Positions 1-60,000 are shown, counted from the first letter of the stretch. The stretch is DNA of 60,000 nucleotides from Botryllus schlosseri (GCA_051294905.1 CM119372.1:3722001-3782000); one strand, 5' to 3'. The notes: a model not told the origin generated them from the sequence alone. Numbers and translations are program-made.

Positions 1-3000
1 AAACTTGGATGGATACCGCAATTGCGCTCGACTTACACATGGTATTCGCATACTGTACGCATACAAACTTTTGTGTAAACAACTCTGATGTTTCTGTTCG
101 TACTATTGTTGTGTGTTAAACAATTTGATTAATAAGATACATGAACAACCATTCAGACAATAAATGTCTTGAGGTAACGAAACAGTTTGAAAGCGTCACC
201 AATCATAGTACAGGTTCGTAGCATGGGAATATCGAGTAAAGTTGATTACTTTGTGTGATGTAAATATCTTTCGTACTTTTGTAAGAGTAGTGGGGGTCTC
301 ATGAAAAAGTAACTAGTTGACAAAAAAACAAAATATTGAATGAAGGTTCGTCTGTTGTTTTCATAAGTCAAGAGAGTGAAAATTGTTGTTGTTGTTTTTG
401 TTACACTAAATCGAAATAGTGTGAAAGCGTCACCAATCATTGCGTATGTTCGTAGCATGAGCGAATATATTCGTGTACCATGAACATCTTTCATATACAC
501 TTAGTATGAAATGAGATGCGTGGAATAATAATTAGTGTCCTACAAAAGTAAAACTTGTTGTGTTTGCTTGTGTACTTTTTATCATTGTTTGTTGTTGAAA
601 GACGGGTGAGTTTACATTTAAATATAGTAAGCAGGACAACTCGAGTAATAAATTTTGCTCGGTTGAAAATCGACTCGTTTGGAAATACCGGTCGATGGAG
701 TAGCAGTATCAATATGAGTGGTATATTATTTTTCGCGAGATGCACCAATCTTCTAAGCATAACTTGTCAAAAATATATCGGGTCATAGAAAAGTAGTTGG
801 TTGTTATGAACTCGAAACAAATGTACTTCGATTATCACGATGATGGAAATTACGACCAACACAGTATTTCGTAAGTGAATGTGTATCGTTTGGTATGTTC
901 AGCAGTCACTAAATGACACAAATAGCAAACTGATGCAACCCGGTAGTTAAACGATACAGTTACAAGTTGGATGTAATCTTGATTTACAGATGACAGCTTG
1001 ATGAGTATTGTGATGACATTTACTTTAGTGAATGACAACGGAAAAAATTTCGATTGCATTGTCGGCGTATGTGTTACACAAATAATTCTAGTACACCTAA
1101 CTATAGGATGCATTTGACAAACATCGTACAAATTGTTTCGTTGTGATGGTAACGACTTTCAGCGGTTTGGTTTCATGTCGGGAATTATTATTTGGGGGTT
1201 CAAAAACAATCAATACTACAAATGAACAACAATGCAAAACACGTTAAGTGGATTACAGCGTAGCAAGTACTTCCTTGATATTACGATTGTTGTGTACCAG
1301 ACATTTCTAACCGAATTGAATGCATCTAGCAAACACATTCCAATTTACTTTTGTAATGATCAAAGTATGTGAAATCGTGCGAATGGATTAGGTATTAATC
1401 AAGCGTCGGTATGCCAATTCACCTAGTGTGATATCTTGACACCGGATAATGTGCGAAAGTGTTTCAATTCTCGCTGCTGTTTACGATGATTAGGTATTGT
1501 ACCGGTTATTGTCTAACAAAGGAAATTGATGTTTCATCTTTAGTCTTGGTTAGTGGAGACAATTACATTTGTAAAATATTTTCTGATATCCGCGATACGC
1601 AGGGTGATATGTACCAAGGTGGAATAATTTTCCATTCAAGAACATTTCAGACACGCATAGTTTTACAACTCAATATGTTAATAACAACGATACTGAAAAG
1701 TTTGTTGCTGTCATAATAACCTTTACCACAACGCCGGGTCTAATTAACGCGAATAATTTAATAATCAAGTCATGATAGACCATTACAAAATCTCATATGT
1801 TAAATCGATGTGACAATCCTTATGTTTACATCACGATAATTTTCGATATAACACCTGCGTTCGATTGTAAGAAACTACGATGGTCATACTTCCAAATGTC
1901 GTATACTCAAATATATTATGTTAATCTCAAGTCGCCGACACCGAGTGGTAATTACTTTGTCTTACAAAATATATCGCATAGTAATCTCTTTGTCTTGTTG
2001 TATAGTAACGACTTTTACAGTTGAACAAAAAAGACGAGTTGGTGGTATATACCTAAAACCGAACTTGCTATGGATTTTAGATTGTAGCGATTGTATGGAC
2101 TCGTGTATGCTTGGTTGTTTTCATACTGATACTGCTTGAGTTGGTTGGGTAAGTTACAAACGGATTGACTTGACAATGTTTTCGTGGTTGACTCTTTGAA
2201 TATGGTAAGATGGTAAGATGTCGAGATGTAATACTATTTCCGTACACTCAATTACAACAAAACATAACCGCATTCAAATAAGCCGTAAGCTACAAGTGGA
2301 TTTAAAACTTGACGCTGTTTTGTGGTTAACTCAAGTCAGTGGACATATTTGTGTTGATTTCAGGAATGATCATGACGAGTTGGTCGGGTAAATTAGTGAT
2401 AGTAACTATGGCCGTACAGAGTTGCTGACATTCAAACATCTTTTACGCTGTAATATGCGGATTTTATTGTGATAAATTATTATGCAGACATCCAAATCTC
2501 GTATACTCAAAATATAATATGTTTATGTCAAGTCGTATATGCACCGACTAGTAAATACTTTGTCTTCAGAATAGTAACGATCTTTACAATTGATTAAAAA
2601 AGACCGATCATACGAATACAACAAGGATGAAGTAATTCAAGTTTGTGAGTTGTTGTGATATAATCAAGTAAGTGAAAACTATATTTTTAACACCGGTTAA
2701 TATTATGAATAATTTTTTTGAGTATGGTAAGATGTTAAAATGTCTCTTTAACAAACCGAAAGCCGGATCGTGAATAGAGTTGTAATGTTCCATTACTTGT
2801 TTCAAATCAATGTGTGTATAATATCGAAATGGTACTTGGAAAGATGGTAGTCATGTTTGTCAATCCTATTTCAATTCACACTACGCCAAAGTCAAAATAT
2901 TCGGTCTCGGATTATCTCAATTTGCCTATAGAACATCTCGCGAATGGATTCCGACCCGTGCTATAACTAGATCGCTATGTCTGATGCATTATCCTGTCAG

Positions 3001-5900
3001 TGACGTAGGGTTTTACAATTATTTCACACCTTTTTGAATAAGCGTCAACTTCCCAAAGGATTAGGGTTGGATCAGAAATAAGTGATAATTTGTCGGTATT
3101 CCAATCACCCGCTGCGACGGTTCTGTTATTCGTTACTTATTAAATTTTACCAGTGAAATCCGGTTCTGTGACAAACTGCTTACGAAAATTTCAACGCTTG
3201 AGCGATCGATGTCTGTAGCGCCAAGTCGCAAAAGATGGCTATGACCGAGACATTATGTTGTCAGCGATTGCGGGGTTTTGCAAACTATTTCACACCTATT
3301 TGGAGTGTTAGCATGTTGTTGGTATTGGAATCACCGTCTACGCCGGCTCTGTCTGAGATTAATGATATTCTCTATAACCATCCTGACACACAAAGTCTAT
3401 CTAGGGACTTATCCGATAGACCAGTTACCAAAGAAACCAATTAGCGGAAAATTCGCTATCACCATTAATTACGACGAGTCGAGTTTGCCTGGGTCCCACT
3501 GGGTGTCTATATACAGAGATGACGATACTCATTTTCATGATTCGCTAGGCTTCGGACCACTAAAACCTCAGATAATCGAATTCCTCGAGCCGGATGAATT
3601 TTCAGTGACTGGGAAACAGTTACAGAGTAAAACTTCAGATATGTGTGGAGATCATGCTATCGCATTCTTGATAAAAAGAGCTCAAGGGTTTTCAACCGAG
3701 GAATACTTGGATAATTTTGGTGATGATAAAAAAGTGAATGATACGATTGTACGTGTTTTTGTGAAGAGTTTGATTTCAGAGTAATAAACGAATGTGTAAA
3801 TGTGTATAATTGTGATTCTTGTTGCGACTGTGAACAGCAGACGAAACAGTGAATAAGCCGAAAGTATTATTCAGCTAGCAATCAATAGCGAGGAAAGAGA
3901 ACACGATCGGTCATTTGACACGACTAAACTACGACATCATATAACATAATTTACGATCAAACTATTTCGCACTGAATGGAATAGTGTAATATTCGATAGT
4001 AGCACGCGGTTGGCCGTGAAACAATTCAGCGCGCAGGTCATTCGGAATATAGGTCGCACGCACTGCTTAATCCTCTTGCAAGCCACGTTTCCGTTTGTGC
4101 GGTTATTGTTGGTGACTATTCAACACCGCGCGAGAGATGGTTGAAAGTGCGCATCACGACCGCACCCATAAGAACACATGGCGAGTCACCACATATCGCG
4201 TTAGAATACATGGCGCATCACCGCCGCAGCCTATATCCACAACGTTAGTTCACTACGACACAAGAATCCGTGGGCACATCATCACCACAGCCTATAGCAA
4301 AAAAGGCGAGTCACCAACACGAGTTTTCAGGCACATCACCGCCGCAGCCTATACCCGAAAGGGTACCATCATCACCGCATCCATAAGAACACATGGCACC
4401 TCACCGCCGAGAGGGGGTGTAAAAGGGTGCCATCACCACCACGAGTTTTCGCGGCACCTCACCGCCGCGCCCATAAGAACCAATGGCCCGTCACGACCGA
4501 TCGACTATACTACTTCAAGGGCAATCGAAATGGTACCCAAAGAAAATACAGGCCGGCTTTTTACAATCGGGAACATACTCGGTGTACTAAATTTTCTCTT
4601 TACATGGTGCAAGAACAAGGCGATTTGATGCGCACTACTTCACGCGCGTAGACAGCCGAACAAACCTCCAACCTTCTAGGACTGCAACTACGTTTAGCGC
4701 TGCCACATGAAATATTTCTTAAAGGTACTCAACTCGGTGCTGTGATCTTTGACGTAGCCTCGGTGCAAGAATGCCCACCTTGTTCCGCGCGTTGCTGCGT
4801 TTCTTTCTAAGCTTCAATTCCTTCTGCTCCATGTTGCGAGTCCAGATCGGACTGGATAGATGGTGATTTGAGGCTGCTTATATGCATTTCTGATTCAAAA
4901 ACAAACAAAGACTTCCCCTGTCACAGCTGGCTATGAATTTCAAGCCTAGTTCGTGACAAGTTATTTCTTTCTATATTGTTTTATGAGTAATTATTCGTGT
5001 TCCAGCTGTGGCCATTAACTAATTGTTTTGGCTCTATCAGCCACCAAAATGGCACGACTTCGTGTGCGAGTTAATCCCCCTCATCATCATAAATGACCTA
5101 TTATAACGACTTCGTGCGCGAACAGAAATGACCAAGCGTCACGATTCGTGCTCGGCTCCTTTTGGATAGAAACATCAGTCGCCATTTTGATTTGCGTCAA
5201 AACACAATACCTTGCAGTACCTCGCTCGCTGCAATCACCTTTTTCCGCTCAGGGTAATGCTTTACTTTTTGGTTGTAAAGTAGGTATCCCATTTAGGTTC
5301 TCTTTCACAAGCTTACTCAGCAACCCACACGTCCCAACGTCTAAATACAAGAATTCTTCAATTCGGATTTCCATGCGAAGCCTAGCCAAAACTGCGAGAT
5401 CTCAGTGTTTTTAGGCGTCAGAGCTATACCCTATACGACTCAAGCCCCGTTGACCCATAACTGGCAGAAGCGCCGACTTTGAGAGTCACAATTAGCCCCC
5501 CCCCCTTTTTATCAAAAGGACCCCTATTGCTCATCTATTTCTTTAGGCCGCCAGCGGGCGCTGTTGTTTCATTATGCGCACACAAAATTCAATCGAGGCT
5601 TTCATAAACTGGATTTTGGTACATAAATTGACAACATATGTCTTAACAACTGTTCTTTTTACGTTACATTGAGACATAACAAGTTCATGGATCCTTTATT
5701 GACAACTCGGCCTCTCCTTACGCTATTCTCAGAATATAACTATAGGCCGAGCGTTGTTCGTAAATCATGGCCTTTGAGATTATTCGCACGCACCACTAAT
5801 GGCGCGCAAGGTCTATGTTTTTCGAAGCGACGTCGCGAACGAATATCAGGTTACTGGTACGTGTGTTAAGCTCTTCAAACACTACTGTCCCTATGGCGAA
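1..5900. mobile_element. Decayed Polinton/Adintovirus-like segment (boundaries not defined)
   Basis: Contains the adenain-like protease amid intronless broken ORFs and locally duplicated gene-like blocks. No TIR, pPolB, integrase or capsid gene was recognised in the window, so the extent is inferred. Confidence 0.4.
3350..3784 (+). pseudogene. Adenain-like (adenoviral-type) cysteine protease of a Polinton/Maverick/Adintovirus, probably frameshifted near its N-terminus
   Basis: The ORF 3278-3784 contains YLGTYPIDQLP...INYDESSLPGSHWVSI...FHDSLG...QLQSKTSDMCGDHAIAFL, with the His (SHW), Asp (DSLG) and Gln-x5-Cys (QSKTSDMC) catalytic pattern of Polinton proteases. The expected N-terminal segment SEINDILYNHPDT lies in the neighbouring frame (ORF 3235-3444), implying an indel near 3390. 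AATAAA follows at the stop. Confidence 0.82.
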
Positions 5901-6515
5901 AAACTTTCACCCAATCAGTTGACATTTCTGGTTATTGGTGTAAGGTATATCTCTCTTTCGGTTTGCCTAGAAGGAATAACCTAATACAATATAGTCCATC
6001 AGACATGGGGTGATTACTTCATGAATGTAATCGATTGCGATTACGATTACTTCGGAATCACGCGATTACGATTACGATTACGATTACAGCAAAATCAGGA
6101 AGTAGTCGATTACGATTACGATTACATTGGAAAAGTAATCACGATTACTCACGATTACATCTGTTTTGCTTCTTAGGACTATAATCTTAAATGATATATT
6201 GGAAGACAATACAAGGATTGCGATGAAAAGGCTTAATGAGATATCAACTCTCTTCATACATCATGTGTCATTTGCTTATTACGTCATAATACACCAATTG
6301 CCCAACTTTATAGTGGATGATTTATCGCACCCAACGATTTGCATTATTGCCAGGTCTTTACCTGCCGCACCCCATATTCCTTAATAGGGCGGGGAGCGTG
6401 CTCGAAGGGGACTCAAAAGTATTTGGTAAACCAACATAAATTATAGAGTATTTTCGAGAATTTATTTACTCCTTGAAAATTTTCTTCGAGCTTTGCGATT
6501 CAAATGTCTCTAGTG

Positions 6516-7007
6516 CAGGGGTCACCAACGCGGACCAAATGAGTCGCCCACGGTCGCTGTAGCAAATATCCAAATGAGAGATTTGAAAGTTGAAGCTGGT
6601 TTCATATGAGCAGCAGTTGAACATGGGTCGGCCGACCCCAAGGAACATACGAACGCAGTCGCTCGGGGCATTGCTTGTGTTCGCCCACGCGGCGGCTCAA
6701 CGGGAATCTATAGTTAGCCTAATATTCCCGAGTCTCGACGCGGAGATTGGCGCTTCGAAGCGCACTGCAGCAACGCAACTGATCCCGGAGGAGCTGGTGT
6801 GAGTCCCGGCGAGTGAGCGTTTTTTGTTCTTGGTAAGGGGCGGAAACCCGGCCCAGTGCTCTGATTGTCTTACTCTAAGTGAAGAAATCCAACTGAACAC
6901 GGATAATCGGCGGGAGTAAGTGGTAAGGTAACCCGTCGGTCGTCGCAATAATCAGTACACACTACACAAGAAGTAGCTTTTTGTTTCAAAACGGTTGGTG
7001 AGCCTTG
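6516..7007. mobile_element. hAT/Charlie-like MITE nested in copy 1 (mirror copy at about 18501-18992)
   Basis: Termini CAGGGGTCACCAAC...GTTGGTGAGCCTTG; degenerate 8-bp TSD CTCTAGTG / CTCCAGTA, resembling the Charlie NTCTAGAN target. Confidence 0.7.
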
Positions 7008-7182
7008 CTCCAGTAGATAGCTGGGTTTGAAATGAATACCTCTTCCCCTCAAGAAAAAACATGCATAGGCTATTTTATGGGAACAGGCATTTCGGAGCCG
7101 GTCATTACCGCGCCACGATCCCACAACACACCAAAAGGCATATGCAGTTTCGGCCAACACGCAACTCCATGGGATGTGATAC

Positions 7183-8131
7183 CAGTGTTGGGATCAAGTC
7201 ACTACCTCCAAGTCACGAGTCATTTCGAGTCATTGCACACTTTGACTCGAGTCAAGTCAAGTCAATCGATTTTCGAAGGTGACTCGAGTCAAGTCAAGTC
7301 ACTCGATTTTTGGAGGTGTCTCGAGTCAAGTCGAGTCAAGTCAAGTCAAGTCACGAGTTAAGTCACGATTCAAGTCAAGTTACCTTTTCGAAGTATGAGA
7401 CATGATTACGTCATTGCATTTTGCTAGCTGTCTGATATACAGATTGAGTGGTCATTGATTTTGAACCGATGAACGAATATAGAGTTTAATATACACGCTG
7501 TATCGCTTACATATACGTAGAACAGCTGAACTACCTAAGTAATTGCATAGCCTAAGTTTATAGTTACCAGCCAAAATAGAGAATGGAGAAACAAATTGAT
7601 AAGATGCAATACATTACTCATTTTTAAATTGATATGGTATAATTCGAGCCTGCGCCAATGGCGCTATATTGTCCTACTCTATCAACTATATTCTAATTCA
7701 ATTTCAATAAAACAAGAGGTTTGGTTAAGGTACGAACAGAGAACAGAAATATACATTTTGCTATTAAATTACTTTACTGTACTAGTTTACGACAACGTAA
7801 GCTTCGATCACTTCGCTTGCGGTCAATTTATTTGTGAGAGAACAATGGAGGCTCAGTAAAACGCACGATCATCGAATGCTTGGTCGCTCTCACGGGTTAC
7901 ACCTGCGTTTCGCGAACAATCCGAACATATGCAAGATACAGCGATTTTTATCGACACCGATTACTTGACGACTTGAAATTGACTAGTGAATTTTGCTGCG
8001 AGTCACGAGTCAATCCACATTTCTGATACGCCGAGTCAAGTCAAGTCAAGTCATTTTAGCAAAGTGACTCGAGTCAAGTCAAGTCATACGAAAAAGGAGA
8101 CTCGAGTCTGACTCGAGTCATCCCAACACTG
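7183..8131. mobile_element. hAT-type MITE with GACTCGAGTC/TCAAG subterminal repeats nested in copy 1
   Basis: TIR CAGTGTTGGGAT...ATCCCAACACTG; perfect 8-bp TSD TGTGATAC (7175-7182, 8132-8139). Confidence 0.92.
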
Positions 8132-9482
8132 TGTGATACCAAAGAAATACCTTGGCCGAAACTTAGGGTATTCGTCCATTGTCAATAGCCGCGCTGGGTG
8201 GGCGTGACTAATAATTCCTGTCCTTCCAATCTGGGCCCACAATGCAAATGCCACCCGGCGCATCGACAAAGGAATAAAGCCATGACAATTTGTGTGTGCG
8301 TCTCACGAAAGATATTCTTTTAGTCTGCTACGTTTGGGCGAGTACAATATCTTTTGATTATACAACAGACTGGAGGTCGCGAATTAACAACATACAATAA
8401 AGTAATTATAACAACATACCAGATGCTATATGATTATGAATTACGTGCCCAATCTCTACAGGTAAATCTGACACTCGGGGCTGAGAGAGGTTATAAATGA
8501 ATAGTAATATAATGCAATTACCAATATTATTGACGAAATTCAGTTATGAAAATTGACCAACGGTTAGACAGGTGGACGAATTGCTGTTTTGGCTGAATTG
8601 CTGATTCTAGCTGCAACCCACCGATAACATGTCAGTCTATATAAGCGGGTGGTTATGGAGGCAGGTCGAGATGCTGAGTAACGAACTGTTAAATAACGAT
8701 TGACGCCTGTTTCAAGTAGTTATATGAGAATAAGATATTGTAAACATAAAATTTCTGCCTTCAACTTAATACATATACTGCGAGCTGCTGTTACGAGAAA
8801 CGGCTAAGCACGGCTCGGTTATGATATATATCAGCAGCTGTTTATTTGTAATGCTTCGTTGTGGAAACTGCAATGTTTTATTCGACGAGTACAAAATTCC
8901 GAATCTTCGTCAGGTGCAGGTGCGCACGTAGACCTCCTGCTCGCCAAGCAGCAACGGTAAACTGCGTTTAACTAAGCACAACCAAACATCAATACATAAG
9001 TTACTATTTGAAACTATAGAGTGGTGATCAATATCCTGCTGCGAGGTATAGGGGCTTCTGTAGTGTATTGATAACCTGATATACACCACGGGTGGTGTTC
9101 TTACAATCACACTACAATGTCCAATTGTCCATCGCATGTCTGTTTACTGTGTGTGGATACTTCTTACGCAATGACGAGCGGACCTAATACTTCTGACGTA
9201 ATAATGAGTCAGTGGCGTTTGAAAACAGACGATTGTGCTATCGCTAACGCGGTATTAAATCTCATTCTTGTTCACGAATATTCAGTTTATGTCACAGTAC
9301 TTGTACAAACAAAAAGTAATCGTTCTTTCACAAAAAAATCGATTAGATATGGGAAGTAGTCGATTACGATTACGATTACTTCGGAATTTTTTCGAATGTA
9401 ATCGATTGCGATTACGATTACTTCAAAATGCTGTAATCGTCGTAATCGATTACGATTACTAATCGCGATTACCCCATGTCTG

Positions 9483-10151
9483 AATGGCACATATTTTTTG
9501 AATCAATACCATCCTCGGGTGGACTATTTTCAAGTCAATTACAATATTTATGGGGTGGGGGACCTATGGTACCATAGCCAAATCAAGCAAAATAGATGGA
9601 CCAACTAAGCACTTAACAACAGAAACTCGCCTACACATATATAGGCTGTAAATCATAGTTACCTGTGGTGTTTTATCGCTATTACGAGGTATTTGAAAGT
9701 CAAAATATCGATTTGCGGGTAATATGTATGTGGCATTAAATTTGGAAGTTTAGGCGTAAATCAAAACATGATTTTAGGCCAACATTTGAGTTGATATAAT
9801 CTATTTTATTCTTGAAGGTCGCGACGAAACATTCATTATTGGTTTGCTGTCACTTAGCTTATAGTACATAAAAAAGCAAGTTACCTAATTTGAGTTTTTG
9901 AGCGTACGTCTCATAGGTCCCATGGTCGTGTGCCTTTGGACCCACCGGGTGGGGACCGATGACACGTTCGAGCAACAAATTTTAAACGTTCATAAATATT
10001 TTTTGAAAAGGCGGATATTCATGTAAATGTCCGCGATAGGTAGAGCTTGTAACGAAGTTTTGAGACAGCAAAAGATCTGCTATTATCGGCTGAAGATTTG
10101 AGGGCCAGAGATCATTTTGCAATATTTGATCCATCGGTACCACATCTCCCC
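9483..10151. mobile_element. One half of an older TA-flanked (Tc1/mariner-pogo-like) non-autonomous element split by the hAT insertion and inversion
   Basis: Ends in TGATCCATCGGTACCACATCTCCCC|TA; the identical 28-mer occurs at 19784-19811. Confidence 0.7.
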
Positions 10152-12179
10152 TACGTATGGAGTCAGCATTTCAAGTCGAAAATTGGAGGCGGAAACGGTA
10201 CCTTTTCCCACTGGCTATGACTACCTATGGCTAACAGCAACTAAAATAATTTCCCGTATATAATACCTGGAAGGTAACGCTGAAGTAACCAAGTATTCCG
10301 CAGGGTCATAATGTCGTATGCCGTTGAAAGGGGTGTGTAATAAACTCGGAATGAAGTGTAATTGATGTATAGATTTATTGTACTTCGGCAGGTCGTATTA
10401 TTGTAAGTTGAAAATGGCCATAATTGCAAATTATTGGCAACTTCTGGTGAAGGTATACTGCACCACCACAACGAATAGTAATGGATTGAGGGTTCAGGTG
10501 CAGTTAATACCTACCTTTACACGAGGAACACTGAATGTAATTCGAGAGAGTATGAGACAAAGAAGTGTAAAAAGTCAGTGATATGACGAAGCATAAATTT
10601 TATTGAAGTTTATTTGATCTCATATGGAACAGGTGAATTTAACAGCAACAAAATTTGGCGTATAAGCGTAAAAAAATGGTGAAAGTGTAGGGTTGAATAA
10701 TCTGGACTTGAAGGCATTAATGTAGTATTCGTGTACCGAGGATAAATACTAGGAACGACCAAAAACGACCAGAGGAATAATCTGTCGGCCATTTTAATTA
10801 AAGCGAAATATGAACTCGCCGGCTGTATAGTCGGCGGGCTGTGGCAAGAACAGTTTTAAATCTGGCCTGATAGAGTGAATAACCGTTAAAGCTTGATGTG
10901 CGATGCAAATTCAGGAAGTTATAAGGAGTCAAATTTCATAATCGATGCCATATGGTAACTCGAATGAGATGCGAAGAACTATCGTTGCGGCAAAGTTAAT
11001 ATGACGGCTTGCAGCCGACTTTTAATTTACCAAAGTAATGTGACCTGTAGTTGTATTTTTTGGACCCTTTTAAACTCCGCAAATTTGTGACTATTTGGTG
11101 AAAGAAAACATAAAGTTAACTCTACGTGGAATTCCCAGCCGGTCGAGATTCGCCACTAAGCCAATTACAATCCAGGCGTTTAGTTATGCGATAATTATAA
11201 TACGGGTATAGCAAATAGCTACGGCCTATGAGAGCTACGCGTTACCTAAGAATTGCGCTGCGACTGCAAGGAATACACGACCTTTTGAATTGCTATTGGA
11301 AAGAGTCACCTAAATTCAACTCAGGAAAATCAACAATTGTCCGGGATTCTAAACTCGCACTAAATTCGGGTCATCAACGCCGAGTGTTAGCAATCGTTGG
11401 CATATGATGTCGCATGTGTTTGACACAACGCGCAAGAATATATGTATTCTGATTTCGCCCGTACAAGGAAGATACAATAATCGCCAAATTATTCGTGCGG
11501 TACTCTCTAATGCTGCGTGCGTGCGTGAACGATAGTGAAATGACGGCCTTGCGGGGTCGGTTGTGCAAGCTTGTGTTGCGCAAGACAAAATGGGCAGTCT
11601 ATATCTACTTTACGGGAAGAGCGTGCGAATGTTAGATTAAGCTCATGTGAAACCTGTACGGCCTTAGGCCAGATCAAACTGGTACTGCACCGGGTCCAGA
11701 CTAGCTTTTATATAATTAGATCACTGAGCAGACAACGGCCAATCTCACCGCCACCAAATTACTAATAGACACTTACGTGACCTTTGACACGAACCAATCA
11801 GGTTGCAGCAGAATGTAAACAAAGAACAAGGCCGGGCAAGCTTACTATGAGCTCTTATGGGAAATGGTTGAAAAATGAAGGTTTTAAGCAAATTTACGTT
11901 GAATTGGCGATGACTGGCCTTAATAAATAGTAATAGCGTAGAGCTAGTATGTAGTTGCAGCCTTTAGTCTAGGATGAACATGAATGGTGGTAAGTACGCA
12001 TCAGCGTGCTGTGTCCAAATGCATGGTTTTTTGACAACTTTTCGGATTAAGCGATGATTGTTGTATACTATACTATAGGATTGTTGTAATGCATATTTTG
12101 ACGATTTCATAGGCTGCCGGTCTCGAGCGAAATTTTCAAGCATATCTCATGTTCAGAAATATATGCTATAAAATACAGC

Positions 12180-12720
12180 TGCTGCCACACATCACAATTT
12201 TGGTGTATTGATTATGAAACTTGAAAGCTATGGAGATTCTATCGAATTTCTGGATTTGAGTGCAACAGCATCTTCTAACACCGCGGAGAAAGCTACGAAA
12301 TATTCATGGAGCGCTACGTACACAACTTAGGGACAAAGATTGAGGAGACAATCCACTCTTTGTGGAAGCAATATTCTAGTGAACAGCCAATGTTATCGAA
12401 ACTTGCGGAAAAGTGAGATATACTCAATGGAAATACACGTTCTCAGAAAATCTATTATTGATTCGTCTTGCACTTGTAAGACAGTGTAAGTAAAGCAAAA
12501 GACATTTTTTCAGAGATTCCTGCAATTGATGTTGTAACCATGATTTATTTTCACATTAGGTTCTGATATATGCTCTCATGCATATATGCATTGATGAAGA
12601 CAATCCAGGACCTGAAGTTACAAGGACTACATTGTGATTTGCATCAGCCTCAGTGAGCTCGATCGTGATAGACAATCAATTTCTCGACCGTACTCGCAAC
12701 CGATCAACTCCTGCCTCAAG
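12180..12720 (+). pseudogene. Possible second gene of the element (SWIM zinc-finger-like remnant)
   Basis: IDSSCTCKT at about 12457-12483 and CSH at about 12571, separated by an intron-like GTAAGT...TAG stretch; convergent with the transposase. Weak evidence. Confidence 0.3.
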
Positions 12721-13039
12721 GTAGATTTTGGTGTATCTGGTGGCTTCAGTTTTATAACATTCCACCAAACACAAATAATCCTAGTACATTTTCACCTGGA
12801 GAATTGTTCATTCAACAAATCGGGCCTCTAAATAAGCTTCAATGCACACCACTGGAGTATAGTATGAATAGACATGCACTGTTGGTACACATTGACCATG
12901 GCACCGCGCAATTATGATCCGTAGCATGCTATTAGGCATTACGATATTCACAATGGAACTGAATTTGCACAATTTCCGAATATGTTGCGTCGGTCATTTT
13001 TAATTTTCAATCTTGAATTAGAGTAAGCAATTAGTCCAT

Positions 13040-14366
13040 ATTTGGCTAGTTGATTCACAATGCTGCATAGTATGACACCAGACAAAATTTTATACTCCTT
13101 GACTCTTCCGATCAGCTGTTCAATATGAATACGTTGTCTAGCCATCTTTCTTGTTGTGGAACAGTCTGGCTCAGGCATTTGGCGGTGTGCCAAATCATGT
13201 GCAGGAATATTTAAATCTAGATTCAATTTCTTGATTTCAGACTCAATCCCTTTTCTGCCATGATCGCATTTCCTGGTTCACCATAGCTGAACTCCATCAT
13301 TGTCTCACATTTCTTGTCGAATCCACATATTTCACTAATATTTCGATCTGAAATGGTCCCTGTGAACAGTTCAGTTCCTGCACAAAAGTAAGTGCACCAC
13401 AATCCATCAATCCTTTCAAAGTTGTATGTGATTTATTGACAGTCAATAATCATTCTAGTTTTGAGTAATCATGAATGAATGCAAATGGTGCCTTTTTAAG
13501 AACCACATATCTACATGGCCAAATCGAAATCTAATGAAGCAGTTATATACGGTTGACCCAATGGTTTAATACTATGCTTACAGCAATACCATAAATTTGA
13601 CGTCAGTAGGATAAGTCGGGCAATTCAGAAAGAATTTAATGTAGTCTAGCATAAAATTTCAGCTTCTCCGCATCTTTTGACATTATGATGCTCCTCTGAG
13701 AACTATACTTCACTAGCAATAATTGTCCGTCAATTTGTAATTTTCCTGGACGGGTTTCCTGTTTTGTGCTTCTACTTCTTCCAGAAATTTGATTTTCTCG
13801 CGTTTTATCCATCAAATTCCTCTTTCTGCAGCTTCATATAAGATATCCATCAAGCCTGCACAAAATATAAAATATGTTTATTTTACAGAGCAACACTGCT
13901 GTGCAGCCACCTATCAAGGCGTACTCGTCCGACTCATGCAACGTATCAGCGCTACCAATTTCAACTATTCATCTCATTATTGAATATATTGCTCTCCACA
14001 GTTTCAATCCATTACACACCATCAAGCAACAAAACTGGAGTGGAATAAAACGAGACACACTCCAAGTCGATTGTGCATCAAGTGTGACTGCATTTCAGAT
14101 TGGACTCATTTTGACATTTTGAAACACAGAATTGTTTCATCTAAATTATGTCACGATTCCATATTTTTGGTGCAATAATAGATATGTCATTTTATTAATA
14201 AAATGAGAATTCAGATGACTATAAGGAAGTCCACATGCCTTTATCCAGATTTTACATTCTTCCATGCATGTTATTGGCTCTGGGAAAGGTACAAGCGCGC
14301 ACCAGGAACGGTCTGGGTAGCCATCTCCAAGTTACGCAGGCTATTAGCGCAGTGGTTATCCGTCAT
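13040..14366 (-). pseudogene. THAP-domain + DDE_Tnp_4 transposase, disrupted
   Basis: Fragments in order: MTDNHC..., VPFPEPITCMEECKIWIKACGLP (THAP FP..W motif), TRMIIDC, KSHTTLKGL, ELFTGTISDRNI, PGNAIMAEKG, LNIPA, TTRKMARQRIHIEQLIGRVKEYKIL (matches RIHVERxIGRxK). Many frameshifts and stops. Confidence 0.8.
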
Positions 14367-15748
14367 TTGTCCTGATTGATTCAATACATGAGTTAGAACA
14401 AAAAATGACGATTTCAGCTGGGAACGGATCATGTTGCCTAACATATATCATATTCATATGATCATTGAATATGCAGACAAGTGTCCAGTGTAACAGTAAT
14501 TTGCTAGATAATGATGCAGACTGTAGACTGTACTATACGATTTCATAAATAGAACGCTTATTATAACACCAAGCCCACATACTGAATACCCCACATATCC
14601 TGACTCAAGATTAATCTAATACATGCCTTCGGTACGACAATCGCATTGTGTACGACTAAGGACTAAGGATAATACAGCAATAGTTGCTTCATCCAAAAAG
14701 TTGTCAGAAATCCATTCATTTGGACATACCATGCTGATGAGTGCTTGCCACCATTCATGTTTATTGTAGGTTAGAACACTGCAAATACATACTAGCTCTA
14801 CGTTATTACCATTCACCAAAGCCCGCTATTCCCAATTCAATGTAATTTTGCGAAAAACCTTCATTTTCAACCCTTTTCCATAAGCGCTCATAGTGAGATT
14901 GCCCAGCCTTGTTCTTTGTTTACATCCTGCTGCAACCTGATTGGTTCGTGTCAAAGGTCACGTAAGTGTCTATTAGTAATTTGGTGGCGGTGAGATTGGC
15001 CGTTGTCTGCTCAGTGATCTAATTATATAAAAGCTAGTCTGGACCCGGTGCAGTACCAGTTTGATCTGGCCTAAGGCCGTACAGGTTTCACATGAGCTTA
15101 ATCTAACATTCGCACGCTCTTCCCGTAAAGTAGATATAGACTGTGGTATAATAGTGGCCAATGAAACCGCGCTATTTTTTCTTTAAAAAAATGTAGAAAA
15201 TCGGCGTCATTATTGATAAAGTACGAGAAGTGGTTTGGGTTTTACGCCTAGAAAGGGTGAGCGATCCTCGAATTCGCTATCTTATTAGGGATGTGCTGTC
15301 TTGCATATACCTCCCATAGGCTGTTAATTTTTGTCTGTTTTATACACTTGATCCCCTGGCCACTATATGGTCGGCGTTTGCTCTGTGATTAATGCTGTGC
15401 AGAGTGCACTGTGAGGTGCGTGGTGTTGATTGTGCTGTCAAATGTTGATGTGGCACGGGATTCGCGGCGGCGCGAATTCTGAGTTTGTTCAAGTAGTTTG
15501 AATTAAAGTAGATTAGCTGAGCGGACTTTTTCGGGCGAGGCGATATCGCGGATCGAATTTCAAACCATCGGGATTTGCAATTCTGGTGAAATAAGATCGC
15601 GGCAATAACGATGTTGCGCCATATGGTCACTGTATAATGAAATCCGCATGAACCCACTGCCGCTTCCTGACTGAGAGTTTCGAGAACAATCGTTCTAAGG
15701 TAACTGGGATATAATCCCGTGCGGCCGAAATGATTTTATAATGGACTA

Positions 15749-15847
15749 CAGACATGGGGCAATCGCGATTAGTAATCGTAATCGATTACGACGATTACAG
15801 CATTTTGAAGTAATCGTAATCGCAATCGATTACATTCGAAAAAATTC
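15749..15847 (-). mobile_element. Truncated 99-bp terminal fragment of the same hAT-type element
   Basis: CAGACATGGGGCAATCGCGATTAG...CGAAAAAATTC matches 16028-16126 with one mismatch; it is preceded by ATGGACTA. Confidence 0.92.
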
Positions 15848-16027
15848 TACAGCCTGATTTACAGCCTATATATGTGTAGGCGAGTTTCTGTTGTTAAGTG
15901 CTTAGTTGGTCCATCTATTTTGCTTGATTTGGCTATGGTACCATAGGTCCCCCACCCCATAAATATTGTAATTGACTTGAAAATAGTCCACCCGAGGATG
16001 GTATTGATTCAAAAAATATGTGCCATT

Positions 16028-19000
16028 CAGACATGGGGTAATCGCGATTAGTAATCGTAATCGATTACGACGATTACAGCATTTTGAAGTAATCGTAATC
16101 GCAATCGATTACATTCGAAAAAATTCCGAAGTAATCGTAATCGTAATCGACTACTTCCCATATCTAATCGATTTTTTTGTGAAAGAACGATTACTTTTTG
16201 TTTGTACAAGTACTGTGACATAAACTGAATATTCGTGAACAAGAATGAGATTTAATACCGCGTTAGCGATAGCACAATCGTCTGTTTTCAAACGCCACTG
16301 ACTCATTATTACGTCAGAAGTATTAGGTCCGCTCGTCATTGCGTAAGAAGTATCCACACACAGTAAACAGACATGCGATGGACAATTGGACATTGTAGTG
16401 TGATTGTAAGAACACCACCCGTGGTGTATATCAGGTTATCAATACACTACAGAAGCCCCTACCTCGCAGCAGGATATTGATCACCACTCTATAGTTTCAA
16501 ATAGTAACTTATGTATTGATGTTTGGTTGTGCTTAGTTAAACGCAGTTTACCGTTGCTGCTTGGCGAGCAGGAGGTCTACGTGCGCACCTGCACCTGACG
16601 AAGATTCGGAATTTTGTACTCGTCGAATAAAACATTGCAGTTTCCACAACGAAGCATTACAAATAAACAGCTGCTGATATATATCATAACCGAGCCGTGC
16701 TTAGCCGTTTCTCGTAACAGCAGCTCGCAGTATATGTATTAAGTTGAAGGCAGAAATTTTATGTTTACAATATCTTATTCTCATATAACTACTTGAAACA
16801 GGCGTCAATCGTTATTTAACAGTTCGTTACTCAGCATCTCGACCTGCCTCCATAACCACCCGCTTATATAGACTGACATGTTATCGGTGGGTTGCAGCTA
16901 GAATCAGCAATTCAGCCAAAACAGCAATTCGTCCACCTGTCTAACCGTTGGTCAATTTTCATAACTGAATTTCGTCAATAATATTGGTAATTGCATTATA
17001 TTACTATTCATTTATAACCTCTCTCAGCCCCGAGTGTCAGATTTACCTGTAGAGATTGGGCACGTAATTCATAATCATATAGCATCTGGTATGTTGTTAT
17101 AATTACTTTATTGTATGTTGTTAATTCGCGACCTCCAGTCTGTTGTATAATCAAAAGATATTGTACTCGCCCAAACGTAGCAGACTAAAAGAATATCTTT
17201 CGTGAGACGCACACACAAATTGTCATGGCTTTATTCCTTTGTCGATGCGCCGGGTGGCATTTGCATTGTGGGCCCAGATTGGAAGGACAGGAATTATTAG
17301 TCACGCCCACCCAGCGCGGCTATTGACAATGGACGAATACCCTAAGTTTCGGCCAAGGTATTTCTTTGGTATCACACAGTGTTGGGATGACTCGAGTCAG
17401 ACTCGAGTCTCCTTTTTCGTATGACTTGACTTGACTCGAGTCACTTTGCTAAAATGACTTGACTTGACTTGACTCGGCGTATCAGAAATGTGGATTGACT
17501 CGTGACTCGCAGCAAAATTCACTAGTCAATTTCAAGTCGTCAAGTAATCGGTGTCGATAAAAATCGCTGTATCTTGCATATGTTCGGATTGTTCGCGAAA
17601 CGCAGGTGTAACCCGTGAGAGCGACCAAGCATTCGATGATCGTGCGTTTTACTGAGCCTCCATTGTTCTCTCACAAATAAATTGACCGCAAGCGAAGTGA
17701 TCGAAGCTTACGTTGTCGTAAACTAGTACAGTAAAGTAATTTAATAGCAAAATGTATATTTCTGTTCTCTGTTCGTACCTTAACCAAACCTCTTGTTTTA
17801 TTGAAATTGAATTAGAATATAGTTGATAGAGTAGGACAATATAGCGCCATTGGCGCAGGCTCGAATTATACCATATCAATTTAAAAATGAGTAATGTATT
17901 GCATCTTATCAATTTGTTTCTCCATTCTCTATTTTGGCTGGTAACTATAAACTTAGGCTATGCAATTACTTAGGTAGTTCAGCTGTTCTACGTATATGTA
18001 AGCGATACAGCGTGTATATTAAACTCTATATTCGTTCATCGGTTCAAAATCAATGACCACTCAATCTGTATATCAGACAGCTAGCAAAATGCAATGACGT
18101 AATCATGTCTCATACTTCGAAAAGGTAACTTGACTTGAATCGTGACTTAACTCGTGACTTGACTTGACTTGACTCGACTTGACTCGAGACACCTCCAAAA
18201 ATCGAGTGACTTGACTTGACTCGAGTCACCTTCGAAAATCGATTGACTTGACTTGACTCGAGTCAAAGTGTGCAATGACTCGAAATGACTCGTGACTTGG
18301 AGGTAGTGACTTGATCCCAACACTGGTATCACATCCCATGGAGTTGCGTGTTGGCCGAAACTGCATATGCCTTTTGGTGTGTTGTGGGATCGTGGCGCGG
18401 TAATGACCGGCTCCGAAATGCCTGTTCCCATAAAATAGCCTATGCATGTTTTTTCTTGAGGGGAAGAGGTATTCATTTCAAACCCAGCTATCTACTGGAG
18501 CAAGGCTCACCAACCGTTTTGAAACAAAAAGCTACTTCTTGTGTAGTGTGTACTGATTATTGCGACGACCGACGGGTTACCTTACCACTTACTCCCGCCG
18601 ATTATCCGTGTTCAGTTGGATTTCTTCACTTAGAGTAAGACAATCAGAGCACTGGGCCGGGTTTCCGCCCCTTACCAAAAACAAAAAACGCTCACTCGCC
18701 GGGACTCACACCAGCTCCTCCGGGATCAGTTGCGTTGCTGCAGTGCGCTTCGAAGCGCCAATCTCCGCGTCGAGACTCGGGAATATTAGGCTAACTATAG
18801 ATTCCCGTTGAGCCGCCGCGTGGGCGAACACAAGCAATGCCCCGAGCGACTGCGTTCGTATGTTCCTTGGGGTCGGCCGACCCATGTTCAACTGCTGCTC
18901 ATATGAAACCAGTTTCAACTTACAAATCTCTCATTTGGATATTTGCTACAGCGACCGTGGGCGACTCATTTGGTCCGCGTTGGTGACCCCTGCACTAGAG

Positions 19001-19508
19001 ACATTTGAATCGCAAAGCTCGAAGAAAATTTTCAAGGAGTAATTAAATTCTCGAAAATACTCTATAATTTATGTTGGTTTACCAAATACTTTTGAGTCCC
19101 CTTCGAGCACGCTCCCCGCCCTATTAAGGAATATGGGGTGCGGCAGGTAAAGACCTGGCAATAATGCAAATCGTTGGGTGCGATAAATCATCCACTATAA
19201 AGTTGGGCAATTGGTGTATTATGACGTAATAAGCAAATGACACATGATGTATGAAGAGAGTTGATATCTCATTAAGCCTTTTCATCGCAATCCTTGTATT
19301 GTCTTCCAATATATCATTTAAGATTATAGTCCTAAGAAGCAAAACAGATGTAATCGTGAGTAATCGTGATTACTTTTCCAATGTAATCGTAATCGTAATC
19401 GACTACTTCCTGATTTTGCTGTAATCGTAATCGTAATCGTAATCGCGTGATTCCGAAGTAATCGTAATCGCAATCGATTACATTCATGAAGTAATCACCC
19501 CATGTCTG
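16028..19508 (-). mobile_element. Non-autonomous hAT-type DNA transposon, copy 2
   Basis: Same TIRs as copy 1; perfect 8-bp TSD GTGCCATT at 16020-16027 and 19509-19516. Confidence 0.93.
17377..18325. mobile_element. Mirror copy of the nested GAGTC-repeat MITE in copy 2
   Basis: TIR CAGTGTTGGGAT...ATCCCAACACTG; TSD GTATCACA on both sides. Confidence 0.92.
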
Positions 19509-19808
19509 GTGCCATTATATACCCTGATAAAGCCCTGTACTTCACATCAAAAATTATGGCGGGTTTGTTAGTCTGAAAGGTGATATAGAAAAATGCAAAT
19601 GTCAATCCAAATTTACTTTACACCCCCAAAAACGTAAATCATTCGTCACAGACCCCATAACTTACGCAGGTCGAATTTTTTTGCATGTGAGTGAAGATTC
19701 TGTCAGCATGAAATCGTAGACAAATTCACGGAGTGTAATCATGGAATTATCATGGAGAATTGTTCAAGTATTTTCGGTCCCGGTGATCCATCGGTACCAC
19801 ATCTCCCC
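19509..19808. mobile_element. Other half of the split TA-flanked element
   Basis: Ends in TGATCCATCGGTACCACATCTCCCC|TA, identical to 10127-10154. Confidence 0.7.
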
Positions 19809-20226
19809 TACCACTACGTCTCATCAGAGTCGGATGAAAAGCTTTATGTAGCCTACGTATAATCAACTAATATGAATTTATTTTTTAGCGATTAACACAA
19901 CAAATATTACTAAACTTACATTATTTCTAAAATTTTCCAAATAGCTCTGTGGCCCACCTCAAATGCTCTTGTGGCCCACCCTTTCAGAACCCCCGCCCTA
20001 AGCTATATCCACAGGCCGGATATGATACAGAAAACACTCACGCAGGACTCGAGAACATTCCGATTACTGCGACCATGAATTTCACAAAATTTTGTTTGGG
20101 CTCATATTTTTCTTATTTTTAAATCCCGCATAAAGAACCTACGTATAGTCGTTACATTTGGCGAGCTGTAAGAATGAAAGTCTCTTGTTGAGACGCATAC
20201 GGTAATTTGAAGATCTTCTTGAGTCG

Positions 20227-20909
20227 CAGGACCGTAACTGCGGCACCCTATACCCCCCAATTAGGGGGGCGAGCTCGAAGGGGGCCCAAAATTATTTTGT
20301 GAATTAACATAAATTATAGAGTATTTCTCTGGAAATTCAGGAAATTTTTCGCGCTGCGCGCGATTTCATGTTGCCACATAACTTGATTATTGGGTACCCT
20401 TTCATTTTTGCCAATAAAGAAACACCAATTTGAAATCGTTTACGTTTAGGCTAGTTTAGTAGGTTTGGGCGATTTCAATATCTTTCGACATAGCAGACAG
20501 GAGGTCACGAAATAGCATCATGTAGCTAAGTCATTATACCAACGGGTCCGCCCGAAAATTTTGATTATTATTTAGGGATCCTACCTTTTCCAACACACCC
20601 CATTCAGCTCTACCGGTAAATCTGATTACATGAACAGATCGAGGATATAAAATCGATAGCAGTAGGCTATATATGCAATTCCCGATCATATTGACCGATG
20701 CAGTCATGAATGATAGAAAATTTTCGCGCTTAGCTTGTTCAGGCGATATCAGCTAACTCACTGAACAGAACTGCCAGTGTCTCTCAAAAGCAGCGGCAAA
20801 ATGCCTATAGCGCAAGGGGGGCGAAGCCCCCCAGAAGTTCGGTTTATCACCCTATGTGGGGCCGAAGACCAACGTTTTGGGGGGCTGACGAAGTGCTGTT
20901 AGGGTCCAG
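20227..20909. mobile_element. Old MITE-like element (related segment at about 40515-40600)
   Basis: Imperfect termini CAGGACCGTAAC...GTTAGGGTCCAG; the block GGTTTATCAC...GGGGGCTGACGAAGTGCTGTTA is shared with 40533-40600. Confidence 0.5.
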
Positions 20910-22380
20910 TGGTGGTCTGGTTTTGCTAAATTTTATTGCTTAGGCTACTCGTGTGGATATAGTTTCAGACTGGGCTATTTTACTTCCATTTAATTACCAA
21001 CTTTCGAGGCAAAACGACATACTTTTACACACTTGAGATTTTGTAGGGTATAGAATAGTTTTGAGATTGGTTTGCATCACTTTTACGGGTACAACTGTCA
21101 TTGAAACCCAACGGAACAGCCCAGTGGTTCTCAAGCGTGATTAAACTGCTCAGGGTGCCCCGAAAAAATGGGGTAAACAAGGTTCTGGCCGACATAACAC
21201 AATTAGGATATCCTAACTCTGAGTAGCATTTGGGAAGTAATAACTAAAAAGATAATCACCGGCAATGATGACGCCGTGGTATTAGCGTATACTCAACGGT
21301 GGTGTCATGCAGACTGGACGTGGACAACTGGACATGTGTAGAAAAAGACGTTTCTAGCAATTGAATCATTTTGTTAGATTCGTTATTGTCGATCTGTCAA
21401 CTTACAGAAAGTCGGTATTGATCTGCGTTGACGTTGCGAGCGTTGACTAACCTCGGTGGGAGACAGGATTTGCTTTAGTATGACTCGATGATGCCATCCA
21501 AACCTGTCCCACGTTTGGAGGTGATACCCCATGATTAGGGTGGCGATTTCGTTATCGAAGTGGAGTATAATGGTGTGCAATGCTATTTTACCAAGCTACA
21601 CACTGTTCGCGGTGCAGAGACCAAGACATTTTGTTGTATCAAAAAAAACCATCCAGGGCTTTGGTGCGAACATGAATCAATGATTTCTTCGCGCAGTGTT
21701 GAAAATCATTGGTACGGAGTAACATTATTGCCTCTATAAAGTTCTCTATTTACCTAGCACCTTGAATCAAAGTTCATGATACGGAATGCGGACTAACGTC
21801 TCTTCGCACTGAATTGTGTTCATGTCAGGATATATTTTACAAACAACTAAATCCCTCTCTATTTGAATTTCCCTTAGAGCTCCGGTTCCAAAGCCCAGAT
21901 CCCACCACAGTCGCAGAATCTCAGCAGCTCTGCCACAACACCATAATCAGATTAATTAGCTCACCAGCAAAAGCAAAAAGATCGTATCATATCTACACTC
22001 CATCGGATTCGCATCCTTACAAAACATCCTACTACTGCCGCATCGTTCTTGAAGACAAAATCTAAGTATTTGACCTACAGAAATGACCGTTTTTGAAGCT
22101 GTATAGTGTATATTGTACATATTTTAAACGACGCTACTAAATTACACAGGATATTCGCTCACGATTGATGGTTTGCCAAAGCGTCTGTAATCATAACAAT
22201 TACATGGTCAGAGACACAACACCACGATAACGCGTTATATCAAGCAGACAGTTTGACAGGGTTATGATAGGACCCCGGTTCGAAAAACAAGCCCAAAAGA
22301 TTTGTTGCACAGATAGAACGATAGTACAAAAACCATCCAATTCAAGGTCCATGATCCTTTCAGCATCGTCAAACGGAAAT

Positions 22381-25300
22381 TCAATAAGGGGGTTGTTGAT
22401 GAGGATAAGGTCCTGGCTGTGGCGGGTATCCTGGCTGCTGCGGGTAGCCTGGGTACTGCCCGGGCTGCGGAGGGTATGGTGTCATGCCCGGTTGCTGATA
22501 ACCCATCTGGGGTGGTTGTGGGGGGTAACCGGGTGCCCCAGGTGGCGGAGCGTAGTATGGGCCTGCTGGATAAGGCGCGTACCCAGGTTGAGGATATCCG
22601 CCGTACGGAGGCATGGTATGGTACCTGTAGTAGTTGAATATTATATACAATTGTACATTTTTGAATAAAATAGTTGTACAATGTACATAGTTGAAATATA
22701 CACCTGTGGCGGACTTTCACGAACATCACCGATCAAGTTAGTTAACTAACTTCTGTAGTTTTGAGTAGTTGTAGTTTTAGCTGCAAATTTTCTGAAGCCA
22801 GTGGTTCTAATTTCAAGCTGCAGGTTTTGAAAAGTGAGTGATTCCAGTTCTAGTTCTAAATTTTGAAAACTAAGTAATTCGTACAAGTCTGGCCAGGAGT
22901 AACTTTCACCACATAGTAGCGAATCGGAAGGAACATTTTGACTTCATGATTCGTGACACAACTGTCGGCATACAATATACGATTATGCCGGAATTGGAAT
23001 TGAGCCAAATTTGGTGTGCAGGCTTCAATTAGATCACTTAACAATTTTATCAAGTAGCCAGTAGAATTTAAGAAAAAAAGTCATTTTTGAACACGGCCTA
23101 ATGCGTATATTATCCTTGAAAGGTATATTGAAGTTCTGACCTCAAAGAGTATCTTCAAATACACTTGAAATATACCCAAAATACACAGCATTATAGTCAG
23201 GTTCGACATGAACAGCCAAAACTACGAGTAGCCTAGCCACAAAATTTGTTGACCAAAGAAAACGTCAACACTTCATCCCAGTCCTAATTACGGCCTCATT
23301 ACCATCAAGAATAGTTGGGACTTTAATTCTTAGACTATTGCGAGTATAGAAAATATGACAAACAAAGGACAAGGAAAGTATAGCAACCCTGATTATAGTG
23401 CACCTGGCACCAAAAGGCACCGTGCAGATGCAAAACTTACCCTGGATAGCCTTGGGGAGGCTGGTAGCCGGATGGCGGTTGAGACGGGGCCGTCGATGGA
23501 GGTGCCCCAGATGGCGGGGCTGTGGCAGCAGCATTCGGTTGGGCAGGCGGAGCTGCGTTCCTCCTATTACAAAGAGTTGTGTTTGCTTCAGCCTGACTAA
23601 CAATGATTTGACCACTCGAATCTGAATTTAGTATTAATTCGAATGATTCGATAATTATATTAAAGTCGAGTCATTTTCAATTCACGACAGAGTTCAAGTC
23701 AGTAGAGGGTCGGGTCCGAGTCATAGTGTTTTGACTCGAGTCCAAGTCATTATGCTCACTGTTCAGTTTTCAGTTCCAATCGGGTTCAACCCACTATATA
23801 GCTCGCATTCATTACAGTAATTTTCCTGGTCCTATTTTCCAAGTATCAGGACTGATGGAAGAAATACAAATAATGTGGTAACTTCACTATTCTTAGAAGT
23901 TACATTGAAATATCTGTCTTGGCCGCCCTAGTCTCGAGTCATATGACTTGGTTCGAGTCATGCGCAATGACTCGAGTACAAGTCGAGTCAATACAAAAGT
24001 TGACTCGAGTCGAGCCATTTTACGCATTTGACAAAATGACTGGAGTCAAGTCGAGTCACCATAAAATCACGACTCAAGTCATTACAACCCTGGTTCAACT
24101 CACTTCTCTGAAACTCTTCGGTGACATCGATCGCCCCGCATTCATAACATATATATTTTATCACTCTAAACGTGCATATTCAAAGTCGTAGTCGAGTCAA
24201 TACACAAATTGACTCAAGTAAGAACTTCACTAACTCACGGAAGGTATAACGCACAGACTGACCTTGGAGCCGCTACTGGCGTCTTCGACTCCGTGGTGGG
24301 AACAGAGGGAGGAGGGGGCCTGGGGGGCGCCTGTCGTACCTCATCGTGATAAGAGGGTGGTGGTCCTGACTCGGCCTTACTTTGAGTCACGATAGACTGC
24401 TGCATGTCCCTAAACGACACAAGAACGGTTTGTGATTGAAAATTTATTACTCGAAACACCTAAATTACAGACAAACACAAAAGGAATTGGCAAAGTACGA
24501 AACACAGAATTTGAAGAAACTCTCGGGGGCACAGAACTTCAATACACAACTGAATAATTATATATTCATATTGAATAAACTCGAATATTTTCGGCTGACA
24601 CTCGTCAGCAACTAGTAAAGAACATTGCATTTCAACAATCGTATAACCACATATGACGTCACCGGCATGAAATTTTGAATAATCAAGGCAAACAGATAGC
24701 TTATGCTCAGCTTAACGTGCTATTTTTAGATGGTACACAAACTCTGAAACACAGAATGCATCATAACGCCACCGTGATTAGAAATAATAAATTGAATGGT
24801 GTATGACGGAAATTAATTGCTTAAAACACACCTTTAACATGTATATTGGAAAGTATTTGGAAACTAGGAATCAAATACGGAATGTTGACTATGAAGAATG
24901 AATGGTAATGTCGAATGTGCAAATACGTATCGGTAAATAATATGAATTATATTGAATCTCTACCACAAGTAACGGGACCTTACAAAATGTACTATGAAAA
25001 TGGCAAGTGAATTAGTACTAGTATACTGTTATTGGAACTATAAACAGGGAATCAATCTGCCATGAACCGTCGCCAGAGACGTGGGTCTTCGTATAATGCC
25101 GTCATTCACATCCAACTAAAATAATACAAATAACTTTACAAACTACAACCAAGTATGAAGGTACGGTGAACACTGGACAAATTAAACGCCGACCTCGTAA
25201 AATGTCAATTTCTATTTTGATTTACAAGTAGTTAATTATTAGGGTCGAGCCCAATAATCCGAGCGGGCTTAGAGAGTTAGATAATTCTAGTTGTCTAATT

Positions 25301-28300
25301 AGACCAGTTGAGGCGAACCAATCTAATTAGTAAAATTTTCTATGCAATCTAATTACTCGTTTTCTTGAAAATTCTACAGGAGAACTGTAGTGTGAAACCA
25401 GCGTGGAAAATATAGTATTTACGATGGCAAATTCTTCAATTAGATCTATCCACCGTAAATACTATGATTTGAAATCCTAAATTTTCAACATCAATAACTT
25501 GGCTTCTACACGTTGGAATCGATCCAAATTTCTTGTGCATCCATTTTTTAGGCAACCTAACAATTTTATCAAGTAGCCTGTACAATTTGAAAAAAAAAGT
25601 TATTTTTTAACGGCCCTAGTGTACAGAAATTTACCAATGTCATGCTCTTGAGAATGAGTTTTGATTCTGGTTGAACTTTGATTTTTTTTGCATTGATTGA
25701 TCGCATGTGTGATAAAAAGACTACTCCAAGTCGTTTTGACACCTTCTAACTATTTTTTTGGTACCGTATATCACAATTTCATGGAGCTTTTGAATTGATA
25801 AAAATGTCAACACGGTGACTGAATGACATTCAGTAACGCTGGTATGTGTAACAAAAACCACTCGGACCGGAACTCACTTTAAAATCTCTTCCTTCTCCGT
25901 TTTCCTGGCAAACACCAGATCGCTGCATTTGTTTTGGAGCTTGATCAGCAACTCTGTCAGGTCGTTGTAGAACTTTTGTCCTTCCTGGAGAATAAGCGGT
26001 AGGGTGGTGACATTGTAGAATCAAATCAAAGAAATGCACATAGGCTAGTAATACTGGGCAAAATCGAGGACCTGACTGCTTCGTTTCCGAGTATAATTGA
26101 AAGTTACGAGTCAGGTCAAGTATTCCATCACCATTCAACGTTTAAGAACGTTATGTTTTTACGACTACAGTAAAATTCAATGCCAGTTGCCCATTTAGAA
26201 AATAATTTCGTATTTACGAGCACGATTATCCCAAAGCGCTTCGCGACTATACTGGAAGCAGATCACAGAAATTCCACGCTTACAAGAATATTCGCACCCT
26301 TGTGCTGGATATTTCAATGTTGCGATACGTCCAATCGCGGTTTTCTGACTCCCGCAGTAGACAAGAAACTCGTTAGTGGCAACGCAGCATGAAGTTGCTA
26401 CTCAAGAGTGTACTTCTACCTTACAATTTCGTGGGGTAGCCACTAAAATTTGAAAATTTATATATTTAATTTCATCAAGTAAATCCAAATTTTTTTTTCG
26501 TATATAGCAATGCTTCTTCTATAGGTTGGAATTAAGCCAAAATTGGTGCGCAGCGTTTTATCAGGAAACCTTACCAAGTAGCCAGTAAAATGTTAAAAGA
26601 AAAACTCATTTTGTTCAACCTGTTCATACTTGTTTCAAATTTCAGCGTGCAAATCTCCGAGCCTGTCTAGGTACCGAGTATTGCCATACCTGTAAATTCG
26701 AAAGAACTTCCATGTAGCCATCGTGGGCCGCCGCGATTTTCTTGAGGACCTCGTCGCGGTTATTGCCGCCTCCGCCTGATTTCAGCACCCTAAACTGTTC
26801 GCTGGCTCTCTGCCAAAAGACAAACAATGTTACGTTTTCAAGCGCGTGATTATTAGACTATATAAAAGACACTGTGGCTGAATAGCACGCCCGTACCGCA
26901 AACACATCGAGCATACAATGATTTGTTAAAACCGGCGGTGGTATAAGATCCCACAAAAATTCATTATCGCCATGCTCAATTGCCCATGTCATCAAGGAAT
27001 ACATAACCATCTTAAGTGTCATAGAAAGAATGATTTTTTCATCATTTTTTTCACAAACTCTGCACTTGAATAATGTATTCATATTGAAATAAACCGAATA
27101 TTTTTAGCTGACACTCGTCAGGGGTAATCGTCAGCAACTAGTAGAGAACTGGAAAAAACACTGTATGTCAACAATCATATCACAATCGTATAAACTACGG
27201 GTGGGACATAATTCGGTGTGATGCGAGTGTGTCGAGTTCTTTGTAGATTAAATCTATGGCACGGCCTATATAGTAGAGGCAATTTAAGTAATGCTGATTA
27301 TATTTTCAGAGGTGCTGTCAAGTCGGGACTGTCAGGTTATACATGATGTCTTATCCAGCAATATCAGGCTAAAAAACTATCCCAAGTCGATAACCTCCGA
27401 TCTCGCAAGATTAAAAAGTCGCGCCATAAATAAACTAATAAACAAAATAGGAGGACATGATATATCTTTCGTATTAGGCCTATTGCAGATGCGATTGTGT
27501 AGGCCGACTGATGATATCGTGCGCACCAGGCAAAGCAGATGCGATTGTGCTGGCCATCGATTGTATAGTGCGCACGGGGCCTATCACAGTTGCGATTCTC
27601 CAAGCCAGCGGAACTAGGCTTGTTGGAGACGTGATAAATCAGGTGACCGTTGCCGAAGAGCGCAGCAATCAATGACCTCATATCGCAATCATCTCAGCGG
27701 GAGATCGTGCCGCGTTACATTGTGCAGCGCAATATGCACAGACGAATGTCGCTAATTGGCAATACGCCTCTCGATAATTGGCCGCGTGCAACACTGATAA
27801 TACGACTTATTGAATTGCAACCGAGTAATAGCGTCAGAACAGTCATTTCACAAGGACGGGGTTTGGCGCTTCGACAGGCGGGGTATCGACCCCCAAACCC
27901 CTCCCCTGGCTATGCGCTTGGGATAGATGCACACAAACATGTCGGTTAATGCATTTATGTATAAAATAAGGGAATGAATGAATTACTTAAATGATGTGGT
28001 GCAGATATGTATGTAAACGGTCACAGTACAGGCCTTATCTAAAAAGTCATACAAGCCGTACTTGAATGAATGCTAGAAGACTGGGAATACCTGAATGTTT
28101 GCCAGAACAGATTCTTGCCGATGGACGGATCCAGTGACTTGCTCGATGAGAGGTTGATAGATGCGGTCAAGCTCCTCCACAGAAAGCGCTTCCTCGTTGA
28201 GAGCCCCGTCTGCCGCAAGAGCCTAAAATTCAAATTAATCAATCCCCAATCGGCGCAAAATCTGCATCGTCGTTTGAATCAATTTACCTGCGTGAATTTA

Positions 28301-31300
28301 TCGGCCATATCGCTGTTGGCAGAACCGATTTCGTTTTCGATAACTTCCCTCTCCGCTTTCAAGGTCTCCGCTTGTTCGCAAAGCTGACGCAACTCCACAA
28401 CCACCTAAGACAAAATCAAAATACCAACCACTGAAAATACTATTTTTCCCGCCATGAATGAGATTTAATTAAAATCAAAAAGATTTCCCACTCCGATAAC
28501 TTTGCGTTGGAGTTGAACAAATTTAATAATATGCATCGTTTTTCAAGCAACGTAACTATTTGATGTGATCCCTAGAGTAATTTGAAATTTTGTTTGCTAA
28601 ATCCCAAATATTCTACAATGGTTACTTCAATTCTGCAGGTTTGAATTGAGCCTATTCAAGCGTATCGTCTATATAGCCAACGACATAATTTCGTGGGACC
28701 TCCGGTAAAATTTTAAAATTATTCTATTTCTTCATTTAAATCCAAAATTTATCCTCCAGCAACTTCACTTCTGCGGGTAGGAATTGAGTCAAATTTGATG
28801 TGGAGCACTATTGGCAGGCCGTGTTATTTTTGGCATATGCCAAAACTGCCAAAAATAACTTATTTTTGGCATTTTTCGATTTTTATTTTTGGCAGTTTTG
28901 GCATCGTCCTCTAAATAGATAGTTTCAGCCTCGAATTAGTCACAAAAACGCTTTATTTGGGCTAGTTTGTCAAAAGCCACCACAAAATGCGCAGCATCCA
29001 CGTATAATCAGTGCCAACAAAATGTGCAGTATCCATCGGAATCGGTGCCAATAAGAAAAAAAAAACGAAAGAAAAGCCTAACAAACACGCTCAACAGCTG
29101 ATTGTAACAACAGCTGTTGAATAGACTTAAATCGTTTGCACTGTGCTTCCAAACTCAGGTCAGCTTAGTTTCTCCTAAATTCATTTCTCGCCAAGCGAAT
29201 CTGGGAAATATCGGCTTCAACAGTAGCCGTTGAGGGAAAAAACTTTGCCCGTCATCCACAAAAGATTTTCAGAGCTTCAAAATCTTTGGAGGGCCGAACC
29301 GGCTTCCATGCATCATGAAAAGAGATCACTTTGCCAGTGCCATCGATCTCATCGCGGAAAGAATTTTCTTCCCGATCCTTTTCCAGGAGTTTCCTGTGCT
29401 GTCTCTCAACACATTCTATTTAGTAGCCCGACTATCATTTCTCCTTCAGTCTACCGATATATTTTTGGAGGACTTTTGTCACTTCAGGTGGCTTTAATAT
29501 TACCAACTCGCATGGAAGAGTCCTGGGAAGGTTAGATTGTTTTAGAACATTGACACAACAAGACTGTCTGGCAAAACGAGACTATGCAGCTCAGAAATAG
29601 CCAGATAGTTTGTTGCGTCACAATGTTCAACTCGATCACAATGCAAACATCGTGGATTATTTTGGGGGTTCCAATTCCATGAGCAGAATATAATTTATAT
29701 TTTAATAATCAGTACTGCGGCAGCTTCTCATTGATACCCAATTTATCAAATTTAGCGCTCGACAAGCCGGTCAAAAATGGTCGTAAAATTGCCTTTGGAC
29801 AAATGGAAAGTATGACGTAAACCAAATGCAGTCAGCCGTTCAATCTCGCTGTGCCCACACCATTTAGGACACCATGCTTTCACCCCCAATGGGTGGGCTG
29901 GACCCAGATTAAGAAACCTGCCTTTCATAAACGCTCTTCTCGCTTGTAACGCGGTCCTGTTAACACAACACCATTAACGAAATACACTATTTGGCAGGCC
30001 GTGTTATTTTTGGCATTTTCAAATTTTTATTTTTGGCAGTTTTGGCATCTGGCTCCTGAAATGCCAAAAATAACACGGCCTGACTATTGGGCAACCCAGC
30101 AATTTCCAAGGTGCCCAGTAAAATTTGACCGAAAAAGGTCCTTGAACAAGCCCAGTGGTCAATGAAACTTGAGATTAATTACTGCACGAACACTGAACAG
30201 TCAAAAAGCAACATTTCTACAATCTCGAATCAAAAATGAACACGACTTTGTTTATAAAATATAACTGAGCCCTGCTGTGACAGCCAACAGTCCAACACCA
30301 TCTTGTATTTCAAAAATTAGTCAATATAAAATTACACATACATGCAATTCCAATTATGCAATACAGAAACATCTCTGCCCGATCGTTCAACTCACCGGGT
30401 TATCTTTCAAAGCGGCTACTTTGCTGGCAGAGGGTATCGAGCTTTTCAGTCTGTCGACCGGCATGCAGAGCAGCTCCATGCCTTCACGGTGTTTGCTGAC
30501 TTTCTCCTTAACGATGCCGTCGGCCGTTGTCGCATTTTGAATGATCTTGCCGTACTTGTCAACCTCTATAGAAATCGGGGCGGAGTGTCAAATAAAAATA
30601 TTTCGATTTCAGAAAAGCGGACTTGATAAACGGCGCCAAATATCAGATAATATATTTCTACTGTGGTTTTAGGTTCGTGCGATCTCGCAAAATGAACTAA
30701 TTCTGCCATATTTTATACTAGAAAGCTAGTTTTGGTGTAGTAACGTTTCTATCTTGATTCCATAGAGCATTGTCTTGAACACGAAAGGAAGAAACTTGTG
30801 AGCATATTGGAAACACATTCCCTTCAAGTTATTCAAATAAGGATGATGAGAGCATAAGGCGTACGAAAATTTCCAGCTTTTCCAAATGACATAAATGCTA
30901 GATTTTGGTTACAGTTTTTCCAAGCTCGGCTTGTTCTCCGGTGACATTTTCAGGACAACCAGAAAATAGATCAGAATCATAATGAGAACATACAAACATT
31001 TCACAAATTATATTAAAATTAGAATCAGAGCAAAGAAATGTTTCACAAATTAGATTGCGCTATAATTAGAATACTATAATTATCCAATTGTCTAAGTCTG
31101 GTGGACATGCGGTTGATTAAGATGCGTTGTAGAGAAGATAATTTTATGGCTATCACATACAACCAATGAAATAAAGGCAGCGTTGGTTGAGTTAGTGCAG
31201 ACTTATTATCGATTAATGGCAATCAAGTTTGGCTGTGAACCGCTGCGACTAAAACAAAGCGCGGACATTGAAACCTGAGATTAATCGCTTCATCAACAGA

Positions 31301-34300
31301 AGCGATACCACAGTCTCGTATCAGAAATTGTCAATGAAAGACATTGTTGTCGTTGCAGGTTCTAAAGAAGGTCTATTGATCTGACGAGTTTCCAAAATGA
31401 ACGCAGCTTCATTGATAAAATATAGCACAGCCATAATGTCAGGAGCAAGCATTGAATCAAATGGCAGTCAATTATAATTATTCGAAGAAATACCATTATT
31501 GGTGATAGACTGTTGATGTGCCAAGTCTTTGAATTATTCACTACTTGCTGACGATCACCCTTGACAAGTGTCAGGCTTCGACAGCTGAATAATTAGACTA
31601 ATTAGAATGAAATAATCTTAATCTAATTCTGATCGGTGAAATATTTCCATGCCCTCAATTTTAATTCTGATCTAATTTATGGCCTTGCTGAAAATGCTAC
31701 AGGAGAGCTGCATACCGGTAGCGTAAAACGACTTAAGCTTGGTGTACGAACATTGGCCATTCCCATGCTTACGAGGATGAACTCTGACTCGATACCAGCT
31801 GAACTTTGTTCAGGTGTCAAAGTTTCCGCGAATTCAGCAATTCTAATTCTAATCTTATTCCCAAAAGCTGTCTCTATTCCAGTTGTCCCAAGCCGGGCGA
31901 CTGTCACCCGAAAATGTTCGAGTTTATTCCAATACGAATAATTTATCCAGTTCCAATTATGCGATATATCAAAATCACAAAGACATGTGGTATCCGGAAT
32001 TTCATTTACGAGAATAACTTCAATACTGTGCCATAACAAATAGCCTGTTGAACACCTCACCTTGTCTCAATGGTTGCGTGAGTTCGACGGACTTTGTCCT
32101 GGTCCATTTGGCGCCAAACTTGGCTCGTAGCTCGTCGTCGCTGGCCTGTTCCTCGTTCAGCATTCTGGTGACCTATAAGATGCAAAGAGCTTGACGCTTA
32201 GTCTAATCAAATGATAACTAACGCGCACCATGAAAAGGAAATTTGGAAATGGAAAGGACATTTTTGTGTAGTGACATTGTAACAAAATACTTTTAGTGAT
32301 AGATTAACAATCGTCAAAATATTGATTTTTGGTCTGTGTAACTGGAATCATCATTCTGATTTTAGGAAAGGTACACATTTGAATTTTCTAAATCATTCAT
32401 AATGTACGTGATGTCATAATGAATGGTACTCAAGTAATGGACTTGAAGCTCCATATACGATTCGTAATCAAATCGGTTAAAAGAGAAACAACGAGCGTAT
32501 AATTTCAGTACACGATAACACCATCTCTCACTAAATCGTATCGAATCATTAAAATTAATACTCTATTCAGATTAAAGTACTCAAATCATTGTACCCATCA
32601 ACAACAATAACACAAAACCATACCTCGTTCAAAATCTGTTCGTTACGTTGCAAGCTCTCCGGCAAGTCTCTCTGCAGAGTGTCGATGGCTTGGACGCCGC
32701 CCTTGCTGAGAACCGCCTGCGATTTTTCAAGGATGGACGGGGGAAGCTGATCGCCGCCAGACGCGTCTTCTAGCGACGCAGGCAAATTCAAAGACGACAT
32801 CACTCTAAAAGGATAAAAAAAAGTAACGTAAAACAGTTATTTTGCGCAGATGCGGTCAAAGTTAGTAAGTAGTCAATGTTGATACTCAGGTTGAAGGCGC
32901 AATAACGTCGTAAATTTACACTGGGTTGCAAGTAGAAGTAGCATTTCCAAGGCCTTCCAAAATATGGCTAGGTTAAAGACCGTTGCATCCGACATCAGGG
33001 TTGTAATGACTCGACTTGAGTCCGACTAGAGTCGCGATTTTCTGACGACTCGACTTGAACTCGAGTCATTGCGCGTGACTCGAACCAAGTCATTGGACTC
33101 GAGACTCAGATGGCCAAGACTGATGTTTCATTGTAATTTCGAAGAATAGCAAAGTGACCACACTATTGGCATTTCGACTATTGGTACTGGCACTTGAAAA
33201 TACGACCAGAAACTGCTAAAAGGACTCGAGACTCAGATGGCCAAGACTGACGTTTCATTGTAATTTCGAAGAATAGCAAAGTGACCACACTATTGGCATT
33301 TCGACTATTGGTACTGGCACTTGAAAATACGACCAGAAACTGCTAAAAGGGAGGAAAACTAGTATATTATGAATGCGAACCATTCGATATCACCAAACAC
33401 AGTTATAAAAAGTGGGTTTAACAAGAATTTAACTGGAAACTGAGCAGTCAACACAATGACTTGGACTCGGACTCGAGTCATAATACCATGACTCGGACTG
33501 TAGGACGTAGCAGTAGGACGCCGGAACTTCAATTGCATAATTACTAGGGCTGGGCAAAATCGAGTACCTGAGTGATTCGATTCAGAATCACGTATTATGC
33601 TTCGAGTCGAGTCGAGTATTCGAGTATCATTCATTATGACGTCAAAACAGAATGGAAGATGTCAAAGTTCAAATATGTACCTTTCATGCCACCCGAAAGT
33701 TATATAATACCTGTTATCCATCACAATAAAAATACTAAAAATATTTTTTCGACCTTACCGATTTCATTGCACTTAGTGACAATGTTGTGGGCTGGTCAAT
33801 TAAGGTTTAAAGGCTTGCACAGTGGAAAATAGTATCGAAACTATAATTCTCGTCGATAAATAACTTTCAGTGGTGAGGAGCGTGTAATTTCGGTACTCGA
33901 AAAAATCGTCTTTTACTACTCGACTCGAATCATTAAAATTATTACTCGATTCAGATTCGAGTACTCGAATCATTATGCCCAGCCCTAATAATTACCAAAA
34001 AATTGCGTGTTGCATTGCCGCAGAGCAGTGTTTCTCAAACTTTTTGTATACCCGTACCATTTCGAGCCTTCTTACTGAGCTCGTGTACCACCTTGTTATA
34101 TCGACCGTAACAGTGGCTTACAGCGCGAAAGTGACACTATTTTCGCTTGATCACAAGTCTATAGTGCCGAGAATAGTTTGTCACAAATTGTGTGACATGA
34201 AGGCAAGATTTGGTATGATGGATTTGTTATATTTGTTCATAAAAATTCGTCCAGCTGTTATAAAATGAGCTTTGAGCGCTTTTTGGAGTATATGAATCTC

Positions 34301-37300
34301 TCCTGGCTTGACTCCTGGTTGGATAATGGCGACCATCGATGCGCGTCTGATCAATTTCAACCACTGGCCATAGTTGCGCATACGAAGAGAGGAATCTAAC
34401 ATACTACATTGTTTGTACCATTAGGTCATTACTACATCAAGGATTCTCGGTAACTGGGAGACCATGAAACCCAGTGTTACTTGGATGCAAAGCAAATTAG
34501 AAATTTTGATCTAAATATTATTTTTTCAATTCATAAATTTGTAGGTTCGATGAAGTTACTCGTGTACCAGTTTGGATGCTTCCGCGTACCACATTTTGGG
34601 AGCCATTGCTTCAGAGGCCTAACAAACGTTCACAAAACGAAACTGATGTCTAAAATCGCAGCGAAACTTTTATCAGCCATTAAAATGCTAAGAGGATTAT
34701 TTACGGGGGAAATAAAGGAAACACGGCTCACCCATTGAGCAGGGTGGTCTGCTCTCTTAATCTGGCGACCTCCCTCTCAACGACCTCCTTCCTGCGATTC
34801 TCGAACGACTGCAGAGCGTTGTGAATCGAAAGCGGCAGCAGGCTGGTGAATGTGTCTGTGTGTGAGAGAGAGAGAGAGAGAGTAAGCAATTCGTCAACTA
34901 CAAACTCGAAACATAATTCCCACATGAAATTTCTGTGGCAATTCACGATACCAGATGTGGTCAAATTTGAAGAAGTCAGCAGTGCTACTCAAGTAGGATT
35001 AGTGCATCAGATTTTGTCGTTTGTCCTTTTATATTATCTGCTTTCACTTTTCATTCAGCGTGCATGCCTCCTCTTACATCACCTCGACCCAGGTCTGATT
35101 TCAAAGACTACTCCAAGTCGTTTCGACCCTTCCTATCTTATCATTGTATCGCAATCTTGTGGTGCATTGAAATGATAAAATTATTAATAAACTAATACTG
35201 ATACTGAAGAAACGTCATAAATTTGTGTAACTACAACTACAAGTAGAAGAAGCAATCTCAAAAACATGTCAAAACTACTTTGAAGTAGAGGTAGCAAATC
35301 AAAATGTGAAAAATACTTCAGCAATTAGTTTCAAAAGGTACATTTGGTTAACAGATCACATAATTTCAGCAGTTAACCGCCTTCAAAATTGCAAGAACTC
35401 TCTTCTTGACTAACGCAGAATGACCAACGACACCACAAGCTGGTGCAATTTCTTGAAACATATTCAGTTACCATAATACAGGACTCGGGTGTCATTAAAA
35501 TTTCACTCATCAAAGTCACGAGATCGCATCCCAAAACCAGATTACACTTCGCAAAATCCAAGGTGTAAAAGTTTGTATTTCTTCCCAAAAAACTGTCAAG
35601 TAGAAGTAGAAGTAGCCAAAACACATGATTAAGTACTAAGAAGTACTACATGTAGGCAAAATGTACTTTGTTACCGCCCACCTCTGCATGAAACAGACAC
35701 ATTCCCTTTTATCGTTCTACCTCACCTGTGAATTTAGCACTGAGAACTTCCGAAGTGTTGAAGTCTTTAGGCTTGGCGATGACCGCTTTCCCGATAGGTT
35801 GGAGCGCCGATTCTTTTGGAATTGTATCGTGATAGATAAAGTCGTTCTCTTTGCCAGATGCCTATAAACGGAGAGCATCGCAAAGTTAACACTGATGCAT
35901 AGCAGGCCGCAAAAATTCATTTCCAGCGATTGAATCCGAAGCTAACCTGCAGCTGAGTCGTGACTTTGGTACCGAAATCTTTCGCCGACCACCCTGGGAG
36001 CAGGTCGTTACCTTTAGCAAGTGCTTTCAGCATGGGCTCCACTTTCTGAAACATAGCACAGGTGTAAACTTATGTTGCTGCTTAGGGATTCAACTTCTTC
36101 ATTGCATATGGCTGGGAGTTGTATTGGCTGGTTAACTAGTTGTTTTAAACCGATGAAGACAACAGGGAAGCACCATACAATGCTGGTTGCTGTAAGCAGG
36201 TCACGGCCAGTTGGAACATTTTGTCTCTATAGAAGTATCGATTTCTATTAATTTATCGCAGTTCCTGTATGAAAATTCAGACCAGACTAATGCAACAGTA
36301 ATAGCGGTGTCAAAGACATAGGGGTGTTACTGTATCAATGTTAACGATCAATTTTGAAACACACGATTAAATTTTAAAAGAATCTAGCGGTAGTTGATCA
36401 AGATAACATGGTCCCTAGCGACAGACACATCAATGACAACAATTATACTTTATACTCCGGCCAAAAGAATATTTGGTTTCACAATTACAAAAATGACATG
36501 GTGCCAATTACGGTATGTTTCCGATGATCCATTCGACTTGACTTCTACCACAACTGGCCCCCACATAATGAGAGGCAACGTAAATTCTAAATTCACACTA
36601 AATTACAGCCTGTAATGCAGGCTAATATCCAGATATCAGCATGGTACTGCCTATAGCGTGTAAAAATGCGATTGATTACAGGTATATATCTATGCTTAGA
36701 TCATTTATACAGCCAGACATATGGAGTAGGCTATGAGGAAATGCAGAAGAGTGTAAATTCCTCACACATACAATCATCTTTCCAAGTGATCAACACAAGC
36801 AGGATATTTTACTAGATATAAACTGGATTGGATACAAATTTCCACAATACCATGATCAAGTACAATACGAATTGAGCTCATCCACTCACAAAATTTGCTT
36901 AACTATTTCACTTTAATCCACGAGCAGTGAAGTATTATCATAGTAAAAACGCTCCTGTTACTATGGTTAAGTGTGGATGCTACAGTAACTGATTATACCT
37001 TGCTTGCATGAATGAACCATTCAAGGACAAAGTTATGTTCATACACATCAGGAATGTATCCTTTCGCACAATGCCAAGTTAGGAATAATGAAAATTAGTG
37101 AACCATGGCCAGGCACAATTCATGAACAACCATGATATTAAGCGATCTGCACTTAGAAACTTATAAGAATGAGCCATTGAGCCTTACCCTTAAACGAGCA
37201 ATTTCTTCTCCGTATTTTTTAGCGTTGTGAGCAACTGTAGCTTGATGAAATTGGGCGAGGCACTGTAAAAACACCTTAGTTAGCAACACAAGTTTGAAGT

Positions 37301-39880
37301 CGCACAAATCATCTTATTAACTCACCAAAAATTTGTCATGGCGTATCGATATCGCCTGTGCTACGTCCTTGGGAAGGGATTGCCCGCACTCCACGACACA
37401 TTGATTTGCTTCCGAGTACAAGGTAGCTGCTTGGTTGGCAACTTTCGCCAAGATGTCTGGCTTCATTTTGCCTGAAAAACAATCACGCACTGAGTGAAAA
37501 GAGCTTCTCGGAGGTACAGAACTTCAATATACGATTGAATAGCATAAGCATATTGAAATAAACCCGAATATGTTCGTAAGAGGTAATCGTCAGCACCTAG
37601 TAGAGCATAGGAGCATTCTATATCAACAATTTCATCGCGAAATATGAAATCATACTTGAGGTACCGTGCCGGTAATTATACAAAAAGATCTCAAACACGT
37701 GGTCAAGTCTGGCCACCATATCTATTCAAAATAATGGTGCACCATTGATGTCTATGATTAGATATTCTAACAAAATGAAAAAAAGAGCTGACCATCATTT
37801 CAATGGTGAAAATTCAAAATCATTTAGTAAATGATCGACTATTTGGAAAGCACTTATGACATATTTTGAAATCGAATAAAATTCAGTTGAGGAAAGATTA
37901 CTTAATCAGACATTTATGGAATTAAGTTCCATGAAATGGAAGATCTCGTTCACAATTACACAAGTACATCATTAATACTACAATTCCCTCACTATTTCCA
38001 GACCCCGATGTGCCATAGCTATTTTGCCTGCTGTGCTGACATATGCCACTTAATTTTCATTGCCTATCTTTTTCGTGATATCTTTCGTTACTTTTAATTC
38101 AGTGTCCATGCCTTATATTTACATGTTCTTAGCTGAGTTGGGTGTCATTTTAAAACCCTCCCTACCTTTTCATTATGTCTCAGTCTTGCAGACTGCGGTG
38201 TTTTGAAATGATGAAATTATTAACAAACTGGGCTCGAACTAATGTTAACAGCATATGGGAATTTGTACATTACGGTATCTGAAGAGACTTTCGGAGGTTA
38301 CAGATTGGAATATGTTATTCAAATAGATTATTATTCATCTTACCAGAACTAGCTTTCTCGTAAAAGCATTCCTGAGCCTGAGCAACCATAATAGCTTTGA
38401 ACGCAGTCAATATCACCGGCATCAAGTCCTGTGTGGGATTTTGGTTAGTCACCGACATAATCCTGTCCTTGATGTGCTGAAACATCCCGGCAGCTTCCTG
38501 CAATAAATGTGATAATAACCTTGAGGAAAAGATAGCGCAGTGTGTATAATAAACATACCACAAAGTGTGTTGCAGCAGCTTTCAAGCCATCGTCTGAGTT
38601 AAGATTTGTATCGCTTGCTAGTTGACTCTTCAGAGCGGCGATATTGAAGATTACGCAGAGAAGCTCAAATTCTCCAGATGATAATACTAAAACGATAACA
38701 AAATGTGGGTTTCAATACAGAGAGATTGCACGAAAAACACAAAGTTCCAAGCAGCACATACCTAGCTTGGAAGGGCCACTAAAAAGCGACCCCTTATCGA
38801 AGGCATCTTTCCAAGCGAATGATACGTTGACCCCACCACTCTCCCGAAACGGAACTTTTCTGTTAAGTGCTGAAAACTGGTCGTAATATCTGAATTGGGA
38901 AATTTCATTGTTTATGACGACGAATAGCAGGCCCAACCATCAAAGAGTTATGAAGTGCTTCTAGCAAGCCACTTCAAAAACGAATGATCAAATTCAAATC
39001 ATTTTCCAGCACAATAGGCAAATTGTACAAATATATAATACAGTAGCCCGAAATGTTGTTTAACCAGATTTTCCAGAATTCGGCTGCAAATATTGGCATA
39101 ATATATTAATATGACATCTATTTCAAGTGTTTCATTTAGCATTTAGCTTAGGGATCGCGGCAAGGCAAACCATGGATCTTGTATCATAAACCACAATATC
39201 TAAGTTAAGGTATCATATCTTTTACGCCGCTCCATGCAATAGATAGTGTATTGATTGGTTTTGGAGATTTGACACAGCCTACCGTATCGCATCTATTATG
39301 AAGTTCACAGATATTCGACAACCATGATTTTTGGTGGTTGCGGCCAAGTGTTCTACCAACATTCATTGGAGGAAACATGGCATACTCCACAAGTTACTTC
39401 ATGTATAATATACTCATATTATTCAAATCCCAATATTTGGTGCGTCAGCACTCAGCAACCAGTAGAGAAGTGTTACTTTGTAACACTAGTGGTGTTCAAA
39501 GCCTAGGAAACAACAGAATGACCAGCTTATAGTTAATACAATAAACATGGTCAACTAAAATCATGATTTCAGCAATGCTAATACACGTACCTTAGCAGCA
39601 GGTTTAGCGAACTTGAACTTCGATCTTGAACTTTTCCGACAGCTGATTTTCGGAGACTATTGAAGTCTTTTATGTGCTTGATCAAATCATCATCAACCTG
39701 TTAAGTGCATCGTGTGTTAACAGCATATAGGAGAGTAGGTATTGAGAATGAATACGCTACTAACGATACCTTGTCAAATGTATTCTTCGCGAATGTTTCA
39801 ATAGGCTTTGCAAGGTCCACATCACTCGATTTTTTCAAGGGAGCCACAATAAACCTCCCTACTTCTAAGGAATATGCCAT
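22381..39880 (-). CDS. PDCD6IP: Programmed cell death 6-interacting protein (ALIX): BRO1 domain, V domain and proline-rich tail, about 886 aa, 20 exons
   Basis: GT-AG exons in consistent phase: 39770-39880, 39591-39697, 38762-38889, 38559-38686, 38344-38497, 37326-37471, 37188-37262, 35947-36045, 35726-35861, 34732-34855, 32624-32804, 32061-32172, 30396-30565, 28288-28404, 28091-28222, 26690-26809, 25878-25984, 24263-24409, 23441-23563, 22381-22624 (sum 2661 nt). Motifs: [77 protein letters not shown]...FARKTE, and a Pro/Tyr/Gln tail. Confidence 0.96.
22960..23100. repeat. Interspersed repeat family in ALIX introns (other copies about 25460-25620, 26430-26620, and 28690-30155 interrupted by the hAT element)
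   Basis: Shared GGAATTGAGCCAAATTTGGTG...CAAGTAGCCAGTA...AAAAAAGTCATTTTT. Confidence 0.65.
23660..24092. mobile_element. GAGTC-repeat MITE in an ALIX intron (related copy 32996-33495, opposite orientation)
   Basis: Ends GACTCAAGTCATTACAACCCTG, closely resembling the reverse complement of CAGGGTTGTAATGACTCG at 32996; many GACTCGAGTC units. Confidence 0.65.
28815..30082 (-). mobile_element. hAT deletion derivative with a transposase C-terminal remnant, in an ALIX intron
   Basis: TIR CAGGCCGTGTTATTTTTGGCAT; perfect 8-bp TSD ACTATTGG (28807-28814, 30083-30090). The minus-strand remnant AWKPV...[43 protein letters not shown] (about 29140-29310) resembles the hAT dimerisation region. Confidence 0.88.
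31600..31900. repeat. Interspersed repeat family rich in CTAATT/AATTAG (other copies about 25270-25400, 43930-44130, 48690-49070 inverted, 50955-51310, 57890-58260)
   Basis: Shared core GCGAAACGA...GTACRGACATTTGCCATTC...GAACTCTGA...TTCTAATTCTAATC recurs in these copies. Confidence 0.75.
32996..33495. mobile_element. GAGTC-repeat MITE containing an internal 127-bp tandem duplication
   Basis: Starts CAGGGTTGTAATGACTCGACTTGAGTC; homologous to 23660-24092. Confidence 0.65.
33095..33350. repeat. Tandem duplication, 2 x 127 bp
   Basis: GGACTCGAGACTCAGATGG...CTGCTAAAAGG starts at 33095 and again at 33222; one mismatch seen. Confidence 0.92.
33545..33987. mobile_element. hAT-type MITE
   Basis: TIR TAGGGCTGGGCA...TGCCCAGCCCTA; perfect 8-bp TSD ATAATTAC. 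Confidence 0.9.
34026..34608. mobile_element. hAT/Charlie-like MITE
   Basis: Termini CAGTGTTTCTCAAA...TTTGGGAGCCATTG, subterminal CGTGTACC/CGTACC motifs, degenerate TSD CCGCAGAG / CTTCAGAG. Confidence 0.65.
34864..34882. repeat. (GA)9 microsatellite
   Basis: Read directly; forms the (CT)n pyrimidine tract of the ALIX exon-10 acceptor. Confidence 0.9.
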
Positions 39881-42277
39881 TTTAACTGAGAACGAAGTCA
39901 TGCAATCGACAATTGAATATGATGCAGCAACATCAAGGTTATTCTGAAGAAATGGGTTATAGGGCAAGTTTTTGCTGCACTGAAGTCACGAAAAAGTTGC
40001 ATTTATAATTTTTGTTCAATTATTAGGTATCGGATACTCGAAATGTTCGGTTGTATAACAGCAAGACAATTATGCAATATGGAAGTTATTTTCCCAAAAA
40101 GAAGCCAAACAGCATTGGGATAACCCCCTTCCCCCTAACAAAAGTCAAATAACACACCCAAAACTCCCTATGTCTGCAAACTTGACCCAAGAGTCCTAAG
40201 GCATTACAGAAAAACTCACTCTCGGCGGACAAGAGGTAACAAAATAACATGTAACGATTTAATTGTACCAACGGCCATGCCCGAATATGTTCAATTATTA
40301 ATTAAGTGGCCTTCATTTTCCAATCCAACAGCTGTCTCAGCGCTACTGGTAAGTCTTATTACGTGGGCTGAGAGGATAAAAAGTTTATAGCGACATATAT
40401 ATGCAATTACAACCTATTTCATTCATGCATTATAGAAAACTTTGGCTCCTATGGCGACCAGGTCACATAAACTTTGCTGACCATCGAAATCACGCGACGG
40501 GGTACTTGGGAGAGCGAAGCCCTCATGAGTTTGGTTTATCACGCTATGGGTGCCCAAGACAATCGTTTTTAGGGGGCTGACGAAGTGCTGTTACGGTCCT
40601 CCCTCTCACCCATTGTCTTTATTACAGTCCTTACAATATGAGGTGGGGGGCGCTGGAGCACGATAATTTTTGAAAGGGGGCGCTGGAGGAAAAAAGGTTA
40701 AGAACCACTGGTATAGGCTATACAAGTAAATATATGAATTTCATTCTAAATCCACAGGAAGTTCAAATTGTGTTTCCTCTCATGTAGCCTAAAGTGTTCT
40801 AAGCTATGATCGATTTCAGCGGTGAAGTTTTGTAAATGTTGTACGAATGTAATTGTGGTGCTACATCCTATGTGCGTGTAATAAGTTTGAAGCAGAATTG
40901 CTTTCTTGTAATCCTTTGTGCAATTTGTTGTGCGCTTATAAATGCGTTATTGCGCTTGGTACATTAGATATATCTGCCATGAGCTTAAATTTTGCTGTGA
41001 AGCGAGGCGATTTCAAACGTTTCATTATAAAAAAAAACACAAATACCAAAATATTGTGATAGAATGAACAGATGGAAGGAGTCAAAACGAAGGCAATCAA
41101 TCTAACTCACATCTGAGTCCACAAATATGGCAAAAAATGTAAGAACTTCTTAAAAGTGGTGTCGAGAATGTACACACACAACGAGTATGTATGAGCTTAC
41201 TGAAATTGTTTCAATGGGCAGGCGATGAACAGGCAATTTACAGCACTGGGTACAGTCAAAATTGGTGTTTCAAAATTGACCAAAATCAAAAGTTAACGAC
41301 GCCTTCATTTCACAAATATAAATCATTACCCGTGCGTTTGTGGCCCATATACGCTACCCATGTAGGATATTATATATGTCTGATGTAGGAGTATAGCTTA
41401 CTATATGCGTATGCTGTCTCTATCCCATACTCACTGTATGTTTATAAGGCATAAAAGAAAACAATGATATCAGTATTAATATTCGCCATTCGGCCTGTCA
41501 ATTCTAAATAACTGAACCACGGTCTCGGTCTGGATCGCAGGTCGATGAGGCCTCGTTATACTCAATCAGCCATCAGGCAGCCTCAGCAATAAAATAGCCA
41601 TGCAATGTCACAGTGCACCTGTGGGCTGTGGAACAGGCACGGCAAAACCAGTAAGAAAACTCCATAACTGCTACTTCCGATGAAGGTTGTGACTCGGAGA
41701 TGCACGTACTGTTCTTGAGATCGATGACGCGTAAATACTACAGTTACACGGACCTGGCTTTCGAGGCTAAAAATACTGAGCCATACGTCGCAGTCAGCTG
41801 GTTTGGGCACAACACAAATATGCTTCATCACAATCACGTGATCATTGGCATTCGGGGATATTTTTATATGTGACGTCAAATTTAATACTCGTGACTTCCT
41901 CGTGAGAGTGATTTGTTTTCTAATTTTATCGGAGCAAAACAACTGTTCAATTTCATCAAATATATCGTGTGTGTTTTTTAGTTTACGAAATTTTTCTATC
42001 TTAGTTTTACTATTGCGGATATAATCATCTCTGTCAACCAAATATCACGCGCCATGATTCTACTAGTTTTGAGAGTAATTTGATTACCAATGGTTCTGGT
42101 TAATGGTCATTAAGGTTAGCTGTCTGTCGTCACAATGTATGATATCATAAAATTATGACGTAACTGAGATTGTCTCACGAAACTTTTCGACAGGTGACGC
42201 AAAACTACGTTGTGAAGTCTGTGAGTCTGTGAGATAAATTTTAGAAACTGTTTTTATATATAGGCAGCGCAAACATC

Positions 42278-43150
42278 ATGAATTTACAAGGCTGCTACGA
42301 TGTGTTTAACGATTACTTGGGCCTGTCGACTGTTGTCGGCGGTCAAGAAGACCAATGCTACTGGATGCGATCTGTTCTCGGACGGGACTACAAGAAATTC
42401 CAGAACATTCCAAGCCTGGATCATCAATTTTCCGAAAGCCACCTCGACATGAACGCATACTACGATTCGAAACTGTCAGACGTAGAGAGATTGTTTGGGC
42501 GCGGAGCTGTCCTACAGAAATCAATCAACGAAGATTCAGAACCTGCTACTAACAACTACCAAGTACCGGTACTCGAAAATTTGACACCACCCACCACCAA
42601 TCAAGCTGCATATCCAGTTAGTGGCAAAGAAGACTACAAGGACAGAATACAAATAGCTCTCGATGCGATTTTGCAAAAATACAGCCATCTTCAAAACCCC
42701 TGCCTAACTTCAAGCCAATTCGCCGGTAATTTCCAAGATCGCTACATGGCTTCCAGCAATATTCCGCCGGCAAATCAACTTAATCAACAGTGCGGCATTG
42801 ATGACAGAAAGATATTGGCTAATTTGGACCTGGATGGCAATAATCGCATACTTCGCGTCACCAGGGCAGCGAAATCTGGCATTGGCAGCTCCGCCACGAG
42901 ATTCATCGGATGTTCCTTCTGCAAAAACAACAAAGAAGTCAAAGATTGGTATATGTCACACCAGCTCAAGGATAGCACTGGAAAGGTTACTTGCCCCGTG
43001 TTGAGAAGTTACGAATGTCCTTTGTGTGACGCGACTGGAGATAATGCTCATACGATTGGTCATTGCCCCTTAAACCCAAATCGCCACAGTAGCCTCCCGC
43101 TTGCTGTAAGAAGCAAGACTAACGCGACAGGGAAGAAGAAATCACTGTAA
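42278..43150 (+). CDS. nanos: Nanos RNA-binding protein (290 aa, single exon)
   Basis: Tandem CCHC fingers CSFCKNN...YMSHQLKD...VTCPVLRSYECPLCDATGDNAHTIGHCP, and an N-terminal NOT1-interacting-motif-like YDVFNDYLGLS. Confidence 0.96.
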   Translation: MNLQGCYDVFNDYLGLSTVVGGQEDQCYWMRSVLGRDYKKFQNIPSLDHQFSESHLDMNAYYDSKLSDVERLFGRGAVLQKSINEDSEPATNNYQVPVLENLTPPTTNQAAYPVSGKEDYKDRIQIALDAILQKYSHLQNPCLTSSQFAGNFQDRYMASSNIPPANQLNQQCGIDDRKILANLDLDGNNRILRVTRAAKSGIGSSATRFIGCSFCKNNKEVKDWYMSHQLKDSTGKVTCPVLRSYECPLCDATGDNAHTIGHCPLNPNRHSSLPLAVRSKTNATGKKKSL

Positions 43151-44623
43151 TCAGGCTGTATAATACGAAACTTTCGTCGGCACGCATTATAGGCTACTTA
43201 ACGCATCCTTTACGCCGTAGACTTGACCGATATTAATCACTATTTACGATCGGTAATGGCGATATCAGCCTGTGCCGCCATCATGACAAAACGGCTGGGT
43301 CGTGGATTGTTTTACCCTAGTTTTTTATTGATTGGTGTTCTTCCCTTCTTGGAATGAGATTTTCGTAGGAAATCATATTGGCCGTTTAATCGAATTTGTG
43401 ACGTGTTTAGTTTTGTGCTGCAGATGAAATTATAATGTCCACGGCGGATTTGTTTACCGTTGCCAACTGTATTTTGTTGATAATTCTGCGTGTTTGATAT
43501 CCATTATGTTGCCGGTTCTATCGATTTTTGTTGTTTTTCGTTGTTACGATTGTTAACGTTGATGTTAAAGTGTGTTTTAACCAAACTCAGTGTGGTTTAA
43601 TTTGTCTAAGACAGGGAGCTCCAATTCAAAATGAGCAAAACACCACGTTTTCAGCTTGGTTGATGTCGAGCACCGCTATACAGAGCCAAACAGATATCAC
43701 CACAAGTATCTCGCAATCTGCGCGCTTACCAGCTTGTTGTCTTAGACTAGATAATTCCAGTTGTCTTAAAGAGCTAAATCAGTATCAGTTTTAGTTTGAA
43801 TTTCAATGCACCACAAGACTGCGATACAATGAAAAAATACGAAGGTGTCGAAACGGCTTGGAGTCGTCTGTGAAATCAGACACCCATCCTGAGCCTAGGC
43901 GACGTAAAGAGGACCTTAGCGGCCGGTAACTTAATTAACTCTAATCTAATTTGTGAAATCTTTGTGTGCTCTGATTTCAATTCTAAGCTAACGTCTGGTT
44001 TTCCTGAAATTGTTACAGGAGAAATGTAGTGCGAAACGAACCAAGCTAGCTGTATACCGACATTTGCCATTCTCTAATCCAGGGATATATATCCCTGTTG
44101 TAATCAAATTTGGAAACTCTGAAAGTTCCCTAGCTGTCTCTCGGTGTCAGACACGAGCCGATTACTTAGCTGAAAACGTGATTACGATGGCAGCAGTCGA
44201 TTACGCGGAAAAGTAATCACGATTACATTTCGCTTCCTTGATATTGACGAGCCTAACACATATTTGAAGGCAATATAACGATTGCGATGAAACCATGTTC
44301 TGTTCATTTTCAATCAACTAAGTTTTCCAGTTAATTGAAGTATGCTGGACAAGTGGAGACGCCTATATATCAGACTATTGCGGATTATATTTATTAGATG
44401 TTTCGAAGTCATCAATTATTATGTGTCTGTCGGCCATCCTTAACATGGCAGAGGAACATAAAATCGAATCTGAACGAGTATATCGGGATTACAGACGAGT
44501 GCAAAGCCGAAGAAAAACCCTCGCGCAGTGCGGGCGGCGTATTGTTTTATTTTCTGTAGCCTCATATCCGCGAGGGGGCGAAGTTGGATAGCGGCAGAGT
44601 GGATAGTTATGGTGACCAGGGAC

Positions 44624-44902
44624 CAGGGCTGGGCAAAATCGAGTACCTGGGTGATTCGATTCTGAATCGAGTATGATGCGTCGTTTCGAGTGCCAATAAT
44701 CTTGTCGTATGAGTGACGTGAAAAGTTTAAATATGAACCTTTTATGGCACCATAAAGATTATAAATTAGCTCGTAATGGCAAGAAGCTTACAATTTCACT
44801 AATTTCAGTACTCGAAATAATCATCTCGCACTACTAGGCTCGAATCATCAGAATTGATACTCGATTCAGATTCGTGATCTCGAATCATCGTGCCCAGCCT
44901 TA
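44624..44902. mobile_element. Shorter copy of the AGGGCTGGGCA MITE family (cf. 33545-33987)
   Basis: CAGGGCTGGGCAAAATCGAGTACCTG...GATTCAGATTCG...TGCCCAGCCTTA. Confidence 0.8.
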
Positions 44903-47229
44903 ATTGTGACGCATAGGCTACTGGTATACATGACACAGGCCCATAACCGAAATTAGCATGCAGGCCGTATATTCTAGCGCAGTAGTCCTTTAACGGTGTT
45001 TCATGAAACGCTATGGATTCTACGAAGGTGACGATACACAGTTACACACTCACGTCATGCGGATGATTTGTGATGAAACGCCAGTCTGGGCCATCATTGG
45101 TTGCAGGTAATTAGGCCCAATCATCAGTCGAATCGACACTGGTGCGTTGTGTTCAGTAACTTACGTAAGGGAGGTTATGGTTTTGAAATCGAGCACCCGT
45201 CCTTCTGAAATGCAAATTCTATCTCCAATAGTTACCAGCTCATTTGCAATAAAGCAATTGGCACTTCGAAGCCTCGCATTTCTGAGCTGGTTTATGTCCG
45301 TCAATGAAAGGGGCCAGCAGAACTTGCACTGATTTGTAATAAATATTTATTGTATGTTTTCGTTTGTGTGAAAATCATATTTTAATGGTTTTGGTTCTTC
45401 AACAGTCTGTTGATGCATATTTCATTTGATGCACCAGTAGGCTAGTCCATCGTAAAATTGTAATAATTAAAAAAGTCGTCATATATATGTATTGTCGTCG
45501 ATTTTTGCTTTTATGACTCGGCGAAAGTTCGAGTTCCCGAAGGCTTGCAGTAGTAAAGCTTTCGTAAGTGTTCCCCCGGTTAGTAAAGGGGTTCGCGTGT
45601 GTATGGTCAATTGGTCATTGGTCATTGGTAATAGTCATATAGCAAGTATAAATGTCAGAGATGACTGGATACTGGATTACACTCTTTAGTAAGGCTATTT
45701 CTTAATCATAATACAAGTCCATGGTCAATTGGTCACTGGTCAGTAATGGAAGAAAAATTTACATTTTTAATTTCATGTCGAAATCCCAAACCTAAATCTG
45801 ATCAAAACCGGGGTATGATCTGGATATATCGTAAGACGTGGAGTGTCTTATTTCAAACAGTCTTACAGCCTATAAGCCTACGTTATTCGATGCGGCAAGG
45901 GCGTGATTTTCAAATAACGTTCAAGTTTCCCAATTAGGTATACAGCATATCCATTTCAATGATATTGACACCATTGAACAAATTTCCTTATCTTGCGCGC
46001 GACCCGAATTGCTTGTAATTGCTCCGGTAGATATTTTTCATGCGTAAAAATTCAACCGTTGAGGAGGTTGTAAAATACCTATAATGTAGATTGCGCTTCG
46101 ATAAAATGGAGATTTTCTTATTATGCACTTGGGTTTAACCTACACCGGTTATTTCGAGTGATCAAGTTTACAATAGGATCCGACTTATTACGATACATTG
46201 TAATCCAATACTAATAGCTCTTTAGCTATTTTAACCAATTTCGATTATCTTGTAGTCTTACAATATTCGGTATCAAGCAATGTCGTAATAACAGAAGATT
46301 GTTGCTAGCTTTGATCTTGTGGGGCGGACAGATTCGATCGGGTCGTCCCTCATCATATTACATGATCGTTACGTGCCGAGATCGGATCGAAAGTTTCTTG
46401 GAAAGTTGAAAACGGGTAATTCTATCATCTCCATGGGATATTGGCTATACCCTGACATTTCGCAGGTGTAATTGAATGTTTATTGTTGTTATTGTACCAT
46501 ATACATTATTTATTCCTGCGTAAGATATCTTTCATGCCAACTATCATCGGGCATTGTACAATTGTTCTTGTTCATATTATTTCTTGAGTGTATAGTTGCA
46601 CCAGTCCTTTGTATGGATGAAAGTTCATATAAGTTATTATTGTCGACTATGCAATATGCGTACGCGATAAATATGTTGCACCATACTCTTCCGAGCGTGC
46701 TGCATCTGGTTGAGCGCGATATGTAACGCTGTATTCTATTGTAAAGCTCTTGTAAATGTGCGACATTTTACCGTATTGACAGAAATATATTTCTCTGGTA
46801 CCGCCTTATTGCATAAATATATATACCAACATCGCAACCAATGAGAGAACATCCGCTGATTATCGGATTAAAGTGACGCCATGTATCTGCAGACTTGTTA
46901 TTTTGACCGTTTAGGCATGATTGGACGTGTAGATTGCCTAATTATCGCCCAGCTTTTCAGAATTCCAAGAGTGATTGATGCATACAGATATATACCTTAT
47001 GTTATCTCGGCATGGTTATGTCCTTACCAGATCTGTTCGAAAATTGATGATTTGCGGCGTCGTTTCCAAGTTGATTCTAAATAGCACATTGCGTTATTAC
47101 GAAAGTACGCTTAGCCTTATCCATACCTATAGATTTATAAAGATATCAAGGGCAGGTCGGACTGAGATAAACTATAGTTGATGGCTATTAGTTAAGCAGC
47201 TAGTTATTGAGAAACAAATAGTCTCAAAC

Positions 47230-47578
47230 CAGCGGGTTCTCAACCTTTTTGACCTCGCGGATCGGTAAAACTTCAGAACAAATGTTGCGGACTAGTGAAC
47301 CTTCAAAAACTAAAATCAACCTAAATTTAAATACGACAACTTGAATGTAATATTGGAAACTCCATTTAATGATGCCTTTTTCAAACTAGATATTTATACG
47401 GAGTACATTGAAGATTCTGCAAGGCGAAGTTTGTGAAGACACGTTAAATACTTCTAACTTGTTTGTGATTGTTAGGTGACCTTTGAAAGAACAGTGACTT
47501 TGCTATTTGATATAGAATTATGATATATCCGGCGGACCGACAGCAAACTTGTCACGGACAGGCGATTGAGAGCCGCTG
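47230..47578. mobile_element. hAT/Charlie-like MITE
   Basis: Termini CAGCGGGTTCTCAA...TTGAGAGCCGCTG, with subterminal GCGGAYCG motifs. Confidence 0.65.
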
Positions 47579-49075
47579 CTCTAAAGCACTCACGAGACTG
47601 GTTTGGTGATTTATCACACTGCTAAAATTTCATTACACATCATTAAAGTTGTGCCAGTATTATCGAAGGTTTCGGACGAATGGAGTCATAATTTTTGGCA
47701 TTCGTCATAAACCTCTACTACCCAAAATGAAGATAGATATCGGTTTACCCTGAAATAGATGTATATCTAACATTTGCCTTGACGATTCATTTGTTCCAGC
47801 TATACAAGTTGGAATACTATACGGTCCCATAGCGGTCATGTGTTCGTGAACGTATACATAACCTGACGACAAAATAGTCTGTTCCGAGATCGTTTCAACG
47901 CAGATAACCGGCGCTAGTATGATTTTCTTCTCGTCTTACGCGACGATGTATTATTAAATAGCGGAAAAGTGGGCAATTTCATTTGCACGGGGCGTATACG
48001 TTGCACCAAACTCGCGCTTAACGCAGGTGACACGTACGGTAATTCGCGGCTGCAGCTCGCATTTTGCTCTATTGGCGACAACGAAAACACTAGGGTTAAA
48101 CGCTTGTTCAAGTCCAGAAATACAACACCCTGAATTAAGCTGCAATAATGGAAAACAAATATCCTCGTTTATAAAAGCAATCCCACGAAAGTACACCTGT
48201 AACTTGATATCGCACTGATCGATTGTTTGGCAAATAGGAGTATAGGAATAGGATCTTATATATTTTGGTCCTTGATGCTTTTGTAGCATATACACCGATA
48301 TGCACGAGATCTGTGCATATGCATGCCATGCATGATGTGCATATGCCGCTGGGCAAGAAAGGTGCAGTAAGTAGGGTTACCATATTTTGGAAATCTGAAA
48401 GGAGGACACTTTTTATAAATTTTCAGACTTGCAATACCGGAGGAAAATCCTGAAAAAATGGTAAATTTTTCCCACTTCGTGGTCGGTTGACTATAAAAAA
48501 TGTCAAGTTTCCGGCTCATCTCCCGAAATAGCCACCGGAGCGTTACTTCAGTGCTGATTTGCAGTATCTCACTCGAATTTTACCCTATATATAAACAAAA
48601 TTCCCAAAAAAGAGGACTTAGGGGCGTCCCCCGAGGACACTCTCAGAGACAGAGATGGACAACTAAGATAATTTTAGCTTTTAAAAGCTAGATTAGAATT
48701 ACAATTATAGCTACACGGTTTATTACAAATTTGATTATAATTAGATTAATAGCTTCACAGTTTTTTCCCAAATTAGATTAGAATTAGAGTTACTTCGTTC
48801 ACGAAAACTAGGGAATTGGATGAAGTTCAGTTCATATCAAATCACAGTTAATGCACATGGGCATGAGAATGGCAAATGCCCGTACACTGCAGCAAACTTG
48901 GCTCGCTTCGCGCAATGCATTTCTCCTTTAGCATTTTCAGGAATATTGTAAAATGGATTAGGATTAAAATTAGAGTAGAGAAACAATTCACAAATTAGAT
49001 TAGAAATATATCATCAGCATTTCGCTTTAATTAGACAACCAGAACTACCTAGCTTCCCAAGTCCGATCCTGGAAA

Positions 49076-49206
49076 TATTGAGCGCTAAGCGGGGAAGCCA
49101 CGGATACCAGTGCTACTGGTTACGTCTTTGGTCTGAACCGGCCTGTGATTGAACCCACGACGCTCCACGATTAAGCAGCCCGACGCTCCGCCATTACGCT
49201 ATCATC
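49076..49206 (-). mobile_element. tRNA-derived SINE fragment
   Basis: On the minus strand: A-box-like TAGCGTAATGG, B-box-like GGTTCAATCAC, then a body ACCAAAGAC...GCTTCCCCGCTTAGCGCTCA typical of SINE central domains. No complete cloverleaf. Confidence 0.7.
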
Positions 49207-50079
49207 CCCTTTCTCAAAGTCAACACGAATTCGCACGAAATTGAATATTATATATTATAAACATCAACGAAATGGCGGCGATACACAATGTATTTAAAAA
49301 AAATCGTCACAATTAAAAGGTATGATTACGGTGTATATATACGATCGAAACTTATTATCCAACGATAACTTAAAGCGGCGCAGCGCTCAAAATATGATGC
49401 GTTCTCAAGTTAAGATGAAAGCGTGAAAATTTTGGCAGCGATCATTTTCCTCAGAAGTCCACTGCATTTAAACCGCAGGTAAAAGTTTTACACGAAAATC
49501 GTACGTTTCGCCGATGTTCACCCTAGCGTAGAGTGTAAATCTTGCAAACGCCACTTTTAAGCATCAAATTTTGATTTCACACCAGTCCAATGTGGTAAAA
49601 TACTTCGAATACACGTATTCTTATCAAGATACACACCAGGGGCGTGATGGATCGATTTCGTATAACACTTATAAAGGTGGCACACGAAAATATAGAATCC
49701 ACCACACTCCTGGGAAACATCTCCGGAGGAATTGGTATATTTTACTCATTCACACCCATTGGAAGGGTATGAAAGCGCAATCTGCACCTGGAAGTGACTT
49801 CACTTGATTCACACCGTACGCTATGATGGAAATCTGGTAGACACCTATTTACCATCCATGGATTTACGGTTATACGGCCTCGAAACCCCCAGAGATAAGC
49901 TACATCGGTTTGAATACGGTGGCTTTCCGAATAAAATGGTCGTTGTCAGACATTTTTCCGCGCTTGTATCTTTACCTTTCGAGACCACTCCATATTTTGA
50001 GCACAGTTAATCAAATAACGAATGTAAACTGATGTTGCGAGAATCAAAGAAAGCATCTTTTATTAAAAACGGACGCTGA

Positions 50080-53000
50080 TCACGTGGCTGTTGGTATCGC
50101 GTCGTTGTCATGTCCAAACGAGGCCGTGTTACACTGCTCTGGTGTAACCCGCTGGCCCATAGAATGCCACCGTCTGTATCCCAACGGGCCGTTTGCGCTG
50201 CTTTGGGGGCGTGGGCCGCACAGGACCGCGTTTACGCTGGTTTTGAAGTAACCCGCTCTGTCTACATCTGAAGGTTTCGTCAAAGAGGGCGATAGTTTCG
50301 GCGCGTTGCGTCCTAAACTTGAACCTGACATGGAAATGCTGGACAACGCCTCTTGAGACACTGGGGTTGAATTTGGGTGAACTGAAGGCCAGGTATCCCC
50401 GAATGGTAACTGCGTGTCACCTGTTAATCTAGAATTAGCCGCGGCGGCCGCGTACATGGGGTTCGGGAAGAAATAAAGAGGCAACTGAGGCATCATTGCT
50501 TGTGAATTTAAGGGTAGAGGCACCATGGATCCTTGGCCGTTACCCGCTAACCTACCAGGTAAAAGAGCGCCTGGTTTAGTCACTGGAGGCGAATGCGGGT
50601 TTTGTATCCGTGGTTGTGGCGGTCCAGGGTAAATCATACTCGGATGCGTGAAAGGTCCTGGTTTCATCATGTTGCCCATTGGGTCTGTGTAAGGCGGTTG
50701 GGGTATTCCAGGCGGGGTCATGATGCCCGGATGCGGTCTGGGCATGCCGGGCACGGAGGCGACTGCTAGCGCAGAGGCTGCGGCCGCGGCGCCGTAGAGC
50801 CCGTGCATGGCGTAGTAATTTTGGTGCGCCCACACTTCCCATTCGCTGAGATACTCGCGTTTCCATTTTGTGCGGCGGTTTTGGAACCAGATCTTGATCT
50901 GAAAGGAAATCGTCGCGGTCAATGTCAGTCTATATCGCATAGCAGACTTCGGACAACTAGATAATTCAACTTGTCTTTTTACACTATAATTAGAGCGAAA
51001 TTTTGGTTAGATATACTTCTAATTTAATTTGTGAAATGTTTCCATGCTCTATAATTTTTATTCTGGTCTAATTCGTTATCATTCGTGAAAACGACACAGG
51101 AGAACTGCATGTATAGTGCGAAACGATTCAAACTTGGTGTACGGACATTTGCTATTTCGCTCACGAAATTGAACTCTGATTTTATATCAAGCGAACTTGA
51201 TTTCGTTGCATTTTTTCTGATTCTGAACTTACTTCCAATTTCCAAGTTTTTACGAATTCGGCAATTCTAATTCTACTCTAATTTGGAAAATAAAGTCTTG
51301 CTATAATTCAGTGCTCGTGCCGCTTATCTACACGTTCTGGGCCGATGTGGATGTTTGATTGAGAATACATCAAGCCTTTTCTACTCCAATCTTTGCATTC
51401 CATCGCAATCCTGTGGTTAGGGTTGCATTTAAAACGAAGATCAATTTAAAACAAACATGTTTAAAACATGTTTTATAGTGTTTATTAATTTCCACGTCAC
51501 AGTGGATTCACAATGACAATTGAAAATGTAGGGTAAATATAGCTCCTTTGACGAAATATCTTTACTACAACTGTTAAACCGACAATTTTTAGGGTTCCAG
51601 CCACCCCACATCGTACACGTCGACTATATTGGGAGCAACTCGTCCGCAGGCTCACACTCCAGTAGTATTTACGCAGTTATGACATATTTATACATTTGAA
51701 AAAAGGCTATTTTATAAAACACCATTTGTTTTCAATGCAACCCTATTTGTTTTGTTTTGAAATGATGAAAATATTGAAGTTAACTGAAATACGAAGGACA
51801 GTGTGATTAAGCACTCGATTTCTACCTGAGTTTCGGTGAGTTTGAGCGCTTTCGACAGCTCCATTCTCTTCCCGACCGAGAGGTATTTGTTTCTCTGAAA
51901 TTCGTTCTCCAGCCTTTTGATCTGTTCCGGAGTGAAAGCCGTTCTCGGACGCTTTTTAACTTCCATCATGGTAGGAGAACGAGACATGCCCATGGCTGAA
52001 ATTGGGGAATCGCGCCGTGAATTGTCGCGTTGTCACAACGGTATATGTAAGGGATTGTAGCTTTGCAACTTGTGGACTTTTTTCGCGTCAGCGCTAGGTT
52101 ACAAAACGACTATCTCAGAAATTTTGCAATAGCTGTCGGGGCCGAGCATGTCAATACTCAATACACTAAAAGTCAAGGGCTGAAAGACTATTCTCACCGG
52201 ATAAATTTATACTCCACTGAGACAAGTAACAGCAAAACATTTTAGCTAGGCGGAAAACTCTTCCTTACCATTCTGTTCTACAAGAGGGATGCAATTGTAC
52301 CGACGTAAAGCTACTATAGGTTGACACGGCCTTTACGAGTTCATTGTCGACTGTTAATGGACGGCCCGACTTTTTTTCACTATAATCACTCATCTTGTAT
52401 TAAATCGAATGAAGTTCTGTTTATTGGGGTCAAAACCTAACGACAAGAATTGCGACCTTGTGTCCGAATAAAGAGGAGAATTGTACAAATTATCCGTAGT
52501 TTTTTACGTGTAATTTTTACTGTTTGTTTCGTTCCCGAGCATTTTGGTTGAATAAAGAGGTTTTCCTGTTTGTCCGGTGTCCGAATTAAGCGTTGTCGAC
52601 TGCATATGCACGATTTCACGAACGTAACGTTCACGGGTAAATACTCACTCTGGCTCTCTCACAACATTTCAGATATTTTGTCTGTTGCAATTGGTATAAT
52701 TTTGTAACACACAACTGTAATAAACGATGTAACAAATTTTACAATATGAATTATTGTTTGTTACGATATTGAAGCTCTGTACTTATAAAAACCTCTTCAA
52801 TTGATAGTTTGCTTGTAGCGAACTCAAAACCGTGTGCTGAGGCTCTATCAAAATGGAGATTTCACGCCGATGAACTTGTACGAATCCATCACTATGACAG
52901 CAGTCAATAGATTCCATTAAATCACGTATAATACCTAGGTGTGGGTTCAGACGTGTTTCAAGTTACATATCATATATAGTTAAAGGTACAGATGTTCAAT

Positions 53001-53404
53001 ATACAATTGAATAATGTACTCATATTGAAATAATCCCGAATATTTTCTGCTGACCTTCGCCAGGGGAAATCGCCAGCAACTATTTTCGTTGCGTATGAAG
53101 GTATATGTGATAGTACATGCAATTCAAAAGACTAACGAGCAGTTTTATGGTAACGATTTTCTGTTGTTTTACACTCATACCTTATGCATAACCTGATAAA
53201 TCGCACGATAACGGCCGTAATAAATAAAGTTCTTACACTTGTGATCGTCTCTGCGCAAGTCGAACGACGCCTCCGAGGGCGATGTGTCTTTATTTTTTGA
53301 CAAACTCATATTCGACGCTTGTTCCTCGTTGCCTTCGTTGTCGGGTGCCGGCGACGATCTCCCGATTATTCGCGATATGGAGTGGCTCGTCAAACCCCCG
53401 ACGC
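50080..53404 (-). CDS. Nedx: ANTP-class NK-like homeobox protein, best matching the Nedx / Drosophila lms family; 5-prime end unresolved
   Basis: Exons 53237-53404, 51826-51995 and 50080-50898 splice in phase. Homeodomain KKRPRTAFTPEQIKRLENEFQRNKYLSVGKRMELSKALKLTETQ/IKIWFQNRRTKWKREY has its intron at the usual 44/45 position. The post-domain motif KWKREYLSEWEVWAHQNYY parallels Nedx/lms, and an eh1-like TSHSISRIIG is present. The family call is from memory of the family consensus. Confidence 0.85.
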
Positions 53405-53710
53405 CTAATACGAAAACAATAGTTTACCCGAGTTATTTAGGCGATAAAATACTCGAATTCTCTCGTTGTGGAATTTGTTCTCATCAACAGTTGGAACACC
53501 AGATAATTTTTAGCTTTTCCAAATTACAACAGAATTACAGCTACACAGTTCTTTCCAAATTCGATCAGAATTAGAATTATAAATCCGCCTAAAATCGAAT
53601 CCAATTCCGAGTTGCAAAGAAACACATCAAAAATCAAGCACAGTTCGATTCAAAACTGAGTCGATTCTCGTAAGCTTTGGCGCGTTTCGTACTATGTATA
53701 CAGTTCAGCA

Positions 53711-53717
53711 TTTTATA
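53711..53717 (-). promoter_or_regulatory. Candidate TATA box for the homeobox gene
   Basis: TATAAAA on the minus strand about 300 bp upstream of the first recognisable exon; motif match only. Confidence 0.3.
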
Positions 53718-56700
53718 CCCAGTATAGCATTTTTAAACCCACGTGAAATTGAACAAGAGTTAAAATGAGAGCGTTGAAACATCTCACAAAATTTGATCAG
53801 GATTAGATCATTGGTCGTCCTAACAAGTCAAATCAGATAACGTGAATAATATAGTGCTCGGGGTCTGTTCTTCACGACGATACCATACTCTGAGTGTCAT
53901 CATCATCAATATCATCATTTCAGTAAGTTTTTATCAAATCAACACACCCCAAGTTTGCGATATAATGAAAAGATAGGATGGTGCCGAAAAAACTTGAAGT
54001 ACTGTAGTCTCATAATCAGACACCCGCTATTGTATTGATTTGTACTGTTGCACAACTATCTTAATATATGTATTCCGTGGATGCAAAAGAATACTTGAGT
54101 GTGGCGTTATAATCCACCAAACAAACATAATCAACAATTTTGATTTCTCTTCATATGAATTACGAAATTATGTCCCCGTATAATCGCATGAAGTTGACGC
54201 TGTTTCAACTGGATTGATACGCTTTGGAACTCAAGGGATCGATCTTAATGTCCAAACGGCTCTTAAGTTTAAAACCGCTATTTTGTTTTGTCATTAGCCC
54301 TCCTACGTTATTTATGACAAGGATAATATGACCGATATCTCCCCGAAAAGCCCTCCTACGCGACCACTCGCGAATAATCCGATATGTATTATGGATTCGA
54401 TCATCGTAGAGGATTACAGAGTCGCAGACTGAGACGCGGGGGGCACAACGCGACGCCGATACATCCGCGGACCAGGGCGGCAGTCAGCTGTCGGTTGTAT
54501 CGCGTAGAAATCGCGATTACGCAAAAATTAGCTCAAACCCCGTAATACCGGCGCGCGCTGATGTAAAATAAGATACGAGGTTTGGCATTATTTAGCCAAA
54601 AACACTTTAAGCGAATCACGATGCTTAGTTTTTATCATTTTCCGGGTCATTAGGCGCTGGTGAGCGGGTCTGGTTAATACCACCCTTGAAAACAGCGAAT
54701 TGATTAGCGGCCGATTGCGTTTACTTTCTTCAATAGCATCAGATTAACCTATCTAATCGTCTGAAACAAATTTTCATTTACAGTTTGGATAGCTTACTAA
54801 CCAAATCTACAGTCGATACTAGGAATTGGTTTATGGGTAGTAATAAGTGAATTTAAAACAAGCCCCATGACCCGATCAAGTTTTGATTGCGCTCGCAGAA
54901 GATAAAAACCAAGTTATACCCCGACACATGCAACTCCTTTTAGCATCGCTCCCTCAAAACCCACCCTGTAACGTACACATAGCTACATTCATCATCTTGT
55001 AAGGTTAAAAGGGCCACGCCCCGCCAAGTGGAAGCACTTTCGCGAGGCTTCGTGGTAGGGTACAGGCGATGGCTTTGATTATCGCCTATAATAATGTGCA
55101 ATCTATTAACGGCGTTTAATTATGGCGAGTTTAGACTGCTCCGAGAGTTAAATTGACCTCAAGACCAACAATGTATACAAAACATTGCTGGAACAAAATG
55201 GCGGGAGTATAGGCCTACGTTCTTGCACTGACCCACGGTTATAATCGTAGCGGGCGTATCGAAAACAGGAAGATTAACGCTTTTACATCAACACTCAACA
55301 CTAGAAACTATAAAACTTTTCGTCGTTACAATTCCATTCTACCCAATGATGCTTCAAACATAATATTTGGTGTGTCGTGCATCGCAGTAAACAAAGTGGA
55401 AATCGTCCATGTTGCAAAATACTGTCGCGCTACGGCTCGTTTAGTCTGTGATGCGAGAGAATGTTTTCAGCAATAATCACAAATTCTCAAAGATTCCGAG
55501 AAATGATTGTAATCAATTCACAGTTTTCACAGCTCAGTTTGTTTGTGATGTGATAGTCATATGATAGATAATAATCACAAAACTCGAATGATTTCTAGAA
55601 ATGATGTCATATTCAATGCAAAGTTTTTGAAATTAATCTGCATCCTGATACATTGCATTAAATTCATTGCCTACCTACAACGTTAGGAGCATTTAGCCTT
55701 TGGGGAAACATATCTTTTAAGACACCACTGAAGGCACAGAACTTCAATGCAAGACTCCTTTTGAATTCTCGACTATAGTTTCTGACAATTACCCCTGACG
55801 ATTGTCAGCCGTAAATATTCGGGTTTATATCAATATGAATATTCTATCCAATTAAATACCAATATATTATTCAATCGTTTAAATTTTTTATTTGAAAAAA
55901 AATCACGTTTTACGACATGCAAACAGTGTATACTATCCATAAATATCGGTTGAAACTTCGAAGATATTACAGTTTCTCGTAACACGCCATAAAGATCGCC
56001 CGAGCAAAACTGGCAATATAAGACGCACTTATATCTAAGGTGCATACATTGAACGCGGCGCCATGCGGACGCTTTTCGGAACACGGGATAGCTGGGAGCT
56101 TTGGGAAACAAATTACTTTGATTGCTACCCGCGATAGGGCGGATAAACCGGGCGACGCAACCCGCGCGCAGTGCCCACAGCAACAAATTAAATAAATGAC
56201 TGCACCGGCTGGAAATTTTACTGGTAAAACTTCTTGGAAAAAGACTTGGAATTTTCTCTTTCGGATACATTGTCTATGAAAGGTCTATTAATTTCGACAA
56301 GTGGTTCTTCATCGCTTCGGGAGATTGTATCAATACACTAAACATGTTGCGATTGGTTGCGCTGTTCTGTCATGCGATTCATTGCTAAAGTATGATTATT
56401 CTATCAAGTTTTCGGCGCAAAACTGCTTGCAGTTTGTAAACAAAAAACACTTATATTTACTTATCTGACATGCGAAACTACCGCGTAGTTACATGAATTT
56501 GCGTACAGTAAATCAGGTGACATTGAAGAAACAAGCACCACAACACAGCGGAGTCTGTTTACTTGTCATTATTACGTTGAATTGAAATGAACAACGTATA
56601 TATCAACAATCGTACCGTATGCAATTTTATTTTCAATTCTCTATTATAGTTGCTCACGATGTGTCAGCAGAAATTATTCGGGTTTATTTCGAAATCAATT

Positions 56701-58279
56701 TATTATTCAATTGTGTACTGAAATTATGCGAGAGTATCTTAAATTCCTTGTTTATTTCGAATATGGTTGGCCGCATTTATGAACCTTCGCTTCAAATGGC
56801 ATTCAGTCGAAAATCTCAGAGTGCAGTAAATTATACATTCTTCGAAATTGGTACCTCCAGGAAGCTTATTTGATTCGTGTTTTGTGAACTATAGGTAAGT
56901 TTCTGGAAATATTCGAGTCTTATTTTCAGCATTTGTGCCACAAATGCACTACTTTTGTGAAGTTTATAAATTTAAACAACACATTTTAGTATAGGTTACT
57001 TCGAGTTGCTTTTCACACGTTAATAATATAGCGTGTGTCACACAAACATTCGGATTGATTCAAACTTGGTAGAACGTCACCTTCTTAATCCAAGACATCG
57101 ATCCTCCGTACATGGAACTATCACATACAAAGTTTTTAAATGAATAGTAAATTCATACCGAAATAAACCCGAATATTTTCGGGTGACACTCGTCAGGGCC
57201 ATCGTCAGCAACTATCAAGGAATTGGAAATAACATTGTGTATCAACAATCGTAGCACAAGGTATGACGTGTATACATTGCAGTTATGTACCCCAAGAAGC
57301 TCTACAAAGTTTTTTATGACAAATCAGTGTGATACGTCCTAACTCCAAATATATGCTCATTGGACAGTTGCTCGTGCACTCAGCGCAAATTATAACACAT
57401 AATTACGGAGAAGTCGTGCAAGCTGTGATGTCAGGGTGGAAGACACAATCGACAAGGCCACCCATTCGCTAAATCCCATTAATTCGTGTTTCCGTAACAA
57501 TATTATGAAATTGTATATGTAATCCGCGTAAAGTCATGTTTAAAACGGTACGGATTCGACTCCAGCTCGGCGGTAATGAATCCCTCGGGAACAAGTTCGC
57601 AAATTTGTAAATACAATTCTCTCCGAAAGATGCACTGCCCGCGATGATACGCCGTGAAGAAACGAATTTACAGAAACGTAAACTTCCTACATTCGTTACT
57701 CAACGAGGCTTCTAAAGTGCGCATGAACTGCGGCAAGATGCCAAATCACCATCGAGTCGCGGCTAATACGCGATTTCCATGTTGTAAACATGGCCGTCAC
57801 GAATTACACAGTGCCCGGTGTGACCGCGAATACACGTATGGCCGTAAATGTGTTGAAATCATACGGTGGGAAATCGGACACAAAGGACGGACTCGGAAAA
57901 CTAGATAATTCAAGTTATGTAATTTGAGTAATTTGAGCGGAATGCTGGTAATCTGATTCTAACCTAATTTGTGAAATGTTTCTATACTCGCATTTTAATT
58001 CCAATCTAATTTCCGGTTTTCCTGAAAACGCTAAAACTGTACAGTGCGAAACGAGCTAATTTTTGCTGTACAGACATTTGTCATTCTCGTGCCGATGAGA
58101 ATGAATGAACTATGAATTTATATGAACCGAACTTGATTCGATGTTCTACTTTTCGCGAATTCAGTAATTCTAATTCTAATCAAATTTGGAAAAAAACATT
58201 TAGCTAAAAATCTAATTTAAATCTAATTTGAAAAAAAAATGTAACTATAATTCTAATTAAAGAGCTTCTTGTTCTTGTA

Positions 58280-58385
58280 GGCACAGAACTTCAATATACA
58301 ATTGAATAGTATATTCATATTGAAATGAGCCCGAATATTTTCGGCTGACACTCGTCATTGTATAATGTACATCAACAATTCGATA
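58280..58385. repeat. Short interspersed repeat family (other copies about 24529-24645, 27075-27190, 37514-37630, 52985-53080, 55733-55850, 56590-56730 inverted, 57150-57255)
   Basis: Shared GCACAGAACTTCAATA...CATATTGAAATAAACCCGAATATTTTCGGCTGACACTCGTCA...AACAATCGTA. Confidence 0.8.
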
Positions 58386-60000
58386 CGATTCATTTACGTT
58401 TCATCATACGGTTCATTTCAATATCTATATACTATTCAATAATTCTAATTGTAGTCTAATTCCGGAAAATATTGTGTAGCCATATTTCGAATTCTAATCT
58501 AATTTGGAAGAAACGAAAATTTTCTACTGCTAAGAGGGGGCAAAAGGGACTCACGAATTTTGATCGACACGTAAGCGTGGCGGTGTGAAACCTTAACAGC
58601 ATAGCTCATTCAAGACAACCTTTTATTGCTAAGAATCCCCCTCCCAACAGTGTTAAAAGAAGAAAGAACATCAAAAATGATTATACAAAATATCAGAATG
58701 AGTCAGAATGGTCATAACGAATATTTCCAGCAAATCAGTGCGGATGTCTGCTGGCTGGCTTACACAATATACTTTATTTTCAATATGTTATATAAATCTG
58801 TTTACGCGTATATAACTGTGTCAAATCCGAAGTAACCAGTGTCCAGGTGATACATACGTCGAAAACTAGCGGAAATTAACACTAAGCTATAATGAGTGAG
58901 CTGTATAAATCGAAGACTACATCCTTTTTTATCGTATTATCGGGTTGACTTGAGTCGATCTTATAAAGGTAACACTCATTTTCAAAGGCGATGGAGTTTG
59001 TTCTATAAAAATATGCGAATACGTGTTGGCGTTGTATCCAAATGTCAACTCCCGCCGGCAGCATACAGAACGCATGATCGATTGCATATAGTCGCGTATC
59101 ATAAATATACAACATTTTGGTCCGAAACTCAGATTTAGAACCGACCGCAAGCGTATGGTTCATACAACTTCGAAATATATCGGTTATCTGCGGTCGCCAG
59201 CAGTGTCTGTAATCTGCGTCGCGCGTAACACATCTCGAAATTCGCCCGACTTAATCCGTCCGCATCACGAGAATTACGTTGACGCTAAATCTGGTTTAAC
59301 TAATCGGTCATTAATCATGAACAATAGCTTACGGAGGATTTTGTCGCGCGGTACAGGTGCGCGGCATAAGCGTCGTAACAAGAAAGAAACGACGCCTAAT
59401 GATTGGAAAAGTTAGCCTTATTATATATACAACACCGCGAACAGAACGTGTGAAATAAATAAGCATTCCAAATGACAGTGTGTGCGCAGCTGTGTACTGA
59501 GATTTATTTGTTAATTGGCCCGCGATTTACAATGACATAATTTAGTCGTGACCCGTTGGATGTATGATGCAACCTTGGAATGTTACTGTAGCCGCCCTAC
59601 CCCTGTGCGGTATTCATTTCTCGAAAAGTATACACATATTTTGGTTGTCGGTGTGTAAAATGTGATTATTCTTACTGCGCCCGGCGTTCTTAACAAAAGC
59701 GAAATTCCGCACCTGGCTTTATTTGTGATACCATTAGCTGCGGCCGATCTACTAATCGCAACGATTGTGATTAATGTTGATAGCGGTAAACAAAATTATA
59801 GCGTCGTTATTCGCGATTTCACGATTTCTCGCCTGAGCCGGTGTGGTCTGTATTGCGCGAATATCGTTTTTCGAAACGGATAAAATATCTTTCGGTGCAT
59901 TGTACATATTCCAGAAGCTGCTACTTCATAATTTCACATACACACAAATCATTAGTATCTACGTATGTTGGTTGCACCGCATTCAAAACTCACTCGTATA

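Follow-up and report, generated by a model that had tools for sequence, protein, structure and literature searches.

A 6.3-kb inversion marked by exchanged target-site duplications at opposed copies of a hAT-like transposon in Botryllus schlosseri

Inversions made by transposons are known in Drosophila and maize, and the same type of event is known in snapdragon. A Tam3 inversion was reportedly described by Lister et al. in 1993, hybrid element insertion of the P element is said to have been described by Gray et al. in 1996, and one-sided invasion, or abortive gap repair, at double-strand breaks reportedly goes back to Belmaaza and Chartrand and to Nassif et al., both in 1994. Recombination and alternative transposition are contrasted with each other in PMC8225341. 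According to the study on Galileo (Delprat et al. 2009, PMC2775673), inverted copies with exchanged target-site duplications (TSDs) are classically the mark of ectopic recombination, and hybrid element insertion predicts identical copies. For the maize Ac/Ds elements, two reports (PMC4270019; bioRxiv 10.1101/2020.01.07.897926) describe alternative transposition that leaves fractured ends together with duplicated donor flank, joined up by end joining.

The locus described here lies in Botryllus schlosseri (GCA_051294905.1 CM119372.1:3722001-3782000). The window is the whole stretch of DNA analysed, 60,000 nt in length, and all positions are counted within it. A preliminary description had proposed that positions 9483-15748 were flipped recently by a non-autonomous hAT family, and the coordinates of elements and TSDs given there were all found correct by direct reading. 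The features of the locus are as follows.

5500..5999, plus strand: flank A, left half of host repeat 1 (a dispersed repeat), with T1 = TAGTCCAT as its last 8 bp (5992-5999); 40 genome matches scored, 70-92% identity
6000..9482, plus strand: TE1, a 3,483-bp non-autonomous element read left to right; 12-bp TIR CAGACATGGGGT, CGATTAC subterminal repeats
7183..8131, plus strand: nested 949-bp MITE within TE1; TIR CAGTGTTGGGAT, TSD TGTGATAC at 7175-7182 and 8132-8139
9483..9655, plus strand: F, 173 bp of the right flank of TE1, starting with AATGGCAC (reverse complement of T2); inverted duplicate at 15855-16027
9483..10154, plus strand: long half of host repeat 2, an abundant repeat of about 970 bp; 39 paralogues, 94-95%, query 1-672
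9656..15740, no strand: M, single-copy body of the inverted segment, mostly transposon debris (self-comparison, ORF/Pfam scan)
15457..15748, minus strand: Y, the right half of host repeat 1, inverted; its last 8 bp (15741-15748) are ATGGACTA, T1 in reverse complement
15749..15847, minus strand: R99, a fractured right end of the element, 99 bp long, with a single private substitution (C at 15760)
15848..15854, no strand: 7-bp filler TACAGCC, identical to 15860-15866
15855..16027, minus strand: inverted 173-bp duplicate of F, ending in T2 = GTGCCATT (16020-16027)
16028..19508, minus strand: TE2, a 3,481-bp copy read right to left, with matching T2 at both ends
19509..19811, plus strand: D, the short half of host repeat 2, starting with T2 = GTGCCATT (19509-19516)

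By direct reading, TE1 begins with CAGACATGGGG at 6000 and ends with CCCCATGTCTG at 9482, and is bordered by TAGTCCAT on the left and AATGGCAC (9483-9490) on the right. The inverted copy TE2 has GTGCCATT on each side, and ATGGACTA at 15741-15748 adjoins CAGACATGGGG of a third element end at 15749. Copies in opposite orientation are thus found one per breakpoint, TE1 (plus) at the left and the stub at 15749-15847 followed by TE2 (minus) at the right. The inner and outer TSDs are exchanged and inverted: T1 stands to the left of TE1 and its reverse complement beside the stub, while the reverse complement of T2 stands to the right of TE1 and T2 to the right of TE2. The chance of finding a given 8-mer at one fixed place is 4^-8, or about 1.5e-5. 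Self-comparison gave the inverted arms (6000-9655 against 15855-19508; 3,656 and 3,654 bp, 99.9% identity) and revealed that they extend 173 bp beyond the element into the right flank of TE1, which had gone unnoticed. Owing to this 173-bp flank duplicate TE2 has T2 on both sides. The outcome is not a simple two-copy inversion: TE2 retains matching TSDs and has a break-repair scar beside it. The third element end, which abuts ATGGACTA, is only a 99-bp stub that is followed by the filler and the flank duplicate. The suggestion that the whole 13.5-kb structure could move as a macro-transposon appears doubtful, given that both outer termini (6000 and 19508) are left ends and form no left/right pair; hAT elements generally need one end of each kind, and this family would presumably do so too.

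The flipped segment contains the remnant of a PIF/Harbinger-like element within M (inverted repeats at 11595-12066 and 14672-15143, with a DDE_Tnp_4 fragment on the minus strand at 12948-13277). No host gene was found in it, and the sole Pfam match among ORFs of at least 80 aa was this transposase fragment.

Both insertion sites lie inside dispersed repeats, and the uninterrupted paralogues of these repeats contain each target once. For T1, the match to A abuts the match to Y with 8 bp shared in 17 paralogous loci of host repeat 1; the overlap is exactly 8 bp in 11/17 and one alignment ends a base short in the other 6/17. The Y paralogues were 81-90% identical across query 1-292. The empty site predicted in the preliminary description, CAATA-TAGTCCAT-TATAAAATCATTTCGGCC, was found letter for letter in two of the host-repeat paralogues (L010 and L011), which read caata TAGTCCAT tataaaatcatttcggcc. 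At locus L012, the best A piece fell short of the junction in the scripted readout and the match coordinates still gave the 8-bp overlap. For T2, the short half and the reverse complement of 9483-9900 overlapped by exactly 8 bp in all six paralogues fetched, and four pairs with an 8-bp overlap were present among the top-40 matches listed. These paralogues show that both 8-mers are true target-site duplications, and that before insertion A-T1-Y was contiguous with one copy of its 8-mer, as was the reverse complement of the sequence from F onwards with T2 and D. It follows that 9483-15748 (6,266 bp) is inverted relative to the ancestral order, as had been claimed, and that 9483-10154 is the ancestral left neighbour of the T2 site. 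The uninverted state is read here from repeat copies elsewhere in the genome rather than from an allelic chromosome; the assembly has no second haplotype of the locus, with one 100% match each for the A and Y queries, and the orientation of the middle segment is known from the assembly alone.

TE1 and TE2 differ by four substitutions and one 2-bp indel (99.9% alike), and the next closest copies are 95-96% alike. Set against 14 other family copies, each of the five differences is a private derived state. This indicated that the two are sister copies, evidently each other's closest relatives, and it agrees with the earlier view that the event was recent, no other copy being more than 96% alike. 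The MITE is present in TE2 as well (17377-18325), and the corresponding TE positions 1186-2132 are absent from most family copies. Genome-wide, 2,142 left termini matched 34 nt with at most two mismatches (control 0), giving a family size of about 2,100 copies in the 495-Mb genome. Both exact termini were present in 11/14 fetched copies, and all 11 of these had a perfect 8-bp TSD with the bias nTnnnnAn (T at position 2 in 10/11, A at position 7 in 8/11). Within its first 160 bp the left end has 11 copies of the motif CGATTAC; the final 170 bp of the right end contain 8 copies in one orientation and 4 in the opposite one. Short TIRs combined with dissimilar subterminal repeat arrays at the two ends are as expected for hAT elements, and the YARNG motif, which we take to be a hAT motif, was matched in the family only as CAGAC. 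The nTnnnnAn target preference has been stated for Hermes (PMC10368747). The element has no ORF longer than 114 aa and no Pfam match, in line with its description as non-autonomous. Although the genome contains at least 150 PF05699 matches, none of 30 fetched loci with a hAT dimerisation domain had family termini around the transposase, and at one locus (L060) a family left end merely adjoined a hAT-transposase-type ORF. The family is hAT-like by its 8-bp TSDs, their bias and its end features, and no transposase was linked to it in these searches. The family can be regarded as transposase-competent and young. No second pair with swapped TSDs was found in one outward-facing and one tandem pair from the first 100 left ends listed; the former consists of old diverged copies (82-86%) with no readable TSD swap and the latter of ordinary insertions, with CTCATGAT as a further family TSD. 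By chance alone, 2,142 ends would give about 30 outward-facing pairs of family members less than 20 kb apart.

The right breakpoint reads, in order, 99-bp stub, 7-bp filler, 173-bp flank copy and TE2. F and its inverted duplicate are identical at 173/173 positions and the alignment stops at 9655/15855, while in the left arm the flank is continuous across 9655/9656, as it is in 39 paralogues that are unbroken there. The junction of stub, filler and flank duplicate is a break-repair scar, and the filler is templated. Since the swapped partner of TE1 consists of a 99-bp stub followed by filler and flank duplicate, the locus records at least one break-repair step. The four substitutions between TE1 and TE2 all lie within 830 bp of the left end, and the other 2,826 shared bp have none; for the left 830 of 3,656 bp, such clustering has p of about 0.003 under uniform post-event mutation, which is a post hoc figure. 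The clustering suggests that the scar is younger than the duplication of the element, and a scar that apparently came later is therefore no by-product pointing to alternative transposition.

Our tentatively preferred explanation is that the inversion arose by hybrid-element or sister-chromatid alternative transposition, with TAGTCCAT as the insertion site and GTGCCATT, about 6.25 kb away, as the donor site. The ancestral order would have been A-T1-revcomp(9491..15740)-T2-D with a single element at one of the two sites. Transposase would have cut a left end on one sister chromatid and a right end on its partner. Integration of the two together at the unoccupied site would have inverted the DNA in between, with a complete copy remaining at either breakpoint. 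The copy that adjoins T1 with its right end would later have broken about 99 bp from that end, and the break would have been repaired by one-sided invasion of the other arm, with synthesis through its right end and 173 bp of flank, and the new end would have been joined to the 99-bp stub by end joining with the 7-bp templated filler. One and the same new 8-bp duplication, in inverted form, borders TE1 at its left end and the stub at its right end, which is the outcome when a left and a right end are integrated together, and the sister identity of TE1 and TE2 is as hybrid-element insertion predicts. A single event accounts for both the second copy and the inversion. The TSD pattern and the 99.9% identity are those looked for in alternative transposition, and the pattern fits a hop plus recombination as well. 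We found no published animal example of a hybrid-end event that involved a single hAT element.

Local hopping is what hAT elements do most often, and a local hop of about 6 kb in opposite orientation with the donor kept, followed by an ectopic exchange that swapped the inner TSDs, is a serious possibility that we place just behind alternative transposition. The crossover may have been separate from, or coupled to, the repair event responsible for the stub, filler and flank duplicate. Exchanged TSDs at inverted copies are classic evidence of ectopic recombination, as in the Galileo inversions (PMC2775673), and the 272-bp copy of the TE1 right junction beside TE2 can come only from templated repair on the other arm or a similar allele; inter-copy homologous repair therefore took place at the locus. 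The scar is in this respect proof that the two arms recombined at least once, a prerequisite for the exchange, and the lack of substitutions beyond the left 830 bp agrees with gene conversion that began at the right end. However, at least two events are required (a hop with donor retention and a crossover) instead of one, the two-copy intermediate allele was not seen in the one haplotype of the assembly, and chimerism is not detectable: by the criterion used for Galileo, every one of the 5/5 differences between TE1 and TE2 is a private derived state, with no parental copies to reveal chimerism. The products of alternative transposition and of a hop with homologous exchange are isomers one crossover apart, which sequence alone does not separate.

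It is unlikely that inversion and scar were made in one cell cycle by sister-chromatid alternative transposition into an unreplicated target. The re-replication fork would have collapsed after entering the transposed right end by 99 bp, replication would have restarted on the opposite arm, and end joining would have followed. Such an event would be the natural counterpart of the maize composite insertions; the by-products described for Ac/Ds in PMC4270019 and 10.1101/2020.01.07.897926 are a fractured end, a duplicate of the donor flank and a junction made by end joining, and the break lies just 99 bp from the newly integrated right end. Worked through on paper, however, the published re-replication scheme yields a composite insertion at T1 plus an emptied donor site, the exact structure is not derivable in a single step, and an additional strand-invasion step must be assumed. 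The clustering of substitutions also argues that the right part was homogenised later. We consider it similarly unlikely that the locus is a natural counterpart, in an animal, of the maize composite-insertion and 'Ac killer' loci. Replication-coupled alternative transposition of a single hAT-like element would then have produced the inversion, the fractured end and the flank duplicate within one germ-line cell cycle, and the 3.66-kb inverted duplication would serve as a source of hairpin RNA helping to silence the 2,100-copy family.

More improbable still is an assembly error in which the junctions are real and the middle segment was misoriented between the near-identical arms, or two haplotypes were merged; the true molecule would then be the uninverted isomer, in which T1 holds a composite insertion and T2 an ordinary copy. 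With arms of 3,656 and 3,654 bp that are 99.9% identical, phasing is difficult unless reads exceed about 4 kb. We compared 5300-20100 with public contigs of the species from runs X1, X2, X19 and X20 (X1-X4 are one sample, X19 and X20 others), all of whose pieces are short-read contigs; they are too fragmented to bridge an arm, and no arm-bridging contig was present among the matches listed. Joints seen among those matches, such as 16027 to 19530 and 7174 to 8132, differ in letters and belong to paralogous repeat copies. The only informative piece among the matches listed is the second record of X1, a 321-nt contig that spans the A/TE1 junction (5703-6023) with 0 mismatches and reaches only 24 nt into the element, below our 31-nt rule. 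Against a misassembly, the arms differ at five places and the unbroken flank from 9655 to 9656 is found on the left arm only, and therefore ordinary long reads could place the arms. Moreover, assemblers invent neither TSD-exact junctions nor templated filler, and the alternative isomer would itself be a rearrangement made by a transposon. Three other explanations were rejected. Two independent insertions are excluded by the shared T1 together with the flank that is identical over 173 bp. The four substitutions do not stem from conversion by a third copy, since each is private and absent from 14 other copies. A staggered-break inversion without transposase would require two random cuts to hit two element ends exactly.

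The locus is a base-exact record of how an abundant cut-and-paste transposon reshaped adjoining DNA, with both target sites, both copies and a repair scar preserved, the last showing that the two arms later served each other as template. A family of about 2,100 copies thus does more than insert, and inverted sister copies are substrates for repeated flipping and gene conversion. The event type is already known and the locus is a clean, ordinary example that adds no new principle; its value is that of such an example and of a possible population marker in repeat-rich DNA in which no host gene was found.

Compared with inversions 2j, 2q7 and 2z3 of Drosophila buzzatii, as described in PMC2775673, the locus similarly has opposed copies at the breakpoints and exchanged TSDs, and each target is single in the uninverted sequence. 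Galileo, however, belongs to the P superfamily, with 7-bp TSDs and megabase inversions, as against 8-bp TSDs and 6.3 kb here. Its copies are chimeric, proving ectopic recombination, whereas at the locus the two are sisters in which no chimerism can be detected. One breakpoint of the locus also has a stub, a filler and a flank duplicate, unlike the Galileo cases as reported there. With P hybrid element insertion and Ac/Ds alternative transposition, in its sister-chromatid and reversed-ends forms, it shares, going by PMC8225341 and PMC3744419 (Sharma et al. 2021; Zhang et al. 2013), the joint integration of left and right ends of different copies, if our preferred reading holds, and also a new 8-bp TSD at two breakpoints, an element-flanked inversion and the involvement of a fractured element. 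The maize cases start from an existing pair of Ac and fractured Ac and were caught de novo, whereas the event at the locus is historical and would have started from a single element on two sister chromatids, and no transposase source was found for it. The maize composite insertions formed by re-replication (Zhang et al. 2014, PMC4270019; Wang et al. 10.1101/2020.01.07.897926) are alike in having termini beside duplicated donor flank, fractured elements, an internal junction resembling end joining and a long inverted duplication of transposon sequence. Their donor-flank duplicates are of arbitrary length, whereas the flank at the locus is only 173 bp, and the published scheme does not yield the structure of the locus in one step. 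Filler is also described at transposon excision sites (PMC5023962). In one-sided invasion or abortive gap repair (Puchta 1998, as cited in PMC4272417), one junction is seamless and homologous and the other non-homologous with templated filler, and synthesis runs past the end of homology into the flank of the template, all as at the locus; those cases are experimental or from excision sites, whereas the locus has an inverted transposon pair, one arm of which is the template.

When the sequence was read directly, all coordinates in the preliminary description were confirmed. They define two oppositely oriented copies of a non-autonomous hAT-like element, TE1 and TE2, and their 8-bp target-site duplications (TSDs) T1 and T2 (rc, reverse complement):

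5992-5999, T1, TAGTCCAT, directly left of TE1
6000-9482, left to right, TE1, with termini CAGACATGGGG...CCCCATGTCTG
9483-9490, rcT2, AATGGCAC, directly right of TE1
15741-15748, rcT1, ATGGACTA, adjoining a third CAGACATGGGG at 15749
16028-19508, inverted, TE2, with T2 (GTGCCATT) on both sides (16020-16027 and 19509-19516)

The third element end reported at 15749 was indeed present beside rcT1, but it had been missed that this is merely a 99-bp right-end fragment (the stub, 15749-15847), 98/99 identical to TE1 and to TE2. Self-comparison showed that the inverted-repeat arms (6000-9655 and 15855-19508) extend beyond the element and that 173 bp of the TE1 right flank (F173, 9483-9655) are duplicated in inverted orientation immediately left of TE2, with 173/173 bases identical. 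A 7-nt filler, TACAGCC (15848-15854), separates the stub from the duplicated flank, and the same letters recur at 15860-15866. Stub and flank duplicate make up a 272-bp block copying the right junction of TE1. With A and D as outer flanks and M as the single-copy body of the inverted segment (9656-15740), the full order is A - T1 - TE1 (left to right) - rcT2 - F173 - M - rcT1 - stub (99 bp) - filler - rcF173 - T2 - TE2 (right to left) - T2 - D.

Both insertion sites lie inside dispersed repeats, so that uninterrupted paralogues elsewhere in the genome (495.5 Mb in 219 contigs, the window being C2:3722001-3782000) show what an empty site looks like. To examine T1, two queries were searched, one being the 500 bp on the left of TE1 and the other 15241-15748 in reverse complement. 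Each matched many loci and, among the matches listed, both parts were adjacent on one strand at 17 loci; the two alignments overlapped by exactly 8 bp in 11/17 and in the other 6 one alignment ended one base short. Two of these loci read ...caata TAGTCCAT tataaaatcatttcggcc..., exactly the empty site that had been predicted. These two copies (C3:6875509-6878800 and C3:346386-349677) lie on opposite strands of one contig with identical alignment statistics and junction text, which hints at an inverted segmental duplication there. For T2, the host is an abundant repeat about 970 bp long, one half of which lies at 9483-10154 and the other at 19509-19811, each with about 3,000 first-look candidates. 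The halves overlapped by 8 bp on opposite strands in 4 pairs among the best 40 matches per half, and the same overlap was found in 6/6 fetched loci. Among the matches listed, 39 paralogues span 9483-10154 unbroken at 9655/9656, indicating an ancestral, uninterrupted flank on the left arm. Judged from these paralogous empty sites, the ancestral order was hence probably A-T1-revcomp(9491..15740)-T2-D, which bears out the earlier claim that 9483-15748 (6,266 bp) has been flipped, the T1 paralogues joining 5999 to the reverse complement of 15740. The ~970-bp repeat family itself, the target of the T2 insertion, is young and very abundant genome-wide (94-96% identity).

TE1 and TE2 differ by four substitutions (6465, 6586, 6595 and 6829) and one TA indel (9047-48), giving 99.9% identity, and the next closest copies reach 95-96%. 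Since 14 other copies share one state at all five differences and at the single difference of the stub, each change is a private mutation (two in TE1, three in TE2, one in the stub), and TE1 and TE2 are thus sisters and not independent arrivals. All four substitutions fall in the 830 bp nearest the left end and the remaining 2,826 shared bases carry the TA indel only, which suggests, on a post hoc view, that homogenisation of the right part and flank came after the duplication.

Two routes yield an inversion between inverted copies with swapped TSDs. Our tentative preference is alternative transposition, in which sister copies would contribute one left and one right end to a joint insertion (hybrid element insertion or sister-chromatid transposition), because the second copy and the inversion are then made in one event. 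Ectopic recombination after an ordinary local hop is a possible account and nearly as good, and the scar beside TE2 is proof of recombination between the arms. The products of both routes interconvert through a single crossover and, in the relevant passage of Delprat et al. (PMC2775673), differ solely in the copies, identical after joint insertion versus chimeric after recombination. That the middle segment was simply assembled in the wrong orientation is very unlikely. Assemblers do not invent junctions that match the TSDs to the base, a filler with a template or differences specific to each arm.

The evidence for the arrangement is the assembly together with this internal logic. Short-read contigs from runs with the same species label, placed on 5300-20100, were fragmented by repeats and none of those listed bridged either arm or the scar in this interval; one contig of 321 nt matched 5703-6023 with 0 mismatches, reaching 24 nt into TE1. 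In a run from another sample, two contigs link the right end at 9482 to the inverted right end at 16028 through a different 8-mer (CTTCAGAG); the shorter side comprises 25 letters and the joint is too short to trust, but it may represent a tail-to-tail pair of the family elsewhere.

TE1 contains no ORF longer than 114 aa and no Pfam match. It carries a nested MITE of 949 bp (7183-8131; TIR CAGTGTTGGGAT, 8-bp TSD TGTGATAC) that is absent from most family copies; the same MITE lies in TE2 (17377-18325). The composite has itself transposed, as a 95% identical copy at C11:7488096-7491586 includes the MITE and is flanked by a TSD of its own, AGTGTCAC. A genome search with the 34 nt of the left terminus gave 2,142 matches at no more than 2 mismatches, versus 0 for the reversed control. 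Both exact termini were present in 11/14 fetched copies, all 11 with perfect 8-bp TSDs, whose second base is T in 10 and whose seventh is A in 8, which is the nTnnnnAn target preference stated for Hermes in the section of PMC10368747 on this subject. The TIR is 12 bp and arrays of the heptamer CGATTAC differ between the two ends. These features fit the proposed hAT membership, but no transposase could be linked to the family: none of 30 hAT-transposase loci examined had these termini around the transposase, so membership is assigned by end features only. At one such locus (C15:6988159-6991395, 640-965) a diverged family left end directly adjoins an ORF of 268 aa that contains a hAT dimerisation domain; this ORF was rejected as the family transposase, being outside the element and a mere neighbour. 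Just right of the whole structure, 20264-20326 (63 nt) is 86% identical to TE1 6391-6453 and represents a related-element fragment.

The suggested mobility of the 13.5-kb unit as a macro-transposon appears doubtful, because a left end forms each of its outer termini (6000 and 19508), the family's left and right ends differ in structure, and Ac needs one end of each kind. Requirements extending beyond the TIRs are described for several hAT elements in part of PMC10368747.

The inverted segment contains no recognisable host gene, and its single Pfam match is the first of these features:

12948-13277, minus strand, fragment of DDE_Tnp_4 (PIF/Harbinger transposase)
42245-43150, ORF with a Nanos-type RNA-binding zinc finger (E 5.9e-25)
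50080-51006, ORF with a homeodomain end, a fragment (E 4.3e-6)

The DDE_Tnp_4 fragment is enclosed by inverted repeats (11595-12066 and 14672-15143; 80-95% complementary), and 11595-15143 is likely a decayed Harbinger-type element. The two ORFs are the closest features that resemble genes, and the inversion is more than 20 kb away from them. Left of the inversion, 4149-4496 is a short tandem array in which a 43-nt unit occurs five times in diverged form, the copies being mostly spaced by 90 bp.

Neither alternative transposition nor ectopic recombination alone produces the stub, filler and flank duplicate. In the simplest reading, the copy with its right end against T1 would have broken about 99 bp in from that end, and the break would have been followed by one-sided invasion of the other arm (as cited in a passage of PMC4272417), with synthesis continuing 173 bp beyond the homology, and then by end joining that left the templated filler. 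Part of PMC5023962 describes filler where transposons have excised. Similar fractured ends and flank duplicates are described for maize alternative transposition in the relevant parts of PMC4270019 and 10.1101/2020.01.07.897926, but the maize scheme, worked through on paper, did not give the exact structure in one step. We regard the locus as a genuine inversion made by a transposon, well documented and carrying a repair scar. It lies in repeat-rich DNA in which no host gene was found and belongs to a known kind of event.
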